Virus record (IMG/VR): IMGVR_UViG_3300023296_001674
From: a virus
Reading direction: 5' to 3' (one strand)
Length of the DNA: 64,000 nucleotides
A program made the position numbers and the translations under genes. The first letter of the stretch is position 1. The number at the start of each line of letters is the position of its first letter. The notes beneath the pieces are model-generated. The model was not told the DNA's origin. It did not search any database and worked only from the letters and a program-made list of their open reading frames with translations. Shown here one piece after another: positions 1 to 64,000 of this stretch.

Positions 1-239
1 ATATTGGATAAGATAATAAATTCATTCAATGTTCTTGTTTGTGTGATATTGCAACACTTATTGCATCCAATGCTACGTATATGATCGGCTGCACGTTGTT
101 CAAATATACCATGATCGTCGCATATTATTTTTATTTTAGAATGTGAATGACTATATTCAACTAATGAATAATCATATACATCACCGTGAACGGCGATAGC
201 TTCTTGTATGAATTTAGTGGTGGTTTTTCTTCTTGACAT
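1..239 (-). CDS. homing-endonuclease-like protein, N-terminal part of a third paralog (gene runs off left edge)
   Basis: Minus-strand ATG at 239..237 translates MSRRKTTTKFIQEAIAVHGDVYDYSL..KIKIICDDHGIFEQ, near-identical to N-termini of CDS 6537..7271 and 11698..12435; 5' leader (241-330) also conserved with 12436-12530. Confidence 0.55.
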   Translation of the reverse strand, partial: MSRRKTTTKFIQEAIAVHGDVYDYSLVEYSHSHSKIKIICDDHGIFEQRAADHIRSIGCNKCCNITQTRTLNEFIILSN

Positions 240-408
240 GTGTTATCCTTCCGGGTTATAAATACGTGTGGCGGTTGGATTACCTTCCGGTGTCCAATGT
301 GATGAATGTTCGTAGCAAACATCACGCCGTCATTTTTATTTATCATTATTTCCTTGACATATAATATCAAACTGGTATTATAATAAAAACCACATAGGAG
401 ATTTAACA

Positions 409-618
409 ATGAAAAAGTTCTGGATTATTTTTAGCACTACGTCTGACCCAAGACGATGTTCGAAACCAACACGAGAGGCGAAAAAGCATTATGATAAAGA
501 AAAAGCCTTGACTGAGTTGAACAGACTTGCTAAACAAGAACGAGGCAGAGAATTTATTTTGTTGGAATCTATTTGTTCTGCTGTTGTAACAGATGTTGCA
601 ATCACGCCGCATACCTGA
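409..618 (+). CDS. hypothetical small early protein
   Basis: ORF track; TTGACA-N17-ATTATAAT promoter ~358-390; RBS taggag; stop overlaps next start (TGATG). Confidence 0.6.
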   Translation: MKKFWIIFSTTSDPRRCSKPTREAKKHYDKEKALTELNRLAKQERGREFILLESICSAVVTDVAITPHT

Positions 619-824
619 TGCAAATATTTTGGATCATATTTAACTTATCAGGCAATCCAGAACGGGAATCAAAACCCGCCTATAAGTTAAAGCAATACAC
701 CGATGAACAAAAAGCATTGGCAGAATTGGAACGCTTATCAAAGTTTTATACTGGACAAAAATATGTCCTAATGGAAACCGTTGGTTATGCCGACAAAGAT
801 GGAGTTAAAAATGCCAAAATCTAA
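618..824 (+). CDS. hypothetical small early protein, tandem paralog of 409..618
   Basis: Internal ATG of track ORF 573..824; shares FWIIF...KAL(T/A)EL(N/E)RL with upstream gene; translationally coupled. Confidence 0.55.
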   Translation: MQIFWIIFNLSGNPERESKPAYKLKQYTDEQKALAELERLSKFYTGQKYVLMETVGYADKDGVKNAKI

Positions 825-1344
825 AGGAATGATTCTACCTAACCCAAATCGTAAGGCTGGCGACTTGGTTGTATATGGCTTGATCCCCACCGATCTACCG
901 TCGTTGCGTGAACCTAATGGCGTTGGCTCTAAGGGTGGAAAATGCGCAGCGCATGGGCATCACGGGGGCGTTCAAATGCTTAAGTATGCCAATCATCCAG
1001 ACGTCCAAGCATACATCGAAGACGGTAATGCACATGGCGCGGATTACTTTAATACGTGTATCACACTTGATGCACATAGCAAACAGATTGATTCAATCAT
1101 CGAAACCGCACAGTTGTTGGGTTATGTTGCTGATAAAGTAACTGACCCAGAATATCCGTGGTTCGTTGATCGTGAGACTGCTAAGTGGATGGACACTGAT
1201 AACGTTCAGATCATTTGGGACGTCCAGAAAGGTAACACGGTTCTTGCTCTTCGTAAAGCAACGACGTTTGGTTGGTTGCTAGGCGACAAAGGTAATGATC
1301 CAATTTTTCGTGGGCTGGTTGGCGCACTTACATTAGCTGAATAG
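811..1344 (+). CDS. hypothetical protein
   Basis: Track ORF 781..1344 trimmed to ATG with GGAG RBS. Confidence 0.55.
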   Translation: MPKSKGMILPNPNRKAGDLVVYGLIPTDLPSLREPNGVGSKGGKCAAHGHHGGVQMLKYANHPDVQAYIEDGNAHGADYFNTCITLDAHSKQIDSIIETAQLLGYVADKVTDPEYPWFVDRETAKWMDTDNVQIIWDVQKGNTVLALRKATTFGWLLGDKGNDPIFRGLVGALTLAE

Positions 1345-1356
1345 AAAGGGCACATT

Positions 1357-1569
1357 ATGACACTTAATGAATGGTCAACCATCTGCACAATCAAACAAGA
1401 GCCTTCATACCGATTCGTCGGCAATGAAGGCGTTGTTGCTCTACGCATGGAACGTAAGTGTTGGCTGCGTGTCAAAGGCGACAAGACATATACCGTAACC
1501 CCATTGGGTGAAGGAATTTACACTGAAAACAAAGACACGTGGAACGACGAAAGTCGTTTCAAACTTTGA
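1357..1569 (+). CDS. hypothetical protein
   Basis: ORF track; RBS aaaggg. Confidence 0.55.
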   Translation: MTLNEWSTICTIKQEPSYRFVGNEGVVALRMERKCWLRVKGDKTYTVTPLGEGIYTENKDTWNDESRFKL

Positions 1570-1594
1570 ATACGCATACCAGAAGGAACGAGTA

Positions 1595-1795
1595 ATGAAT
1601 AAACAATATGAAGACGTCGACTTTGATACACTTAATAACGAATTTGCGAACGAACGAATAAGTGATTTTCCAGATGGATTAATCAAAGATACGACAATAG
1701 TCGTCGATCAGTATGGATTTAAAATAAAAAACCCAACATTAGAAATCGAAGAGGATGGATTCATAACTGTATTCCCACCAATCATAAAAGAATAA
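1595..1795 (+). CDS. hypothetical protein
   Basis: Track ORF 1508..1795 trimmed to ATG after aaggaacgag RBS; followed by bidirectional terminator. Confidence 0.5.
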   Translation: MNKQYEDVDFDTLNNEFANERISDFPDGLIKDTTIVVDQYGFKIKNPTLEIEEDGFITVFPPIIKE

Positions 1796-1797
1796 AA

Positions 1798-1843
1798 GAA
1801 AACCCATAGGTCTAATTCAATAGCACCTATGGGTTTTTCTATA
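1798..1843. terminator. bidirectional rho-independent terminator between convergent genes
   Basis: aaaacCCATAGGTctaattcaatagcACCTATGGGttttt; A-run one side, T-run other. Confidence 0.6.
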
Positions 1844-1852
1844 TGGGTTCTA

Positions 1853-2503
1853 TTAGAATGTCATGCAATTTTCTATGACTCGAAGTTGAACATTTCCTAA
1901 ACTGCGATGTCTGGTTTGTTTTAGGTTGAGTTTGAATTTAATATCATCACTTTCTTCTAAGACTTTAGCAAACAGTTCGGGTTGCATTGTTAATCCAATA
2001 TACAATAACCGCATAGTGCTTAATATCTTTCTTATTGGTTTGTCGAGTACAACTATTTCCTTGCCGGTAATAAGTGCGATAAACTTATCAAGGTTCATAC
2101 AACCACGCACTGAGTTGCATTCGGAACAAGCCATAGCAAAGTTATGCTTGAAATTAGAACCACCTTTTGTCCTTGCAACAACATGTTCAACCGTGGCGCG
2201 GTTAGTGTCGTGGTGTGGAATCGCATCACCGTCGTCCAGTTTTGGATACCACATTGGGTCACCACAATAGCAGCATCTATGATTTTGTGCTTCTAATAAT
2301 TTGATATTGCGGCGGCGGAGAAATCGAGTATTTCTACCGCGTTTATTTTTACGCGTATTTTCTTTAGTTTTTTCTACGTTGCCACCATTAGCCGCATCAT
2401 TCTCGAGACGTAGCGCACGCACTTCTTCGAGAGACATGCCTTTTTCTCGCTCACGTTTGTGTTTTCGTTTTTCGGTTCGTCTGAGTTTTCCTAATGGTGT
2501 CAT
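1853..2503 (-). CDS. HNH endonuclease with basic N-terminal region
   Basis: CxxC...HHDTNRATVEHVVARTKGGSNFKHNFAMACSECNSVRG = HNH motif. Confidence 0.75.
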   Translation of the reverse strand: MTPLGKLRRTEKRKHKREREKGMSLEEVRALRLENDAANGGNVEKTKENTRKNKRGRNTRFLRRRNIKLLEAQNHRCCYCGDPMWYPKLDDGDAIPHHDTNRATVEHVVARTKGGSNFKHNFAMACSECNSVRGCMNLDKFIALITGKEIVVLDKPIRKILSTMRLLYIGLTMQPELFAKVLEESDDIKFKLNLKQTRHRSLGNVQLRVIENCMTF

Positions 2504-2556
2504 TACAAATCCTTTCAGTGGGGATAGTATAGAACCATCCCCACTGATGTCAAGGG

Positions 2557-3096
2557 TTATCGCATTTGTTTATGAATCAGTGAACCACCGTTTGGCTTAC
2601 GCTTACACTTAGGGTGATATCGATTTTCTGCGTTTGCAAGTTTACGCTGTCTTGGTATCACTGTGCCACAATCTTTGCATGTATATGTATGCTTTGCGAC
2701 TTTCTTGCGTATTTCGTTAAGAATGGTAGATGAACCACATCGTTTAACGTTCGTTATTCCAAGATCAAACATTATTACACGCCATTCTCTACCATGTGCA
2801 GCAATCTTTCTGCCATTGATATAAGAACCAAATCGTTCTTTGACGAGTATGTGTGCTGTTTCATGTAGCAGTGTGTTAATAAAATCATCCATTTCTTCTG
2901 GTTTCACTGCACCATGCAAATAATATTCGCTGGTTACTTCGACCAGTTTCTTGGAATACTTACAGCAACCAAAGCGATTCTTTGCACGCCAATTGATTGC
3001 GAATTTCCATTGTTCTAATGCATCAAAATCATCACCAGCCGCGTTTCTAACACGATCTAATAAATCGAATTTTTCAAGATATGTAAGAAGTTTCAT
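2557..3096 (-). CDS. SprT-like zinc metallopeptidase-domain protein with C-terminal zinc ribbon
   Basis: LLHETAHILV (HExxH) ...HGREW; C-terminal CKDCG...HPKCK. Confidence 0.6.
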   Translation of the reverse strand: MKLLTYLEKFDLLDRVRNAAGDDFDALEQWKFAINWRAKNRFGCCKYSKKLVEVTSEYYLHGAVKPEEMDDFINTLLHETAHILVKERFGSYINGRKIAAHGREWRVIMFDLGITNVKRCGSSTILNEIRKKVAKHTYTCKDCGTVIPRQRKLANAENRYHPKCKRKPNGGSLIHKQMR

Positions 3097-3222
3097 GGTA
3101 GTTCCTTCCGTTTCAATAAGTGCATTAGATACTATAGTGTATATGATGTCAACACTTTATTTTCACTTGACACCATTGTGCAATCGTGTATAGTGATAAT
3201 CCAAACAACGAAAGGAACCGTT

Positions 3223-3414
3223 ATGTTATCAGAAGAAGAAAAACGTTTTATTGCATTTTGTGCCGAACTTGGCAAACTTTCCGTGAAACATGGCGTTACC
3301 ATTTATTCATGTGGTGGTGTTACTATTCACGACGTGCCATTATTAGAAGTGCTTTACATCGACGATGTATCAAGTGGTGATTTGGATTCAGTTATTGTAG
3401 AAAAGGAAATATAA
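3223..3414 (+). CDS. hypothetical protein
   Basis: Track ORF 3178..3414 trimmed; TTGACA-N17-TATAGT promoter ~3156-3184; RBS aaaggaa. Confidence 0.55.
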   Translation: MLSEEEKRFIAFCAELGKLSVKHGVTIYSCGGVTIHDVPLLEVLYIDDVSSGDLDSVIVEKEI

Positions 3415-3800
3415 TGCCAACACTAAACATATGGGAATTACCGGACAACACTGAAGTTGTTTATATCGACGTTGAAGGAAATCGTGTAACTGGTCGATTG
3501 GTAGAGAATTATGGTTCATATTTTGAATTCGTGCCAAAAGACGAAGATGCAAGTATGATGATTATGCATGACGTGGTTGATACCGTTGTTAAAGTCAGCG
3601 CAATAAAAACGGTTTCATTTGATTTTATCATGGATTCGTTTGTGTCTATACAGGCACCCGAAGGCACTGATCCTGATACATTGATTGAAAAAGCGATGAT
3701 TGCGTTTCATGATTTATTGGCTGCGAATCAAGCCGATGTCATATTTGATTCAACCATTCCAACATCTGAAAACACCGACCCATATGGAAACAAGTTATGA
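3414..3800 (+). CDS. hypothetical protein
   Basis: ORF track; start overlaps upstream stop (TAATG). Confidence 0.6.
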   Translation: MPTLNIWELPDNTEVVYIDVEGNRVTGRLVENYGSYFEFVPKDEDASMMIMHDVVDTVVKVSAIKTVSFDFIMDSFVSIQAPEGTDPDTLIEKAMIAFHDLLAANQADVIFDSTIPTSENTDPYGNKL

Positions 3801-4150
3801 AAATATTTGAACCCATCGAACAATTATTTGATGAAATGGAAGAGACCGGCATTAATATTGCACGCGCCGCAATAAGTGTCGAACTGAAAGCATTGAATGA
3901 AATGTTTCCGCGTCATACGTTCATGTATGAAGGACGACAATGTTTGGATTATGTCAAGGTTTCGCCGCCGTTGCTTGGTGAAGAAAAACTTGTACCTTGG
4001 ACATTTTCTGGTCCTAATTATTGGGATGGCAGGGCGAGTCAATTCCCCGCAATACAAAACATGGTGGAACACTTACAGCGGATTAATGATATCCATACCG
4101 AGTTGACTGTAATTACCCGCCGCAATACTGGTGTAGAAGAAGTTTTCTAA
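3797..4150 (+). CDS. hypothetical protein
   Basis: ORF track; ATGA overlap. Confidence 0.6.
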   Translation: MKIFEPIEQLFDEMEETGINIARAAISVELKALNEMFPRHTFMYEGRQCLDYVKVSPPLLGEEKLVPWTFSGPNYWDGRASQFPAIQNMVEHLQRINDIHTELTVITRRNTGVEEVF

Positions 4151-4159
4151 ACAAAGGGG

Positions 4160-4208
4160 TTGACATAGCCCCTTGACTTCCCTACTATACTGGTAGGGAG
4201 GGATGAGG
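4160..4208 (+). repeat. E-element copy 1 (sigma70-like promoter + TAGGGAGGGATGAGG box), plus orientation
   Basis: TTGACA-N17-TACTAT then ctggTAGGGAGGGATGAGG; one of 12 copies of this module. Confidence 0.6.
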
Positions 4209-4325
4209 TTTATTTGGCTGCGAAAAATAACTGCACCAAAATGAAATAAAGTATTGACACCTTCTATCCAACCTGTATAATACCCACAGATTGAACGAAA
4301 CGACTTACCCCGAAGGAACGAACAA

Positions 4326-4664
4326 ATGGCTGATTCAAATTTTGTAGCGAAGCGAGTAGATGCCGGTGTCCCAATATGGACAATATTTGCTTACGGTAGG
4401 GACATTGGTTCTGCTACGGTTTTCGATTGGGAAGACGAAGGCCCAATGGCAACTGTTCGTTATGGGTATGATGATTTACCAGTTACGTTTTCGGGTTCTT
4501 CTATACGCGATGTATTGGCTAAGGTTGGCGCATTTTTGCGCACCATTGATTCTGATATGGAAGGCGAAGCCGCCGCCGAGTATTATAGCGAAGTTACAGG
4601 ACCAATGGAAGCGGCGGAGCGTTTAGCAGAACGCGGGTATCGGGATGATGACCCTATTTGGTAA
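4326..4664 (+). CDS. hypothetical protein
   Basis: ORF track; TTGACA-N16-TATAAT ~4254-4282; RBS gaaggaa. Confidence 0.6.
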   Translation: MADSNFVAKRVDAGVPIWTIFAYGRDIGSATVFDWEDEGPMATVRYGYDDLPVTFSGSSIRDVLAKVGAFLRTIDSDMEGEAAAEYYSEVTGPMEAAERLAERGYRDDDPIW

Positions 4665-4727
4665 TAGGGGTTGACATTAGGAATTGGGTGGTCTATAACG
4701 CCCTGAACTTAACAAAGGAACAAACAA

Positions 4728-4952
4728 ATGTATAGCGTATATGATAGTTCGAGAGACCCGCGCATGGTAATACCCGAAGTTATGGCACGGACTGTATTCG
4801 ATAGTATTATCGGCGAGTGGAAAATTGCCAAGTTAAAGGGTGGCGAAACTGAACGACGGTTTAAAGTTAAAGAATCGGCGCAATTCGTATTCGATAAACT
4901 TGGCGGTTTTACTATTTGTTTTATTGAAGGCGACTTAATAATTAAGGGTTGA
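4728..4952 (+). CDS. hypothetical protein
   Basis: ORF track; promoter TTGACA..TATAAC ~4669-4697. Confidence 0.55.
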   Translation: MYSVYDSSRDPRMVIPEVMARTVFDSIIGEWKIAKLKGGETERRFKVKESAQFVFDKLGGFTICFIEGDLIIKG

Positions 4953-5002
4953 CTCGCCCAATCCAATAGGCTATACAATAGGTCAACCAACGGAGAGAGA
5001 TT

Positions 5003-6511
5003 ATGCAAATACCAGAAATCACACTTTCAACGCAGCAAGTTAATATTCTTGATTGGGTTAAATCAGGAAAAGGTAATGTCATTATCGAAGCTGTAGCTGG
5101 CAGTGGTAAGACCTTCACATTGGTTGAAGCCGTTAAGTTGATGGTAGGCACTGTATTCCTTGGTGCTTATAACTCTGCTATGGGTTATGAGTTGAAGGAA
5201 AAAACCAAGGGCATGAAAAATGTTCGGGCTGGCACGTTCCATAGTGCAGGCTTTGGCGCACTTCAATATCGTTACGGAAAAATGCAAGTTGATGCTAACA
5301 AAGTGCGAGATATCGTTAATGGTATGGCGGAGGGCGACGACTTGTTTGCTGTATACGGCAACTTCATTAACAAGATGGTAGCACTTGCCAAGGATTCCGG
5401 CATTGGGTTCTTTAATAAAATTAACGACCCTATCATGTGGAATGAACTTGTTGATAAGCACGACCTTATGGATCAACTCGACGAACACTTAACAGTTGAT
5501 GTTGGTATTCAGTTATCAATGGACGTCTTAAAGGCATCTAACTCTAATCTTAAAGTTATTGATTTTAGTGATATGATTTATCTTGTATTGTTAAACAACC
5601 TCCGCCTTTTCCAACAAGATTGGGTTTTGGTTGACGAAGCCCAAGATACCAATAGCACGCGACGCGCACTGGCAAAGAAAATGTTAAAACCCGGTGGGCG
5701 TTTGATCGCGGTTGGTGATCCTCGCCAAGCAATCTTTGGCTTCACTGGTGCTGATTCCGATGCGCTGGACTTGATCTCCAAGGACTTCGGTACAACGACG
5801 CTTCCTTTGACTAGCACGTTCCGTTGCCCTAAATCGGTTGTTAAACACGCCCAACAATGGGTATCACACATTGAAGCGTATGATACTAATATCGAAGGCG
5901 AAGTTATCAACGCTAAATTCGACGACGTGTTCGGTGAAAAATCCGAATATAAGTTTACCGGTTCCGATGCAATCATTTGCCGCCTTAACGCGCCTATCGT
6001 TGAACTTGCATTCAAGTTGATTCGTAAGGGTGTTCCTTGCCGCATTGAAGGTAGAGATATCGGCACACAACTTGCAGCACTTGCAAACAAGTGGAAAGTA
6101 GTCCGCCTTGACGCCTTACGCAATCGCCTTGAGAAGTATAAGGAACGTGAAGTATCTAAGGCTATGGCAAAAGGGCAAGAACAGAAAGCCGGTAGCATTA
6201 CTGACCGCGTGGGCTGCCTTAATGTTCTTATCGAACGCGCCGAAGAAAAGAAACTTGACGTTGCTGGTTTGATTGTAATGATCAAGGGCATGTTTTCAGA
6301 CGCCCAAGATAAAACCACAAATAAGAACATTTTGGTTTTATCATCCGTTCATAAATCAAAAGGTAAAGAATGGCCTAGAGTGTTCTTGTTAGGACGCCAA
6401 GAAAATATGCCAAGTCCTTTTGCTAGACAGACATGGCAACTTTTACAAGAGGATAACCTTATCTACGTTGCTGTAACGAGGGCGATGGAAACGTTAATCG
6501 AAGTGGATTAA
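5003..6511 (+). CDS. SF1 UvrD/PcrA-like DNA helicase
   Basis: AVAGSGKTFTL (Walker A), VDEAQDTN, GDPRQAIFGFTGA, TFRCP, VLSSVHKSKGKEWPRVFL. Confidence 0.8.
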   Translation: MQIPEITLSTQQVNILDWVKSGKGNVIIEAVAGSGKTFTLVEAVKLMVGTVFLGAYNSAMGYELKEKTKGMKNVRAGTFHSAGFGALQYRYGKMQVDANKVRDIVNGMAEGDDLFAVYGNFINKMVALAKDSGIGFFNKINDPIMWNELVDKHDLMDQLDEHLTVDVGIQLSMDVLKASNSNLKVIDFSDMIYLVLLNNLRLFQQDWVLVDEAQDTNSTRRALAKKMLKPGGRLIAVGDPRQAIFGFTGADSDALDLISKDFGTTTLPLTSTFRCPKSVVKHAQQWVSHIEAYDTNIEGEVINAKFDDVFGEKSEYKFTGSDAIICRLNAPIVELAFKLIRKGVPCRIEGRDIGTQLAALANKWKVVRLDALRNRLEKYKEREVSKAMAKGQEQKAGSITDRVGCLNVLIERAEEKKLDVAGLIVMIKGMFSDAQDKTTNKNILVLSSVHKSKGKEWPRVFLLGRQENMPSPFARQTWQLLQEDNLIYVAVTRAMETLIEVD

Positions 6512-6536
6512 CTATGGTTTTTTGATAAATACTTAT

Positions 6537-7271
6537 ATGGTAAAACGCAAAACAACAGAACAGTTTATACAAGAATCGACTGCAATTCATGGTGATGTAT
6601 ATGATTATTCATTGACCAATTATATCAATAGACGTACCAAAGTAAAAATAATATGCACCGTTCATGGTATATATGAACAAACTGCGGGAAATCATTTATA
6701 TCAAAAACAAGGTTGCTCAAAATGTGCCGGTGATAAACAGGCATCGAGACAGCGAAAATCACTATCACAGTTTATTCAAGAGGCAACAATAGTTCACGAT
6801 TCTTTATATGATTATTCGTTGGTGGATTACAATCATACTGATATAAAAGTAAAAATAATATGCCCAACGCATGATATATTTAAGCAAACGCCGCATGATC
6901 ATTTACATGGAAAAGGTTGCCCTAAATGCGTTCATACTATATCAAAAGGTGAAACTAACTGGCTTAATCGCATTGGTTTACCAGACGATACACAACATAG
7001 ACAAGTGCGCTTGCCTATGAATAATAATAAAAATCGAAGGGTTGATGGTTATGATCCATTAACCAATACTGTTTATGAATTTCATGGTGATTACTGGCAT
7101 GGCAACCCCGCACGTTTTAATCTCGATGATATAAACCCAACCATTAAAAAACCATACAGACAACTCTATGAAGCCACCTTAACCAAGGAAGTGCTTATCA
7201 AAGATTCCGGTTATAATCTTGTAGTTATGTGGGAGCATGATTGGAAAGCTCATCCCTCCCTAACAGTATAA
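6537..7271 (+). CDS. homing-endonuclease-like protein (tandem zinc-ribbon-like repeats + C-terminal EDxHD/Vsr-like nuclease motif)
   Basis: Two repeats KVKIICxxHGIFxQTPxxHLxGKGCxKC; C-terminus VDGYDPLTNTVYEFHGDYWHGNP; paralog of 11698..12435 and 1..239; start uncertain (track gives TTG 6522). Confidence 0.6.
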   Translation: MVKRKTTEQFIQESTAIHGDVYDYSLTNYINRRTKVKIICTVHGIYEQTAGNHLYQKQGCSKCAGDKQASRQRKSLSQFIQEATIVHDSLYDYSLVDYNHTDIKVKIICPTHDIFKQTPHDHLHGKGCPKCVHTISKGETNWLNRIGLPDDTQHRQVRLPMNNNKNRRVDGYDPLTNTVYEFHGDYWHGNPARFNLDDINPTIKKPYRQLYEATLTKEVLIKDSGYNLVVMWEHDWKAHPSLTV

Positions 7272-7404
7272 TATTAAATTACTCGTAAAAAAGCAATGAT
7301 TATTTTTATAATATGACGTAAATTACTTGTTGACATTGGTTCAGTTAGTTTGTAATATCTTTTTATCAGAACATCATACATTCACAAATGAAAGATTGAA
7401 AATA

Positions 7405-7824
7405 ATGCCAACATATCGAAAAAGAATACTCATATCAGAATTCGCTGAACCAGAAATATTTTTTGAATATAAAGGTGTGAAAATATATCATACTTATACA
7501 GACAATGCTGAAACACTTTCATCATTGAATTTTGACCGTGATTGTAAAAGCAAGCGGTTGTTTACCACGAACAAAAAATGCGGCATGGTTCCCATGTTTG
7601 ATGTTTATTTTGAAAACGATCTTCGTGTATGGGACAAACAATCAAAAAATGAAACCCGTGGGGTGTTTAACATTCAAAACATTCCAAATCCTAAAGGGCA
7701 TCATATTACGACTCATGCTGGTATTTCAAGAGTTCTTATGGAAGCAATTGACACCGGTTGGATTAAAACTAATAAAACACCAGAGTGTATTCACGATTGT
7801 CATATACTCGCACATCCAAAATAA
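7405..7824 (+). CDS. hypothetical protein (Cys/His-rich C-terminus)
   Basis: Track ORF trimmed; TTGACA-N17-TAATAT ~7330-7358. Confidence 0.5.
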   Translation: MPTYRKRILISEFAEPEIFFEYKGVKIYHTYTDNAETLSSLNFDRDCKSKRLFTTNKKCGMVPMFDVYFENDLRVWDKQSKNETRGVFNIQNIPNPKGHHITTHAGISRVLMEAIDTGWIKTNKTPECIHDCHILAHPK

Positions 7825-7913
7825 TCACATCAAGGGGAGAAGTAAAACCTTTTCCCCTTGACTAACTTTAATAAGTGTGCTATGAATATATCATAATTGA
7901 AAAGGATACGAAA

Positions 7914-8138
7914 ATGCATAACGCAGATGTTCTACATAATGCCTTACTTACCGCAACGATGATGATGCGTAAAGGTCGTGCGTTTAAGATTGTTAGATAT
8001 TCACCCAAACAAGAAACGGTTTATTATAGACCATTTTTCGCCAACGACCTGACTGACATACGCACTGACGAGTTGGATCACTTGTGCGACGATGATTCGA
8101 TTCAGTTATTCACCACAACGCAACTCGAAACACAATAA
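7914..8138 (+). CDS. hypothetical protein
   Basis: Track ORF trimmed to ATG after aaaaggatacgaaa. Confidence 0.5.
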   Translation: MHNADVLHNALLTATMMMRKGRAFKIVRYSPKQETVYYRPFFANDLTDIRTDELDHLCDDDSIQLFTTTQLETQ

Positions 8139-8147
8139 GGAAAACCG

Positions 8148-8345
8148 ATGCAAACTTATACCACCCCACGCTTAACGAACATAAGTGATACATTTCGCGC
8201 CGACGTTGCTGCGGGTGAATTAACTACATGGTGTGAAGAAAACAGTGTAGGTGCTTGGTTCATCCACGCCGTTGATCATGTGGAGTTTGAATTCCCCACA
8301 GATGCCAAACAATTTATGATGAAGTTTTGGGAGCTAGACTCCTAA
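8148..8345 (+). CDS. hypothetical protein
   Basis: ORF track; RBS aaggaaa. Confidence 0.55.
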   Translation: MQTYTTPRLTNISDTFRADVAAGELTTWCEENSVGAWFIHAVDHVEFEFPTDAKQFMMKFWELDS

Positions 8346-8426
8346 AAATCCCCCCGCATGTTCCTACGCAAGTAATGAAGACACTCCATGCGGGGGTTCT
8401 TTTTGTTTTGGCGCACCCAAAAAAAG

Positions 8427-8473
8427 CTCATCCCTCCCTATCAGCATAATAGCAGGGTCAATAGATAAGTCAA
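8427..8473 (-). repeat. E-element copy 2, minus orientation
   Basis: plus strand reads aaaaaaaGCTCATCCCTCCCTATCAG..CATAAT..N17..AGTCAA; i.e. minus-strand TTGACT-N17-ATTATG-ctgaTAGGGAGGGATGAGC-T7; ~90% identical to copy at 18201. Confidence 0.6.
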
Positions 8474-8550
8474 CCATTATTATTAAAAATAAACCATTGA
8501 CAACGGCTTTTGTATTTTATATAATATATAGATTGAAAAGGAGAATTGAA

Positions 8551-8958
8551 ATGTCGCGCACTTATCGTAAGCTTCCTTATTGGTCAAATGATCCAAAATT
8601 AACACGTGAGCGAGGCTCCAAATGGACTGGCATGCGTGTTTTTGTTGCTCCTAATGGAAATGTATTCGGTTGGGATGATGAAGCCCTACGTAAAAAATCA
8701 TCTAAACGTCGCACCAATCGCATTCGCCGTTTGATGGGCAAGAAAGAAATTGTTCTTGCCGTTGCTGCTATGGCAGAAGACGCAATGGAAGACCTCAACG
8801 AAATGATGGATTGGGAAGCCGAAGAGTATTGCGATACATATTACGACGAGTATGAATTGTCTGAATGGGCTGATTGGAAACAGCGTGAAATTGATGATCA
8901 AGCAATTGAAGAATATTATTTAAATGAAGACCCATATTATTACGATTTTGATTATTAA
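8551..8958 (+). CDS. hypothetical protein with acidic/aromatic C-terminus
   Basis: Track ORF trimmed; TTGACA-N18-TATAAT ~8494-8525; RBS aaaggag. Confidence 0.55.
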   Translation: MSRTYRKLPYWSNDPKLTRERGSKWTGMRVFVAPNGNVFGWDDEALRKKSSKRRTNRIRRLMGKKEIVLAVAAMAEDAMEDLNEMMDWEAEEYCDTYYDEYELSEWADWKQREIDDQAIEEYYLNEDPYYYDFDY

Positions 8959-9035
8959 GGGTTGACATCACTATTTGATTTCGTTATGATTCATCCAAGC
9001 TAACAACACAACATAAATCTTGAAAGGATTTAACT

Positions 9036-9293
9036 ATGGCTAATAAATTCACAATCACACGCACTTATGATCGCGATGAAATTATTGACACAGTTAATAA
9101 ATCCATTGAACAAAACGGAACATATCATCAAATCAAATCGTTGCTTGATACTTTATATACTGGATGGTTTTTTGATATAGAAACGGCTTGCGAAGTTGAA
9201 TTGATTTTACGCGAAAAGGGCGATTTTATTCGCGAGTTTTATCAAGAACGGCTAGACGAAATGAATGCTGCCAAGAAATTTGACTTGGTATAA
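9036..9293 (+). CDS. hypothetical protein
   Basis: ORF track; leader aacaacacaacataaatcttgaaaggatttaac repeated at 9308-9342. Confidence 0.55.
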   Translation: MANKFTITRTYDRDEIIDTVNKSIEQNGTYHQIKSLLDTLYTGWFFDIETACEVELILREKGDFIREFYQERLDEMNAAKKFDLV

Positions 9294-9342
9294 CTATTCA
9301 CTTAAGATAACAACACAACATAAATCTTGAAAGGATTTAACA

Positions 9343-9672
9343 ATGTCTAAAACAATTTCCCGCGTAGACTTCATTGAACTTATGGCAGATGCTGCAATGC
9401 GACTTCCAGTAACACGCAAGCGCAAGCCAGAGGATGACCCATCTGAATTCATCGACTTGTTTGATTATGATGCAATGTCAAACGAATGGTCGAAAGGTGT
9501 TCAGTGGCTTCGTGGCGTTGGTGATAGTGGCACTTATAAAGTTCCGACACCCGATGGAACATTCAAGCGCGTTCCAATGCGAACTATTGCTGAAATGCCA
9601 GCGTTCATTCAAGAGATTGTTACCGAGGCACAAACTCATTTGAATATCGATTCGATTGTCGAGATCGCTTAA
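9343..9672 (+). CDS. hypothetical protein
   Basis: ORF track; duplicated leader. Confidence 0.55.
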   Translation: MSKTISRVDFIELMADAAMRLPVTRKRKPEDDPSEFIDLFDYDAMSNEWSKGVQWLRGVGDSGTYKVPTPDGTFKRVPMRTIAEMPAFIQEIVTEAQTHLNIDSIVEIA

Positions 9673-9723
9673 CTAATCTTTAATCATTCGGTGCGATACT
9701 TCTTTATGAAAGGAGTATCGCAC

Positions 9724-9879
9724 ATGATTGATTTTTTATTATACTATTCACTTGGTGGGGTTGTTTGGTGTGTATGGACTGAAGTTCTACACCGGAAAGG
9801 ATTCTTAGCCAGACTAGGGTTGATTGTATTCATCCCTTTTGTTGCAATCACTTTAATGTTGGAATCAATACGAAATTAG
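9724..9879 (+). CDS. small membrane protein
   Basis: Track ORF trimmed to ATG after aaaggag; hydrophobic. Confidence 0.45.
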   Translation: MIDFLLYYSLGGVVWCVWTEVLHRKGFLARLGLIVFIPFVAITLMLESIRN

Positions 9880-9951
9880 TTATTGACTCTTTTATTAAAA
9901 AATGGTACACTTAGTTATACACTTATTATTAACATTTGAAAAGGAATTGTA

Positions 9952-10452
9952 ATGAGACGTTCATTAAAATTAGTATTAGCCTCGATGTTGATCGTGGCGC
10001 TATCCGGTTGTGTTACACAAGGGAGTGGCGGCGGCGTTGGCACTAAAGGTTTGCTTGGCGGTCTTCTAGGGGCTGGCGTTGGCGGATATGCCGGTTCAAA
10101 TATCGGCGGTGGTAAAGGCAAACTTGCTGCTACTGCAATCGGCGTTCTTGCTGGTGCATGGCTTGGAAATAACGTTGGAAACACGCTTGACGACGTTGAT
10201 CGGTTGAAATCGCAAAAGGTAACACAACGCGCACTTGAACGAAATCCGCAAGGTTCTCCAGCGGTTTGGTCGAACCCCACCAATCGAACCTCGGGAACCA
10301 CGACACCGACTCGAACGTATAAGTCACGAAATAATGAAGATTGTCGAACATATAAACAATCAATAGTTATCAATGATAAAATTGAAACAAAACATGGAAC
10401 TGCATGTAGAATAAATGGGCTTTGGGTAGAACAACAACCGCCCGGCTCATAA
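9952..10452 (+). CDS. outer-membrane lipoprotein with glycine-zipper domain (SlyB/17-kDa-antigen-like)
   Basis: Signal peptide + lipobox LSGC; GGLLGAGVGGYAGSNIGGG..AIGVLAGAWLGNNVG. Confidence 0.6.
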   Translation: MRRSLKLVLASMLIVALSGCVTQGSGGGVGTKGLLGGLLGAGVGGYAGSNIGGGKGKLAATAIGVLAGAWLGNNVGNTLDDVDRLKSQKVTQRALERNPQGSPAVWSNPTNRTSGTTTPTRTYKSRNNEDCRTYKQSIVINDKIETKHGTACRINGLWVEQQPPGS

Positions 10453-10577
10453 TATTAAAGATAAAACCAATCTTTTTTTCTATCATCTTTTAAATATTTA
10501 ATAGTTGACAAACTGAAATAATTTGGTATAGTTAAATCATCAACAAACACAAACAACGAAAGAAGAGGCTTAAGACG

Positions 10578-10775
10578 ATGGGTAAAACATTTTCGCGTGA
10601 TCCAGATAGTGACAATTATGCAGGTGGACATATGAAGGCAAATCGCCAAGAAACAAAATTCCGCCGACAAAAATCGGTTCGGAAAGATGCATTGCTAGAC
10701 GAAAGCATGCAACCTGATGAACCAACTTATGGCAAACACACGGATGATTTTAGCCCACGGAAAGACGGCTGGTAA
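10578..10775 (+). CDS. hypothetical basic protein
   Basis: ORF track; TTGACA-N17-TATAGT ~10505-10533; terminator 10781-10812. Confidence 0.55.
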   Translation: MGKTFSRDPDSDNYAGGHMKANRQETKFRRQKSVRKDALLDESMQPDEPTYGKHTDDFSPRKDGW

Positions 10776-10941
10776 TCAATTAAAAAGGGAAGCAGAAATG
10801 CTTCCCTTTTTTTATGCTTGACACTGGTTTAGTTAATTGCTATGTTAAATCGTCGTTGCCCAAGAAAGCGGGTTGATAAAGACTTGACTGACACTACGAA
10901 GTGTTCTATTGATTAATCATAACAACAAAAAGGAACCGAGT

Positions 10942-11301
10942 ATGACTACAGCAGAAGTAATCCCTTTCGCCGTTCTTAAAGCCAAGATCGATGACCGTGA
11001 CATTACACCAGAAGCAATTGAAGAAGCATCGTTTTCACCCGAGGTTGAAGCTGATGTTTTGACAAATTTGCTGGTATCCGGTTTATACAAAGGCATGACG
11101 AATTCTGGCATTGACACCCTTTCGGATGTAAATCAAGAATTACTTGGTGTTATATATGAAATGGTTGGCGCGGTTGTTGATCGCAAATATAAATTGTTTA
11201 ATGAATTCAATGCAATACGTGATATTCAAGCCGAAAAGGGCGATGTTCAACTTGAAACAAATGTTTTTCTAAAACCAAAACAGGAGACAACTGATGCCTA
11301 A
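10942..11301 (+). CDS. hypothetical protein
   Basis: Track ORF trimmed; promoter TTGACA..TATGTT ~10815-10843; RBS aaaaagga. Confidence 0.5.
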   Translation: MTTAEVIPFAVLKAKIDDRDITPEAIEEASFSPEVEADVLTNLLVSGLYKGMTNSGIDTLSDVNQELLGVIYEMVGAVVDRKYKLFNEFNAIRDIQAEKGDVQLETNVFLKPKQETTDA

Positions 11302-11704
11302 AGCCGTAACGCAATATGAAACATTCGACGGAAAAGTATTCTCCGACGAAAATGCCGCTGAACAATGGGAACGCAATACAAATAAAGCAAACGCAATCAT
11401 ATCGATGTTTCCGAACAACGGTCATCTTTCATCTGGCGATTTCTATCAGTTATCAAGAGATTTGATTAGCACCGCGAGAATTAAACTTGCCGATGCTTTA
11501 ACTCGTGGCGGCTTCGATGACGAAATGATTAAAGCATTTCGTGATAATACCAGCGATGTAATCGGACGCTATCTCGACGACGGCGGTTCAACATATTATA
11601 AAGCATGGTGGTTATTTTCTTGTATTGACAATCAAGGGCGGATGTTCAATCAACCGTTCTTTGCCAATAATCCAAGAGAAATAAGAGATGAAGTTTCCTA
11701 TTGA
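11294..11704 (+). CDS. hypothetical protein
   Basis: ORF track; overlaps upstream by 8 nt. Confidence 0.55.
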   Translation: MPKAVTQYETFDGKVFSDENAAEQWERNTNKANAIISMFPNNGHLSSGDFYQLSRDLISTARIKLADALTRGGFDDEMIKAFRDNTSDVIGRYLDDGGSTYYKAWWLFSCIDNQGRMFNQPFFANNPREIRDEVSY

Positions 11705-12435
11705 TTCTTCCAATCATTTTCCCATATCGTGACAAGATTATAGCCGTGAGATTTAATAAGAGTCTCACGGTTCATAGTCTTTTGATATAACTCGCCGAAT
11801 GATTTTTTATTATTGGTGTTGATATGTTCGGGATTGTGTGTATTAGGATTCCCATGCCAATAATCACCATAGAACTCATATATGGTATTTGTGTCAGGGT
11901 CATAACCGTCTGGATATATCCATTGATTATTTAATATTAAAGTTCGTCGCCTATAATCATTTGTATCAGGTAATCCAATATGATCAAGCCACGATTTTTC
12001 CATATATGATTTATTCTGTATAGTTAATGGTCGCAACATAATGGCGCACTTATTACATCCATGATTTAAATGTGCTGATGGTTCTTGTTGAAATATTCCA
12101 TGTTCAGGGCAAATGATATTCACCTTTGTATGCGTGTTATGATAATCAACTAATGAATAATTATATTTATCGCCATGTTTTATCAACGATTTTTGTATAA
12201 ATTTTAATGTAGTTCCCCGTATTTTATCTGAATTATTTTTTATTGCACATTTAATACAGCCTTTTCCACTACTAGTGTGCGAACAAGGCGTCTGTTCAAA
12301 TATTCCATGAGTTGTGCATATTATTTTAACTTTGGTATGGGCGGCAATATATATAGACAATGAATAGTCATATCTATCACCATGAATGGCGATAGCATCT
12401 TGAATGAATTTTGAGGTAGTTTTTCTTCTTGACAT
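11698..12435 (-). CDS. homing-endonuclease-like protein (paralog of 6537..7271)
   Basis: MSRRKTTSKFIQDAIAIHGDRYDYSL..KVKIICTTHGIFEQTP..GKGCIKCA, second repeat, C-terminus YEFYGDYWHGNP. Confidence 0.65.
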   Translation of the reverse strand: MSRRKTTSKFIQDAIAIHGDRYDYSLSIYIAAHTKVKIICTTHGIFEQTPCSHTSSGKGCIKCAIKNNSDKIRGTTLKFIQKSLIKHGDKYNYSLVDYHNTHTKVNIICPEHGIFQQEPSAHLNHGCNKCAIMLRPLTIQNKSYMEKSWLDHIGLPDTNDYRRRTLILNNQWIYPDGYDPDTNTIYEFYGDYWHGNPNTHNPEHINTNNKKSFGELYQKTMNRETLIKSHGYNLVTIWENDWKNQ

Positions 12436-12616
12436 GTGATATCCTTCCGGTTATAAATACATTGGCGGTAGGACTTACCTTCCGGTGTCCATGTGATACA
12501 TACTTGAAATATGTATCACACCGCTCCTATCTATTTATCTTTTTTATTATTAAAACCCTTGACAATGATGGATGTTTGCTTTATATCTAAATCAACTTTA
12601 ATGAAAAGGAATTATT

Positions 12617-13462
12617 ATGAAACTCATAGCGATTAATGCAGATATCACCACGTTGGAAGTTGATTGTATCGTAAATGCATCTAATCCAGCACTAATGCAT
12701 GGCGGTGGGGTATGCGGTGCAATATTTGAAGCCAGTGGCGCAAATGAACTTGCGGGATTTATTGCGCAGAACTATGGGCTAGGATGCTTAACAGGGCAAG
12801 TAGTTGTGACTCCGGGGTTCAACCTACCGGCGAAGTTCATCTTGCACACTGTCGGGCCTGATATGCGCCTATATGCACAAGAAGCGGGTGATACATTGTT
12901 GCAGTTATGTTATATCAACTGTATTGAGGCGGCATTCGATGAAGGGTTGACTTCTATTGCCTTCCCTGCTATCAGTACTGGAATCTTTGGATTTGATAAA
13001 AAACGTGCTGCTACGATTGCAGTTACTACATTGATGGACTACAGTGGTAGCGAAGATATCGAAATTACCTTTGCTTGCTTTGGCGATGAAGATACCGCAA
13101 TAGTTCAAGCCGCGATTGATGATGAAGATGCATCACGGCATTATCTATCATGGTCAATGTATAATGAACAATACGATATTGATTCGGCGGCTGGAAAGTG
13201 TGACATTGAAGGCGATTGGGAAGTGTTATACGCTGACTTATCTACGGATGTTCCTACTGGCATTTACATGGTATCAACAACCTATGATGGCAACCTCGGT
13301 GTAGCGAAAGGCGTTGTTATCAATGATGGTGTATTCGATATCGACCAAACCCTACGCGCTTGTGCGGTTGCCCGTAACAATGCAGGATATTGGGGAACTT
13401 TTCTTGAAGGATTGGATTGGAATAGCGAAACCGAAGAATTTACAGCACACTTCGGTTCTTAA
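12617..13462 (+). CDS. macro-domain (ADP-ribose-binding/processing) protein with unknown C-terminal domain
   Basis: VDCIVNASNPALMHGGGVCGAIFEASG macro signature; promoter TTGACA-N17-TTATAT ~12557-12586. Confidence 0.7.
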   Translation: MKLIAINADITTLEVDCIVNASNPALMHGGGVCGAIFEASGANELAGFIAQNYGLGCLTGQVVVTPGFNLPAKFILHTVGPDMRLYAQEAGDTLLQLCYINCIEAAFDEGLTSIAFPAISTGIFGFDKKRAATIAVTTLMDYSGSEDIEITFACFGDEDTAIVQAAIDDEDASRHYLSWSMYNEQYDIDSAAGKCDIEGDWEVLYADLSTDVPTGIYMVSTTYDGNLGVAKGVVINDGVFDIDQTLRACAVARNNAGYWGTFLEGLDWNSETEEFTAHFGS

Positions 13463-13520
13463 CACTTGACATCATCGATTAAGTGTTCTATGGTTCACTT
13501 AACAACGAAAGGATAATACA

Positions 13521-13763
13521 ATGTCGGAAATTCGCCACAAAGTAACATTCATGCATGAGGTAGATGGAAAAGACGAACCCTTGACCGTGATGTATGTTTA
13601 TCGTATTCCACAACTCAACGAAATTGTAGTTATGTTGGATTCGAAAATTCGATATCGGGTTCTTGAGGTTCTTAATATTATTGATGATCGAAACATCGAT
13701 TTTAAAAAAGATTATATAACGATGTGTGAAATCGAATATTTCATCAAAGTGTCTTGGAAATAA
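13521..13763 (+). CDS. hypothetical protein
   Basis: ORF track; own promoter; RBS aaaggat. Confidence 0.55.
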   Translation: MSEIRHKVTFMHEVDGKDEPLTVMYVYRIPQLNEIVVMLDSKIRYRVLEVLNIIDDRNIDFKKDYITMCEIEYFIKVSWK

Positions 13764-13808
13764 TATACAAAGCCTTGACTCTATTATCTAATAGTGTTAA
13801 ATAACATC

Positions 13809-14096
13809 ATGGAACTAAACGACCTCCCATCGGTTGCAGCAATGCACCAACACAAGAACCCCGATCAGAAACGGAATGAACGTCGTATGCAGGAATTTAT
13901 AACTGACGATATGATACACCCCGACGAGCCAGCACCACAACATAGGTCGCCTTCGTTGTTGAATGACACCGCCTCGACAGTTGTGTTCGAGGCTGGCATT
14001 GATACACCGCAAATGAGCCGCGATTGTATCATTGCTATATATGAAAAAATATTGGGTGGCAATCCAGAAACTGAACTTAAAAATCTTTTTGCTTGA
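13809..14096 (+). CDS. hypothetical protein
   Basis: Track ORF trimmed; promoter TTGACT ~13776. Confidence 0.45.
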   Translation: MELNDLPSVAAMHQHKNPDQKRNERRMQEFITDDMIHPDEPAPQHRSPSLLNDTASTVVFEAGIDTPQMSRDCIIAIYEKILGGNPETELKNLFA

Positions 14097-14121
14097 CATT
14101 GGTTCAGTTAGTTGCTATAAA
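14093..14121 (+). promoter_or_regulatory. sigma70-type early promoter, cassette family G1
   Basis: TTGACAttggttcagttagttgcTATAAA; leader gtaggtaacttaacccgaaaggaaaca; ~60 bp near-identical at 14713 and 21794. Confidence 0.6.
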
Positions 14122-14147
14122 GTAGGTAACTTAACCCGAAAGGAAAC

Positions 14148-14456
14148 ATGATGAGTGATCAAGTAGAAAGCCTGTTAAATGACGTCGTGAAAGATTTTCG
14201 CGAAAAAACTCTCGCCAAAGCAATTGGTGATCATGTCGGAAAAGTCACAGTTCAACATGCAATCACCCTTTTCAAACTGACGACAATTATTTCTGCATTC
14301 ATGGCAATGTTTAAGTTTGCCGCGTTGGGTGGATTCGTAACGATGAGTTGGGGTTGGGTTGCATTTGTATTCTTGTTGCCACTTCCAATTGCGTTTTTTG
14401 ATGCAATCGCTCTTTCATATGTTGCACATCGTATATATGATAAGGACGAGTCATGA
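14148..14456 (+). CDS. membrane protein (2 predicted TM segments)
   Basis: ORF track; hydrophobic. Confidence 0.55.
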   Translation: MMSDQVESLLNDVVKDFREKTLAKAIGDHVGKVTVQHAITLFKLTTIISAFMAMFKFAALGGFVTMSWGWVAFVFLLPLPIAFFDAIALSYVAHRIYDKDES

Positions 14457-14716
14457 AAATTGATACCTCACGACTTGCAAATATTATGCGCATCGCGTAT
14501 AACAATCATCACATGAACATGGGTAGCCGTTATTTCTGCAATCGCACCGATGAGATATTATATAACACAATGCGTCGGGCAAACTTAACTGGTTTAGATT
14601 TTTTGGATTGCAGCACGATGTCAAAGAACATATCAACAGTTATGCATGGGTTGTTGCCGTGGAGCAATGATTTATATGAAGAACTTCGTGCATTGTTATT
14701 TGTAGAAACCGCTTGA
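14453..14716 (+). CDS. hypothetical protein
   Basis: ORF track; ATGA overlap. Confidence 0.55.
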   Translation: MKIDTSRLANIMRIAYNNHHMNMGSRYFCNRTDEILYNTMRRANLTGLDFLDCSTMSKNISTVMHGLLPWSNDLYEELRALLFVETA

Positions 14717-14741
14717 CTCTGGTTCAGTTAGTTGCTATAAA
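14713..14741 (+). promoter_or_regulatory. sigma70-type early promoter, cassette family G1 (duplicate of 14093)
   Basis: cgcTTGACTctggttcagttagttgcTATAAAgtaggtaacttaacccgaaaggaaacacaATG. Confidence 0.6.
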
Positions 14742-14770
14742 GTAGGTAACTTAACCCGAAAGGAAACACA

Positions 14771-15610
14771 ATGTTCACTTATACCGCAAAAGAAATCAAA
14801 AGCCATATATACAATCATTATAAAATTGATGATGATACTGGCAGGGTCGACGAAGTGTTCGGATGGACTAACTACGGCGTTGATGATTTTCGTGAAGCAT
14901 TGTCGCACGGTATCGAAGTGGCGTTACATAATCACATCGAAAAATCAAAGAAATTATCTACGCGTTTGCGTATTTTGGCTGGTAAGTGGTTGAAATCTAA
15001 AACCATTATCGACGCCATATTTAAATTGGAAGGCAATGTTGTCGACCTGCATGATACCATCACATTGCTCATCGCGTTAAAGCATCGTATCAGAAACGCA
15101 ACCGATCTATCCGACGCAGATCGCCCATCTTATACATATCGTGCCAAAGTGTCCGATTCGTTGCGCGACGAATGTAGCAAATATATTAAAATTACAACAT
15201 TGCGCGACGATGAATTGTTTGTATTGGATTCTCCTCTTTTGGTATGGAGGAACAACGACGACAACAAGTTTTATTCGGTTGCCCACGACTTCGAAATCCG
15301 CGAACATCGCGTAGGTGTAGCGGGTTATGAACATGATCTTGCCAAAGGGGCTGTATCGGTTTCATACTTGATGCATAACTTTAAAACTGATTACACACAA
15401 TATGGTGTATCATATGATGCAGAAACCGGAAACTATTTGCATTGTTCAGTGAATTGTAATGGACCCGAACGCATCGAAAGTTATGAAATTTTCTATGCCA
15501 ATATCGAAGACGCGATTATGGAATCTAAAAAAGGAATTGCGGCATTGAAGAAGAAAAATCGTGCTGTAACAAAAGCCGCAACTGAACACCTTGATAGATT
15601 AGCCGCATGA
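14771..15610 (+). CDS. hypothetical protein (279 aa)
   Basis: ORF track. Confidence 0.6.
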   Translation: MFTYTAKEIKSHIYNHYKIDDDTGRVDEVFGWTNYGVDDFREALSHGIEVALHNHIEKSKKLSTRLRILAGKWLKSKTIIDAIFKLEGNVVDLHDTITLLIALKHRIRNATDLSDADRPSYTYRAKVSDSLRDECSKYIKITTLRDDELFVLDSPLLVWRNNDDNKFYSVAHDFEIREHRVGVAGYEHDLAKGAVSVSYLMHNFKTDYTQYGVSYDAETGNYLHCSVNCNGPERIESYEIFYANIEDAIMESKKGIAALKKKNRAVTKAATEHLDRLAA

Positions 15611-15738
15611 TCGGATATTTTATCGCTATCGTTTTTGCCTTGACACTTGTGTTGTTTGGTTCTATAACTGTAACCAACGACGCCGAGACGTGTGTCAAGG
15701 CGGAACGCGAGATTTACATGACCTGCACTGAAAGGTAA
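15607..15738 (+). CDS. small hydrophobic peptide (43 aa)
   Basis: Not in track (<60 aa); ATGA overlap with upstream stop; MIGYFIAIVFALTLVLFGSITV... Confidence 0.35.
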   Translation: MIGYFIAIVFALTLVLFGSITVTNDAETCVKAEREIYMTCTER

Positions 15739-15742
15739 TACA

Positions 15743-15922
15743 ATGGATTTTACTGGAATATTTTACTTACTTGTCGTGATGTATAATTTGTTTATGCTTT
15801 GGAATATATCTGCTTACAGTTTTTCCGCGTTCGTGATATACAAAGTGCCGACATTTTTAATCGCGGGTGGTATGCTTTGGCTTGCGTTGACCCATTTCGG
15901 TTTTCTTATACAGGTGGGATAA
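15743..15922 (+). CDS. small membrane protein (59 aa, two hydrophobic segments)
   Basis: Not in track; RBS gaaaggtaataca-ATG; MDFTGIFYLLVVMYNLFMLW...; stop overlaps next start (TAATG). Confidence 0.4.
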   Translation: MDFTGIFYLLVVMYNLFMLWNISAYSFSAFVIYKVPTFLIAGGMLWLALTHFGFLIQVG

Positions 15923-16278
15923 TGTATTTTCTTGGCGGCATAGTTGCGCTATTGCCTTGGTTGGGGGGTGTCTACCATGTAATCGTAGCACCCAAACCTG
16001 AAAAAAAGAAACGAGAGAAAAACGAACATCTTTCGATGTGTTATCCAAACCCATCTACAACTATAATTCGTGCTTCAAGATATACATCGTTCATGATAGT
16101 TCGTGAACACGATGAAACATACACTGTTTATGAATGCAGGCACCTTACCAAACTTCGAGCAAACATGAATAGTAAATTGAGGTGCGGCAACAAATTAACC
16201 GCCGAAGGTGCTAGAGCACTTGTAACTGCATTAAGCATTGAAAGCGAATGGGTCGATACACCAATAGTATTCGATTAG
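15922..16278 (+). CDS. membrane-anchored protein
   Basis: Track ORF 15799..16278 trimmed to ATG after aggtggg; N-terminal TM MYFLGGIVALLPWLGG. Confidence 0.5.
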   Translation: MYFLGGIVALLPWLGGVYHVIVAPKPEKKKREKNEHLSMCYPNPSTTIIRASRYTSFMIVREHDETYTVYECRHLTKLRANMNSKLRCGNKLTAEGARALVTALSIESEWVDTPIVFD

Positions 16279-16335
16279 TGCTTGACAGTGGTTCAGTTAG
16301 TTGCTATAACAAGGCAACAGATAAAGGACAATCAA

Positions 16336-16944
16336 ATGAAAACGCTTCGTAAAAAACTTCTTGAACTTGAACAGATAAATGTTGATCTGCACAAACTCAA
16401 AGCACCCATCGATAAGAAACTTAAAAAGAATTGGGAAGCGATCAAAGTCGTCAGAAAATCTATTGATGAAGAAGACATTGCGACAATGCTCAAGTTAGGC
16501 GTTGATTGGAAATTTCTTTTGAAACCGGCTAATGATTTTGGCAGTACCGAGATGTATAATTATTTCGACACCCAAGTGCATGAATTGGGAATGCATTCCG
16601 GCGGACGCTGGAGAGACACGCGACAGCCAGTGGTGTCAATCATGCTAACACATGGCGACGAGAAAAGCCTTATGAATAACATCGCAGGAGTTAAACTTCT
16701 TTCACCGTTTTATGAACAGGTTGACGGTGCGGTTCCGTTTGCAATATTTGATCATGGTTTGTCAGAATATGCAGTATATTCAATGACTTATAACCCAACA
16801 ACCAATGAAGTTATTCTAAAGACATTGCGTCATGGCAGAACCGAAGAGAATTTCCTTGGGGCGTTGCCGGATGCTATGAAGCACATACAAGATCATCATT
16901 GGTATGATGGGAAAGAAGAAGATCATGACGACGATGATTATTAA
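16336..16944 (+). CDS. hypothetical protein with acidic C-terminal tail
   Basis: Track ORF trimmed; promoter TTGACA-N17-TATAAC ~16286-16314. Confidence 0.55.
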   Translation: MKTLRKKLLELEQINVDLHKLKAPIDKKLKKNWEAIKVVRKSIDEEDIATMLKLGVDWKFLLKPANDFGSTEMYNYFDTQVHELGMHSGGRWRDTRQPVVSIMLTHGDEKSLMNNIAGVKLLSPFYEQVDGAVPFAIFDHGLSEYAVYSMTYNPTTNEVILKTLRHGRTEENFLGALPDAMKHIQDHHWYDGKEEDHDDDDY

Positions 16945-17000
16945 TTAGTGCTTGACAGCGATTTGGATAACTGCTATACAATGATCATCTTAAACAAAAG

Positions 17001-17216
17001 GTGGACAACATGACCGACAAACCAAAATTCTTATTCGAATATACAGTTGTGTATTCAAAAGGTGCAACGTCAGCACGGTCTGATCTTAAAGACCGAGTCG
17101 AAGAACTTCTTAATGATGGATGGGAGTTGGCTGGCGGTGTTGCTATGAATGAAACCGATAAATTGTTCAGTATATGTCAGGCATTAACCAAAAAGGTGGA
17201 ACTTCACTATGATTAA
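17001..17216 (+). CDS. hypothetical protein
   Basis: ORF track; promoter TTGACA ~16951. Confidence 0.55.
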   Translation: MDNMTDKPKFLFEYTVVYSKGATSARSDLKDRVEELLNDGWELAGGVAMNETDKLFSICQALTKKVELHYD

Positions 17217-17451
17217 TACATTTGCAAAAGGCGACAGCGTTCGCGTGCATCATCAGTATACGCATTTCACCACCATTGGTGTTGATATGACTGTCACCGA
17301 CGTTGTCATTGAAGACGTTGACGGCGAACTGGTAACGTTTTATGAAACCAATAAGCCATGTTCAGTTAATGGCCCATATTACAACGACTTTGAGTTGGTC
17401 AAACTGGACGATACATCGAAACCATTTATCTTTAAGATGGCAATCGCATAG
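17209..17451 (+). CDS. hypothetical protein
   Basis: ORF track; followed by terminator ~17470-17512. Confidence 0.55.
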   Translation: MINTFAKGDSVRVHHQYTHFTTIGVDMTVTDVVIEDVDGELVTFYETNKPCSVNGPYYNDFELVKLDDTSKPFIFKMAIA

Positions 17452-17569
17452 CTTCCATAGCAAAATAGCCATAGCACCTATAGGAAATAACCTATAGAAG
17501 CTATGGTTTTTTCACTCGACAATGGTATAGTTAATTGGTATAACTGTATCAACTTGAAAAGGAACCGTT

Positions 17570-17854
17570 ATGAAATTCACATACAGAACACGCCACATTC
17601 CTTCTGGATCAATATCAGATACCGATGTTGAATGCTATACCGAAGTTGATTTTTTACGGTACTTGAACAAATGGAATGTTGAAGGTAGGGGTTGGTATAT
17701 ATACACCGCTGTTAGCATAACGAATCATTTCCCAATGGCAGGCGCTGCACACGCCCTGAGTAATACAGTTATCGTCCGTAAACCATTGCGCGATATGGAT
17801 GGAGTCAACGCGGACGGTGGATACTGGCAGTCAATTACCGAAACAACCCATTAA
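17570..17854 (+). CDS. hypothetical protein
   Basis: ORF track; promoter cTCGACA..TATAAC ~17517-17546. Confidence 0.55.
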   Translation: MKFTYRTRHIPSGSISDTDVECYTEVDFLRYLNKWNVEGRGWYIYTAVSITNHFPMAGAAHALSNTVIVRKPLRDMDGVNADGGYWQSITETTH

Positions 17855-17875
17855 CATTAACAAAAGGGAACGATC

Positions 17876-18091
17876 ATGACCGACAATAAACGAAAGACTG
17901 AACTCGATGCCGCTGACATAGCCAAGATCATCGGAACTATTTGTGGTCTTATTGCAATCGCTTTTGCAATGTGGCATCTTGGCAGTTGGATTCATTGGGA
18001 ATACTTAACCAAGCCGCATGTTCTCGATGCGATGTGTGAAGTTATCGACCCGGCGACGTTCAATGACCCGACAATTTGTCATCGGGAATAA
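17876..18091 (+). CDS. small membrane protein
   Basis: ORF track; TM IIGTICGLIAIAFAMWHLGSWI. Confidence 0.55.
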   Translation: MTDNKRKTELDAADIAKIIGTICGLIAIAFAMWHLGSWIHWEYLTKPHVLDAMCEVIDPATFNDPTICHRE

Positions 18092-18177
18092 GTGTGTCAT
18101 AAATGACACAGGTGTGATATAATTATCACACATTGAAAACTGCCTCGATTGGTGGTGTATTCATACCGATAAAAAAA

Positions 18178-18212
18178 GATAAGTCAACCTAAAATAATGG
18201 TTGACTTATCTA
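18178..18212. repeat. perfect 13-bp inverted repeat (hairpin) flanking E-element copy 3
   Basis: aaaaaaAGATAAGTCAACCtaaaataatGGTTGACTTATCT; right arm supplies the -35 TTGACT of the E promoter; would be a minus-strand terminator (stem + U7). Confidence 0.5.
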
Positions 18213-18248
18213 TTGACTCTGTTATTATACTGGTAGGGAGGGATGACC
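18201..18248 (+). repeat. E-element copy 3, plus orientation
   Basis: TTGACT-N17-ATTATA-ctgGTAGGGAGGGATGACC-T5. Confidence 0.6.
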
Positions 18249-18338
18249 TTTTTATAAATAAAATGATTAAAATAAGGTGTTGACTATGATTCACTTATCC
18301 TTTATAACTGAACCAACGCTTTAACAAGGAGATTTTTT

Positions 18339-18569
18339 ATGAGTGTATTCAAAGACGTTCCAAAGATTGTTTGGACTAATTTTTATTTGGTCGTTGATAC
18401 GGCGGAGTTGGAATATGTCGATAATGGACGCGCTTATCGTGTTAAAGATGATTTTTTGAAAGAAGAATATCTTACCGCCAAGTCAGAAGGATGTTGTGGA
18501 TTTTTCGACACTGTTATCTTTGACGATATTGGTGACGAATGGATGGTTGGTTGCAATCACGGGCATTGA
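18339..18569 (+). CDS. hypothetical protein
   Basis: ORF track; promoter TTGACT..TATAAC ~18274-18303. Confidence 0.55.
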   Translation: MSVFKDVPKIVWTNFYLVVDTAELEYVDNGRAYRVKDDFLKEEYLTAKSEGCCGFFDTVIFDDIGDEWMVGCNHGH

Positions 18570-18582
18570 AAGGAATTAAATC

Positions 18583-18789
18583 ATGATACATTGTAGATTC
18601 AGGGATATTCGAGGTATGGGCATTGAAGTCGTTAGAGTCGATCAAGTGCCACCCGTTGATGATATAATTACAATCAATTATGTTATGTATGAAATATTTT
18701 CACGCGAATGGTCGGTGATCGATGCTGAAAAAGATACGCGAATGCTTGCTTGTGATGTATGGTTAACGGAATATAAAAAATCAAGATAA
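18583..18789 (+). CDS. hypothetical protein
   Basis: ORF track. Confidence 0.55.
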   Translation: MIHCRFRDIRGMGIEVVRVDQVPPVDDIITINYVMYEIFSREWSVIDAEKDTRMLACDVWLTEYKKSR

Positions 18790-18849
18790 TGTGTTGACTC
18801 TGGTTTGATTGTTCTTTATAACTTAATAATCAAACCAAGGAGAGATACA

Positions 18850-19050
18850 ATGTTAGTTCAATTATCCGGTAAAACAAACCACGGCAAAAACCGTATTCGT
18901 GAACATGGTTCGAGTTGGATGGTTCAAGACCTTCCGACTGGTGTAATATCAGCAAACCCAATGCCTACCCGCAAAACCCTAGTGTCTGTTTTAACAGGCG
19001 CGGAACGTTGGGTGAGTATGACAAACGATAAAGATTTTATTATCGCTTGA
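18850..19050 (+). CDS. hypothetical protein
   Basis: Track ORF trimmed; palindromic promoter cassette G3 ~18795-18840; RBS aaggag. Confidence 0.5.
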   Translation: MLVQLSGKTNHGKNRIREHGSSWMVQDLPTGVISANPMPTRKTLVSVLTGAERWVSMTNDKDFIIA

Positions 19051-19109
19051 CTCTGATTCGATTGTTCTTTATAACTGAATAATCAAAACAACCCCGAAGG
19101 ATTAAGCAA

Positions 19110-19448
19110 ATGACAGGCATGAATTTTTCAGTATATCGTAACGGACGCGGCGACACTACTAACGGCGGCGTTTCCAGTTATCACGAGTCGCTGAACGTAT
19201 GCGCCGAAGGCATTGCGGAAATCTTTGACGCGACGTATGACACTCCAGCGGTTGCGCTTGTTATTCGTAATGTTTGCAACACCGCTTTTCCGATCATCGT
19301 TCCCATTGACAGCACTGAGGCAGGTGGGACAGAGCGTTACATGTTCGGCGGTAACTTTGCATGGACTTCCGATTCCCGTGTTTCGGAATGGTTGGAAGAA
19401 CGCGGATTTACAAACGCCCCAATCAAAATATTTGACCGACAGGAGTAG
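19110..19448 (+). CDS. hypothetical protein
   Basis: ORF track; G3 promoter ~19048-19078. Confidence 0.55.
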   Translation: MTGMNFSVYRNGRGDTTNGGVSSYHESLNVCAEGIAEIFDATYDTPAVALVIRNVCNTAFPIIVPIDSTEAGGTERYMFGGNFAWTSDSRVSEWLEERGFTNAPIKIFDRQE

Positions 19449-19451
19449 GCA

Positions 19452-19556
19452 ATGAGAAACGAAGGCACACTCGAAGAACGATATGAAATTTATAAAACCA
19501 ACGCGGAACTTTTGGGTTGGTACATTAAAACTTTTGATGAATGGATGAACAGCTAA
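19452..19556 (+). CDS. small protein (34 aa)
   Basis: Not in track; RBS caggag; MRNEGTLEERYEIYKTNAELLGWYIKTFDEWMNS; followed by terminator 19560-19588. Confidence 0.35.
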   Translation: MRNEGTLEERYEIYKTNAELLGWYIKTFDEWMNS

Positions 19557-19608
19557 AAAGGAGACGGGGTTCGCCCCGTTTTCTTTTAGGTATATATTCC
19601 AGAAAAAA

Positions 19609-19655
19609 CTCATCCCTCCCTACCGTAATAATACCACAATCAACCAAAGAGTCAA
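19609..19655 (-). repeat. E-element copy 4, minus orientation
   Basis: plus: aaaaaaCTCATCCCTCCCTACCGtAATAAT..N17..AGTCAA. Confidence 0.6.
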
Positions 19656-19671
19656 GCGTTAAAGACAAAAA

Positions 19672-19788
19672 AAGACCCGCCAATTATTAGCGAGTCTTTT
19701 TTCTTTCTCAGGGTACGCCCTCCGATAGCCGAAGGGCAAAATGAATTCGCTACTTAACCGATCCCTCAATTATTTTCGCTGCATCAGA
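19672..19788 (-). ncRNA. candidate ~115-nt minus-strand small RNA (promoter-to-terminator unit, no ORF)
   Basis: Minus-strand TTGACT-N17-TATATT (plus 19795-19823) reads leftward into hairpin gactcgc-taataattg-gcgggtc+T7 (plus 19673-19702); internal GCCCUUCGGC..GGGC structure; no plausible ORF. Confidence 0.3.
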
Positions 19789-19899
19789 AGTTATAATATA
19801 CCACCTACATTAAAAAGAGTCAACATCTATTATTCGCTTGACTATGGTTCAGTTATGTTCTATGTTTAATCATCAATAACAAATAGAAAGGTTTCAACC

Positions 19900-20445
19900 A
19901 TGAAAATCAAACACGCAAAATTCGGACTGGCAGCAAAGAACATCAAGGTATCTGATACGGATGATGGATATATGTGGAGTGCATCTTTTTATCTTGATGG
20001 TGCAAAAATTGGAACTGCACACGATCAAGGGCATGGCGGCGAAATGAATACACGCGGCATAGATAAAACGGCAATGGCGAAAATCGAAACATATGCGGCA
20101 AGTTTGCCACATGATACCACTTACGGACTCGATATGGCACAAAGTGCCGAAATTGTTCTTGAAGAAAACGCAATGAGTACCGATTCATTCAACAGCGTTC
20201 TAAAGAAAACAAAAGCCGCATTGCGAAAGAAAGTTATGGCAAAAGGTAATAAAGAAGGAATTTTTCGCACTTGGAAAATTCCCACTGGTATGACTGCTGA
20301 AACGAAAATGACTAAACTCCGCGAACAAAAAATCGGTGAAACGTTTGAATTTTTGAACGAACTACCACCAGAAGATGCAATGGATTTTCTTTATGTGGTT
20401 GAACCAGAACCCGATTTTAGCAAGCCGTTTGAACTGGTAACATAA
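19900..20445 (+). CDS. hypothetical protein
   Basis: ORF track; promoter TTGACT ~19838; terminator 20453-20482. Confidence 0.6.
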   Translation: MKIKHAKFGLAAKNIKVSDTDDGYMWSASFYLDGAKIGTAHDQGHGGEMNTRGIDKTAMAKIETYAASLPHDTTYGLDMAQSAEIVLEENAMSTDSFNSVLKKTKAALRKKVMAKGNKEGIFRTWKIPTGMTAETKMTKLREQKIGETFEFLNELPPEDAMDFLYVVEPEPDFSKPFELVT

Positions 20446-20506
20446 GTAAAACAAAGGGTGGGGATATTCCCCATCCTTTTTTACATCCATTAACATCCAT
20501 AAAATG

Positions 20507-20554
20507 CTCATCCCTCCCTATCATCACAATACGACCTAACTGTATCAAAGTCAA
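20507..20554 (-). repeat. E-element copy 5, minus orientation
   Basis: plus: aaaatGCTCATCCCTCCCTATCAtCACAAT...AGTCAA. Confidence 0.55.
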
Positions 20555-20618
20555 CACTTATTTTTCACTTGACATATAATATTTTAATGGTATTATACTT
20601 ACAGAAAGGACAAAAATT

Positions 20619-20924
20619 ATGAAACGATTATTAGTAATAGCCGCAGCATTATTAATTATTTCTTCTAATGTTGCAAAAGCAGAACCAGAAATCACTTATG
20701 AGAAATGCACTTCATCGTTGGTGAATGGATTTACATCTGGTATAACTGCATTCAAATGCAATGACAAATACTCCCTTCCGAGTGCATTCATGTATAAGTG
20801 TTCGTATATTGAAAAATATCCTAACAATAAAACACTTGTGGAAGAATGTGAAATATTTTTGAAATCATTGAAGGCTAAACGCCTCAGTCGATTAATGCGC
20901 CAAGGTAAAAAAATATCAATATAA
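20619..20924 (+). CDS. secreted Cys-containing small protein
   Basis: Signal peptide MKRLLVIAAALLIISSNVAKA; promoter TTGACA-N17-TATTAT ~20566-20595. Confidence 0.55.
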   Translation: MKRLLVIAAALLIISSNVAKAEPEITYEKCTSSLVNGFTSGITAFKCNDKYSLPSAFMYKCSYIEKYPNNKTLVEECEIFLKSLKAKRLSRLMRQGKKISI

Positions 20925-20934
20925 GGAGTCGACC

Positions 20935-21186
20935 ATGCGATCCAATGAAGTAATATTTTACAGAACCATAAATATATTTTTTGGTATATATCAATGGTTT
21001 ACCGAACATGATTTTCTACGTTGTTTCGCGATAGGATTGTCATCTTTATATCTTCTTATCGCGTTTATATCGTGGGACTTAATGTGGGTTTCGTTTGTTA
21101 CAACGGATGCCAGATTAGAATTCGTGTTTTATACGTTTATTTCCATCGTTATTTCTTGGGCAGTTTGGGGAATTAAATACAAATAA
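20935..21186 (+). CDS. membrane protein
   Basis: ORF track; RBS aaggag; hydrophobic. Confidence 0.55.
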   Translation: MRSNEVIFYRTINIFFGIYQWFTEHDFLRCFAIGLSSLYLLIAFISWDLMWVSFVTTDARLEFVFYTFISIVISWAVWGIKYK

Positions 21187-21250
21187 TCATTGACACCGCC
21201 TATCTTTCTTGCTAAGTTCTAATCATCAATCAAACAAAAGGAACTGAACC

Positions 21251-21511
21251 ATGAAATTCATATATAAAGATTTAACAGTTTGCGATTTCGATGCGATGTG
21301 TGATATGTTCGCGTCAAACTGCGAAGTGGTCGATTACGTTTATTATGACGGCGAATACGTTGTCGGTGATATCACCGGTATAACAAGTGACCGCCGTTTC
21401 GTGTTAAGTGTGGATGGCGTTGGAACTGAATTGTATTCTAATGCTGGCACGATGTTCGCCGTTGAAGATTATGGTTCTGAAATGCAGGTTCGTATTATTT
21501 CTATAAAATAA
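21251..21511 (+). CDS. hypothetical protein
   Basis: ORF track; promoter TTGACA ~21190. Confidence 0.55.
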   Translation: MKFIYKDLTVCDFDAMCDMFASNCEVVDYVYYDGEYVVGDITGITSDRRFVLSVDGVGTELYSNAGTMFAVEDYGSEMQVRIISIK

Positions 21512-21570
21512 CTGTTGACTCTGGTGTAGTTAGTTCGTATATTAACTACACCAGAACAAAGGAACTGAAT

Positions 21571-21786
21571 ATGCAAAACGCAATCGAACAAGCGACGCAC
21601 CTCGGAATTCAATCATTTAACTCGGGCGAGTCGCTTGTGCCATTCCGCAATAATTCATTGATGGATTTGCTGGAAACACAACGAAATCGCTCATGGGATT
21701 GCACCCCGATTTTAACTGCATATCAAAACGGATTCATAACCGCGCAACAATCTGCGCCCGTACCGGAGGAATTGTTAGTTGCGTAA
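21571..21786 (+). CDS. hypothetical protein
   Basis: ORF track; palindromic promoter cassette G2 ~21516-21555. Confidence 0.55.
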   Translation: MQNAIEQATHLGIQSFNSGESLVPFRNNSLMDLLETQRNRSWDCTPILTAYQNGFITAQQSAPVPEELLVA

Positions 21787-21793
21787 AAACCCC

Positions 21794-21822
21794 TTGACTC
21801 TGGTTCAGTTAGTTGCTATAAC
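21794..21822 (+). promoter_or_regulatory. sigma70-type early promoter, cassette family G1
   Basis: cccTTGACTctggttcagttagttgcTATAACtgtatcaacttaacccgaaaggaacacacaATG. Confidence 0.6.
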
Positions 21823-21852
21823 TGTATCAACTTAACCCGAAAGGAACACACA

Positions 21853-22278
21853 ATGTCTGATGAACTTCCAGTAACACAAACGAAAATCTTGCGCGAAGGT
21901 TTTGTCGCATGTTATGAACACAGAATATGGGGAACTGGATATTTGGACTCCAGCGGCGGAGGTAATTCATTTGTTCAAAAATTGCCCGATAACAAAATTC
22001 GTGACGATATTGAAAAGGCTAATAACGACGCCAAAAGCATCAAATCGATGACAAATTATTATGGCAAAGAACAGGTATCATTCGATACAGTTAAGGTCGT
22101 TTATTATATGGAACGTGCCACACACACAGACGTCACGAATGAAACCGTGTTGAAAAATTTCATCGCTGAACGCGCCTTGAAAAAACTATCCGAGGCCGAA
22201 GTCGAAGCACTTCAAGAATATTATCGATCAGCGGCGATCAGCGAAGATGATGGTCGCCACGGAATGCAAACCCGATAA
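21853..22278 (+). CDS. hypothetical protein
   Basis: ORF track. Confidence 0.6.
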   Translation: MSDELPVTQTKILREGFVACYEHRIWGTGYLDSSGGGNSFVQKLPDNKIRDDIEKANNDAKSIKSMTNYYGKEQVSFDTVKVVYYMERATHTDVTNETVLKNFIAERALKKLSEAEVEALQEYYRSAAISEDDGRHGMQTR

Positions 22279-22348
22279 TAACTGTTGACAATGGTGTAGT
22301 TATATCGTATAACTACATCAACGTTTAACCACTTAAAGGATTTCAATC

Positions 22349-22885
22349 ATGGGAACTTGGGCTGTACCATTTACCGAAAAACAAGCAAACGAACTTCGTG
22401 TTATCATGTCAAAGCATGTTGACGTAAAAGACGCCGCCGAGGTATTTTATAATTATGTTGGCGATGATGGGTTGTTTGATTTGTTCATTGATACCGAACG
22501 CAAAAATGGTTCCGAACAAGATTCTCGTGCGTATGTTATGGATCATTTACAAACTTGGTTTGGTGCAACTGGTGATAGCGAACAGGTTCGCAAAGATTGG
22601 AATTTTAGCCAAAAATTCGAACCGGGCGCACTTGATATCATTCGCCTAATGCTTACCGATTGGCATTTGGATACTACATTTCCAAAATGCACAGAACTAA
22701 GCGCGACAAGTATGTTAAACGGTCTTGCGCAAATGTTGGAGACCGATGGTTGGGATTCATTGAGAGAAACCGGCGTCGAAATTGAACAAATAAGTGTTGC
22801 GCTGAATGGCATCATGTATTTAACCCTTGGCGATGGTAGCGGAAATAGAAAGGCGTTTCGTGTTTCTGTTGTTGACGACGAATAA
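22349..22885 (+). CDS. hypothetical protein
   Basis: ORF track; palindromic promoter ~22280-22320. Confidence 0.6.
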   Translation: MGTWAVPFTEKQANELRVIMSKHVDVKDAAEVFYNYVGDDGLFDLFIDTERKNGSEQDSRAYVMDHLQTWFGATGDSEQVRKDWNFSQKFEPGALDIIRLMLTDWHLDTTFPKCTELSATSMLNGLAQMLETDGWDSLRETGVEIEQISVALNGIMYLTLGDGSGNRKAFRVSVVDDE

Positions 22886-22951
22886 CCCTTGACACTGGTT
22901 CAGTTAATCGCTATAACTTAATCAACGAAACACCAACAGAAAGACAATCAA

Positions 22952-23248
22952 ATGTCAATCGGACAAACAATCATTAGCCAGATCAACGAAATCGATTTTT
23001 GGGCACGCGCCCGTTGGGGTGTAACCGGTGGAACTGGACGAAGACCCATCAAAATCGAGAACGGCGTTAAGTTCAAAACGTGCGGAATAGTTAAGTGGAA
23101 AGGTTGGGTTTCAATTACCCTGAACGGTATGGACACTTATGATATCTCATTCTTTCGTATTCGTGCCGGTGAAATTAGGGTTGACAAGGTGGTTAATAAT
23201 GTTTACAATGACCAACTTGTAACAATCATTGACGAACAGGTTGGTTAA
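22952..23248 (+). CDS. hypothetical protein
   Basis: ORF track; G1-like promoter ~22891-22920. Confidence 0.55.
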   Translation: MSIGQTIISQINEIDFWARARWGVTGGTGRRPIKIENGVKFKTCGIVKWKGWVSITLNGMDTYDISFFRIRAGEIRVDKVVNNVYNDQLVTIIDEQVG

Positions 23249-23249
23249 A

Positions 23250-23420
23250 ATGGATATACTTTTAAGTTTTTTCTTCGGATACATATATTTAATATGTTTT
23301 ATGGTTAGAATATCATGGATTGATACATTTCCAATTAGGAATTGGAAAGATTTGATCTTGCTTCAAACTTCCACTTATCGCCATTACGACGGCACGGAAT
23401 CTAAATCTAGGAAATACTAA
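23250..23420 (+). CDS. small membrane protein
   Basis: Track ORF 23229..23420 trimmed; hydrophobic. Confidence 0.4.
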   Translation: MDILLSFFFGYIYLICFMVRISWIDTFPIRNWKDLILLQTSTYRHYDGTESKSRKY

Positions 23421-23683
23421 TGACTGAATATCGCATTGTAACAACACATGATGAAACCAAAGTGACGATTGACGAGCAAACTGCGAGTCAGCTTGCATTG
23501 GCTTCAAATGGTGAATGGACACACGAAACCTTTACGAAGGCTGGTAAATGCAGAGTCCTTGTATTTACTGAAAACCATTCATTGGCTGAACGCGACTATT
23601 GGGGCAACGCCAAAATGGTTGTATATATCAATCCTAACGATAAAATGGTTGTTATCGAAAAAGACTTGACACTGTATCGCTAA
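23420..23683 (+). CDS. hypothetical protein
   Basis: ORF track; TAATG coupling. Confidence 0.55.
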   Translation: MTEYRIVTTHDETKVTIDEQTASQLALASNGEWTHETFTKAGKCRVLVFTENHSLAERDYWGNAKMVVYINPNDKMVVIEKDLTLYR

Positions 23684-23728
23684 GACGCTAAGTTCTAATC
23701 ATCGAAACACAAACAGAAAGCAAAACCA

Positions 23729-24010
23729 ATGACCGACGAAACCGAAACCCCCGAATTGATTTCAGTTACAGAATTTTACAAACGGACGGTTAGTTTCCGT
23801 GAAAAATTCGGAACCAAACTCGAGCCGGAAATGTATGCAAATCTCAGCAAGATGTATACGATATCCTACTTTCGAATGGATAACAAAGACCCAATGTGGG
23901 ACGTCGCCGTTGAGATCTATCAATCAACTATCGATGAATTTCATCGCCGTATGGAAATGATGGGATACCCCGACATCACTGAATATGAAATGGTCGAAGA
24001 CAATGGCTGA
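23729..24010 (+). CDS. hypothetical protein
   Basis: ORF track; promoter TTGACA ~23668. Confidence 0.55.
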   Translation: MTDETETPELISVTEFYKRTVSFREKFGTKLEPEMYANLSKMYTISYFRMDNKDPMWDVAVEIYQSTIDEFHRRMEMMGYPDITEYEMVEDNG

Positions 24011-24209
24011 TTCAGAACGCGACTGTTTGCTGGTGTTCGCTGGTGAAACTCATTATCCCCTTGGTGGTTACGAGGACTGTAAAGGTATGTTCACCAGCGA
24101 AGCGCAAGCAATGGAACACATCGCAAAAATACATTGTGAATGGTGGCAAGTGTGTCGCATGGATGAACTAATTGGTATGGTTCTTATTAATAGCGGCAAA
24201 CGAAAATAA
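24003..24209 (+). CDS. hypothetical protein
   Basis: Track ORF 23985..24209 trimmed to ATG overlapping upstream stop (ATGGCTGA). Confidence 0.45.
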   Translation: MADSERDCLLVFAGETHYPLGGYEDCKGMFTSEAQAMEHIAKIHCEWWQVCRMDELIGMVLINSGKRK

Positions 24210-24273
24210 GTGCTTGACAGTGGTTCAGTTAATTGCTATGTTAAATCATCGAAACGAACAAAGGATGACCCAG

Positions 24274-24519
24274 ATGAGAAAAACAATTTTTGCTAACGTT
24301 GATCGCAAGCCTCACCAAGCACCCGGCGGCGAGTTTGAAGTTTTCGACACCGCCACTTCGATGACTATGACGACGGGTATGGGTTGGAAGGCAGCATGGG
24401 AAGAATTCGATAAACTCCACGTTGACGGCGATAACTTAGACGTTCGCCCAAGCACCCCAATTCCTGTTGTTGGTTTCGTTGGTAATATCAATCCGTTATT
24501 GTTGACCGAATTTCGTTAA
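24274..24519 (+). CDS. hypothetical protein
   Basis: Track ORF trimmed; G1-like promoter ~24210-24238; terminator ~24553-24597. Confidence 0.5.
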   Translation: MRKTIFANVDRKPHQAPGGEFEVFDTATSMTMTTGMGWKAAWEEFDKLHVDGDNLDVRPSTPIPVVGFVGNINPLLLTEFR

Positions 24520-24629
24520 AAGTTTCATGGTAAACTAAGGGTTTTCCCCTACCCGGTGAATTGAGCGCAAGTTCTTCATCGGGATTTTTTTGTCTTGACA
24601 TTATTAAAACGTCGTGGTATAGTTAAATC

Positions 24630-24743
24630 TAAATAGGGTGAAAGTTCAGTTAGACCTAGTTCAAGTAGCCCGAACATTATAAAGATGAATAATTCTTAAA
24701 CAAACATAAAGGGAAACACCGGAATGATTCCGGTGTTTTTTTG
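24630..24743 (+). ncRNA. candidate ~114-nt plus-strand small RNA
   Basis: TTGACA-N17-TATAGT (24595-24623) then no ORF beyond 4 codons, ending at hairpin aacaccggaatgattccggtgtt+T7 (24716-24743). Confidence 0.3.
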
Positions 24744-24750
24744 TCTGGAA

Positions 24751-24820
24751 CCCATAGCATCAACAGGTTTTTTCCTATAGCATCAACAGGTTTTTTCCTA
24801 TAGCATCTATGGAATTTTCC
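24751..24820. repeat. three tandem ~23-bp direct repeats (iteron-like)
   Basis: cccatagcatcaacaggttttttc / ctatagcatcaacaggttttttc / ctatagcatctatggaattttcc; CCATAG and its complement CTATGG recur through 24850. Confidence 0.6.
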
Positions 24821-24880
24821 CCTTGACTCCTATGGCTTTACTTGCTATGGTTCTATCAATTCAAACGAAAGGACAATATT

Positions 24881-25327
24881 ATGATTACCGGAAGTCGCGC
24901 ACGAATATTGGCAGAAACCACTTGGGGAACTGGTGGGACTCACTCTGCAAGAACCAATCGCAAAGGTGCATTCTATTATTCGTGTTCAGGACATGGTGGA
25001 TACATCGTCGACGGTAATGCCCTAACCGTTGCGGAGCGTGATCACATAGACCGATTTAAAAAACCTGAATATGTATGGGCAATTATCAACGATGAAACCA
25101 GTGCGGTTCGTAAAACATCGAACCCGTTTTCAACTAAACGTTTCTTTGCCCATATGCGCGTAGGTGAAAGACTGGACAAAAACTATCCGATTTATTATTT
25201 TGAAGAAGATTGCGACTGGTCAATCCTTGAAAAGTTCACTGACATTCGCGCAGGTGGTAAGGATACCGACGCAGATACAATTCTCAATATATTCTATCGC
25301 TGGTGCCATGATCGCGAGGCGGCATAA
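24881..25327 (+). CDS. hypothetical protein
   Basis: Track ORF trimmed; promoter TTGACT-N17-TATGGT ~24824-24852; followed by 13-bp perfect palindrome 25335-25362. Confidence 0.55.
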   Translation: MITGSRARILAETTWGTGGTHSARTNRKGAFYYSCSGHGGYIVDGNALTVAERDHIDRFKKPEYVWAIINDETSAVRKTSNPFSTKRFFAHMRVGERLDKNYPIYYFEEDCDWSILEKFTDIRAGGKDTDADTILNIFYRWCHDREAA

Positions 25328-25382
25328 AGTGATCAAAGAGGTTACATTTATGTAACCTCTTTGACTAACTTAAAATAGTTCT

Positions 25383-25428
25383 TGCATTATCGATTGACTC
25401 GTGTATGATCATATCAGGGAGGGATCAG
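25383..25428 (+). repeat. E-element copy (variant), plus orientation
   Basis: TTGCAT..TATGAT..catatCAGGGAGGGATCAGcg-T6. Confidence 0.45.
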
Positions 25429-25577
25429 CGTTTTTTATGGCGCAAGATTATTACAAAATTAAGTGAAACAAAGTAATAAAATAATGCATTATTCGGTTGA
25501 CCATGTTACAGTTATTTGCTATATTTAAATTGTTCCAAGGCACTAACGCCTAACACAGATTGAAAGGGAACCACAAA

Positions 25578-26054
25578 ATGTTAAACCGCAACCAAGTAAA
25601 TGAGATTTTAGCCCCGCTTAACGGAAACACGTTTATCGGCTTAACCGCCACAACGATTCCAAAATTAACTGGCGGCAAGAAAAACGATATGCAGGGTGAA
25701 ATCACCAAACGCACCGTTTCTGTTGTTCAGGTTTTCCAGAACAAATCCACGAACGGATATGAAAACAAGCGCTTGAAAGCGAATCCAGACTTCAAATTGG
25801 GTGATCGCCCTTGGGGAACACGCGTTAAAGGAACACCGTTCATTGAACATAAAGGCGCGGATTACATGGAAGTAATTTTCGTAAGCACCGATTCAGTTGA
25901 TTATTTTCGCAATGGCGAACCAATCGAAAAAGATCAAATCGTTGGTTTGCCTGCCAGCCGCCCCGCTGGTGATACGGATAATGTAATTATTCGAACATAT
26001 AAACTGGAAAGCATCGATTCACTTCGGGCGTTTGGGGCGGAATACACCGCCTAA
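25578..26054 (+). CDS. hypothetical protein
   Basis: Track ORF 25560 (TTG) trimmed to ATG after gaaagggaac; promoter TTGACC-N17-TATATT ~25499-25527. Confidence 0.55.
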   Translation: MLNRNQVNEILAPLNGNTFIGLTATTIPKLTGGKKNDMQGEITKRTVSVVQVFQNKSTNGYENKRLKANPDFKLGDRPWGTRVKGTPFIEHKGADYMEVIFVSTDSVDYFRNGEPIEKDQIVGLPASRPAGDTDNVIIRTYKLESIDSLRAFGAEYTA

Positions 26055-26069
26055 CCGATTCATACAAGG

Positions 26070-26104
26070 AAAAGAAAGTCAAGAGAAATCTTGACTTTCT
26101 TTTC
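26070..26104 (+). terminator. rho-independent terminator (repeated hairpin type containing TTGAC)
   Basis: gAAAGTCAAGAgaaaTCTTGACTTTCttttcg; same core hairpin at 27834-27872. Confidence 0.6.
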
Positions 26105-26152
26105 GATTCATTTGTTCACGTTTTGTTCTTATAAGATGATACCCAAAAAAAA

Positions 26153-26201
26153 CTCATCCCTCCCTGATACAAAATTACCACGTTTACCCCATACGAGTCA
26201 A
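26153..26201 (-). repeat. E-element copy 6, minus orientation
   Basis: plus: aaaaaaaaCTCATCCCTCCCTGATAC...GAGTCAA. Confidence 0.55.
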
Positions 26202-26292
26202 CACTTAATTTATTTTTATTTAGGGGGTTGACTCATCTGATGCCTACCTTTATAACTACAAATAGAAACCAACCACATAAGGAATTGCCCAC

Positions 26293-26595
26293 ATGAAAAA
26301 CACTTACATAAACGCAGTATTCTTTAATGTATCTAACGAAAACGGTTTGGATACGTTTGCCGATAAGGTCCAGAAAGCATTGGATTGCGAATTGTTTTAT
26401 TATGAAAATGGTAGGGAAATAGGCGTGGTTACGTGTGGCGGTTCCCCATCTGGCAAGGATTACCAGTTTGGCATGGGTGGTGGCAACTTTGATTTGGATC
26501 ATAACGTGGTGCTATATTCCGAACCCGCTACCGTGTTCGTTATGTTCGATGACGCTAGTGGTAGCAGGTGCGTTCAGCCAGTAAGCCACCGATAA
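26293..26595 (+). CDS. hypothetical protein
   Basis: ORF track; G4 promoter cassette catttagggggTTGACTcatctgatgcctaccttTATAAC ~26215-26252 (duplicated at 26716). Confidence 0.55.
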   Translation: MKNTYINAVFFNVSNENGLDTFADKVQKALDCELFYYENGREIGVVTCGGSPSGKDYQFGMGGGNFDLDHNVVLYSEPATVFVMFDDASGSRCVQPVSHR

Positions 26596-26648
26596 GAAAA
26601 GAAATCGGCGCGGGGGCAAATTAGCCCTTGCGCCTTTTTTTGTTTCGT

Positions 26649-26677
26649 GGTATAAAATCCGTAGGGGGGGATGAGCC
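26649..26677 (+). repeat. degenerate E-like box (GGGGGGG variant)
   Basis: gtggTATAAAatccGTAGGGGGGGATGAGCC. Confidence 0.3.
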
Positions 26678-26790
26678 GATTTTATCATCAAAATTTATTT
26701 TAATAATAGTGCATTTAGGGGGTTGACTCATCTGATGCCTACCTTTATAACTACAAATAGAAACCAACCACAACCCCGAAGGAACTTATC

Positions 26791-27168
26791 ATGCAAAAAG
26801 TAATCGCCCACATCGAAGCAATCAACGCAGCAACCGGCAGCACTTGGGTTTTGAACGCGGATCATTGGGCTGGCTACGAAATAACCACACCCGAAGCGTT
26901 TGATCGTTATGTGCTTACCACAAGCATTTGGGATGCATACAAATATGGCTTGGGCTTTAAGCCACACGGCATGATGATGGAAGCAATGAGCATGGAACAG
27001 TTGGAACGCGAACTGGAAAGCGTTCGCGCTTCAATCGATGCGAACGCCGAACACGAAGCCGAACGGGAACGGGTGAACAATTTCACTTGGCAAGAACATC
27101 TTGCTTGCGCCAACATGCCAGCAATGGCAAACGACTCCCCCTTCGCAGTGTTGCAGGGGGTGCGATAA
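26791..27168 (+). CDS. hypothetical protein
   Basis: ORF track; duplicated G4 promoter 26716-26753; terminator 27180-27206. Confidence 0.55.
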   Translation: MQKVIAHIEAINAATGSTWVLNADHWAGYEITTPEAFDRYVLTTSIWDAYKYGLGFKPHGMMMEAMSMEQLERELESVRASIDANAEHEAERERVNNFTWQEHLACANMPAMANDSPFAVLQGVR

Positions 27169-27228
27169 CCAACCGAAAGGGGCGGGGGATTTTCCCCCGT
27201 TTTTTCGCGCCAGCAATTCCAAAAAAAA

Positions 27229-27277
27229 GACATCCCTCCCTATGGTGATATTAGCACTATTGCCCAAACAGAGTCAA
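27229..27277 (-). repeat. E-element copy 8 (GACATCC variant), minus orientation
   Basis: plus: aaaaaaaaGACATCCCTCCCTATGGTGATATTA..N18..AGTCAA. Confidence 0.55.
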
Positions 27278-27333
27278 CACTTATTTTCGCCCCCAAATTT
27301 CAGGCATCACCCAATCTTACCACGTTTTCGAAT

Positions 27334-27375
27334 TACAAGTCAACCCCCTATTTTAATTCATTTAAGGGGTTGACT
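27334..27375. repeat. 11-bp perfect inverted repeat around promoter -35
   Basis: GAGTCAACCCCctattttaattcatttaaGGGGTTGACTC. Confidence 0.5.
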
Positions 27376-27431
27376 CTGTTTGGGTTGGGTAGTAATATCC
27401 CTTTATCAACTTAACAAAAGGAAACAAACAC

Positions 27432-27821
27432 ATGGATTCATTAAACGTTTTTGCGGATTCGAAAGTTGGCGATGGTGCAACGATCAATATGTATAGCGAT
27501 TCAAAGGCTTGCACGATTGTGGCGATTAGTGATAAGCGTATCACGGTTCAATATGACGATGTTAAATTGTTGAACGGTGCGAAATCTGGCGAACCCGATG
27601 CACTGGTTTTTGATGTAGGCGGATTTTCCGCACACTGTTCAGGTCGCCAGCGTTGGGAAACAACACCAAACCCCGAAGGCGGCAAGGTGACTTATTCCCT
27701 GCGCAAGTGGAACGACTACAAAAATGAACCAGTTATGCGGTGGGCACCAGTTGGCAGCAAACGCCACGAAGGTTCAGGCTTAACCGAAGGAAGGCATCAC
27801 CACTACGATTTCAATTTCTAG
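27432..27821 (+). CDS. hypothetical protein
   Basis: ORF track; promoter TTGACT..TAATAT ~27371-27400. Confidence 0.55.
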   Translation: MDSLNVFADSKVGDGATINMYSDSKACTIVAISDKRITVQYDDVKLLNGAKSGEPDALVFDVGGFSAHCSGRQRWETTPNPEGGKVTYSLRKWNDYKNEPVMRWAPVGSKRHEGSGLTEGRHHHYDFNF

Positions 27822-27833
27822 GCACAAGGAAAA

Positions 27834-27872
27834 AGGAGAGTCAAGAGAAATCTTGACTTTTCTTTTTTTATT
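27834..27872 (+). terminator. rho-independent terminator (second copy of TTGAC-containing hairpin)
   Basis: ggAGAGTCAAGAgaaaTCTTGACTtttcttttttt. Confidence 0.6.
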
Positions 27873-27891
27873 TTTTCCGCCGCCAAAAAAA

Positions 27892-27939
27892 GGTCATCCC
27901 TCCCTACCACCATAATACACTATTCGAACAACGAGTCAA
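27892..27939 (-). repeat. E-element copy 9, minus orientation
   Basis: plus: aaaaaaaGGTCATCCCTCCCTACCACCATAATAC..N17..GAGTCAA. Confidence 0.6.
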
Positions 27940-27944
27940 GACTA

Positions 27945-28072
27945 TAAACGGGGAACCACGAATGATTCCCCGTTTTCTTTTCTATAATGGCTTGGCTTGC
28001 CGTGTCGCCAGACGATTAGATCATGATGTCAAATCCTTCCGTTAATTTTTATCCGGTGTTTGAACTTACTCT
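27945..28072 (-). ncRNA. candidate ~125-nt minus-strand small RNA
   Basis: Minus TTGACA-N16-TATTAT (plus 28080-28107) reading left into hairpin aaacggggaaccacgaatgattccccgttt (27947-27976); no ORF. Confidence 0.3.
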
Positions 28073-28180
28073 CTACACCATAATACATTAAACAAAATAG
28101 ATGTCAACACTTATTTTAGGGGTTGACACTAACAATCGAAACCGCTATAACTGTATCAACTTAACCAAAAGGAACACCCA

Positions 28181-28390
28181 ATGTCAAACCAAGCATTTGT
28201 AGTTTATAACGGCAAAATCACAGTCAAGACTGAGATTTACGACGGCGGTTTATATTTCGCCGACACCGTGAAAGAAGTGACACAACGCTTGCGCGATTGC
28301 GAGACGTTGGTTGTTAAATCTGGCAGTGAACGCGACCTTAAGAAAATCGTCACCGTCGCCGACCTTTTCACAAACAATCCCCAAGGATAA
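28181..28390 (+). CDS. hypothetical protein
   Basis: ORF track; promoter TTGACA..TATAAC with G5 leader. Confidence 0.55.
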   Translation: MSNQAFVVYNGKITVKTEIYDGGLYFADTVKEVTQRLRDCETLVVKSGSERDLKKIVTVADLFTNNPQG

Positions 28391-28394
28391 GACA

Positions 28395-28889
28395 ATGTCA
28401 AATCCCAAACACATAAACGATTTTTGCAAAGAACTTCGCGCACTTATGGAAAAGCACGGAATTGATTCATTAGGTGTCGAAATTGAGGGCGACACACACG
28501 GCATAAGTGAACAATTCGTTATCGATGATAATCAAAATAAAACACACGTGATCGACGGATTTTCAAGTTATTTGGATAAATCAGATTTGCGTGATTATAT
28601 CGAAGTAACCAGCGAATTATTGAAACGCGACGACGTTCAATTTGTTATCAACGATTTGCAAGATGATGGAGAAGAAAGTTCCGCTAAACTTTTTGAAGAC
28701 TATATCATCAAAGCGGAAAACAACGGCTTAAACATCGACCAAGCATTCCAAGGCACTATCGCACTAAGGGAAGCAATGAATATTATGGGAAGTTATTTCG
28801 ACGCCCTGAATACTAATAATCTTGTTTTTGTTAATCAAATCAATGCGATTGATTCAGCAATGCTACATTATAAAGATAGTTTAAAATAA
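28395..28889 (+). CDS. hypothetical protein
   Basis: Track ORF 28311..28889 trimmed to ATG after aaggataagaca. Confidence 0.5.
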   Translation: MSNPKHINDFCKELRALMEKHGIDSLGVEIEGDTHGISEQFVIDDNQNKTHVIDGFSSYLDKSDLRDYIEVTSELLKRDDVQFVINDLQDDGEESSAKLFEDYIIKAENNGLNIDQAFQGTIALREAMNIMGSYFDALNTNNLVFVNQINAIDSAMLHYKDSLK

Positions 28890-28950
28890 CCGTTGACACT
28901 GGTACATGAAACCGATATAACTGTATCAACTTAACCAAAAGGATCATATC

Positions 28951-29310
28951 ATGGAAACAATATCGCGGTTTTATGCGCACGCTGGCAAAATTGCCATAAC
29001 GATTGGCGCGGGTGATACTACATATATCACCACAGACCAAGCCGAAATGATCGGCGCTAAATTATCTGAACTTGCCAGTCAAGTGAAAAACGGCAATCAT
29101 TCGACTACGGTTGAAGTTCCCGCAACTGAAGAACAAATGAAACGGATGCGTGAGGATGCGCCCGAAATTTATAAAATCATTCGTTGTTATCGCAATGGCA
29201 ATAGCCCCCGCACAATTGCACGTAGTGTAACGATTTTCGAAGCGCAAGAACATTGTAGCGATCCATCAACCTCAAACACCAAATATTTTGATGGATATGA
29301 GTTGAAATAG
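28951..29310 (+). CDS. hypothetical protein
   Basis: ORF track; promoter TTGACA..TATAAC + G5 leader. Confidence 0.55.
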   Translation: METISRFYAHAGKIAITIGAGDTTYITTDQAEMIGAKLSELASQVKNGNHSTTVEVPATEEQMKRMREDAPEIYKIIRCYRNGNSPRTIARSVTIFEAQEHCSDPSTSNTKYFDGYELK

Positions 29311-29370
29311 GTCTTGACTCTGGTGTAGTTAGTTCGTATATTAACTACACCAGAACAAAGGAACAAACAA

Positions 29371-29511
29371 ATGTCAAACGCTGAAATGTATCTCGATTGG
29401 GTTAACAATTTTTTAACTGTTGCACGGTTCGCCGAATATTACAATATCTCCGAGACCGAAGCTCTTGCCGTGATCGAAAAAGGTCGCATCGACCACCACG
29501 CAAATCTGTAA
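29371..29511 (+). CDS. small protein (46 aa)
   Basis: Not in track; palindromic G2 promoter 29313-29357 (identical to 21516); RBS caaaggaacaaacaa-ATG. Confidence 0.4.
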   Translation: MSNAEMYLDWVNNFLTVARFAEYYNISETEALAVIEKGRIDHHANL

Positions 29512-29529
29512 ACAACGAAAGACAAACCC

Positions 29530-29829
29530 ATGCAAGTCACAACCGAACAACTCGAAACTTTCCTAACTAAAGCGCAAGCACATGTAAACGCTGATTACAG
29601 CACTAACTTTGAAGGCGATGCGCCAACACTTTCGATTGACCCAATGACCGAACGATCTAAGTACGCCAAAATCGTGAAAGATACCGGTCAACGTTCATTG
29701 TGGGGTTTCGTTGAACTATCAACCGGCAATCTGTTGACAGGCAGTTGGAAAGCACCACGCAAATCAAAATCAACATGCGGTCATATTGACGAGCCATTCT
29801 TACCACGGACTCGCTGGATGAGTGTATAA
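29530..29829 (+). CDS. hypothetical protein
   Basis: ORF track. Confidence 0.55.
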   Translation: MQVTTEQLETFLTKAQAHVNADYSTNFEGDAPTLSIDPMTERSKYAKIVKDTGQRSLWGFVELSTGNLLTGSWKAPRKSKSTCGHIDEPFLPRTRWMSV

Positions 29830-29895
29830 TAAACCCTTGACTCTGATTCAGTTATTCTTTATAACTGAATAATCAGAACAACGAAAGAAAATCCA

Positions 29896-30072
29896 ATGGT
29901 AGGCAAACTTAATTTTCGTGTATTCCAAGATGGCAAACAACACATTGTTTCCGCACGTAGCATCGTGGTTCGTTTTGAACAAGGTGCATTCATATCAGCT
30001 AACATAAGACAAGATAGTGCCGAATATCTTGAAGCATGTGAAGCAATGGTTAAACATGATATGGGCGAATGA
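29896..30072 (+). CDS. small protein (58 aa)
   Basis: Not in track; G3 palindromic promoter 29838-29880; RBS gaaagaaa. Confidence 0.35.
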   Translation: MVGKLNFRVFQDGKQHIVSARSIVVRFEQGAFISANIRQDSAEYLEACEAMVKHDMGE

Positions 30073-30073
30073 T

Positions 30074-30253
30074 ATGACTGAAATTGCACAAGGCACTGAA
30101 GTCAAATTAAAATTCATTAACGGCGAAAATCGTTATGGCGCACTTATGGATAATCGAAAAAAACATTTGATTTATCGCCCCGTTGATGGTATCAATACCA
30201 TTGTTTTTCATAAAGACTTGAAAAGTGTTGCACCCGTATATATTCCATCTTAA
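30074..30253 (+). CDS. hypothetical protein
   Basis: Track ORF 30017..30253 trimmed; followed by terminator 30266-30299. Confidence 0.4.
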   Translation: MTEIAQGTEVKLKFINGENRYGALMDNRKKHLIYRPVDGINTIVFHKDLKSVAPVYIPS

Positions 30254-30282
30254 TAAAAACAACAGCCGGAGTCACTTAGGTG

Positions 30283-30329
30283 TTGACTCCGGCATTTTTC
30301 CTGCTAATATACTATCAGGGAGGGATGAG
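30283..30329 (+). repeat. E-element copy 11, plus orientation (its -35 lies in the upstream terminator stem)
   Basis: CCGGAGTCActtaggtgTTGACTCCGGcatttttcctgctAATATActaTCAGGGAGGGATGAG. Confidence 0.6.
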
Positions 30330-30444
30330 TAAAATTCGCCCCGAAAAAAACTTTCATTTTATTTCATTTAAGGGGTTGACTCTGATCGGGTTGGGTAGTA
30401 ATATCACTACATCAAAACAAACCAACAACCCAAGGAACAAAACC

Positions 30445-31029
30445 ATGGCAACCGATAAAAATGGCTTAACACTTTCAAACGCTTCTGATTCTGGTTATAA
30501 ATTTGTAACTACTTTGTTTGAAGGACCGCTGGCTGGAAAGTTCGTCGCCTTCGCGGATGTTAAAACCGCCGAATTGCAACGCCTGAACAAATCTCACGCG
30601 CACGGAATAAACGGTTTCTTTGGATTCAAAAACGTTGTTCCGTTGGGCGTTTTCGATGATGTGCGCGACGCCGCATACGTTGGACAAACATTCCACGCAG
30701 GGAACGCAGATGACCGCGACGACAACCTTGCCGAATTATACGCTGGCAATGAGTCAGTTATCCCTAAATCATTGACCGATTGGGATAATCCCGCCGATGT
30801 TACTTCAATGAAAAAAGCCGCAACCCGCGCAAAAACCCGACGCATGGGTAAAACATTCGATGCAAAAAAAGCCGAGACCGCAATCGATAAGTTTGCCAAC
30901 AATTTCAAATCATACAAAATCGGTAACATGGATGTCCGCGTAATCTTGGAACGCATGAAAGAACTGTTTGATAACGGAACAAGCTTAACCCTTTCCGCCG
31001 AAACCGTTTGCTCCGATTACCAGCGATAA
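30445..31029 (+). CDS. hypothetical protein (194 aa)
   Basis: Track ORF 30280..31029 trimmed (N-terminal extension would translate the promoter region); promoter TTGACT..TAATAT ~30368-30397. Confidence 0.55.
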   Translation: MATDKNGLTLSNASDSGYKFVTTLFEGPLAGKFVAFADVKTAELQRLNKSHAHGINGFFGFKNVVPLGVFDDVRDAAYVGQTFHAGNADDRDDNLAELYAGNESVIPKSLTDWDNPADVTSMKKAATRAKTRRMGKTFDAKKAETAIDKFANNFKSYKIGNMDVRVILERMKELFDNGTSLTLSAETVCSDYQR

Positions 31030-31060
31030 CCCTTGACTCTGGTGTAATTGATAAGTATAA

Positions 31061-31363
31061 TTGATTACACCAGAACAAAAGGAATTTAACATGGATAAAC
31101 GCGATGTGATTGTAATTTGCGTTGGCAGTGCCGCCGATGATATACGCGCACTTAATCACGCAACAAACTCCGCAGTTCTAGTCGTTGAAGATAAACCCGC
31201 AATTCACGAAATGGCATTGATGGATGATATATTTTTAACCGATGAAGCAAAAGATATGTTTGTGCTTGAATTAATCGAAGACGCGTTGCCAAAGAATTTT
31301 CTAAGTGAACCAAAACCCCGAAAGGCTTGGAAAAACGAATTCGAAAATCTAGGTCGTAAATAA
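31061..31363 (+). CDS. hypothetical acidic protein
   Basis: ORF track; palindromic promoter 31033-31078. Confidence 0.55.
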   Translation: MITPEQKEFNMDKRDVIVICVGSAADDIRALNHATNSAVLVVEDKPAIHEMALMDDIFLTDEAKDMFVLELIEDALPKNFLSEPKPRKAWKNEFENLGRK

Positions 31364-31387
31364 ATCAAAACCAGAGTCACTTAGGTG

Positions 31388-31434
31388 TTGACTCTGGATT
31401 TCTTTCTGCTATTATACTGTCAGGGAGGGATGAC
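31388..31434 (+). repeat. E-element copy 12, plus orientation
   Basis: CCAGAGTCActtaggtgTTGACTCTGGatttctttctgctATTATActgTCAGGGAGGGATGAC. Confidence 0.6.
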
Positions 31435-31461
31435 TTTATTTTATTCCCGCACTTATAATAA

Positions 31462-31556
31462 AAGCCAGACTCGCGTCTGACCTTTATCCTTTCTTTCTAT
31501 CCGGTTTATGTCCGCCACGTCGGGTCGGAACTATGTATCGCCGAACGCGTCGGCTA
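31462..31556 (-). ncRNA. candidate ~95-nt minus-strand small RNA
   Basis: Minus TTGACA-N16-TATTAT (plus 31564-31591) converging on bidirectional hairpin gccagactcgcgtctgacc (31464-31482); E-copy-12 transcript converges from the other side. Confidence 0.3.
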
Positions 31557-31672
31557 GATTTATATAATACCACAACAACCAAACATGTCAACAAAAAAGA
31601 TTCAATAATAACACTTGACTCCGTTTGGGTTGGGTGTATACTATCCATAGATTGAAACAAAGGATTAATCAA

Positions 31673-32593
31673 ATGGCAAAAGCAACCCGCACCAAAATCG
31701 ATCATGAGCAACAAATCACTAACGCTATTGTCGCCCACGTTGAAGGGTATATCGCCGCCGAGGCTACAGGCGAAGAGATCGCACGTTGGGAAAGCCCCTT
31801 CGGAAAATTCTTCCGTGAAGGCCATTTTTGCGCCGCAACCGATAACCAGTATAAAGGCTGGACTAACAATTTTTTCCTTACACTTATGGCGCACGCAAGC
31901 GGATTCAATTCCGATGCATGGGGAACATTCAAGCAATGGAAAAGCATGGGAACGGATGAAACACCCGTATCTGTTAAGCATGGTCAAAAAGGTTCCGCTT
32001 GGATTGCTTTTCCATATATCAACAAAGATAAAGTAACCGGCGACGACACCGTAACCGGATTCGGATATCGCGCCGTATTCAATGCCGATCAAATCGAAGG
32101 ATATACGCCCGAGGTTGTTGAACTACCAGAGTCGCAGGTTGTGCAACATGCCAAAGCTGAAACATTCTTGAAAAATCTGGACGTAACATTCCAGCATATC
32201 GGAAACCGCGCTTTCTATAGCCCTGCTAGTGATGCAATCAGCATGCCCCCAGAAGGCGCGTTTAAGGCGACTGAATACAGTACCGCAACCGAAGGCTACT
32301 ATGGCACCAAGTTTCATGAATACGCCCACGCAACCCTGCACGCTAGCCGGTGCAATCGCGAACAAGGCGCGGATAAAGCTTCATACGCTTTCGAAGAGTT
32401 GGTCGCCGAATTGACCTCGACTATCCTATGTTCGCGCTTTGGTATATCCGCACAACCACGCGAAGACCACGCTAAGTATATACATTCATGGTTGAAAGCA
32501 CTGAAAAGCGACAAGACCATGATTATGAAGGCAATGAAGAAAGCAAGCCAAGCAATCGCTTGGATGGATAAAAAGCAACCAACATCAAAATAA
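31673..32593 (+). CDS. ArdC-like protein (DUF1738-type ssDNA-binding N-domain + zincin HExxH metallopeptidase-like C-domain)
   Basis: ASGFNSDAWGTFKQWKSMG..KGSAWIAF ; FHEYAHATLH (HExxH); track ORF 31625 trimmed; promoter TTGACT..TATACT ~31615-31644. Confidence 0.5.
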   Translation: MAKATRTKIDHEQQITNAIVAHVEGYIAAEATGEEIARWESPFGKFFREGHFCAATDNQYKGWTNNFFLTLMAHASGFNSDAWGTFKQWKSMGTDETPVSVKHGQKGSAWIAFPYINKDKVTGDDTVTGFGYRAVFNADQIEGYTPEVVELPESQVVQHAKAETFLKNLDVTFQHIGNRAFYSPASDAISMPPEGAFKATEYSTATEGYYGTKFHEYAHATLHASRCNREQGADKASYAFEELVAELTSTILCSRFGISAQPREDHAKYIHSWLKALKSDKTMIMKAMKKASQAIAWMDKKQPTSK

Positions 32594-32654
32594 AAGGTTG
32601 ACAGTAAGGATATGATATCGTATTATATCCTTACTGAAACGAAAGGAACACACA

Positions 32655-32756
32655 ATGACACACGGTAACGGCAAGATCAGGCGATTCGCAGGCAATCTAG
32701 GGGCGCTAATGCTGGCAGCGCTGGCAGGCTACGCGACGCTGGTGGTCCTAGCATAA
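32655..32756 (+). CDS. small hydrophobic peptide (33 aa)
   Basis: Not in track; strong palindromic promoter 32589-32640; RBS gaaaggaacacaca-ATG; MTHGNGKIRRFAGNLGALMLAALAGYATLVVLA. Confidence 0.4.
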   Translation: MTHGNGKIRRFAGNLGALMLAALAGYATLVVLA

Positions 32757-32807
32757 CGCCAGAACCGAGTCAAGCACTTATTTCACGGTGTTGCACTTAT
32801 GACACAG

Positions 32808-32855
32808 TCAAGTCTTTTATTATAAAATAAAAATAAAAAAAGACTTGACATTCGA
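32808..32855. repeat. 13-bp perfect inverted repeat with AT-only loop
   Basis: GTCAAGTCTTTTTattataaaataaaaataAAAAAGACTTGAC. Confidence 0.55.
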
Positions 32856-32939
32856 AAAAAAGAGTGCTCGTGCAGTGTTTTGAAGTTTTTTATTTAATGG
32901 ATACCTTACCCTTAGCTCGAAATACGCCAAAATTTTTCA

Positions 32940-33075
32940 GGCTAAATCGGAACTCTGGCTATCGTGACACTTATCGTGACAAAATGTCGCGATACCATTA
33001 TAATGGGTCATTTATTCATCCTATCGTGACATTTGACCCATTATAATGGGTCAATACACCCCCCACCCCCTTTTC
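32940..33075. repeat. cluster of short repeats and palindromes at early-region/AT-island boundary
   Basis: TATCGTGACA x3 (one inverted as TGTCGCGATA); palindromic CCCATTATAATGGG x2 (second within 22-bp palindrome TTGACCCATTATAATGGGTCAA); then C6AC5. Confidence 0.55.
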
Positions 33076-33163
33076 TATGAAACACTTATTCATTCAATAT
33101 AAAAAAAATTCTGCGCCAAAATTTTAATAAATAATATTAGGTTTTTAACATAGGAACATTTAA

Positions 33164-33319
33164 CATGAAAACATTATCCGATAAACAACATGCTACCATT
33201 AAAGAGAACATGCGTGCTATTCCAAAAGCATCATATACAGACATTGATCGCACCGCAGTTCTTAAAGAAGAATATGCTGAATTTATAAAAAATATCAACG
33301 AAAGCGACAAACCAGAATA
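33164..33319 (+). CDS. small protein (~51 aa)
   Basis: Not in track; MKTLSDKQHATIKENMRAIPKASYTDIDRTAVLKEEYAEFIKNINESDKPE; coordinates approximate. Confidence 0.3.
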
Positions 33320-33323
33320 AACA

Positions 33324-33755
33324 ATGAGAGCATCCGACTTCATCGCTGAAACACTTATATCTGTTTCGCACGGAACCAATACCGATTTTGATCAATTAGA
33401 TGTGGCAAAAACATCCGATGGTGGAATTCACTTTGGTTCCAATCAACAAGCAGCGTTACGATCAACTGGAAAAAATTCGCGCATCATCGATACACAAATT
33501 GATGTTAGAAAACCAAAACGTTGCAAAGACGATGGATCAGGATGGAAAAACAAAATAAAATCCGCCAAACGTTCTGGATATGACAGTATTGTATATTTGA
33601 ACCGTTATGAAAATATGACCACTGAACGAGTAGAACAGTTATCACAATCCGGCAAACTAGATACTTTGGATTCATTATCCGATGCCGCATTCAAAAAATT
33701 AGTTCCTGAAGCACAAGACAGTTATATTGTGTTCGACAACGATCAAATAAAATAG
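33324..33755 (+). CDS. hypothetical protein (N-terminus MRASD.. shared with next gene)
   Basis: ORF track. Confidence 0.5.
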   Translation: MRASDFIAETLISVSHGTNTDFDQLDVAKTSDGGIHFGSNQQAALRSTGKNSRIIDTQIDVRKPKRCKDDGSGWKNKIKSAKRSGYDSIVYLNRYENMTTERVEQLSQSGKLDTLDSLSDAAFKKLVPEAQDSYIVFDNDQIK

Positions 33756-33765
33756 GACACTTATC

Positions 33766-34152
33766 ATGAGAGCATCCGAAATCACAGAAACAACAACGTC
33801 TTTAAAATGGGCAACCCGCAACCCATCACCAAAAGATTATGAAATAGTTATGATCGACATTAAAGCACTTATGGATAATACCAATCGCATACAAAAAATT
33901 TCATTATCTGCTGTAACCAAAGCAGACGATGAAAACATTATAGGTGATCGCGTTTCAAGAGCAAAACAATTTTGGCTAGATGGTGGCGAAATGCGACTAT
34001 CAATGGTTGGATACAGTGATTATTCCAAGATGGTAGACTTCACCGACGGTAGACACCGCCTAATAGCCGCGTATCAACTTGGTGAACGCCATGCACCCGT
34101 ATTGGCAGACAAGGACGGCATAGAAGAATTTAAAGCGCTGGTAGGGGCTTAA
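33766..34152 (+). CDS. ParB-like nuclease (ParB/Srx fold) domain protein
   Basis: DGRHRLIAAYQLG resembles ParB N-domain DGxHR motif. Confidence 0.45.
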   Translation: MRASEITETTTSLKWATRNPSPKDYEIVMIDIKALMDNTNRIQKISLSAVTKADDENIIGDRVSRAKQFWLDGGEMRLSMVGYSDYSKMVDFTDGRHRLIAAYQLGERHAPVLADKDGIEEFKALVGA

Positions 34153-34227
34153 AACCCATCACCCCCAAACTATATTGACACCGTAAAACCACAATGATAT
34201 ACTTATTCTTTAATAAAAGGAAATAAT

Positions 34228-34338
34228 ATGATAAAAGGCAATGACGACAATTTCAGTAGCGATACAGGCAATACCATCGAATGGGGTTTGATCGTTATTT
34301 TACTATTAGGATTTCTTATAATTCCCCTGTTCGGGTAA
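34228..34338 (+). CDS. small membrane peptide (36 aa)
   Basis: Not in track; RBS aaaagg; MIKGNDDNFSSDTGNTIEWGLIVILLLGFLIIPLFG. Confidence 0.3.
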   Translation: MIKGNDDNFSSDTGNTIEWGLIVILLLGFLIIPLFG

Positions 34339-34434
34339 TTAATCATTTGTTAGATTATACCAGTAACGACATATTTGGAATACTTATTGTTATTGTGTGT
34401 ATAGTCCTTATTATATTTGGCCCCATATATATTT

Positions 34435-34665
34435 TTATGTAGTACCCACAATATTTACATTATGCTGCGTGCTAGGAAAATTCAATAGATCATATTGTGT
34501 TATATTATGATTAGCAAATGACATATCATGTGGAAATTTTATTGTTGTATACATTATTGATCCATTAATATTTGCTGTTATATCATGATACCGTTCACGC
34601 GATGGTGATTTATCAATGTTTATTACTGTAAACATCAAAATATTGTTAGTATCGCAGCAGTGCAT
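34435..34665 (-). CDS. hypothetical protein (paralog of 34700..34924)
   Basis: ORF track; AT-rich island minus-strand operon; shared ..ITQ..LL....NV.I motif. Confidence 0.45.
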   Translation of the reverse strand: MHCCDTNNILMFTVINIDKSPSRERYHDITANINGSIMYTTIKFPHDMSFANHNITQYDLLNFPSTQHNVNIVGTT

Positions 34666-34699
34666 ATTAACAATACGGCTAATATATCATCATTAAACC

Positions 34700-34924
34700 T
34701 CACGATATAGTTACATTATTAACTGTGCCATAATACATCAATAATGATTGTTGTGTTATGCTATTATCATTGATAAATTCATTTAACGGATAAGCCAACG
34801 CTACTCGCATAGCCCTCATTTTACCGTCAACAAATGCTTTTTCCACAAAGTCATATTTAATTTCATATTTATGATGTAGTTTAGGTTTAGTTTTTGTTTT
34901 CGTAATATCTATTATGTTTATCAT
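34700..34924 (-). CDS. hypothetical protein
   Basis: ORF track. Confidence 0.45.
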   Translation of the reverse strand: MINIIDITKTKTKPKLHHKYEIKYDFVEKAFVDGKMRAMRVALAYPLNEFINDNSITQQSLLMYYGTVNNVTIS

Positions 34925-35109
34925 TTTAATTCACTTATTTCCACACGTTTTTTTGTACTGATTATTGACAGTAAATCACGTTGTGATAATGTCATATTAT
35001 GAACAATGGATACTACGCTATATTTCATAGTCACATCCATAATTATACCATCCTTCCAATATACAATATAATGCATACGATTGAAAACAATATCTGTTCC
35101 ATTTCTCAT
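34921..35109 (-). CDS. hypothetical protein
   Basis: ORF track; overlaps neighbour by 4 nt. Confidence 0.45.
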   Translation of the reverse strand: MRNGTDIVFNRMHYIVYWKDGIIMDVTMKYSVVSIVHNMTLSQRDLLSIISTKKRVEISELK

Positions 35110-35299
35110 TTATTGGTTGCCCCCAAACAGTATTGCATTATGGTTACATTATTTTTAGTATCGTATAACGGTAGGAGATCACATTCATAATATCATAATG
35201 CAAAAAGCAAAGAATACGTTGACTACCACCAATGATTCAGTATCCATTATACGACAGCCAATATTATAAAAATCATAAAAATCCAATCATCATCATCCA

Positions 35300-35509
35300 T
35301 TATTCAAATCCTTTTATTACGGTACAAGTCATTTTGTTACCTGGGTATCGTTCAGTATCCCACGATTCTTCTGGTTGGGAGAATGTATATTCACCGTGAT
35401 TAACGCAGTCATCATAAATGGATGACGTTGTCATTGTATAAGTGAGCGAAAATGTAAGTACTGCTACGCAAGCAAGCAAACATCATAGTAACTTTGTATC
35501 ATTATTCAT
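35300..35509 (-). pseudogene. frameshifted third copy of the TM + Cys-x3-G-x-Y/E-F small-protein family
   Basis: Minus strand: MNNDTKLL-stop, then other frame ..LLACVAVLTFSLTYTMTTSSIYDDCVNHGEYTFSQPEESW..C.V matching paralogs 35502..35708 and 35705..35899. Confidence 0.35.
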
Positions 35510-35708
35510 TTTCAATTACCTTACATCTAATTGTTTTACCGAAATATTGGTGTGATGAGTATGCTGTATCAAATGTTGAGAATTTGTATGTCCCGTTGGT
35601 ATTGCAATGGTTATATATGGTACCAATTGTGCTATAATAAGTGATACTCACCGTGGTAAGTCCTAATATTAATATTATCACACTTATAGCAATTGTATTA
35701 AAGATCAT
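35502..35708 (-). CDS. small membrane-anchored protein (family with conserved C-x3-G-x-Y-x-F ... C)
   Basis: ORF track; N-terminal TM then IYNHCNTNGTYKF..C. Confidence 0.5.
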   Translation of the reverse strand: MIFNTIAISVIILILGLTTVSITYYSTIGTIYNHCNTNGTYKFSTFDTAYSSHQYFGKTIRCKVIENE

Positions 35709-35899
35709 TTATCGATACTCCTTATTTGGCAATCCATTATTCTATCATCGAAAGGACGTGTGTCAATAGCATTACGTGAAATGAATTCATGATTGCCATA
35801 TGTTGCACAATTTTCAAACACAGCGGTCAATGCGACTGAATAGGAAACATATGATGTAATCAAAATTGTAACGATTGCTGGTAGCACCATATCTCTCAT
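35705..35899 (-). CDS. small membrane-anchored protein (paralog)
   Basis: ORF track; VFENCATYGNHEF..C. Confidence 0.5.
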   Translation of the reverse strand: MRDMVLPAIVTILITSYVSYSVALTAVFENCATYGNHEFISRNAIDTRPFDDRIMDCQIRSIDK

Positions 35900-36537
35900 T
35901 GTTTTTTCTCCTTTTCGAATTGTTTGACTTCATCAAGAAATTTTCTAATATCTTTATTTCCACCACCGAATATACCAAGCTCTATCATTTCTTGTCGTTT
36001 TCTAAGGTAATCAAAATCACAATTACCATCATATAATCCAGAACCGGTTTGCATAGACCAAAACCGATACATCATGGCTCTTGATGTGTAATGTGGTCCA
36101 TGGTGGTATGATTGTTTTTCAACATCCCAACTACAATCATCTATTAGTTTAAATGCTAACTGCACGTATGCGATAGCAGGGTCTGATAGCCAATCTCTTA
36201 CATTGGTATCGAAGTAACCGGGATCACGGTTCCATTCACGGTCAGCCATTTCGGTAGCCCTACGTATTTCTTTTAGGTAGTCGGGTGGTATGGCATATTT
36301 AAGTTGTGTTATCATATCGAGGTATGGTTTAGGGAGCGCTGTTTTACCATTTTGCAATTTGTCATTATTCGACCAAGCTAAGTGATATATGACTACATCA
36401 TCGGTTTTTTGGGCACCATCGATCAAAGTAGGAAAGACGAGATTAATATCTTTGGTATTAAACAGCATCTTTGATATCGATATCATTTTCAAAATATTTA
36501 ACTGAGGACATAACGACAACTTGATTATATGATTCAC
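35896..36537 (-). CDS. hypothetical protein (213 aa; start uncertain, GTG in track)
   Basis: ORF track; overlaps 36458..36643 so true start may be ATG at 36486 or 36468. Confidence 0.45.
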   Translation of the reverse strand: MNHIIKLSLCPQLNILKMISISKMLFNTKDINLVFPTLIDGAQKTDDVVIYHLAWSNNDKLQNGKTALPKPYLDMITQLKYAIPPDYLKEIRRATEMADREWNRDPGYFDTNVRDWLSDPAIAYVQLAFKLIDDCSWDVEKQSYHHGPHYTSRAMMYRFWSMQTGSGLYDGNCDFDYLRKRQEMIELGIFGGGNKDIRKFLDEVKQFEKEKKQ

Positions 36538-36643
36538 GTTTCATTATTAATTCGTCGCGATTATGGCTGATATAAGTGCCACTTAGGTATGATCTGCTAT
36601 TTGTTTCTCTAAAGTACACTTTTATTTTATCACCGTTTTTCAT
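36458..36643 (-). CDS. small beta-rich protein (possible Sm/SH3-like), paralog of 36643..36870
   Basis: GDKIKVYF..SYLSGTYISHNRDELIMKRE vs GTRIKVFI..TTIGEFYSYSEDSLIIHRD. Confidence 0.45.
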   Translation of the reverse strand: MKNGDKIKVYFRETNSRSYLSGTYISHNRDELIMKRESYNQVVVMSSVKYFENDIDIKDAV

Positions 36644-36870
36644 TATATTTCCTCTATGAGTAATATTTTATCTAGTGGGATGAATGCTCGAAGGGGTTGA
36701 TCATTTACACCAACGATATTGTTTATATCACGATGTATGATAAGACTATCTTCAGAATATGAATAAAATTCACCTATTGTAGTTGATTTATCGGTACTGT
36801 AACGGACATCGATAAACACTTTTATTCTAGTGCCTACCATTAATTGTCTTAATGTATGAGTGTCGATCAT
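36643..36870 (-). CDS. small beta-rich protein (first gene of minus-strand operon)
   Basis: ORF track. Confidence 0.45.
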   Translation of the reverse strand: MIDTHTLRQLMVGTRIKVFIDVRYSTDKSTTIGEFYSYSEDSLIIHRDINNIVGVNDQPLRAFIPLDKILLIEEI

Positions 36871-37327
36871 TTATATCTCCTATGTTTTTTATAGTATATA
36901 GGATAATTGATCATTGTCAAGGGAATAGTGGATTACGGTTTTGGGCGGACTGATTTTACATTGTGGGGAAATTATGGTTCACTTATCGGGTTTATAAGTG
37001 AAAAGGTTTCCACAGTAGAAGCATGCGGTTACGTTTCTTTTATGAAGGGGGATTGTATAGTATACGATGGGGTGATTATGCGGGGGATTTGGTCCTGCGC
37101 ACTTAACATTTGGTGTATTTGTGTAGATTATTTTGGGATTATGTGTCATAAGTGTATTTATTATGGGGTATTATGGGGTATAAGCGCTCAAAAAATTTGC
37201 TTAAAGCCTACGGCTTTTTATGATTTCGTTGTTTAATTGTTGAAGGGCGGCGGCGTAAAACACCGATTGTTACTGTTGATCTATTGTGTCATTACTAAAT
37301 AACATCGTATTTAACAGGAGAAGTAGT

Positions 37328-37543
37328 ATGAATAACAAATTAGGATTGATGGTATTTTATATACATGTTGGAACGTTACCAATGCATAGATCGATGTCAT
37401 ATATAGAGTCGATAAAAAAACAAATAATGGATGGTAAGAAAGAAACGCAGTTAACAAGGAATTATGATACCATGTTTATTCCGTCGTCTGATCCAGATAA
37501 TCGAGATACTGTAATAGAGATGTTTCCATACGAGAATGTATAA
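37328..37543 (+). CDS. hypothetical protein
   Basis: Track ORF 37286..37543 trimmed to ATG after aggagaag. Confidence 0.5.
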   Translation: MNNKLGLMVFYIHVGTLPMHRSMSYIESIKKQIMDGKKETQLTRNYDTMFIPSSDPDNRDTVIEMFPYENV

Positions 37544-37595
37544 ATATATATATAATAATAAATAACATTAGACTTTACTTATCGGAGATATAACA

Positions 37596-38357
37596 ATGTC
37601 ACAGAATGCAACAAACATGCGAAAATTAATGGAAAGCGTTAATCCAGTGCAACATATGGAAATGAGCGATATTCCTGTTGATAACATGGGCGCAATTGAT
37701 AACAATGGCGACATGGACGCACAAGTAGGCGGCGACATGGCTCCTGATATGGGAATGGACGCTGCTCCTGAAGCACCAGCACCAGATATGGGCATGGAAA
37801 TGCCTGATATGGGAATGGATATGGCAGCACCTGAAGGCGCAAGCAGTGACATCATTGATGCACTTGACGGCGAATTCAAGCGTTTGACAACTGAATTCTT
37901 GCAAACCGGTGGTGAACTGGATGAAGCGGGACTTGGTGATGTTCGTGAAAAACTAGGTAAGCATATGACAAGTATTCTTGATGTATTGCATTCTGGTTGG
38001 ATGGATAACATGATGGATCAAGGCGCTAACGAAGAAGCACCATCTTTTGGTGGTGATTCTGACGGCGACGCACCTGATTTCAGTGGTGGCGATAGTGATG
38101 ATTCCGATGATTCTTCTTCAGATGACGACTCTGGTGATTCCGATGATAAAGCACCTAACTTTGGTGGTGATGATTCTGATGATTCCGGCGACGATGAAGA
38201 AAAAGATTCTGATGACTCTGATGATGATAAATCTGATGACGACGATGGTGACAAAGAAGATAAAGAAGTTGACGAAAGCGAAAATCCTCTTAAGAATGCA
38301 CACATCAATGAATCAACAAAAATGCGCAATTTACAAAATATCATACTAAACGGTTAA
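37596..38357 (+). CDS. hyper-acidic low-complexity protein (DMGM and D/S-rich GGDSDD repeats)
   Basis: ORF track; PDMGMDAAPEAPAPDMGMEMPDMGMD..; GGDSDGDAPDFSGGDSDDSDDSSSDDDSGDSDD.. Confidence 0.6.
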   Translation: MSQNATNMRKLMESVNPVQHMEMSDIPVDNMGAIDNNGDMDAQVGGDMAPDMGMDAAPEAPAPDMGMEMPDMGMDMAAPEGASSDIIDALDGEFKRLTTEFLQTGGELDEAGLGDVREKLGKHMTSILDVLHSGWMDNMMDQGANEEAPSFGGDSDGDAPDFSGGDSDDSDDSSSDDDSGDSDDKAPNFGGDDSDDSGDDEEKDSDDSDDDKSDDDDGDKEDKEVDESENPLKNAHINESTKMRNLQNIILNG

Positions 38358-38431
38358 TACACTATGATTAAAGAATTATAGAAACCCTACCATTAATTTG
38401 GTGGGGTTTTTTTTAATTACTAAATAAATCC

Positions 38432-38740
38432 ATGCTTTCAAAGAATGATATCAAACATCACATAGCGTTAAATGAAATGGGAATGTATTCTACATTAGAA
38501 CATGTAGCTCCTGGAGCACTTAGTTTTATTGATTCTGTGATAATGATGATGAACTCACAGGGTTGGTATGACTTAGCGTGGTGTCTATCAGAAGATGTTA
38601 AGCGTGGGGTTTATCCACCGCGCAAAGATTCGATACATCGCACCCTAACTTATAAGTATCTCAAAATCAATAAACCTTTATCTAATATGGATAAAATGAT
38701 ATTGACTTTAAAGAATCTATATAATACAATATCACGATAA
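38432..38740 (+). CDS. hypothetical protein
   Basis: ORF track. Confidence 0.5.
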   Translation: MLSKNDIKHHIALNEMGMYSTLEHVAPGALSFIDSVIMMMNSQGWYDLAWCLSEDVKRGVYPPRKDSIHRTLTYKYLKINKPLSNMDKMILTLKNLYNTISR

Positions 38741-38753
38741 TAAAGGAGTTAAT

Positions 38754-39134
38754 ATGTTTGAAGAAGATAAACCAACTGCATGTATAATTGGTAGATTTAG
38801 TCCATGGAATGATGGTCATACTAAACTTATCCAAACCACAATAAAATATTGTGATCCTACATATAAGAATAAAAAATCAGAAGCAGAACAATTGCTTGTT
38901 TTGGTTCGTGATACTGGACAGGATATAAGTGGCATAGAAAACAAAATATCCAGTTTAATTGATAATGATTTTAAAGTAGTTAAGATACCCAATATAACAG
39001 ATATGTTTTTTGGTAAACAATTAACTGTTGATATGCATAGAATAGACATTGGTGATGAAGAACCGGTGAATTTACAGAAAACGTCTGCTGAAGAGGGTGC
39101 CTTTCAAAAGGATTTTTTTAAAAACAGAGGTTAA
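38754..39134 (+). CDS. hypothetical protein
   Basis: ORF track; RBS aaggag. Confidence 0.55.
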   Translation: MFEEDKPTACIIGRFSPWNDGHTKLIQTTIKYCDPTYKNKKSEAEQLLVLVRDTGQDISGIENKISSLIDNDFKVVKIPNITDMFFGKQLTVDMHRIDIGDEEPVNLQKTSAEEGAFQKDFFKNRG

Positions 39135-39152
39135 CAACAAAAGAGATATATT

Positions 39153-39536
39153 ATGAAAAAATTATTATTAGCGGCAACACTTATGGTATTGCCATTTACT
39201 GCGATGGCAGAAGAACAAACAGTTGGAATGTCTGCTACATTTATGTGTAGAGTGGCATCAACAGTAGACGCGCATTTAACTAGATTGGGTTATACCAAAG
39301 GTGTTGAACTTGATGGATTAAATATGGGAACCATTATTATATGGTACGGAACAGAAAACGGCATCAAATCTTGGATGCTTACTGCGAATACACCCAATGG
39401 TTTAACTTGCAAATTAGATAATGGTTATGTTGATCTCAAAAACCCAACCGAAACTACTCCTGAATCGTCAAAACCAAAACTGGATGAAGAATCATTAAAG
39501 AAAATGATGGACAACGCGAAAAAAGACTCACTTTAA
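39153..39536 (+). CDS. secreted protein
   Basis: Signal peptide MKKLLLAATLMVLPFTAMA. Confidence 0.55.
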   Translation: MKKLLLAATLMVLPFTAMAEEQTVGMSATFMCRVASTVDAHLTRLGYTKGVELDGLNMGTIIIWYGTENGIKSWMLTANTPNGLTCKLDNGYVDLKNPTETTPESSKPKLDEESLKKMMDNAKKDSL

Positions 39537-40207
39537 CATTTGATTATATAAATATAATTTGGAAAATTGACCGACTTCAATCTCCTTCTTACAGTTTCTT
39601 CGCCGAGTTTTAATATTTTTGCCGACTCGATGACTGATGAATATATAACGTCGTCTATTTTAACAGATTTTTTGCGATGATTATTTTCTGGATGTTTTCC
39701 ATATAACGGATGTTTATCACCGATTTTTCCATACATGCCATTTTTTTCACCAGAATTTTTTTCACTTATTTTTTGTTTAGTTTCATCTGTTCTTGGCACA
39801 CCGAATAATGGATTATTTTTTCCAGTTCTGCCCCACATTGGATTATTTTTTCCTTTCATTTTCTCTGCAAATTTAGGTCTTTTAACACCTGTTCTGTTGG
39901 GTGGTCTTCTATCAACGCAAATATTAGTAAGTATGCCATTTTTGTCATAACCATTTCGACCAAGTTTTTTAATCCACGTTTTTTCTAAATCATATGCATC
40001 CTTTTCTGGCATATTTTTTTCTATGAATTTAACACCAGGTTCTAATCCTTCTTTTCGTATCGCATTTATTTTATTCCATTTTTGTATATTTTCTGTTGTG
40101 TGTATAGTTTCCGTCAGATGTCTCTTCCATCGGTCTTTTGATCCTTTTCCTATATAAAATTCTATATTATCATGTCTTGGGTCTAGCAATGCGTATACGT
40201 AATACAT
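39533..40207 (-). CDS. GIY-YIG homing endonuclease with NUMOD3-type repeats
   Basis: MYYVYALLDPR..FYIGKGSKDRWKRH; repeated GKNNPMWG/KNNPLFG/KHPLYG motifs. Confidence 0.75.
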   Translation of the reverse strand: MYYVYALLDPRHDNIEFYIGKGSKDRWKRHLTETIHTTENIQKWNKINAIRKEGLEPGVKFIEKNMPEKDAYDLEKTWIKKLGRNGYDKNGILTNICVDRRPPNRTGVKRPKFAEKMKGKNNPMWGRTGKNNPLFGVPRTDETKQKISEKNSGEKNGMYGKIGDKHPLYGKHPENNHRKKSVKIDDVIYSSVIESAKILKLGEETVRRRLKSVNFPNYIYIIKC

Positions 40208-40288
40208 GTATATCCTTATTCGTTATATGTTTTATCCCATCATATATTTATAATAAATATTAATAATGTATAAAATAAGGAATATATC

Positions 40289-40642
40289 ATGACTGAAAAA
40301 ATTATAAACGAGCATCCATTTAAAAAATATTGGCGTCCAGCAGCGGCTACGGTATATTTAATAATATGCATATTCGATTTTATAATAATGCCATCAATAA
40401 TAGAAATTTCTAACACTAAAATAACAAATCAGCAAGCAATAACGCTGGCGTTAAAATTTAATGATTCAGCATCACAAATGCAATCATTGAGTGTGTTTAT
40501 GGAAAAGCGAACATGGAACCCATTAACCCTTCTGGGTAGTGGGTTTTTTCACCTTAGTTTTGGTGCGTTGTTAACAGGTTCGGCTATCACACGTGGCTTA
40601 GAGAAGAAGCAGCACGCTAGCAATGGCAAAGTTATGAAATAA
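40289..40642 (+). CDS. membrane protein
   Basis: ORF track; TM segments. Confidence 0.5.
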   Translation: MTEKIINEHPFKKYWRPAAATVYLIICIFDFIIMPSIIEISNTKITNQQAITLALKFNDSASQMQSLSVFMEKRTWNPLTLLGSGFFHLSFGALLTGSAITRGLEKKQHASNGKVMK

Positions 40643-41120
40643 TAAGTTCTACGCTTACAAAACCTTCTGATTTTGTAGGTCGTTCGTATGTTTCTATCAT
40701 TTGGTTAACTATCTTGTCGCTAACACTTTTACCAGTTTCGTTCTGGCGCTTTTCAAGGCGGCGGAACAATTCGTCATAATCCAATTCGAATGCAACTGCC
40801 TTATGAACATACTTAGGGGTTTGCAACATCTTCTTACGACGAATTTTAATCGAAAGGTTAGTTTGATCCCAAATGATGTGTTTTTTTTTGTTGACAGCCT
40901 CGCGCAGAGCGATGTTGAACTTAGTCTTAGTTTTGAACGGCAACTTGTAGAATGCTTCAGAGTAGGTGATACCTTGCTCCGCAGCATACTTTTCAATGAA
41001 GACGTCGGTGCTAATAACGGTCCAATCGTTTGAATCGTTTTCCATGAACTGCTTAATCCAAGTTGATTTACCGGAACCTGGTGGTCCGATTAACATCATA
41101 ATTGTTGGTTTGTGTAACAT
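40632..41120 (-). CDS. P-loop polynucleotide-kinase-like protein (T4 Pnk kinase-domain-like; no phosphatase domain)
   Basis: IMMLIGPPGSGKSTWIKQF; VISTDVF; IIWDQTNLS; LEKRQNETG pattern parallels T4 Pnk N-domain. Confidence 0.55.
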   Translation of the reverse strand: MLHKPTIMMLIGPPGSGKSTWIKQFMENDSNDWTVISTDVFIEKYAAEQGITYSEAFYKLPFKTKTKFNIALREAVNKKKHIIWDQTNLSIKIRRKKMLQTPKYVHKAVAFELDYDELFRRLEKRQNETGKSVSDKIVNQMIETYERPTKSEGFVSVELIIS

Positions 41121-41131
41121 AATATTATTCC

Positions 41132-41536
41132 TTAGTGTTTATTTCTTTTCTTTCCAAGATTAATAACGTCAATACCTTCGTTATGTAAATCATATTGTTC
41201 GTGTGCTGTTGCGGTTCCATGTATGCCGCGCTCTTCTTTGTCGCCATAATGGATAGCACGCACTTCGTCAGCAAATCTTTCTCCTACATCTTCGCAGTTT
41301 TTTTCAACCCACTCTAATGCTTGTTGTTCATTATCTGATGACTTAGCATAATCTGATTTAGGGCGCGAACCTTTTTTCGAAATATTAGGAGCCATCAATG
41401 CTTTGCTGGTGTGTGTATCACCGCATACAGGGCATTCAATCGCCTTGGTTCCAAGCAGTTCATCGCATTTTGCGGAACTTACGAACCAAGACTCGAACAC
41501 GTGTTCATTTTTGCACTTAATATTATATTTTATCAT
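41132..41536 (-). CDS. zinc-ribbon protein (DUF1178-like)
   Basis: MIKYNIKCKNEHVFESWFVSS..CDELLGTKAIECPVCGDTHTSKALMAP. Confidence 0.45.
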   Translation of the reverse strand: MIKYNIKCKNEHVFESWFVSSAKCDELLGTKAIECPVCGDTHTSKALMAPNISKKGSRPKSDYAKSSDNEQQALEWVEKNCEDVGERFADEVRAIHYGDKEERGIHGTATAHEQYDLHNEGIDVINLGKKRNKH

Positions 41537-41556
41537 GTTGTTATTATATATGGTTT

Positions 41557-41844
41557 GTGCAATATGTCAAGATGTTTATTATTGACTTATGGACGGTGTT
41601 TTTATATAATGATATTATGAGATATTTACATGTAGAAGCACATAGTGGTCGTCCATATTGGATTGTGATTGAAGAAAAAAACAAAGATAATCATTGGGGT
41701 CAAATGTTGAATATAGGAATGAGTGTTTGGTTGTGTGAAAATATATCAACATCGGGCGATGATTGGTGTTTTTTAGACACTAACAATGCAGTTAGTTTTT
41801 TAAATCTTGATGATGCGATGGCATTCATTTTGCGATGGGCATAA
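41557..41844 (+). CDS. hypothetical protein with C-terminal ..DDAMAFILRWA motif
   Basis: ORF track; TTGACT-N17-TATAAT ~41505-41533. Confidence 0.5.
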   Translation: MQYVKMFIIDLWTVFLYNDIMRYLHVEAHSGRPYWIVIEEKNKDNHWGQMLNIGMSVWLCENISTSGDDWCFLDTNNAVSFLNLDDAMAFILRWA

Positions 41845-42098
41845 ATATAGATATGATAACTGTTAAATTATGCGATCACGGAATAAATGTTACCATGCAT
41901 CAAGATGCCGAATTTATTGAAACTGAAAAGGGTATATGGTTAGAGGATAATAACATCGATTATCGCATTTGTTCTATTGTTAATATCTTGGCTATGAATA
42001 TAGACGGTAAGACAATTGATGCGATATCTATTGAAAATATGTCATTTTTTAGCGAAGAAGACTTTATGGCATTTAAATTGCGATGGAGCAATCAATAA
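41835..42098 (+). CDS. hypothetical protein with C-terminal ..EEDFMAFKLRWSNQ motif (paralog)
   Basis: ORF track. Confidence 0.5.
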   Translation: MGINIDMITVKLCDHGINVTMHQDAEFIETEKGIWLEDNNIDYRICSIVNILAMNIDGKTIDAISIENMSFFSEEDFMAFKLRWSNQ

Positions 42099-42580
42099 GA
42101 AGCAAGTTTGGGTGCAAGGAAATCCATATGTGACATAGGGGTATTAATGACAACTGAAAAAGGTAACATCGAAAAATCACCAGCCCAATCTGTACCATTA
42201 TATAACACTTGGTTTAAGAATCTATCATATTTCAATCTAATACTTGAGACTGTTATTACGCATTGTATGCCATCGTCGTTGATATAATATCGCAATCGAT
42301 TGTTATGCAAATCGACAAATCCACCATAATGCATAGTGCCATCTATTAAAATGGTCGCATTACGATAATCATAGCAGTCAGTTCCACCACGTCTTGCTTT
42401 ATACACTTTTTCTTGTTTCCAATTCAATGAATAAGTATTATCTTGATATGTATGTATGCCATCTATTTTTAAGGCGTTACCGTGGAGAACTTTTTGTTTA
42501 AATGAGTTTTCTGTTTGAACGGTTAATGCTTCACCATGAAGTAAATAGCATCCAGTTTCTGATTGTTTTATTGTATTCAT
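42092..42580 (-). CDS. hypothetical protein
   Basis: ORF track. Confidence 0.45.
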   Translation of the reverse strand: MNTIKQSETGCYLLHGEALTVQTENSFKQKVLHGNALKIDGIHTYQDNTYSLNWKQEKVYKARRGGTDCYDYRNATILIDGTMHYGGFVDLHNNRLRYYINDDGIQCVITVSSIRLKYDRFLNQVLYNGTDWAGDFSMLPFSVVINTPMSHMDFLAPKLASY

Positions 42581-42655
42581 AAGTATTCCTATACTAAATA
42601 TTAAAACAGGATATAATAAATCACAGTAAAAGTCAATAAAACAGGAAAGTATATT

Positions 42656-43045
42656 ATGAGTTTTAATAAAATCATCGACGATATTAAGATTAAGTATTTA
42701 ACGATGGACCCAAGCGTTGATCCAAAGAATAAAGAATCGCGCCGGAACTGGATATTATTCATGGCGAACAAGACACAACGGTTTCCTGTACGTCAGGTAT
42801 ATGATAGATTGATACCGTCTGTAACAAAGATGACAGTCAATACAGATATGAAATACCTTGAAGATCAAGGACTTATCAGGCGCGAGAAAGAAAGTGATGG
42901 AACATCGCATATCGTTCCATTGTTTGATGATTCAGGTGAAGCACCTGAACCAAAGCACGTCATATATAAAAGATGGGCGAAAAATGTAATATTACCACTT
43001 ATTGCCTTGACATTACTTGTCGTATTTGTTATTATCAGTGGTTGA
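42656..43045 (+). CDS. winged-helix-like protein with C-terminal transmembrane anchor
   Basis: VRQVYDRL..VTKMTVNTDMKYLEDQGLIRRE; C-terminal ILPLIALTLLVVFVIISG. Confidence 0.4.
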   Translation: MSFNKIIDDIKIKYLTMDPSVDPKNKESRRNWILFMANKTQRFPVRQVYDRLIPSVTKMTVNTDMKYLEDQGLIRREKESDGTSHIVPLFDDSGEAPEPKHVIYKRWAKNVILPLIALTLLVVFVIISG

Positions 43046-43065
43046 TATTAACGAGGAAAAAGAAT

Positions 43066-43803
43066 ATGTTATACAGTATAGGCGACGTTCATGGAAGATA
43101 TGATTTACTTAGATATCTTCATGAAAAAATAATGGAACATTCTAAACAATTTGATGAAGTGCATACAATAGTTATGTTGGGCGATTATATTGATCGTGGT
43201 CCAGATAGTAAACAAGTCATTGATTTTTTGATAACTGAACCATTTACAGATTTTAAGCATGTATATTTAAAAGGCAATCATGAAGATATGATGATAAAGT
43301 CATTATATAGTGATGAAGAAACCGTTATATATGATGTATACAAACAAGATATGTATAATGCTAGGAATATATTCTTAGGCAATGGTGGAACAACGACGTT
43401 AGAATCATTCGGGGTTGAATATATCAGACTAATGAATGATAAAGAATCCTTGGATCATGTATTTTTGCCATATTTGCCATTTTTCATGGGTTTAGAATAT
43501 TATTATGATGTTAATGGATATTATTTTGTTCATGCTGGCATTGTTCCTGGTGTTCCATTGGATCAGCAAGACCCTAACGCTGTGCTTTGGATACGTGATA
43601 GGTTTTTAAATAATACTGATGATCATGGCAGATTGATAATACACGGACACACGCCCACGACAACGCGTGGTATGGGTGCTCATCCAGAAGTTAAACCCAA
43701 CCGTATTAATATAGATACGTGTGCATATCGTACTGGAATTTTAACAGCGGTATGTCTCGACGAAGCGCATCTCCGAGTGCCAGAGTTTATTAGCACAGAA
43801 TAA
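43066..43803 (+). CDS. Ser/Thr protein phosphatase (lambda-PPase/calcineurin-like)
   Basis: GDVHGRYD, GDYIDRGPDS, GNHEDM, HGHTPT. Confidence 0.75.
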   Translation: MLYSIGDVHGRYDLLRYLHEKIMEHSKQFDEVHTIVMLGDYIDRGPDSKQVIDFLITEPFTDFKHVYLKGNHEDMMIKSLYSDEETVIYDVYKQDMYNARNIFLGNGGTTTLESFGVEYIRLMNDKESLDHVFLPYLPFFMGLEYYYDVNGYYFVHAGIVPGVPLDQQDPNAVLWIRDRFLNNTDDHGRLIIHGHTPTTTRGMGAHPEVKPNRINIDTCAYRTGILTAVCLDEAHLRVPEFISTE

Positions 43804-43886
43804 ATTGTTTTTTATTTGACATATGTGATATATATATGTTACTATCATGTTATAAAATAACAATAATCTTTAATATGGAGTAACAA

Positions 43887-44288
43887 ATGAATAAAAATCT
43901 GCTTACAACTTTGATAAATATTAATATAGTAAAGCCCGGAACCGAAATAGCAATGTTGCGTATCGGAAACTCGATGGTTGGATCAGGAGCAACCTCTTTG
44001 AAAATGAGGGTGTTTAGCACAGAAGATAAGGACGGTAATCAACAACAAATAGAAGTGAATGCAAATCATCTCGTAGAAATATATAAGTGTGAAATAATCG
44101 ATGAAGAAATATCTATATATGCACATAGCGTTGTAGATGGCGAAAAATTCATATTAAATGACGAAGATATTGTATTGATTGACAGCATGTTACCAGAAAA
44201 ATTAGCTGCGGTTTACGGATACACACCAGACGGAATCAAAAAGATACAAGGCAAAAAGCGGGGGCGTAAACCAAAAATAAGAGAGTAA
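43887..44288 (+). CDS. hypothetical protein with basic AT-hook-like C-terminus (KKRGRKPKIRE)
   Basis: ORF track; promoter TTGACA ~43815. Confidence 0.5.
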   Translation: MNKNLLTTLININIVKPGTEIAMLRIGNSMVGSGATSLKMRVFSTEDKDGNQQQIEVNANHLVEIYKCEIIDEEISIYAHSVVDGEKFILNDEDIVLIDSMLPEKLAAVYGYTPDGIKKIQGKKRGRKPKIRE

Positions 44289-44296
44289 CATAACAT

Positions 44297-44590
44297 ATGG
44301 GCAAATTAATAAGTTTTCATGATAATCCAGTAACAAGTTTAAAAAAAGAATTGATCGAAACAGAAGAAAAATTAAAAATTGCCCAACATGAGTTATCGTT
44401 TTTTAAAAGTATATATTCTACAACGCATTCAATTGGTGATTTAATAAAATTGCAGTTGGCGGATTTATCACAAAATGTAATGACGCATCAAGGACATCTT
44501 AAAATGGTTCAAGAAAATATAAATGCAATCAGAGTTAAGTTGGAAAACCTTGAAGAAATGAAGAATAGAGTAAAAATGATTGATGAATAA
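44297..44590 (+). CDS. coiled-coil protein
   Basis: ORF track; terminator ~44596-44628. Confidence 0.5.
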   Translation: MGKLISFHDNPVTSLKKELIETEEKLKIAQHELSFFKSIYSTTHSIGDLIKLQLADLSQNVMTHQGHLKMVQENINAIRVKLENLEEMKNRVKMIDE

Positions 44591-44669
44591 CAAAAAATCC
44601 ACCCTGCGAGGGTGGATTTTTTGTCTCTAATAATAAATAATAGTAGGTTTTTATTTAGAGGAATAAAAA

Positions 44670-44858
44670 ATGGCAAAATTAGCAACACAAACATTTACCA
44701 TAACATTATCTAGAGCCGTTCCATCCGATGCGTCGGGTGGTATCACTGCTTTAAATGAAGAAGCAATAGATCAATTAAAAGAAGCAATAGTTGCTTTAGC
44801 AAATGATGATAGCATAGTGGTTGATTTTGTAGAAGCATTATATGTAGGAGATGAATAA
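44670..44858 (+). CDS. hypothetical protein
   Basis: ORF track. Confidence 0.45.
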   Translation: MAKLATQTFTITLSRAVPSDASGGITALNEEAIDQLKEAIVALANDDSIVVDFVEALYVGDE

Positions 44859-45330
44859 AATGAATGATATACAATTGAGTGGAAATTTTAAATTATCAGA
44901 GTTGGTTAAGTCAGATACGGCGGAAAGGTTAGATATTGATAACTGGCCCACAGACAATGATACTATTGAAGCGTTAAGGGTGACAGCAAACAGAATATTG
45001 CAGCCCGTCAGAATGAATTACGGTATTTCTTTTTCGCCTACTAGCGGGTTTCGTTGCTTAACCTTGAATAGAGCATTAAAATCGAAAGATACATCTGATC
45101 ATGTTTTAGGTAGAGCAGTAGATTTTGAAGTACCAGGAATACCAAATAAAGATTTGGCTGTGTGGATACGAGATAACCTATCTTTTGATCAGGTTATATT
45201 AGAATTTTGGGATGGGATAAATCCAAACTCTGGGTGGGTGCATTGTTCTTTTAGATCAGAAACTGAAAATAGAAATCAGTGTTTAACTATTAATAAAAAT
45301 GGCGTATTTAATGGATTTAGAGCAAATTAA
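44851..45330 (+). CDS. peptidase M15-like zinc peptidase (candidate cell-wall hydrolase/endolysin)
   Basis: SDHVLGRAVDFEV (S-x-H-x2-G-x-A-x-D) typical of M15 family. Confidence 0.5.
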   Translation: MNKMNDIQLSGNFKLSELVKSDTAERLDIDNWPTDNDTIEALRVTANRILQPVRMNYGISFSPTSGFRCLTLNRALKSKDTSDHVLGRAVDFEVPGIPNKDLAVWIRDNLSFDQVILEFWDGINPNSGWVHCSFRSETENRNQCLTINKNGVFNGFRAN

Positions 45331-46024
45331 ACAAGAAATTTATTATTTATATGAAATTGAAAATATTATCAATGGAAAGAAATATATCGGATATACTAAT
45401 AATCCAAGACTTCGCCAAAAAGCACATTTTGTTTGGAAAAATAGTGGGTCTATATTGGTTGAACATGCTATTAAAAAATATGGATTAGATTCATTGCGGT
45501 TTAAAATACTTGTTAAATCAGACAATGAAGTATATATTAAAGATTTAGAAATTGCAGCCATTAGCTCTCTTAATACCAAAGCACCACAAGGGTATAATTT
45601 AACTGATGGCGGCGAAGGAACTCGTGGTTTGACATTATCTGATAATCAAAAAGCAGATAGAAGTAAAAACATGAAAGGTAAAATGATTGGTGAGAAAAAT
45701 CCCTTTTATGGAAAGAAACATGATCCAGAAACTCTAAAAAGAATGGTAGAAACTAGAAGAAAAAATGGATCATATGTTGCGTGGAATAAAGGCGGCGGAC
45801 ATAAATTAAGTGCTAAAAGTCGCAAAAGTCTCCGTGAAAACAGACCTGTTGGCGGGACAAAAAATCCAAACGCCAAGTTGACGGAAGAAAAAGTACGAGA
45901 AATATATAATCTAAAAGGACAAATGACTGGTGAAAAGGTCGTCATGTTCTTAGGTTTGAATGTATCTGGTGAGACCGTTAGACGTATATGGAATAGAACT
46001 ACATGGTCGAGTTTAGTATATTAA
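45299..46024 (+). CDS. GIY-YIG homing endonuclease with NUMOD-like motifs
   Basis: IYYLYEIENIINGKKYIGYTNNPRLRQKAHF; GEKNPFYGKKH. Confidence 0.7.
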   Translation: MAYLMDLEQIKQEIYYLYEIENIINGKKYIGYTNNPRLRQKAHFVWKNSGSILVEHAIKKYGLDSLRFKILVKSDNEVYIKDLEIAAISSLNTKAPQGYNLTDGGEGTRGLTLSDNQKADRSKNMKGKMIGEKNPFYGKKHDPETLKRMVETRRKNGSYVAWNKGGGHKLSAKSRKSLRENRPVGGTKNPNAKLTEEKVREIYNLKGQMTGEKVVMFLGLNVSGETVRRIWNRTTWSSLVY

Positions 46025-46069
46025 TATACTATAATAAATAATACTATATTAACGTGAAGGATCAATACT

Positions 46070-46486
46070 ATGAGTAAACAAAGCATCGTAATGTTAGACG
46101 ACACCGGCATTATTCAAAGTGTCTCTGGTGAGGCAATCCGTGCTGATGCATGGTTTGGACTTAAAGATGGATTACATACCGTTACATTTCATATGGAAGA
46201 CTTTACTGGTAGAATATACATTGAAGCCTCATTAGAAACTGAACCAGCGGAAATCGATTGGTTTCCGGTTCACTTGAATGGTGGAAATGCGTATATGCAA
46301 TATCCATTAGACCCGTTGGTTCCTACTGGCACAGCCGGTGATACATTTGTTGATGCGTTTACGTTTCAAGGTAATTTTCTTTATCTTAGAGCAAGAATTG
46401 ATCGCAGTTATTATGTCCCTGTTCCAACTACAGATGACGAAAAATCACTACTTGGGTCAGTAAAGAAGATATTATTAAATCATTAA
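46070..46486 (+). CDS. hypothetical protein
   Basis: ORF track. Confidence 0.5.
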   Translation: MSKQSIVMLDDTGIIQSVSGEAIRADAWFGLKDGLHTVTFHMEDFTGRIYIEASLETEPAEIDWFPVHLNGGNAYMQYPLDPLVPTGTAGDTFVDAFTFQGNFLYLRARIDRSYYVPVPTTDDEKSLLGSVKKILLNH

Positions 46487-46551
46487 TACTTGACAGTGGC
46501 GGATTGTTTTGTTATAATTCATAATATAAAACAAGTAAAAAGAGTTCATAT

Positions 46552-47391
46552 ATGAAATCACCATTACGATATCCGGGTGGCAAAACGCGTGCAACCAAAA
46601 CATTATACTCGTTAATACAATACCATATACAACAAAATAATATAACTGATATATGTTCGCCATTTTTGGGTGGAGGATCATTTGAATTATTTTTATGTAC
46701 AACTGGCATTAATGTTACCGGATATGACATTTTTGATCCGTTGGTAGATTTTTGGCAGTGCATGTTAACTGATCCAGATAAATTAGTTGCGGTTATAGAA
46801 ACTTATAAAAAATCATATGACAGTGGAATACCAACAGCAAAAGAACAATTTTATATATTACAAAAAACACAACACGAATATTCCGACGTATGGCACAGGG
46901 CGGCAATATTTTTCACATTGAATAGATCGTCTTTTTCTGGATCGACGATGTCTGGTGGATGGTCGCCCGATTATCCACGTTTTAATGATTCTTCTATCGA
47001 AAGAGTTAAATCATTTAACGAACCATTGCTGCAAGTTAATAAATTATCGTTTGATCAATCTATAACAAAACATAAAAACAGTTTTCTATATCTCGATCCG
47101 CCATACATGATTGAACACAATCTTTATGGAAAAAAAGGAAACACCCATAAAGATTTTGATCATTTAGGATTATATGACATATTAACAACTAGAGATAATT
47201 GGATTATGTCATACAACGATGATGCTGATATTCGAAATTTATATCAGAATTATAAAATAGAAACGGTAAATTGGGCATATGGCATGACTTCTAATCGCAA
47301 ATCAAATGAAATCGTTATATTCAGTGATGATATAATATCCGACCCTTACTCTATAGATGCTATATCAAAAGGCGCGAATATAATTTGGTAG
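46552..47391 (+). CDS. dam: DNA N6-adenine methyltransferase (Dam-like, alpha group)
   Basis: RYPGGKTR; FLGGGSFEL (motif I); LDPPY (motif IV); TTGACA-N17-TATAAT ~46491-46519. Confidence 0.75.
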   Translation: MKSPLRYPGGKTRATKTLYSLIQYHIQQNNITDICSPFLGGGSFELFLCTTGINVTGYDIFDPLVDFWQCMLTDPDKLVAVIETYKKSYDSGIPTAKEQFYILQKTQHEYSDVWHRAAIFFTLNRSSFSGSTMSGGWSPDYPRFNDSSIERVKSFNEPLLQVNKLSFDQSITKHKNSFLYLDPPYMIEHNLYGKKGNTHKDFDHLGLYDILTTRDNWIMSYNDDADIRNLYQNYKIETVNWAYGMTSNRKSNEIVIFSDDIISDPYSIDAISKGANIIW

Positions 47392-47401
47392 AAATAATGC
47401 A

Positions 47402-48535
47402 ATGTCAAGTTTGAAATATAGGAAAATACGAAAACATATGCTTGAAAATGTTATTAATTGGGGCAATTTTAAATATGTCCCAACGAAAAAAATAAAGAAA
47501 AAAACGAATATCGTTGACCGCGATGCATATAAAAATGCGTTCGGGATAGATTTAGTTTTATCCAATAATAAATCTAACAAATCCGGCGACGTTCTAGAAT
47601 GCGCAACTGCTATTGTCTTATCCAAAAAATTACATGGATCGACTATATATAAAAACAACAGAAAATCTGATAGGGTACATAATGCATTTAATGAATTATC
47701 AGAAATTGAACAATTAAAATGGTTGACGTTAGTAGAAAAAAGCGTAGATGAAATTATAGCAGCAGAAAAATTAGACGAATACACTGATATAATAATATAC
47801 TTTTGCGATCAATCACTCGAAGATGATCAACGTGATATTGTAGTAAAGTCTAATAATGATGACATTTGTGGTATATCTTGCAAGAGAAACAACACCTCTA
47901 ATAAATCTATATCGTGGTATGCCCTGACGACATTTGATAATTTTATAGTTAAGTATACCAATGGATCGATAATCGCCGATGTCATAGATCAAAATATTAT
48001 TGCGGGTTTTTACCACAGGGGTATAAAATTTATTAATCACACCACCAATATCATCGATAATATCAGAAGATGGCCTTCAACAAAAAAAGGTTATTTGCAA
48101 ACACCGCGTGAAAAAGTTATATTAAGAAATAGAATAAACATGTTACAATTAATGACTGATTATATACATAAAATGTTTGTTAGATATATAGAAATGTCAT
48201 CAAATGAAGAATATGATATACGATTATTATATAACATATTGAATGGCATAGGAAAATATGATTATTATAAAGTATCGACGACTAACGATAAACCTAACGA
48301 CGTCGAATCCATCAATACTCATAACACATTGAATAATTATACAGCAATTAAAACCCCCCTTATAATACCAAAATCATTAAATATTACGATGGGTTATGAT
48401 AAACAAAATCGTGTTATAATTATATATGATTTTGGTGGTACCAATATAATGCACATGAGATTACACACCAAGTCTGGTCGTATGTTAAATTCACATATGG
48501 GCATAGAATGCGTGAACGAAACTGCTAAAAAATGA
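47402..48535 (+). CDS. hypothetical protein (377 aa; very AT-rich; immediately downstream of dam)
   Basis: ORF track; no recognisable motif. Confidence 0.5.
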   Translation: MSSLKYRKIRKHMLENVINWGNFKYVPTKKIKKKTNIVDRDAYKNAFGIDLVLSNNKSNKSGDVLECATAIVLSKKLHGSTIYKNNRKSDRVHNAFNELSEIEQLKWLTLVEKSVDEIIAAEKLDEYTDIIIYFCDQSLEDDQRDIVVKSNNDDICGISCKRNNTSNKSISWYALTTFDNFIVKYTNGSIIADVIDQNIIAGFYHRGIKFINHTTNIIDNIRRWPSTKKGYLQTPREKVILRNRINMLQLMTDYIHKMFVRYIEMSSNEEYDIRLLYNILNGIGKYDYYKVSTTNDKPNDVESINTHNTLNNYTAIKTPLIIPKSLNITMGYDKQNRVIIIYDFGGTNIMHMRLHTKSGRMLNSHMGIECVNETAKK

Positions 48536-48624
48536 CATACACAACCCCCTAATTCTATTATATAACAAACCTAAGCCATTCTAATAAATATAAAGAGAAC
48601 ATATTTAATAGGACTATTGTATCT

Positions 48625-50991
48625 ATGGCTATACATGCACAAAAAACAACATTCAGATCGTCTGCACAATTTCCTGATTTTCTTGTAACGGGTCCGTTAA
48701 CCAATGGTCATATATTAGTTTATAGTGATGAAGTCAATGCATTTATTAATACCACAGGAACTATTGGCGGTGGCGGTGATGGCACATTAGATGGCGCAGT
48801 CAATATTGGAACTGGTTCAGAAATATTTAAAGCCATTAATGTTACAGACGAATTAGAATTAAGAACGCTACTTGGCGGTCAAGGTATATCATTACTTGAA
48901 GGCGCTAATGAAATAGAAATATCCAATGATATTATAACTGATTCTGCTATTAGTGTTGCAGATTCTTTTGTTGTAACGATAGATAATGATAACACCACAA
49001 CAGACACTGCGGTATTTGGTGTTAGCACTAATAGTTCTCCTGCAACGATAGTTGTTGCACCAGTTGCCACATATGTTGCCCCAAATTTAGATATATCGGT
49101 TGTGTTACCGAGTTCATTTGTCACTGCATCTGGTGATTTCGTAGCGGACGGTTTTGTTACCGGTATGTGCTTGAAATCAACCGGAACCACTGAACAAGAT
49201 GGTATTTGGATAATAGATACGGTAACAACCAATACAATAACAATAACTGTTCCATTTACAAATCAAACCGACGCGGGTGATCAACCAGACACAACATTGG
49301 AAGGAATGTTTGTTGTATTTACTGCTACAACTTTAACGATGACAGGGCGTGATTTCTACGAAGATGGATTTAGAGTAGGATATACAGTTGACGTAACTGG
49401 AACTACTGATAATGATGGAACATATACAATTGCAGTAATATCTGGCGCAGATATGCTTATCAATGAAACATTTCCGGTAGCGGGATGTGATGTAGGAACT
49501 ATAACTGTAGCGGTTCCTGTTCAGGATCATTCAACTGGATGGTCTGTTAATGAACTTGGTGTCACAATTTCTAACGGTGGAACATTTAACGGTGATATAA
49601 CTGTCACATCTGCCAATAATATAAACATAGACCAAGGAACATTGTTAATCGATAGTGTAGATATTATTGATACTATAAACGCTGCGATATTTACAGTTCC
49701 AACTAATGGTCTTATAACACAAACAACATCGGGCAATTTCACATCCAGAGTGGTTGCAGTTAGTGGTGGATTATCCATCGTTGACGGAGATGGAATAGCA
49801 GGCGATCCTACTATAAGCGTTGATGCATTTGACATTACGTTAGATGGAGATATAACAGGAACGGCAACTGTCACGGATTTAGGTAATACAACCATAACTA
49901 CTACATTAGGAGACAATGGCGTAGTTAATGGGACATTTAACCATGTAACCGTTGATAGCACAGGACGAGTAACAAATGGAACAAATGATGCAATCGTAGG
50001 GGCGAATGGAATAACTGTTACCAATGGTGATGGTGTTGCAGGAACTCCAACTATTACGGCGGCGGATTTTGACATAACAATAGCAGGTGATGTTATTGGA
50101 ACGGCAACAGTTACTGGATTAGCTGATGTCGTTATAACTGTAGCACTAGATGCTATAGCTGCACCAGGAACTTATAACTCAGTTACGATTGATGCAACTG
50201 GTCGAGTTACTTCTGGTTCAGTGATACCGGGCGGCAGTTATCAAGCTGCTGATCCAGAGTTAGATGATTTATCTGGCGGTTTAACCGATCCCGGTTTTAC
50301 AGTATGGGATGGCACGCAATACATCGATAGAACTATAAATGGTTCTACTAATGAGATTGTGGTAACGAATGGAGACGGTGTTGCAAGCGACGCAGTAATT
50401 GGATTGGCTGATGACCCAATCATTCCGGGAACTGGTTCTATGACAATACCAAGAGGCCCAGCGGTTGATAGACCAGGGTCGGGTGTTGAAGGTATGATTA
50501 GATATCACGCTGATGCACAAGATTTCTTTGAAGGATACACCGATACAGGGTGGCTACCATTTATGATGGATGAGGGTGTTTCATTCTTACCATTGGCTGG
50601 TGGCACAATGACTGGTGATATCACTATGGATAGCAACGATATCATCGATATTGGATTAGTTGATGGTCGTGACGTTGCAGTAGATGGTGCAATATTAGAT
50701 GATTTGAATACTGGAACCGGTATCAAAGCACAAGTAGCGGCTGGCGACTTTGAAAGTAGAACAATCGTTGGTACCGCACCAATCGTAGTCACTGATGGTG
50801 ATGGCGTAGCAGGCAATCCTACGGCATCAATGGATATTACAACTGTTACTGCCCTTGAAGTTGGGCAAGTGGTTGATGAAATAAATGATGAATTAATTAT
50901 TTACGATGATTCACAATCAGCAATGAGACGTATATCGCCAAGACAATTAAATAATAGATTTGCCCGTAGATATTTTATGGCGCAATTCTAA
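48625..50991 (+). CDS. tail fiber protein (repeat-rich, Thr/Gly/Val/Asp)
   Basis: 788 aa; recurring GDGVAG.PT..A.DFDIT..GD..GTATVT repeats. Confidence 0.55.
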   Translation: MAIHAQKTTFRSSAQFPDFLVTGPLTNGHILVYSDEVNAFINTTGTIGGGGDGTLDGAVNIGTGSEIFKAINVTDELELRTLLGGQGISLLEGANEIEISNDIITDSAISVADSFVVTIDNDNTTTDTAVFGVSTNSSPATIVVAPVATYVAPNLDISVVLPSSFVTASGDFVADGFVTGMCLKSTGTTEQDGIWIIDTVTTNTITITVPFTNQTDAGDQPDTTLEGMFVVFTATTLTMTGRDFYEDGFRVGYTVDVTGTTDNDGTYTIAVISGADMLINETFPVAGCDVGTITVAVPVQDHSTGWSVNELGVTISNGGTFNGDITVTSANNINIDQGTLLIDSVDIIDTINAAIFTVPTNGLITQTTSGNFTSRVVAVSGGLSIVDGDGIAGDPTISVDAFDITLDGDITGTATVTDLGNTTITTTLGDNGVVNGTFNHVTVDSTGRVTNGTNDAIVGANGITVTNGDGVAGTPTITAADFDITIAGDVIGTATVTGLADVVITVALDAIAAPGTYNSVTIDATGRVTSGSVIPGGSYQAADPELDDLSGGLTDPGFTVWDGTQYIDRTINGSTNEIVVTNGDGVASDAVIGLADDPIIPGTGSMTIPRGPAVDRPGSGVEGMIRYHADAQDFFEGYTDTGWLPFMMDEGVSFLPLAGGTMTGDITMDSNDIIDIGLVDGRDVAVDGAILDDLNTGTGIKAQVAAGDFESRTIVGTAPIVVTDGDGVAGNPTASMDITTVTALEVGQVVDEINDELIIYDDSQSAMRRISPRQLNNRFARRYFMAQF

Positions 50992-51020
50992 TAAATATAA
51001 GATAAAAAGGGAAATTAAAA

Positions 51021-51359
51021 ATGGCAGCAAGAAGATTCGGCGCATTAGACTTAGCAGCAACTACTGATACAGTATTGATGAGTGGCGCTTCTGGTTTTGA
51101 TTCAACCGTTAATGTTAGATTTACAAATAGAAACAGTTCAGCCGTTACGGTTAGAATGGCGCTTGTTGATGATGTATCAGGTAGCGCATTGGGAAGTTTA
51201 TCTGATGAAGATTATTTAGAATACGATACAACAATAGAAGCAAATGATGTATTAGAAAATACTGGATTAGTGATACCCGAAGATCATACAATAGTGGTTA
51301 GGTCGGACACAACATTGGTTACGGTTTTATCTTACGGTTTTGAGGAGCAAATAGTTTAA
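51021..51359 (+). CDS. small virion/tail-fiber-associated protein
   Basis: ORF track; same upstream motif ttctaataaatataa as 48625. Confidence 0.45.
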   Translation: MAARRFGALDLAATTDTVLMSGASGFDSTVNVRFTNRNSSAVTVRMALVDDVSGSALGSLSDEDYLEYDTTIEANDVLENTGLVIPEDHTIVVRSDTTLVTVLSYGFEEQIV

Positions 51360-53152
51360 TGGCGAGATATTCAACAAATAATCCGGTAGCGGTATTACCC
51401 GATTCTGGCGTGACTGCTGGTTCATATACAAATGTTGACCTTACAGTCAATAGTAAAGGTATAGTAACAGTAGCGGCTAACGGTGCTTCAGTTGCATCGG
51501 TGCTTAATGATTTAACCGATGTTACACTAACTGGACCAATAACCGATCAAGTGTTACAATATGATGGTGCAGATTGGCTTAATACAACATTAACTGTTGC
51601 ATCATTGAGTGATATTAATTTATCTGGAGTAACATCTGGGGACTTTTTAACTTTTGATGGCGCAGATTGGATTAACAGCACAATAGATGTGGTGGTAACA
51701 GGCGATATAGGCACCACAGTTCAAGCGTGGGATGCCGAACTTGACGCAATGGCAGGATTAAGTGGGACAGGATATGTCATCCACACAGGCGCAGGTACAG
51801 CCGTAGAACGCACAATCACAGGCAGTGATGGAATAATTGTAACAGACGGCGACGGAGTTGCTGGAAATACTGAAATAACTGTTACCATAGACACATTGCC
51901 ATTCACAGGACCAATAGACCCAGTTAACGATTTATTGATATTTTATAATTTAGATACTACACAAAATGAGCAAGTATCAGTTGAAGACGCAGTATTATCA
52001 GCGACACCTATTACCGATGCAATCAGCGTTGGTGGCGGATTTGAGGTGTTTAAGCAAATTAATAGCAAAGTATTAGAATTTAGAGACATATCTAGCGGCA
52101 GTGCTAGCATAGTTGTTGACATACTTTCAGATAATATTAGAATTAGTGGAACTGCCGCGTTGGATAATTTGTCTGGATTGACACCAACCGATAATAATTT
52201 TATTGTTGGTAATGGTGGATCGTGGGCGGTTGAAGATGCAACTGCATCAAGAACTTCGTTAGGATTAGGAACGATGGCGGTAGAAACCGCAGCCGATTAT
52301 TTGGCATTGGCTGGTGGAGCGATGACTGGCGATATTGATATGGCAACTAATACAATATCCGATTTGAGTGATCCGGTATTAGCACAAGATGCAGCAACAA
52401 TGAATTTCGTCGAGTTGAATTTAGCCGTTGCTGGTGATGGTATGGTTAAAATCGGCAACGAAATTGATGTTGTTGGTGGCGATGGTATTACAGCAAACGC
52501 AGATGATATTGAACTTGATTTAGTATTTCTTGATGCTCACACAGATGCATTATATTATACACAAACACAATTGGCAGACACAACCGATTCAACAGAGGGT
52601 GCATCATTAATAGGTACAGAAACCAAAGTTGGATTAAGTAATGCGACAACAGTTGAAGCCGCATTGGATTATATTGATACCACATTACCTTTTGTGTTAA
52701 CTAAATTTAGTCAAGGATTGAGTTGGAATATTAATATAACTGCTCCTTCGCCAGTGTATGTCATTGTTGATACTATCCAAGTAACACAATTTGCTGAAAA
52801 CGAAGACGGATCGGCGTATAGTGATTTCTTATTACCGATAGATTTTGATACTACCAAAGAAATGACAGTATATTTATCGATGGCAAAATCTTCCGTTGTT
52901 GCTGGCAATGTTAGTGTTGCATTAGCATGGCAACATCAACGCGTACCTGGTTTCACCTCCAATTCGTTAATTGTATTTGCCCCAGGTACAACCACCGTTC
53001 CAGATGCTAGTACATTAATATGGACTATCCCTGCTTCTACTTTTTTACCTCTTGATGTAGTAACATTGCGCGTTCAACGATTGGGTACTGATAATGGAAA
53101 TGATACATACACGGACACTGTAAATTTATTTGCGGGACATATAACACAATAA
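51359..53152 (+). CDS. tail fiber protein
   Basis: 597 aa; TVNSKGIVT.., DGDGVAGNTEITV repeats; ATGG overlap. Confidence 0.55.
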   Translation: MARYSTNNPVAVLPDSGVTAGSYTNVDLTVNSKGIVTVAANGASVASVLNDLTDVTLTGPITDQVLQYDGADWLNTTLTVASLSDINLSGVTSGDFLTFDGADWINSTIDVVVTGDIGTTVQAWDAELDAMAGLSGTGYVIHTGAGTAVERTITGSDGIIVTDGDGVAGNTEITVTIDTLPFTGPIDPVNDLLIFYNLDTTQNEQVSVEDAVLSATPITDAISVGGGFEVFKQINSKVLEFRDISSGSASIVVDILSDNIRISGTAALDNLSGLTPTDNNFIVGNGGSWAVEDATASRTSLGLGTMAVETAADYLALAGGAMTGDIDMATNTISDLSDPVLAQDAATMNFVELNLAVAGDGMVKIGNEIDVVGGDGITANADDIELDLVFLDAHTDALYYTQTQLADTTDSTEGASLIGTETKVGLSNATTVEAALDYIDTTLPFVLTKFSQGLSWNINITAPSPVYVIVDTIQVTQFAENEDGSAYSDFLLPIDFDTTKEMTVYLSMAKSSVVAGNVSVALAWQHQRVPGFTSNSLIVFAPGTTTVPDASTLIWTIPASTFLPLDVVTLRVQRLGTDNGNDTYTDTVNLFAGHITQ

Positions 53153-53168
53153 TAAGGCAGAATTACAC

Positions 53169-54890
53169 ATGGCTAATGAATTTATAGTACAAAACGGATT
53201 GATAGTTGGACGGGCGAGTGGGGCGAATATAACAGTCGTGCCAGACGTGGATGGCAGTGGGTCAGTTATATTCGATGATCGTTCTGGTGGTGTAATAGGC
53301 GATGTTAATTATAATCATACAACAGACATTTTAAGTTTGGATGTTAATGGAATATCACAAATAGCCATTTCTGCAACTGGTGTTACAGTTAGTGGTGATT
53401 TAAGTGTTACAGGAACAACCACAACAACCGACGTATTAAATTTGGTCGTAACTGATAATATCATCACCATAAATGATGGCGAAGTTGGTGCTGGTGTTGC
53501 TAACGGTGTTGGTTATGCAGGGATAGATGTTGATCGCGGAACATTAGATAATTCAGGTTGGTATTATAGCGAACCGAATAATTGGTGGGGGCCAGCGGGG
53601 CCAGAAGGAACATATGGCGCTGGTATAGGAGCAACACAAACCCTTGGTAATATAGCAGCAATCGATGCAACCGATTCAACTGATCAAATTCTAACAATCG
53701 TTTCAAATGCGGCGGTTATTCTCCCTCTTGGTAGTACCGCACAGCGACCTACTGGTGCGGAGGGTATGTTACGACAAAATTCAGATACAAACACACCAGA
53801 AATATATGATGGAACTAATTGGTCGCAAATGATAGCAACTACATCGGGAACAGCAATAGCTATAACCGGTGATATAGACATGATTAATACGCATAGCTTA
53901 TTAAATCCTATTGATCCAACAACTGATTCTGAAGTTGGTGATCGCGGTTATACCGATGGAAGATATTTGCAAATAGATAATAATTTAAGTGATTTAACTA
54001 ATGTAACACGAGCAAGACTTAATTTAGGTCTTACCGCTAGTGTATTAGATGCTGTTGGACGTGATGGTGATACTATGTATGGGTCGTTAACGGTGGGTGA
54101 TACCAGCGACGTAGAAGTAGTAGCCACAACTATAGCAGTTGCAGGAACTGGTTATGTATCAGAAGAATTAGTTACAATCGTAGGCGGAACATTTTCGAAT
54201 GCATTAGTAGTAAAAGTGTTAACGGTTGGCGGTAGTGGTGAAATATTAACATATTCACGATTTTTGAAAGGTATATATACCGTAGGGCCGGGTTCTCCAG
54301 CAGCAACAACCTCGAGTGGTTCTGGTGTAAATGCTACATTTAACCTTACTGTAACAGCATCCGATGTAAGTATATTACCAGACGAAGATTATGCAACTGC
54401 GGTTGAGCCACGTGATATAGGTAAAACTAACGGCGAAGATGGATATGCTGGCGCTAATTTAAGATTTAGAACAGTTAATGCAGAAACATTTAGAGGTGTT
54501 GCAACATCAGCGTTGTATGCCGATTTGGCTGAAAGATATGAAGCTGATGATTTATATGACGAAGGAACGGTAGTTGTATTTGGCGGTGACAAAGAAATAA
54601 CAGTAACAGGATTGAGATTTGATACCAGAGTGGCAGGTGTTATATCTATCAAGCCTGCATATAGAATGAATGAAGGTGCAGGCACAGACGAAACACACCC
54701 ATTCGTTGCACTTAAAGGAAAAGTGCCATGTAAAATTATTGGTGTGGTTAAAAAAGGTGATTTATTGACAACATCACATAAACAAGGGTATGCTATAAGT
54801 AACTCCAATGCTTTACCCTATACTGCATTCGCAAGGGCGCTGGAAGATTCAGATGGTTCAAACGATATAATCTACGTAAGTATAATATAA
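53169..54890 (+). CDS. tail fiber / receptor-binding protein
   Basis: 573 aa; Gly/Thr-rich. Confidence 0.5.
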   Translation: MANEFIVQNGLIVGRASGANITVVPDVDGSGSVIFDDRSGGVIGDVNYNHTTDILSLDVNGISQIAISATGVTVSGDLSVTGTTTTTDVLNLVVTDNIITINDGEVGAGVANGVGYAGIDVDRGTLDNSGWYYSEPNNWWGPAGPEGTYGAGIGATQTLGNIAAIDATDSTDQILTIVSNAAVILPLGSTAQRPTGAEGMLRQNSDTNTPEIYDGTNWSQMIATTSGTAIAITGDIDMINTHSLLNPIDPTTDSEVGDRGYTDGRYLQIDNNLSDLTNVTRARLNLGLTASVLDAVGRDGDTMYGSLTVGDTSDVEVVATTIAVAGTGYVSEELVTIVGGTFSNALVVKVLTVGGSGEILTYSRFLKGIYTVGPGSPAATTSSGSGVNATFNLTVTASDVSILPDEDYATAVEPRDIGKTNGEDGYAGANLRFRTVNAETFRGVATSALYADLAERYEADDLYDEGTVVVFGGDKEITVTGLRFDTRVAGVISIKPAYRMNEGAGTDETHPFVALKGKVPCKIIGVVKKGDLLTTSHKQGYAISNSNALPYTAFARALEDSDGSNDIIYVSII

Positions 54891-54902
54891 GGAAATAATG
54901 TA

Positions 54903-55565
54903 ATGAGTTTTAATAATAGACCAGATAGACCTATAGAATCATCCATTTACCTACGATTGGTAACTGAAGGCGAAATGAGAAAAAACACAATAAAATCATT
55001 TTACTCTACTGTTAAAGAAAACGCACCGGAAAATGTATTAAGTCATTACGATGTTCAAGACCCTGATGGAAATCCTGCTACAACGTTGTTATTACATCGC
55101 GTTAATGAAGACAATAAGCATGAATACGAAATACCATTGGTTAGAAACCTTACACCAGATGAAATATACGAAGTAGCATTAAATCTTAACACTAAATTAA
55201 ATGAAGGTGATTTTTTATTAGAATCGAGTTCATTTGACGATGATTGCTGCCTTACGGAAGATGATGATCCATCTGAATATATGGAAGCAGACGTTTTTGA
55301 ACGATTTGCAGAGAAATTATCTGAGCGCATGCATAATGTATGGTATAAAGAACGCGAAGATGCTGGCTGGAGATTTGGTACACAGCGCCTCGAAGAAGAA
55401 AAAACACACCCATTAATGAAACCATGGAATCAATTAACCGAAGAAGATAAACAAATAGACTATTCATTGCCTGAATTTTTTATTGATTTGTTAGAAGAAT
55501 TTGGGTATGCAGTTGTAAGTCATGATGAATTAGATGGATTTTCAGAAGAAATATCTAAAAAATAA
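54903..55565 (+). CDS. RyR (ryanodine-receptor) domain-containing protein
   Basis: AEKLSERMHNVWYKEREDAGWRFGTQRLEEEKTHPLMKPWNQLTEEDKQIDYSLPEFFIDLLEEFGY matches RyR domain (HN.W..ER...GW.YG...D...K.HP....Y..L.E..K..D). Confidence 0.65.
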   Translation: MSFNNRPDRPIESSIYLRLVTEGEMRKNTIKSFYSTVKENAPENVLSHYDVQDPDGNPATTLLLHRVNEDNKHEYEIPLVRNLTPDEIYEVALNLNTKLNEGDFLLESSSFDDDCCLTEDDDPSEYMEADVFERFAEKLSERMHNVWYKEREDAGWRFGTQRLEEEKTHPLMKPWNQLTEEDKQIDYSLPEFFIDLLEEFGYAVVSHDELDGFSEEISKK

Positions 55566-55627
55566 CTTTGCATTAAATGTAATATCATGTTATAATGTTT
55601 GCTTAATAATATTATAAGGATTCCATT

Positions 55628-55882
55628 ATGGTAACTGAAAACTATCCCACTGTCCCATTAGCAAAGTTTGATGGTCGACCAATTGGGAAGGCTGGATATA
55701 AAGAACCGGTATTCAAAAGAAATATATTTCAAAATAGATTTATTGATGTGATTGTCACAGTCTATTCAGGCGAGATACAGCACCCAACATCGGGTCATGT
55801 ATTGGTTCCAGTTATGTTTGGCGAAATGAATGTCATACGATATTTAGATAAAACACAACTGGATTATACTATTGCTAATTGA
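55628..55882 (+). CDS. hypothetical protein
   Basis: ORF track; TTGCAT-N17-TATAAT ~55574-55602. Confidence 0.5.
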   Translation: MVTENYPTVPLAKFDGRPIGKAGYKEPVFKRNIFQNRFIDVIVTVYSGEIQHPTSGHVLVPVMFGEMNVIRYLDKTQLDYTIAN

Positions 55883-56657
55883 TCCACTTACCAAATATTC
55901 CAACGACGAACAAGATAAAATAATTGAGGTGGCAAAACGGCATCACGCTCATACGTATCATCGTGGAACTAACTTTGATTTATATAAAGAATATGATGCA
56001 CCATATTGGGGTGACGGCGAATGTGAACACGGGAGTTGTAAACATTGTAAATATAATACCATTGATGAAATACGTTCTAAAATGGTGTATGAAAATCATT
56101 ATGACGACAACGAAGAACGATGTTATGAATATTCAGATGGAGCATTTTATGAATGGTTTAACTCTATTATAACCAATGATGAAAAAATATGGATTGAAAA
56201 TATAGATAAACCATTTGAAAAAGCAATTGTTTTTTATGACAATGAGGAATATTGGGAGAAGATTTACGACGATTATGTCGATTTAACATTGCTGAAATGG
56301 TTAAATGATAAAAATATAACGTATCATATCATAAAAGGATTGCTTGACTTTTCTGTAAATCTGTATTATAAAAAAGAATCCATTTGGGATGATCATATAA
56401 GAGAATATAGACTTAGATTTGGTGACGCGACAACTATCGACTATATGTACGCAATATCACATTTAGGTTGGTATAGAATATCAATATATGATATGGCAAT
56501 AAATGATGATGATATCAATGATGCTATAGAATGGATAGATGAAAATCACACCGGTATTGTTCTTAAATATTCCAACGTTGATGGTTATAGTAGCAATGAT
56601 TATTTGTTTGAAAATGATGAAGATATAATGGGTTTAAAATTAAGATGGATGGAGTAA
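55872..56657 (+). CDS. hypothetical acidic protein with C-terminal ..DEDIMGLKLRWME motif (non-ATG start in track)
   Basis: ORF track (TTG); shares C-terminal motif with 41557 and 41835 products. Confidence 0.45.
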   Translation: MLIDPLTKYSNDEQDKIIEVAKRHHAHTYHRGTNFDLYKEYDAPYWGDGECEHGSCKHCKYNTIDEIRSKMVYENHYDDNEERCYEYSDGAFYEWFNSIITNDEKIWIENIDKPFEKAIVFYDNEEYWEKIYDDYVDLTLLKWLNDKNITYHIIKGLLDFSVNLYYKKESIWDDHIREYRLRFGDATTIDYMYAISHLGWYRISIYDMAINDDDINDAIEWIDENHTGIVLKYSNVDGYSSNDYLFENDEDIMGLKLRWME

Positions 56658-56661
56658 TAAA

Positions 56662-57513
56662 ATGTATAACACAAGAATAGCGCCATCACCAACGGGTGAT
56701 ATGCACCTTGGTACTGCTAGAACCGCTTATCATAATTTTTTGATGGCAAGGGCGTCCGGTGGAAAATTTATATTGCGCATCGACGATACTGATGCTGCAC
56801 GCAGTAAACAGTCGCACGTCGACGTCATCCTTGAAACTATGGATTGGTTGGGTTTAGACTACGACGAAATCGTTTATCAAAGTGATAGAAATGATCGTTA
56901 TATGGAAGTAATCAAACAGATGGATGCAGATGATCTTGTTTGCGAGTTAGACAATGGTGCATTTGGCACATTCATCGAAAGGGTTCCTGATGAATGGACA
57001 GATGAAATTGCTGGTGATATTATAGTGTCAGAGACCGATAGTGATATTAGTTCTAGTCTTATATTAATGAAAAGTGATGGAACTCCTACTTATCATTTTG
57101 CATCAGTAATAGATGATATGGATTTCAATATTAATTATATTATCAGAGGACACGATCATATATCTAATACACCAAAGCAACTCAATATTATGAACAACCT
57201 TGGTATGGTCATACCTAAGTTCGCACACGTGGGTCTTATTCACAAAGACGGTAAGAAATTATCTAAACGTGACGGCGCAGCAAGTATGTTGCACTATCGC
57301 GATCAAGGATATGACCCTGATGCAATGCTCAATTTTTTATTGAATCTTGGGTGGGCACCAACAAATCAAGGCAAGCAACATAAAATAATAGATCGTGATT
57401 TTGCTCTAGAGATTTTTATCAATGGTGGAAAATTGCGCAATCAATCAGCAAATATGGATTTAGCATTACTAGATTCATACAATAAAAAGTATAAGTATAT
57501 CAAGAGGAAATAA
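56662..57513 (+). CDS. class I aminoacyl-tRNA-synthetase paralogue: GluRS catalytic-domain only (GluQ-RS/YadB-like)
   Basis: IAPSPTGDMHLGTARTA (HIGH), RIDDTD, SDGTPTYHFASVIDDMDFNINYIIRGHDHISNTPKQ, DGKKLSKRDG (KMSKS); 283 aa, no anticodon-binding domain. Confidence 0.8.
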   Translation: MYNTRIAPSPTGDMHLGTARTAYHNFLMARASGGKFILRIDDTDAARSKQSHVDVILETMDWLGLDYDEIVYQSDRNDRYMEVIKQMDADDLVCELDNGAFGTFIERVPDEWTDEIAGDIIVSETDSDISSSLILMKSDGTPTYHFASVIDDMDFNINYIIRGHDHISNTPKQLNIMNNLGMVIPKFAHVGLIHKDGKKLSKRDGAASMLHYRDQGYDPDAMLNFLLNLGWAPTNQGKQHKIIDRDFALEIFINGGKLRNQSANMDLALLDSYNKKYKYIKRK

Positions 57514-57514
57514 A

Positions 57515-58351
57515 ATGAAGTACGATTTAGGTTCAGATTTACACGTAGATATTAATGCGGGTCGCATTGGTATGGTTAGATTTAAAGAAATGAAAAACGC
57601 AGGTAGTGATACTATAGTATTGGCAGGTGATATATCAAATGATCCAGAACTCACTGTTAAAGTATTAGCGATGGCGGCATCGGCATATGAAAATGTAATA
57701 TTTGTGGATGGAAATCACGAACATTATAGTAACGGAAAATATGGGTTAGACGTTTCTGGTGCTATGGGATTCTTCAAAGAAGCAATAGATTTAATACCAA
57801 ATGTCACATATTTATCTGGCGACAATAACGTTATTATTGACGACACGATGTTCGTTGGGGCTAATGCTTGGTATGATTTTAGAATGGCACCACCACAATA
57901 CACGCCTGAAAAATGCAAAGAAGCATGGGAAACAAGCCTAAATGATTTTAGATTATCTAATTTTGACGTAGAGCCAGAAGTATTGGCGGGTATTCAGTCT
58001 GCATTGATTGCGGATCAAGTATCCAAAGCGCAAGATAATGACGATGTTAAAAAAATAGTAGTTGTTACCCACACCGTGCCGAACACTAAAGGATTATTAG
58101 TTAAAAATAATCCATCGTGGGATATATTAAATGGCTGTTTTGGAAATTCAACGATGTCAAACGTATGGCAAGTTGATACAAATCGCAAAATTATTCACGC
58201 AGTTTGTGGACATACACATTATCCAAATGATTTTGTCGACAACGATGGTATAAGATTTGTAATAAATCCAAGAGGTTATCATGGTGCTGAAAACGAACTT
58301 GGTGATAGATGGTTTTTAGTTCAAATGGATACATCAGACGAACGTATATAA
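57515..58351 (+). CDS. metallophosphoesterase (calcineurin-like)
   Basis: GSDLHVD, LAGDISND, DGNHEHY, VVTHTVP, CGHTHYP; ATG overlaps upstream TAA. Confidence 0.7.
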   Translation: MKYDLGSDLHVDINAGRIGMVRFKEMKNAGSDTIVLAGDISNDPELTVKVLAMAASAYENVIFVDGNHEHYSNGKYGLDVSGAMGFFKEAIDLIPNVTYLSGDNNVIIDDTMFVGANAWYDFRMAPPQYTPEKCKEAWETSLNDFRLSNFDVEPEVLAGIQSALIADQVSKAQDNDDVKKIVVVTHTVPNTKGLLVKNNPSWDILNGCFGNSTMSNVWQVDTNRKIIHAVCGHTHYPNDFVDNDGIRFVINPRGYHGAENELGDRWFLVQMDTSDERI

Positions 58352-58358
58352 AATAAAA

Positions 58359-58394
58359 TAAACCGGTTGGATACAGTTCTAACCGGTTTTATTT
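58359..58394 (+). terminator. rho-independent terminator
   Basis: AACCGGTTggatacagttctAACCGGTTttatttt. Confidence 0.55.
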
Positions 58395-58426
58395 TGATAA
58401 ATACCTTTACATAAAGAGGTTTCATA

Positions 58427-60076
58427 ATGACAAAATATTACATGGGTGTATCCGCTTATCATCACGATAGTGCTGCCGCGCTAATAGATGAACACGGAAA
58501 CATTATTTGCGTTAGCCAAGAAGAACGTAGAACACTTATAAAGAATGACAAATCGTGGCCTGAAGAAAGTATTAATTTTTGTTTACGTCATGCAAAATCG
58601 CAACAGTTAGATACATCCGATATCACTTATGGATTTTATGAAAAACCATGGATTAAATTTACACGTAGATTTTGTCAAAATCCTAAAGACACCGTTCGAT
58701 ATTTCAAAGAAGCATATAATACTACGAAAAAAATAAAAGGTTATAAAACCATAATGCATCACGATGCTCATGCATTGGCTGGATGTGCAACATCGCCATT
58801 TGATAATTGTGTATATTTAATAGTTGATGCAGTGGGTGAATGGGAGACGACAACTTGGGGAACATTTAATAAAATCGATGGTATAAAAAAAGAAGGGTCT
58901 ATTAGATATCCGCACAGTATAGGATTAATGTATTCATCATTTACGAGATGGTTGGGATTAAAACCAAACGAAGATGAATATATTGTAATGGGTGCGGCGG
59001 CTTTCGGTAAACCACGATTTGCTAATAAAATAAGAAAAGATTTTTTATCAGAAGTAACAGCATCGCCACATGGAATAGAATTTAAAAAAGGAGTTCATAA
59101 CGGTATAGAGCAATACTACGGCGACGAAGTTCCCGTAAAAGATTGGTATGATTGGTGTGCGAGCATCCAGTATGTATGCGAACAAATGATGATAGATTTG
59201 GTTAGAATGTTAGAGCAACAATACGGCAAAGGTCATAATTTGGTATTAGGCGGCGGTGTAGCACTTAATTGTGTGGCAAATTCTAAAATAATGAAATCAA
59301 CGCATGTGAAAGAATTATGGATATTACCAAGCCCCGGTGATAGTGGAAACGCGCTAGGGGCTGCTGCGCACGCCGCTGGCATCAATGATTTAGTTTGGGA
59401 TAGTCCTTACCTTGGAATGGACATGGATAACGACAGTAACCCAACACAGGAACTAATACGCAACGTTGTAGCAAGATTGGATAATGGTGAAATTATAGGT
59501 TGGATACAAGGCAAAGAAGAATTTGGTCCGCGCTCTTTGGGTCATCGTTCATTGCTTGCCGATCCAAGATCATCGAAAATTAAAAATAAAATAAATTTAA
59601 TAAAAAATCGACAAACATTTAGACCTTTCGCACCGTCTGTGTTAGAAGAAGAAACATATATGTATTTTGACTTACCAAATGGCACAACAAGTAGATACAT
59701 GCAATTTACAGCAAGAGTAAAAAATCCAAATATGTTACCTGCAATATGTCATATTGATGGAACCACCAGAGTTCAAACCGTACCTAAATCAACCGATCCA
59801 TTTAGACGATTGCTTGAGCATTGGAAAGAAACCACTGGTTGTGCAGCATTGTTGAACACCAGTCTTAATATCAAAGGTCAACCATTAATGAGTAATCGAA
59901 AAGATGCTATTCAAATGTTATTAGATACACCAATGGATGCATTGGTTATAGGCAATAGATTGTACTATAAAATAACAAAAGATGGATTAAGCGATGAACC
60001 CGGCGAAACGGTTCAAATAGCAGAATGTATAGATTACAGCCAAGGCGTTGATGACATGATTAAAGGTCGTTTCTAA
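58427..60076 (+). CDS. NodU/CmcH/TobZ-family carbamoyltransferase (Kae1-like + YrdC-like architecture expected)
   Basis: MTKYYMGVSAYHHDSAAALIDEHGNIICVSQEERRTLIKNDKSWPEE N-terminus typical of Carbam_trans_N; 549 aa; RBS aagagg. Confidence 0.7.
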   Translation: MTKYYMGVSAYHHDSAAALIDEHGNIICVSQEERRTLIKNDKSWPEESINFCLRHAKSQQLDTSDITYGFYEKPWIKFTRRFCQNPKDTVRYFKEAYNTTKKIKGYKTIMHHDAHALAGCATSPFDNCVYLIVDAVGEWETTTWGTFNKIDGIKKEGSIRYPHSIGLMYSSFTRWLGLKPNEDEYIVMGAAAFGKPRFANKIRKDFLSEVTASPHGIEFKKGVHNGIEQYYGDEVPVKDWYDWCASIQYVCEQMMIDLVRMLEQQYGKGHNLVLGGGVALNCVANSKIMKSTHVKELWILPSPGDSGNALGAAAHAAGINDLVWDSPYLGMDMDNDSNPTQELIRNVVARLDNGEIIGWIQGKEEFGPRSLGHRSLLADPRSSKIKNKINLIKNRQTFRPFAPSVLEEETYMYFDLPNGTTSRYMQFTARVKNPNMLPAICHIDGTTRVQTVPKSTDPFRRLLEHWKETTGCAALLNTSLNIKGQPLMSNRKDAIQMLLDTPMDALVIGNRLYYKITKDGLSDEPGETVQIAECIDYSQGVDDMIKGRF

Positions 60077-61098
60077 TGCACCCATATATGTTTGTTTTAA
60101 AACTTGCGACACTTAAAAAAATGGCTGATAAAAAAACGGTGTTGCGCGGTGCAGCGGTAGATGGATGCATCAATTTATTTGAAGGTTTTCAATTAGCGTT
60201 TGATAAAAAACGAGTATTTCATGTTAAAAGTGTGCCATTGATTGAAATAGATGAAACAATGTCACAAGATGAAATAACCGAAAATGGAACATACACTTGG
60301 GATATGTTTAAGGCGTTGGTTGGTTTATTAGAAAAAAATGATATTGATGAAGAAACGAAAAAAACGCTATTATATGAAGCGTGTGAACAATCGGGAATAT
60401 TAGAATGGAATGGATTCTATCGTCCCATACTCATGAAAAATATTAAATGTGGGGTAATGCCAAAAACAATAAACGCGATATTGGATGAATTCGGCGGAAC
60501 GGCATTGAAATATAAAATACCAATATGGAAAATACAACGAATACATCAAAATGGATTACATGTAGGTGAAAAATATGTAGAACCATTATTAGATGGCAAA
60601 CGAGCAATCACGATTGTAAATAAAGAATTAAAAATTGCTCAAATGTTTTCTGAAACTGGTGTATTAATAAAAACCCACAAAATAGATTTGGAACCATTGG
60701 CAGAATTGTCATATCAATTTCCAGCAAGTATGGTATTCGATGGTAATATAATCGATAGAAGTTATGGTGAACTTATGGATAAATCTGGAACCGATTCATA
60801 TTATGCGATATATGACATTATTCCGTTATCTGATTTTGAAAAAAGTTATTGCCCAATGGCGCTAACAGATCGAAAAAATACATTAAATGACCTTAACCTC
60901 ATTCTACGCGAAGAAACGAATGGGCAGATATATGTCCTACCGTCTTTACTGATGGATTTTTCTGCTGAAAATAAAGAAAAGAAACTAAAAGAAATTTCCG
61001 ATGAAATAAAAAATGCCGGATTTAAAGCATCAGTTGTCAAAGATAGCAAATCATTCTACACTTGTGCACGCGATTTATCATGGTTCAAAACACAATAA
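60076..61098 (+). CDS. hypothetical protein (340 aa); weak ligase/nucleotidyltransferase-like motif spacing
   Basis: LLDGKRA, VFDGNII, GFKASVVKD in ligase-like order but motif I lacks Lys; speculative. Confidence 0.45.
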   Translation: MHPYMFVLKLATLKKMADKKTVLRGAAVDGCINLFEGFQLAFDKKRVFHVKSVPLIEIDETMSQDEITENGTYTWDMFKALVGLLEKNDIDEETKKTLLYEACEQSGILEWNGFYRPILMKNIKCGVMPKTINAILDEFGGTALKYKIPIWKIQRIHQNGLHVGEKYVEPLLDGKRAITIVNKELKIAQMFSETGVLIKTHKIDLEPLAELSYQFPASMVFDGNIIDRSYGELMDKSGTDSYYAIYDIIPLSDFEKSYCPMALTDRKNTLNDLNLILREETNGQIYVLPSLLMDFSAENKEKKLKEISDEIKNAGFKASVVKDSKSFYTCARDLSWFKTQ

Positions 61099-61191
61099 TA
61101 AAAAATCTATACTTGGTTATTATTTAAGTTGACTTATAGTTGGCGATTCATTATTATGTATCTACATTAATTAACTAGGAGATACAAAATA

Positions 61192-61461
61192 ATGGCTTTA
61201 GATTCATTAACACCAGATAACACAACCGCAATTAAACAAACTATTGAAGCAGGCGTTCAAGTATTGCGCGAAGTGGATACACTAAAAGAAGATATGAAAG
61301 TCTATGTAACAAATCTTTCCGAAGAATTGGACATCAAACCGGCAACCGTATCAAAGGCAATTCGTCTAGCGCATAAAAACGAGAAAGATGATGCCATCAA
61401 ACAAGCACAAGAAGAAATGACTGATGTAGAATTGATTCTACACGCTGCTGGAAAAATATAA
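61192..61461 (+). CDS. hypothetical protein
   Basis: ORF track; TTGACT-N17-TATTAT ~61130-61158; RBS aggag. Confidence 0.55.
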   Translation: MALDSLTPDNTTAIKQTIEAGVQVLREVDTLKEDMKVYVTNLSEELDIKPATVSKAIRLAHKNEKDDAIKQAQEEMTDVELILHAAGKI

Positions 61462-61510
61462 TAATCAGTGTTGGTTAGACACTTTAACTGTAACCAAAAC
61501 TTTAAAGTCA

Positions 61511-61541
61511 CTCGGGACATAAACCGAGAAGGATAAGAATG
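61511..61541 (+). promoter_or_regulatory. candidate translational operator of DNA polymerase (hairpin abutting SD)
   Basis: CTCGGgacataaaCCGAGaaggataagaATG: 5-bp stem, 8-nt loop, adjacent to SD, the architecture of the T4 gene 43 autoregulatory operator. Confidence 0.4.
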
Positions 61542-64000
61542 ACATACGTAGACGCAATAAAAGTTAAAGATACCATTTATATCGCAGAACGCGATGCTAA
61601 TGGAAAAAGGATAACACAACAATATCCAGCAACATATACACTATATAAGAAACAGCCACATGGCGAACATACTTCTATCTATGGTGATTCGTTAACGAAA
61701 TACACATTCGGAACATATCAAGACCATAGAAATGCGGTGAATGGTGCGCAACCTAGCACATTATTCGAACATGATATTAATCCAGTTTTCAGTTTTCTTG
61801 AAGAACACTATTCTAATGCTCCATTGCCTATGTTGCATGTTGCATTTTTTGATATTGAGGTCGACTTTGATCCTAATATTGGTTTCTCAAGTCCTGAAGA
61901 CCCATATTGTGCTGTGAATGCTATATCGGTGCATCAATCTTGGACGGGGCAAAACCATACGGTTGTTTTGAAACCAAAAACCATAAGAAAAACACTTATG
62001 ATTAATGGCAAAGAAGTGACTAAACTAGTTCCGTTAACAGAAGAAGAAGCAGTAGAAATATGCAATAAATTCGAAAATACCATATTATGTAGAGATGAAA
62101 TCGAATTATATAATAAATTTTTCGAATTGATATATGATGCGGATATTTTAAGTGGATGGAACAGCACCGGATTTGATATACCATATTTGGTTAGACGATT
62201 AGAAAAAATCAAACATACCGAAAAAAATAAGAAGTTTTGTTTATGGGATCAAAAACCCAGAAAAAGAAATTTTGAAAAATTCGGTAAAGAGCAATTCACA
62301 TATGATTTGTTTGGTCGTGTTCATTTGGACTATCTTGATTTGTATCAAAAACATACGTATCACGAAATGCACAGTTATAGTCTAGATGCTGTTGGCGAGT
62401 ATGAAGTTAAAGAACGCAAAGTAGCATATGCTGGAAGTTTGGATATGCTATATAAGGCGGATTTTGAAAAATTTATCGAATATAACCGTCAAGACGTTAT
62501 GGTGTTAGTTAAAATCGATAAGAAAAACAAATTCATCGAGTTATCCAATAACCTTGCGCACGAAATGACTGTAACATTGCAGACTACACTTGGTTCTGTT
62601 GCGTTGATAGAATCAGCCATATGTAAGGAAATACATTCTCAGGGGCTGATAGCACCAAGTAAGAAAAAACCTTCTGGTGAGTCAACGTCGGTGGCTGGTG
62701 CCTATGTTGCTACCCCTATTAAGGGTTTGCATAATTGGGTTGGTAGCGTAGATATCAATTCGTTATATCCTTCGGTTATTCGAGCACTCAATATAAGCCC
62801 TGAAACAATAGTTGGTCAGATCAGATTAACAGAGACAATGACACACATTTCAGATTATTTGAATGAAAAATCAACCAATACGTTAGCAGAAGCGTGGGGG
62901 GATTTCTTTGGTGTTCATGAATACAATAAATTGATGAGAAAATCTCCTGATGAGAAAATCATTGTAGATTTAGAAGATGGGTCGGCATTAGAACAATCTG
63001 TCGAAGATTGGTTTAATTCTATACACGATGAAGATTCAAGTATGTGCGTAAGTAGTAATGGGACATTATTCAGAATAGACAAAAAAGGCATTATTCCAGG
63101 TTTGCTTGAACGTTGGTATAATGAACGCGTTATTATTCGCAAAGAAGCATCGGATATGTATAAGCAAGTAGAAAATATGGAAGATGGTCCCGAAAAGGAT
63201 GAACTTAATAAACAAATAGCATTCCGTGATCAACGACAATTGATTAAAAAGATTTTGCTTAACAGTTTGTATGGTGCGTTACTTAATCCATATTGTAGAT
63301 TTTTTGATCAACGTATGGGACAGTCAGTTACATTAACTGGGCGTTGTATTACCAAACACATGATGTCAAAAATGAATGAAATATTTACCGGTGAATATGA
63401 TCATGAAGGTGAATCGATAATTTATGGCGATACTGATTCTGCATATTTCTCCGCGTATCCAATTTTCAAAGATATAAAAGATTTTGACTGGTCTGCGGAT
63501 AATATAATTGAATTATATGATACCGTATCAAGTCAAATGAATGAATCGTTTCCGGGTTATATGGTAGATGCGTTTCATACATCATTAGAAAACGGAAAGA
63601 TAATTGAAGCAGGGCGCGAAGTTATTGCACAGAAAGGTGTATTCATTAAAAAGAAACGTTATGCTTTATTATGTAATGATATTGAAGGTAGACGTTTTGA
63701 TCAAGGTGATGAACCAGGAAAAATGAAAGCGATGGGCGTTGAACTTAAACGTTCTGATACACCCGCAAGCATTCAAGTGTTTCTAAAAGACACATTAATG
63801 ATGGCACTATCTGGTTCCAGCGAAGAAGAAATTAGATTATACATTAAAGATTTCCGTGAAGATTTTAGATCATGGGATGGATGGAATAAAGGCGCACCAA
63901 AACGCGTCAACAATCTTACAGAAAAAGTCGATAAAGAAAAAACGTTGGGAATGAGAACCAGCATGGCAGGACATCAACGTGCATCAATGGCATGGAATGA
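61539..64000 (+). CDS. family B DNA polymerase, T4 gp43-like (5' part; continues beyond window)
   Basis: FFDIEVD (ExoI), SGWNSTGFDIPYL, YNRQDV, SLYPSVIR, KKILLNSLYGALLN, IYGDTDSAYF; no stop before window end. Confidence 0.85.
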   Translation, partial: MTYVDAIKVKDTIYIAERDANGKRITQQYPATYTLYKKQPHGEHTSIYGDSLTKYTFGTYQDHRNAVNGAQPSTLFEHDINPVFSFLEEHYSNAPLPMLHVAFFDIEVDFDPNIGFSSPEDPYCAVNAISVHQSWTGQNHTVVLKPKTIRKTLMINGKEVTKLVPLTEEEAVEICNKFENTILCRDEIELYNKFFELIYDADILSGWNSTGFDIPYLVRRLEKIKHTEKNKKFCLWDQKPRKRNFEKFGKEQFTYDLFGRVHLDYLDLYQKHTYHEMHSYSLDAVGEYEVKERKVAYAGSLDMLYKADFEKFIEYNRQDVMVLVKIDKKNKFIELSNNLAHEMTVTLQTTLGSVALIESAICKEIHSQGLIAPSKKKPSGESTSVAGAYVATPIKGLHNWVGSVDINSLYPSVIRALNISPETIVGQIRLTETMTHISDYLNEKSTNTLAEAWGDFFGVHEYNKLMRKSPDEKIIVDLEDGSALEQSVEDWFNSIHDEDSSMCVSSNGTLFRIDKKGIIPGLLERWYNERVIIRKEASDMYKQVENMEDGPEKDELNKQIAFRDQRQLIKKILLNSLYGALLNPYCRFFDQRMGQSVTLTGRCITKHMMSKMNEIFTGEYDHEGESIIYGDTDSAYFSAYPIFKDIKDFDWSADNIIELYDTVSSQMNESFPGYMVDAFHTSLENGKIIEAGREVIAQKGVFIKKKRYALLCNDIEGRRFDQGDEPGKMKAMGVELKRSDTPASIQVFLKDTLMMALSGSSEEEIRLYIKDFREDFRSWDGWNKGAPKRVNNLTEKVDKEKTLGMRTSMAGHQRASMAWN

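Follow-up and report, generated by a model that had tools for sequence, protein, structure and literature searches.

A TobZ-type O-carbamoyltransferase gene beside the replication module of a ~570-kb phage genome

The gene and its surroundings

The stretch of DNA studied here, which we call the window, covers 64 kb of a phage genome of ~570 kb that assembles as a circle. Flanking DNA, 8 kb on the upstream side and 6 kb on the downstream side, brings the region inspected to ~78 kb or ~14% of the genome. The window encodes tail-fibre-like proteins, homing endonucleases and a T4 DsbA-like regulator, and a T4 rIIB homolog lies immediately upstream of it. The PolB is 42–44% identical to that of 350–490-kb jumbo phages and resembles the Atu_ph07/Phosso type. 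No near-identical DNA was found in the phage collection. The gene of interest is an open reading frame with an ATG start and 549 codons, whose boundaries agree exactly with those of the initial annotation and which is clearly a real gene. Its product begins with MTKYYMGVSAYHHDSAAALIDEHGNIICVSQEERRTLIKNDKSWPEE. The features of the locus are as follows.

58360..58399, + strand: intrinsic-terminator-like hairpin, a 12-bp stem followed by a T-run, in the gap that separates the carbamoyltransferase gene from the phosphoesterase gene upstream of it (top-ranked terminator-like site)
58414..58419, + strand: Shine–Dalgarno-like AAGAGG, 7 nt 5′ of the carbamoyltransferase ATG (sequence reading)
58427..60076, + strand: carbamoyltransferase gene, class III / TobZ-NodU-CmcH type, 549 aa (ORF, Pfam PF02543 and PF16861, phrog_1601, PDB sequence matches, AF2 model, Foldseek)
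60076..61098, + strand: homolog of ATP-dependent DNA ligases, 340 aa (phrog_114, 1.3e-12; PDB 6rar ligase, 7e-30; alignment to the full-length ligases that related phages encode)

The position and stem length of the hairpin suggest that it may act as a terminator, in a region where terminator-like sites are not more numerous than expected by chance. Since the counts of both sigma-70-like and terminator-like sites did not rise above those in shuffled sequences, only this one long hairpin was used, and with caution. The T4-type late promoter TATAAATA gave no signal (7 matches versus 9.6 expected).

The stop codon of the carbamoyltransferase gene overlaps the ATG of the ligase homolog by one base (TAATG). 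Aligned to 6rar, the ligase homolog has LLDGKR at the position of KLDGvR, DGN at that of DGE and KA at that of EG, and it is without the OB domain; judging by these motifs, it is catalytically degenerate. The PolB gene follows 1.4 kb downstream of the carbamoyltransferase gene and a 5′-3′ exonuclease is also encoded in the neighbourhood, the carbamoyltransferase itself sitting where an accessory island adjoins the replication module. Upstream, a truncated GluRS catalytic domain is encoded in seven of eight distinct contigs of the lineage, and in three contigs a CysRS-like gene is found downstream. PADLOC returned no defence or anti-defence match for the carbamoyltransferase or the genes around it, save for a single weak match of a phosphoesterase.

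Family, fold and active site

A 549-aa NodU/TobZ-type O-carbamoyltransferase in a phage had been proposed in the initial annotation, and the evidence bears this out. The Carbam_trans_N motif string on which the proposal had been based agrees nearly but not fully with the sequence, which reads YHHDSAAAL and carries a Leu for the second Arg and WP instead of FP. Pfam Carbam_trans_N matches residues 6–313 (model positions 3–345 of 346; 8.3e-46) and Carbam_trans_C residues 350–514 (model positions 3–169 of 170; 1.5e-55), both well over the gathering cut-off and far above chance level. The phrog_1601 profile matches over the full length (2.3e-99), and the sequence matches in the PDB include NovN (1e-59), VtdB (3e-58), GdmN (2e-57) and TobZ (2e-41). 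The AF2 model of the protein is confident (pLDDT 89.2) and in Foldseek superposes on GdmN, NovN, TobZ and VtdB across both domains with a TM of ~0.8. The full-length HMM and structure comparison with TobZ and TsaD that had been suggested thus yields both Pfam domains nearly complete and a match to TobZ over the whole fold, whereas Kae1/TsaD match only the N-domain. The protein has the architecture of class III O-carbamoyltransferases, in which a single polypeptide joins a Kae1-like domain at its N-terminus to a YrdC-like domain at its C-terminus.

58427..59386, + strand: Kae1-like (ASKHA) N-terminal domain, residues ~1–320, predicted carbamoyl-transfer site (alignment to GdmN 7vyj_A)
58463-58465, + strand: general base H13, aligned to GdmN H27 (equivalent to TobZ H14)
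58757-58759, + strand: metal ligand H111, aligned to GdmN H133
58769-58771, + strand: metal ligand H115, aligned to GdmN H137
58826-58828, + strand: metal ligand D134, aligned to GdmN D156
59339-59341, + strand: metal ligand D305, aligned to GdmN D333
59474..59968, + strand: YrdC-like C-terminal domain, residues 350–514, where carbamoyl phosphate and ATP are predicted to yield carbamoyl-AMP (Pfam Carbam_trans_C, nearly full length)
59969..60073, + strand: C-terminal extension of 35 aa with two predicted beta-strands (secondary structure; group-specific columns 508–537)

The active site was mapped by a residue-by-residue alignment to GdmN chain 7vyj_A, where H27 is the base and H133, H137, D156 and D333 bind the metal (PMC9633730). 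All five have a one-to-one counterpart in the phage protein, and each counterpart is invariant in an alignment of 32 homologous sequences. The initial annotation would have been called into question by a lack of Kae1-like motifs or of a YrdC-like C-terminal domain; since the general-base His and the four metal ligands are invariant and the C-terminal domain is present as well, this objection falls away. In the YrdC-like domain the same alignment shows G367-P368-R369, G372, R374, K393, R395, F398-R399-P400-F401 and N477-T478..N481 to be invariant. K393, R395 and S479 show little or no variation, and spacing suggests an equivalence to TobZ K443 and S530; W359, G372 and R374 likewise would correspond by spacing to TobZ W408, G421 and R423, being the same residues as in TobZ and uninformative alone. 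The assignment of the protein to the NodU/CmcH/TobZ family is thus supported on four counts, namely sequence, architecture, catalytic residues and predicted fold. The enzyme is apparently functional and ATP-dependent, its fold, domains and catalytic residues being observed and its chemistry presumed from that of the family.

Among the characterized enzymes, GdmN and NovN (ansamycin and novobiocin O-carbamoyltransferases; PDB 7VYJ, 9S2T) provide the best matches in both sequence (1e-59) and structure (Foldseek 8e-43). They possess a C-terminal dimerisation domain of ~100 aa and a hydrophobic macrocycle pocket (PMC9633730), while the phage protein is without that domain, an absence that the GdmN authors associate with polar acceptors (PMC9633730). 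TobZ (nebramycin/tobramycin 6''-O-carbamoyltransferase, PDB 3VEN and related) and VtdB (7XB6) share with it the two-domain Kae1-like/YrdC-like architecture without a large dimerisation domain, the metal ligands and the general-base His, and presumably the carbamoyl-AMP mechanism (Foldseek E 3e-39 to 8e-39). However, identity to these enzymes is only ~25%, the phage protein carries the 35-aa C-terminal beta-hairpin extension, and no antibiotic biosynthetic cluster lies nearby. This extension is found in the present phage lineage and is missing from relatives of ~480 aa, so that query coverage in the group at 40% identity is ~89%. NodU and NolO, the rhizobial Nod-factor O-carbamoyltransferases, have the Pfam domains in common with the phage protein and act on a sugar hydroxyl, the kind of acceptor that we propose below. 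An orthology to NodU is ruled out because the match to the NCBIfam equivalog NF041651 is a partial one (residues 241–491) of 138 bits, where 1000 are required. TsaC/TsaD, which make t6A, and HypF follow a common superfamily logic in which an acyl-adenylate is made in the YrdC-like domain and transferred in the Kae1-like domain. A stand-alone TsaD/Kae1 t6A transferase, which would act alongside a separate TsaC/Sua5, was rejected (Foldseek ~1e-8, TM 0.35–0.39, N-domain only), the carbamoyltransferase families being matched instead, and so was a HypF carbamoyltransferase, since the TIGR00143 score of 18 bits falls short of the cut-off of 466 and the Pfam acylphosphatase and zinc-finger domains are absent.

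Relatives and the search for a hydroxymethylase

Carbamoyltransferases of phages are already known as an annotated family (136 phage records), phrog_1601 'Nol-like carbamoyltransferase', which occurs as a phage accessory gene in cyanophages, pelagiphage HTVC008M and jumbo phages such as Ralstonia phage RsoM2USA. The protein described here is at most 40% identical to any deposited phage sequence and belongs to a separate subfamily. This subfamily comprises ~25 homologs at 57–72% identity, all from metagenomic contigs of a single giant-phage lineage, and every catalytic residue is kept in the 15 members that were aligned (59–72% identity). An IMG/VR search with the single protein as query gave no close relatives. 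In a simple neighbour-joining tree (NJ, without support values) the lineage clade is sister to a viral group at ~40% identity.

The neighbours in this viral group, inspected at 80 loci, are radical SAM/SPASM genes (52 loci, often as tandem arrays), DegT aminotransferases (27), NAD-epimerases/dehydratases (24) and UDP-glucose dehydrogenases (12). A 72% identical relative of our protein retains one radical SAM/SPASM gene of this cluster, 4.8 kb upstream. Cellular homologs, from Streptomyces and other bacteria, have radical SAM, aminotransferase, AMP-binding and 2OG-oxygenase genes as neighbours. The nearest relatives, at about 40% identity, belong to radical-SAM, aminosugar or secondary-metabolite clusters. 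The segments of the acceptor pocket show 56–88% consensus identity between the two viral groups as compared with 42% for the protein overall. In Ralstonia phage RsoM2USA and phage C48C1 the neighbouring genes are all or mostly annotated as 'hypothetical' and were uninformative, as was the isoelectric point taken as a proxy for nucleic-acid binding (6.1–8.7 in the lineage, median 7.0 elsewhere).

The one phage enzyme of this type with a proven substrate is the 5-hydroxymethylcytosine carbamoyltransferase described by Yang et al. (2021, eLife, PMC8670742), which is phage-borne, TobZ-type and, compared by description only, of similar size (63 kDa purified versus 549 aa here). It requires carbamoyl phosphate, ATP and Fe2+ (PMC8670742). 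On cytosine-modified contigs its gene lies within ~3 kb of a thymidylate synthase of the dCMP hydroxymethylase type, whose hallmark in this ThyA family is an Asp at E. coli position 177, often together with MazG-like and dCMP-deaminase genes (PMC8670742). By contrast, no such gene is found near the phage gene or its close relatives. Pfam detected no thymidylate synthase or dCMP hydroxymethylase homolog among the window ORFs of at least 70 aa, nor a MazG-like protein or dCMP deaminase in the window, and no ThyA family member figures among the genes called in the ~14 kb of flanking DNA. When 179 sources were searched by jackhmmer, T4 gp42 and E. coli ThyA as queries gave only two matches, both with the canonical Asn177 and both near distant relatives; the dCMP-hydroxymethylase-type ThyA is absent from all close-lineage contigs and, among the nearest viral and cellular relatives, from 160 loci. 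No ThyA was found either on a faecal phage contig and contigs related to it, which were tried as a route to a ThyA-linked 5hmC-type clade. The genomic hallmark of a DNA function of the Yang type is thus not found in the ~78 kb examined. In the literature on carbamoyloxymethyl bases only the 2021 paper of Yang et al. was found, and the term carbamoyltransferase does not occur in the top-ranked papers on huge phages or cyanophages.

The probable acceptor

We consider the odds about even that the following reading holds in all its parts. The YrdC-like C-terminal domain would condense carbamoyl phosphate and ATP to carbamoyl-AMP, by analogy with TobZ and GdmN, for whose family this mechanism is established (PMC9633730). 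The Kae1-like N-terminal domain would then move the carbamoyl group to an acceptor hydroxyl by means of the metal site H111/H115/D134/D305 and the general base H13. The acceptor would be a polar hydroxyl of the sugar or small-molecule type, for instance on a glycan or metabolite made or met during infection, rather than hydroxymethylated DNA. The gene itself may be a kept remnant of the radical-SAM/aminosugar accessory island that the more distant viral relatives still carry, and may be expressed with the degenerate ligase homolog as a unit of its own at the boundary between accessory island and replication module. The acceptors named in the initial annotation, a DNA hydroxymethyl base, a tRNA nucleoside or a cell-surface sugar, were reasonable candidates. 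A sugar or small molecule is more likely than DNA, and compounds of this kind are tailored by every relative for which both a solved structure and biochemical data exist. On the other hand, the 64-kb window contains no glycosyltransferase, nucleotide-sugar or radical-SAM genes, leaving the presumed sugar-type acceptor without a visible source nearby. The retention of the carbamoyltransferase after loss of the island argues against dependence on the island's product, and proteins sharing 40% identity may differ in acceptor specificity. The adjoining DNA-metabolism genes, that is the overlapping ligase homolog, PolB and the 5′-3′ exonuclease, also count against an acceptor of this type.

These same neighbours would be in keeping with carbamoylation, at the level of phage DNA or of dNTPs, of 5hmC or some other hydroxymethylated base, the resulting carbamoyloxymethyl base shielding the giant genome from host nucleases. 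The enzyme of Yang et al. is a direct biochemical precedent, and the sole proven one in phages, and ligase domains are enriched on their cytosine-modified contigs (PMC8670742). The adjacency of carbamoyltransferase and ligase moreover recurs in a subclade of the distant relatives. We rejected it as decisive evidence for a role in DNA because the order in the latter is sugar/radical-SAM island, carbamoyltransferase, ligase, PhoH and exonuclease, so that a module boundary accounts for the adjacency. In view of the missing hydroxymethylase and the sugar or small-molecule contexts of the nearest relatives we regard a DNA base as a rather unlikely acceptor, bearing in mind that a hydroxymethylase could lie elsewhere in the ~86% of the genome outside the inspected region. 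A bolder variant, in which the co-expressed and catalytically dead ligase homolog serves as a possible DNA-binding partner for modification of a hydroxymethylated base in the ~570-kb phage DNA, or in which the enzyme builds an unseen nucleic-acid hypermodification together with the truncated GluRS, strikes us as unlikely.

The aminoacyl-tRNA-synthetase-like neighbours raise the question of whether the enzyme, acting in concert with them, could carbamoylate a tRNA nucleoside, an aminoacyl or a related intermediate; TsaC and TsaD belong to the superfamily, and the enzyme of Yang et al. modified 5hmC in RNA too (PMC8670742). This appears improbable, given that the contigs with GluRS- and CysRS-like genes are all syntenic relatives and their linkage is not independent evidence, that the terminator-like hairpin lies between the carbamoyltransferase and the GluRS-like/phosphoesterase pair, and that the window has no tRNA genes. 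Synthetase genes are, besides, common in huge phages, where they serve translation, and we know of no natural tRNA substrate for any TobZ-type enzyme. A protein acceptor from the virion or the host, or a peptide that has undergone maturation by radical-SAM/SPASM enzymes, would recall the S-carbamoylation of HypE by HypF, a member of the superfamily with a weak NCBIfam match here. The gene comes after the tail-fibre block, and distant relatives adjoin tandem SPASM-type radical SAM genes, products of which are often active in peptide maturation. We think this highly improbable in the light of the HypF score and missing HypF domains noted above, the absence of radical SAM genes from the window and the fact that those of the relatives are accompanied by sugar-nucleotide enzymes. 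Loss of the presumed ancestral partner island and the degeneracy of the adjacent ligase homolog could finally point to a decaying remnant, or the region might be cellular. That is scarcely credible for a full-length ORF with a confident model and catalytic residues invariant throughout the aligned lineage members, surrounded by phage hallmark genes on a circular genome.

If the acceptor is a glycan or metabolite, as we favour, the gene would be one more accessory tailoring function in the giant-phage repertoire, helpful for annotation and unsurprising. If DNA is carbamoylated, the only known carbamoyl DNA modification, so far represented by an enzyme cloned from a metagenomic contig, would extend to a defined megaphage lineage, and the modification could be encoded apart from its hydroxymethylase. 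Either form of the bolder variant would make this the first carbamoylated DNA assigned to a defined giant phage genome, in that case without the usual adjacent hydroxymethylase. The subfamily, found only in relatives of this phage, provides a clean lineage marker, and the protein looks well-behaved and is a candidate for a simple acceptor screen.

Family assignment and catalytic residues

The carbamoyltransferase gene (CT) lies where the initial annotation had placed it:

58427-60076, plus strand: CT ORF, 549 aa, with an ATG start

An AAGAGG ribosome-binding site is found 7 nt 5′ of the ATG. The N-terminal signature quoted earlier was approximately correct but not exact to the letter, the actual sequence reading ...AYHHDSAAALIDEHGNIICVSQEERRTLIKNDKSWP..., and the match, then described for the N-terminal 50 residues, extends to both Pfam domains almost end to end. 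Residues 6-313 match Carbam_trans_N (8.3e-46) and residues 350-514 match Carbam_trans_C (1.5e-55), nearly the whole model in each case, and the phage family phrog_1601, 'Nol-like carbamoyltransferase', spans residues 5-514 (2.3e-99). Among solved O-carbamoyltransferases the sequence matches NovN (1.3e-59), VtdB (3.2e-58), GdmN (~2e-57) and TobZ (1.9e-41). Identity as a NodU ortholog (138 bits vs a cut-off of 1000) or as HypF (18 bits vs 466) was rejected, and PADLOC-type defence-system models gave no match for CT.

In GdmN, iron is bound by H133, H137, D156 and D333, ligands called highly conserved across class III (TobZ/NodU/CmcH-type) enzymes, and H27 is the general base (PMC9633730). A residue-level alignment to chain 7vyj_A equates these with H111, H115, D134, D305 and H13 of CT, all five invariant in an alignment of 32 sequences comprising homologs at 40-72% identity to CT. 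The YrdC-like domain keeps the invariant GPR..G.R, K393/R395, FRPF and NTS.N blocks of the same alignment; judged by spacing only, these would include the equivalents of TobZ K443 and S530. An AlphaFold2 model built on this alignment is confident (mean pLDDT 89.2, pTM 0.88) and has as its top PDB matches GdmN (8e-43), NovN, TobZ (3e-39) and VtdB, with a TM of ~0.8 over both domains. Kae1/TsaD structures match in the N-domain only (~1e-8). The Kae1-like metal/ATP motifs and the YrdC-like domain, whose absence was to have counted against the assignment, are both there. Domains, catalytic residues and model fold thus establish, as far as computation allows, that CT is a member of the class III family.

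A conserved gene of a giant-phage lineage

A large protein search with CT returned about 25 homologs at 57-72% identity, followed by an abrupt fall to 44% or less. Eight distinct contigs of this close group share the order RyR, GluRS-like, variable genes, CT, variable genes, ligase, PolB, ClpP, with a CysRS-like gene between CT and ligase in three of them. CT is thus a gene that one lineage of giant phages has conserved, and its place is a variable accessory region lying between the structural and the replication module. IMG/VR gave no member of the close group, and in cellular assemblies sampled at one genome per species the best match reaches 43% identity. In a neighbour-joining tree calculated without support values, the lineage forms one branch, whose sister is the entire group of viral relatives at ~40% identity, including the Ralstonia jumbo phage RsoM2USA; a Kyanoviridae enzyme and a faecal-phage clade are placed further out. 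In related phages PolB is interrupted: an intein-like segment (PF14890, weak) lies at 12335-14545 of L006, and ORF clustering splits the polymerase into two PolB-like pieces at 13339-16687 of L002.

The CT protein is identical on four contigs of the 0.2-1 Mb class, the one examined being 570,549 bp long. The window overruns the end of this contig (ENA k141_202852), and a gene from the left end of the window recurs on it at record position ~38.5 kb, 141 bp off a simple wrap-around prediction. Since 141 is the assembler k-mer length, the assembly closes into a circular genome of about 570.4 kb, the size of a megaphage. Gene content is phage-like, with tail-fibre-like proteins, a T4 DsbA-like regulator, GIY-YIG and HNH homing endonucleases, a Dam-type methyltransferase and a family-B polymerase, and with T4 rIIB directly 5′ of the window. 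Among isolated phages, PolB comes closest, with 41-44% identity, to the polymerases of Sinorhizobium phage Phosso (469 kb), Agrobacterium phage Atu_ph07 (490 kb) and CBB-like jumbo phages; the phage collection held no close DNA relative of the window. Accessory proteins of ArdC-like, ART and Macro type are also encoded, possible effectors of host takeover or anti-defence:

12617-13462: Macro-domain protein
31625-32593: ArdC-N and zincin metallopeptidase 'polyvalent' protein
33324-33755: ART-PolyVal ADP-ribosyltransferase

Base composition steps from ~39-44% GC at 1-34000 to ~33-36% at 34-50 kb, a stretch carrying several minus-strand genes and homing endonucleases, and rises again in the tail-fibre genes at 50-54 kb. 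At least three paralogous endonuclease-like genes of ~245 aa (DUF723 or HNH-type by PHROG) with nearly identical N-termini, e.g. KTTEQFIQESTAIHGDVYDYS, are scattered in the region, at 6522-7271 (+) and 11698-12435 (-) of the window and 12265-12999 of L177, a pattern that suggests an actively spreading homing element. An extremely acidic, low-complexity protein of 253 aa with long D/S/G-rich runs and no family match is encoded at 37596-38357 (+), and at 46552-48535 (+) a D12-class (Dam-like) N6-adenine DNA methyltransferase is followed by a 377-aa protein without family match and then by the tail-fibre genes.

The genes around CT are arranged as follows, with two small or unassigned genes between the RyR-domain and GluRS-like proteins, and a DsbA-like regulator, PolB, ClpP and a 5′-3′ exonuclease after the ligase homolog:

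48625-54890: tail-fibre-like proteins
54903-55565, plus strand: RyR-domain protein, 220 aa
55628-55882, plus strand: 84-aa protein with no assigned function, 3′ of the RyR-domain protein
56662-57513, plus strand: truncated GluRS-like protein, 283 aa
57515-58351, plus strand: calcineurin-like metallophosphoesterase (phrog_1649, 1.9e-41)
58360-58389: terminator-like hairpin (12-bp stem and T-run) between metallophosphoesterase and CT
60076-61098, plus strand: ATP-dependent DNA-ligase homolog, its start overlapping the CT stop as TAATG (counterpart at 11641-12669 of L002)

All lineage contigs examined keep the RyR-domain and 84-aa proteins where the tail-fibre block ends. The GluRS-like protein, retained 5′ of CT in seven of the eight lineage contigs, is a catalytic domain with HIGH-like (HLGT) and KMSKS-like (KLSKR) motifs and without the anticodon-binding domain. 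It shares the architecture of GluQRS/YadB, is much nearer to genuine bacterial GluRS (PDB 7k86, 1.8e-62) than to YadB (3.6e-23), and scores under the NCBIfam cut-offs of both. One base separates its ORF from the metallophosphoesterase directly 3′, a pair also seen in L002 and L094. The hairpin suggests that CT and the ligase homolog may form a transcription unit of their own, apart from this pair, although terminator-like sites are no commoner in the region than in shuffled sequence. The ligase homolog has lost its adenylation lysine (motif I KxDGxR to LLDGKR), carries Asn for the motif III Glu and KA for EG in motif IV, and is without the OB domain, while L005 and L006, from related phages, encode full canonical ligases at this position; the homolog has probably become a pseudo-enzyme that serves another role. 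That a 570-kb phage keeps a truncated GluRS and a degenerate ligase homolog is at least as curious as CT itself.

The acceptor of the enzyme

A purified phage TobZ-type enzyme converts 5hmC to 5-carbamoyloxymethylcytosine in DNA, RNA and 5hmdCTP (Yang et al. 2021, PMC8670742), the one phage carbamoyltransferase with a proven DNA/RNA function. The reported hallmark is a thymidylate-synthase-family dCMP hydroxymethylase (Asp177) within ~3 kb, often with MazG-like and deaminase genes, while carbamoyltransferases on unmodified contigs adjoin glycosyltransferases and the like instead (PMC8670742). When all window ORFs with at least 70 aa were scanned against Pfam, none was assigned to a thymidylate synthase, deaminase, MazG, TET or glycosyltransferase family, nor were any of these among the precomputed Pfam families of the flanks, 6 kb on the downstream side and 8 kb on the upstream. 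We also searched iteratively, with T4 gp42 and with E. coli ThyA as queries, every stop-to-stop frame in 179 sources (the window, lineage contigs, 80 viral and 80 cellular nearest-relative loci and a few phage records). The ThyA query was validated by two matches at E-values of at most 1e-95, in which C146, H147, R166 and N177 were aligned. Only two homologs were matched; each neighbours a distant relative and has the canonical Asn177. From these searches, the DNA-modifying-type signature is missing throughout the searched sequence, which reached ~14% of the phage genome. In this respect CT differs from the 5hmC carbamoyltransferase, with which it was compared by published description rather than sequence. 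Carbamoylation of a DNA or dNTP base by CT would fit its DNA-metabolism neighbourhood, and the ~86% of the genome beyond the sequence examined leaves room for a hydroxymethylase, but with the hallmark not found in window, flanks or the 179 sources we regard it as improbable.

The relatives point elsewhere. Within the ~40% viral group, radical SAM/SPASM genes, often as 4-8 tandem paralogs, neighbour the carbamoyltransferase in 52 of 80 loci, DegT aminotransferases in 27, NAD-epimerase/dehydratases in 24 and UDP-glucose dehydrogenases in 12, together with several uncharacterised families (ORFs called by a simple longest-ORF heuristic). Large aquatic viral contigs such as L013 (1-10000), L032 and L037 have 4-8 such paralogs in tandem directly 5′ of the gene, accompanied by UDP-glucose dehydrogenase, DegT aminotransferase, epimerases and unannotated families of ~450, 376 and 355 aa. 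Together these genes make up an uncharacterised, apparently widespread viral biosynthetic island. Some cellular homologs lie in clusters of the same kind, whereas in Streptomyces the neighbours are radical SAM, aminotransferase, AMP-binding and 2OG-oxygenase genes. One viral subclade has a radical SAM/sugar island followed by carbamoyltransferase, ligase, PhoH and exonuclease in that order, so that the carbamoyltransferase-ligase junction is old and marks a module boundary, not a functional pair. L002, whose CT is 72% identical, still has one radical SAM/SPASM gene of this cluster. Pocket-lining segments mapped from GdmN are 56-88% conserved between the two viral groups vs 42% for the whole protein, which, as these segments are also structural, lends no more than weak support to a common acceptor class. 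Compared with GdmN, CT is without a dimerisation domain, and class III enzymes of this kind usually accept polar acceptors according to the GdmN authors (PMC9633730). Tree, neighbours, L002 remnant, pocket and dimerisation-domain point together suggest a sugar-type or small-molecule hydroxyl as acceptor, with the enzyme kept after most of an ancestral island was lost; in our judgement the chances of this are about even, since the surroundings show no sugar pathway and specificity is not settled by an identity of 40%. A role linked to translation or tRNA draws on synteny with aaRS-like genes, which is confined to close relatives, and is quite unlikely given that the hairpin speaks against co-transcription with the GluRS-like gene. 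There is little to support carbamoylation of a protein or peptide, which we think slightly less likely still, or a decaying gene, which is scarcely credible.

Phage carbamoyltransferases are an annotated family with 136 phage records, mostly from cyanophages, of which CT is a new, lineage-specific member with chemistry predicted to be intact. It will be no surprise to the specialist, but the annotation is sound and CT would be a sensible choice for acceptor screening.
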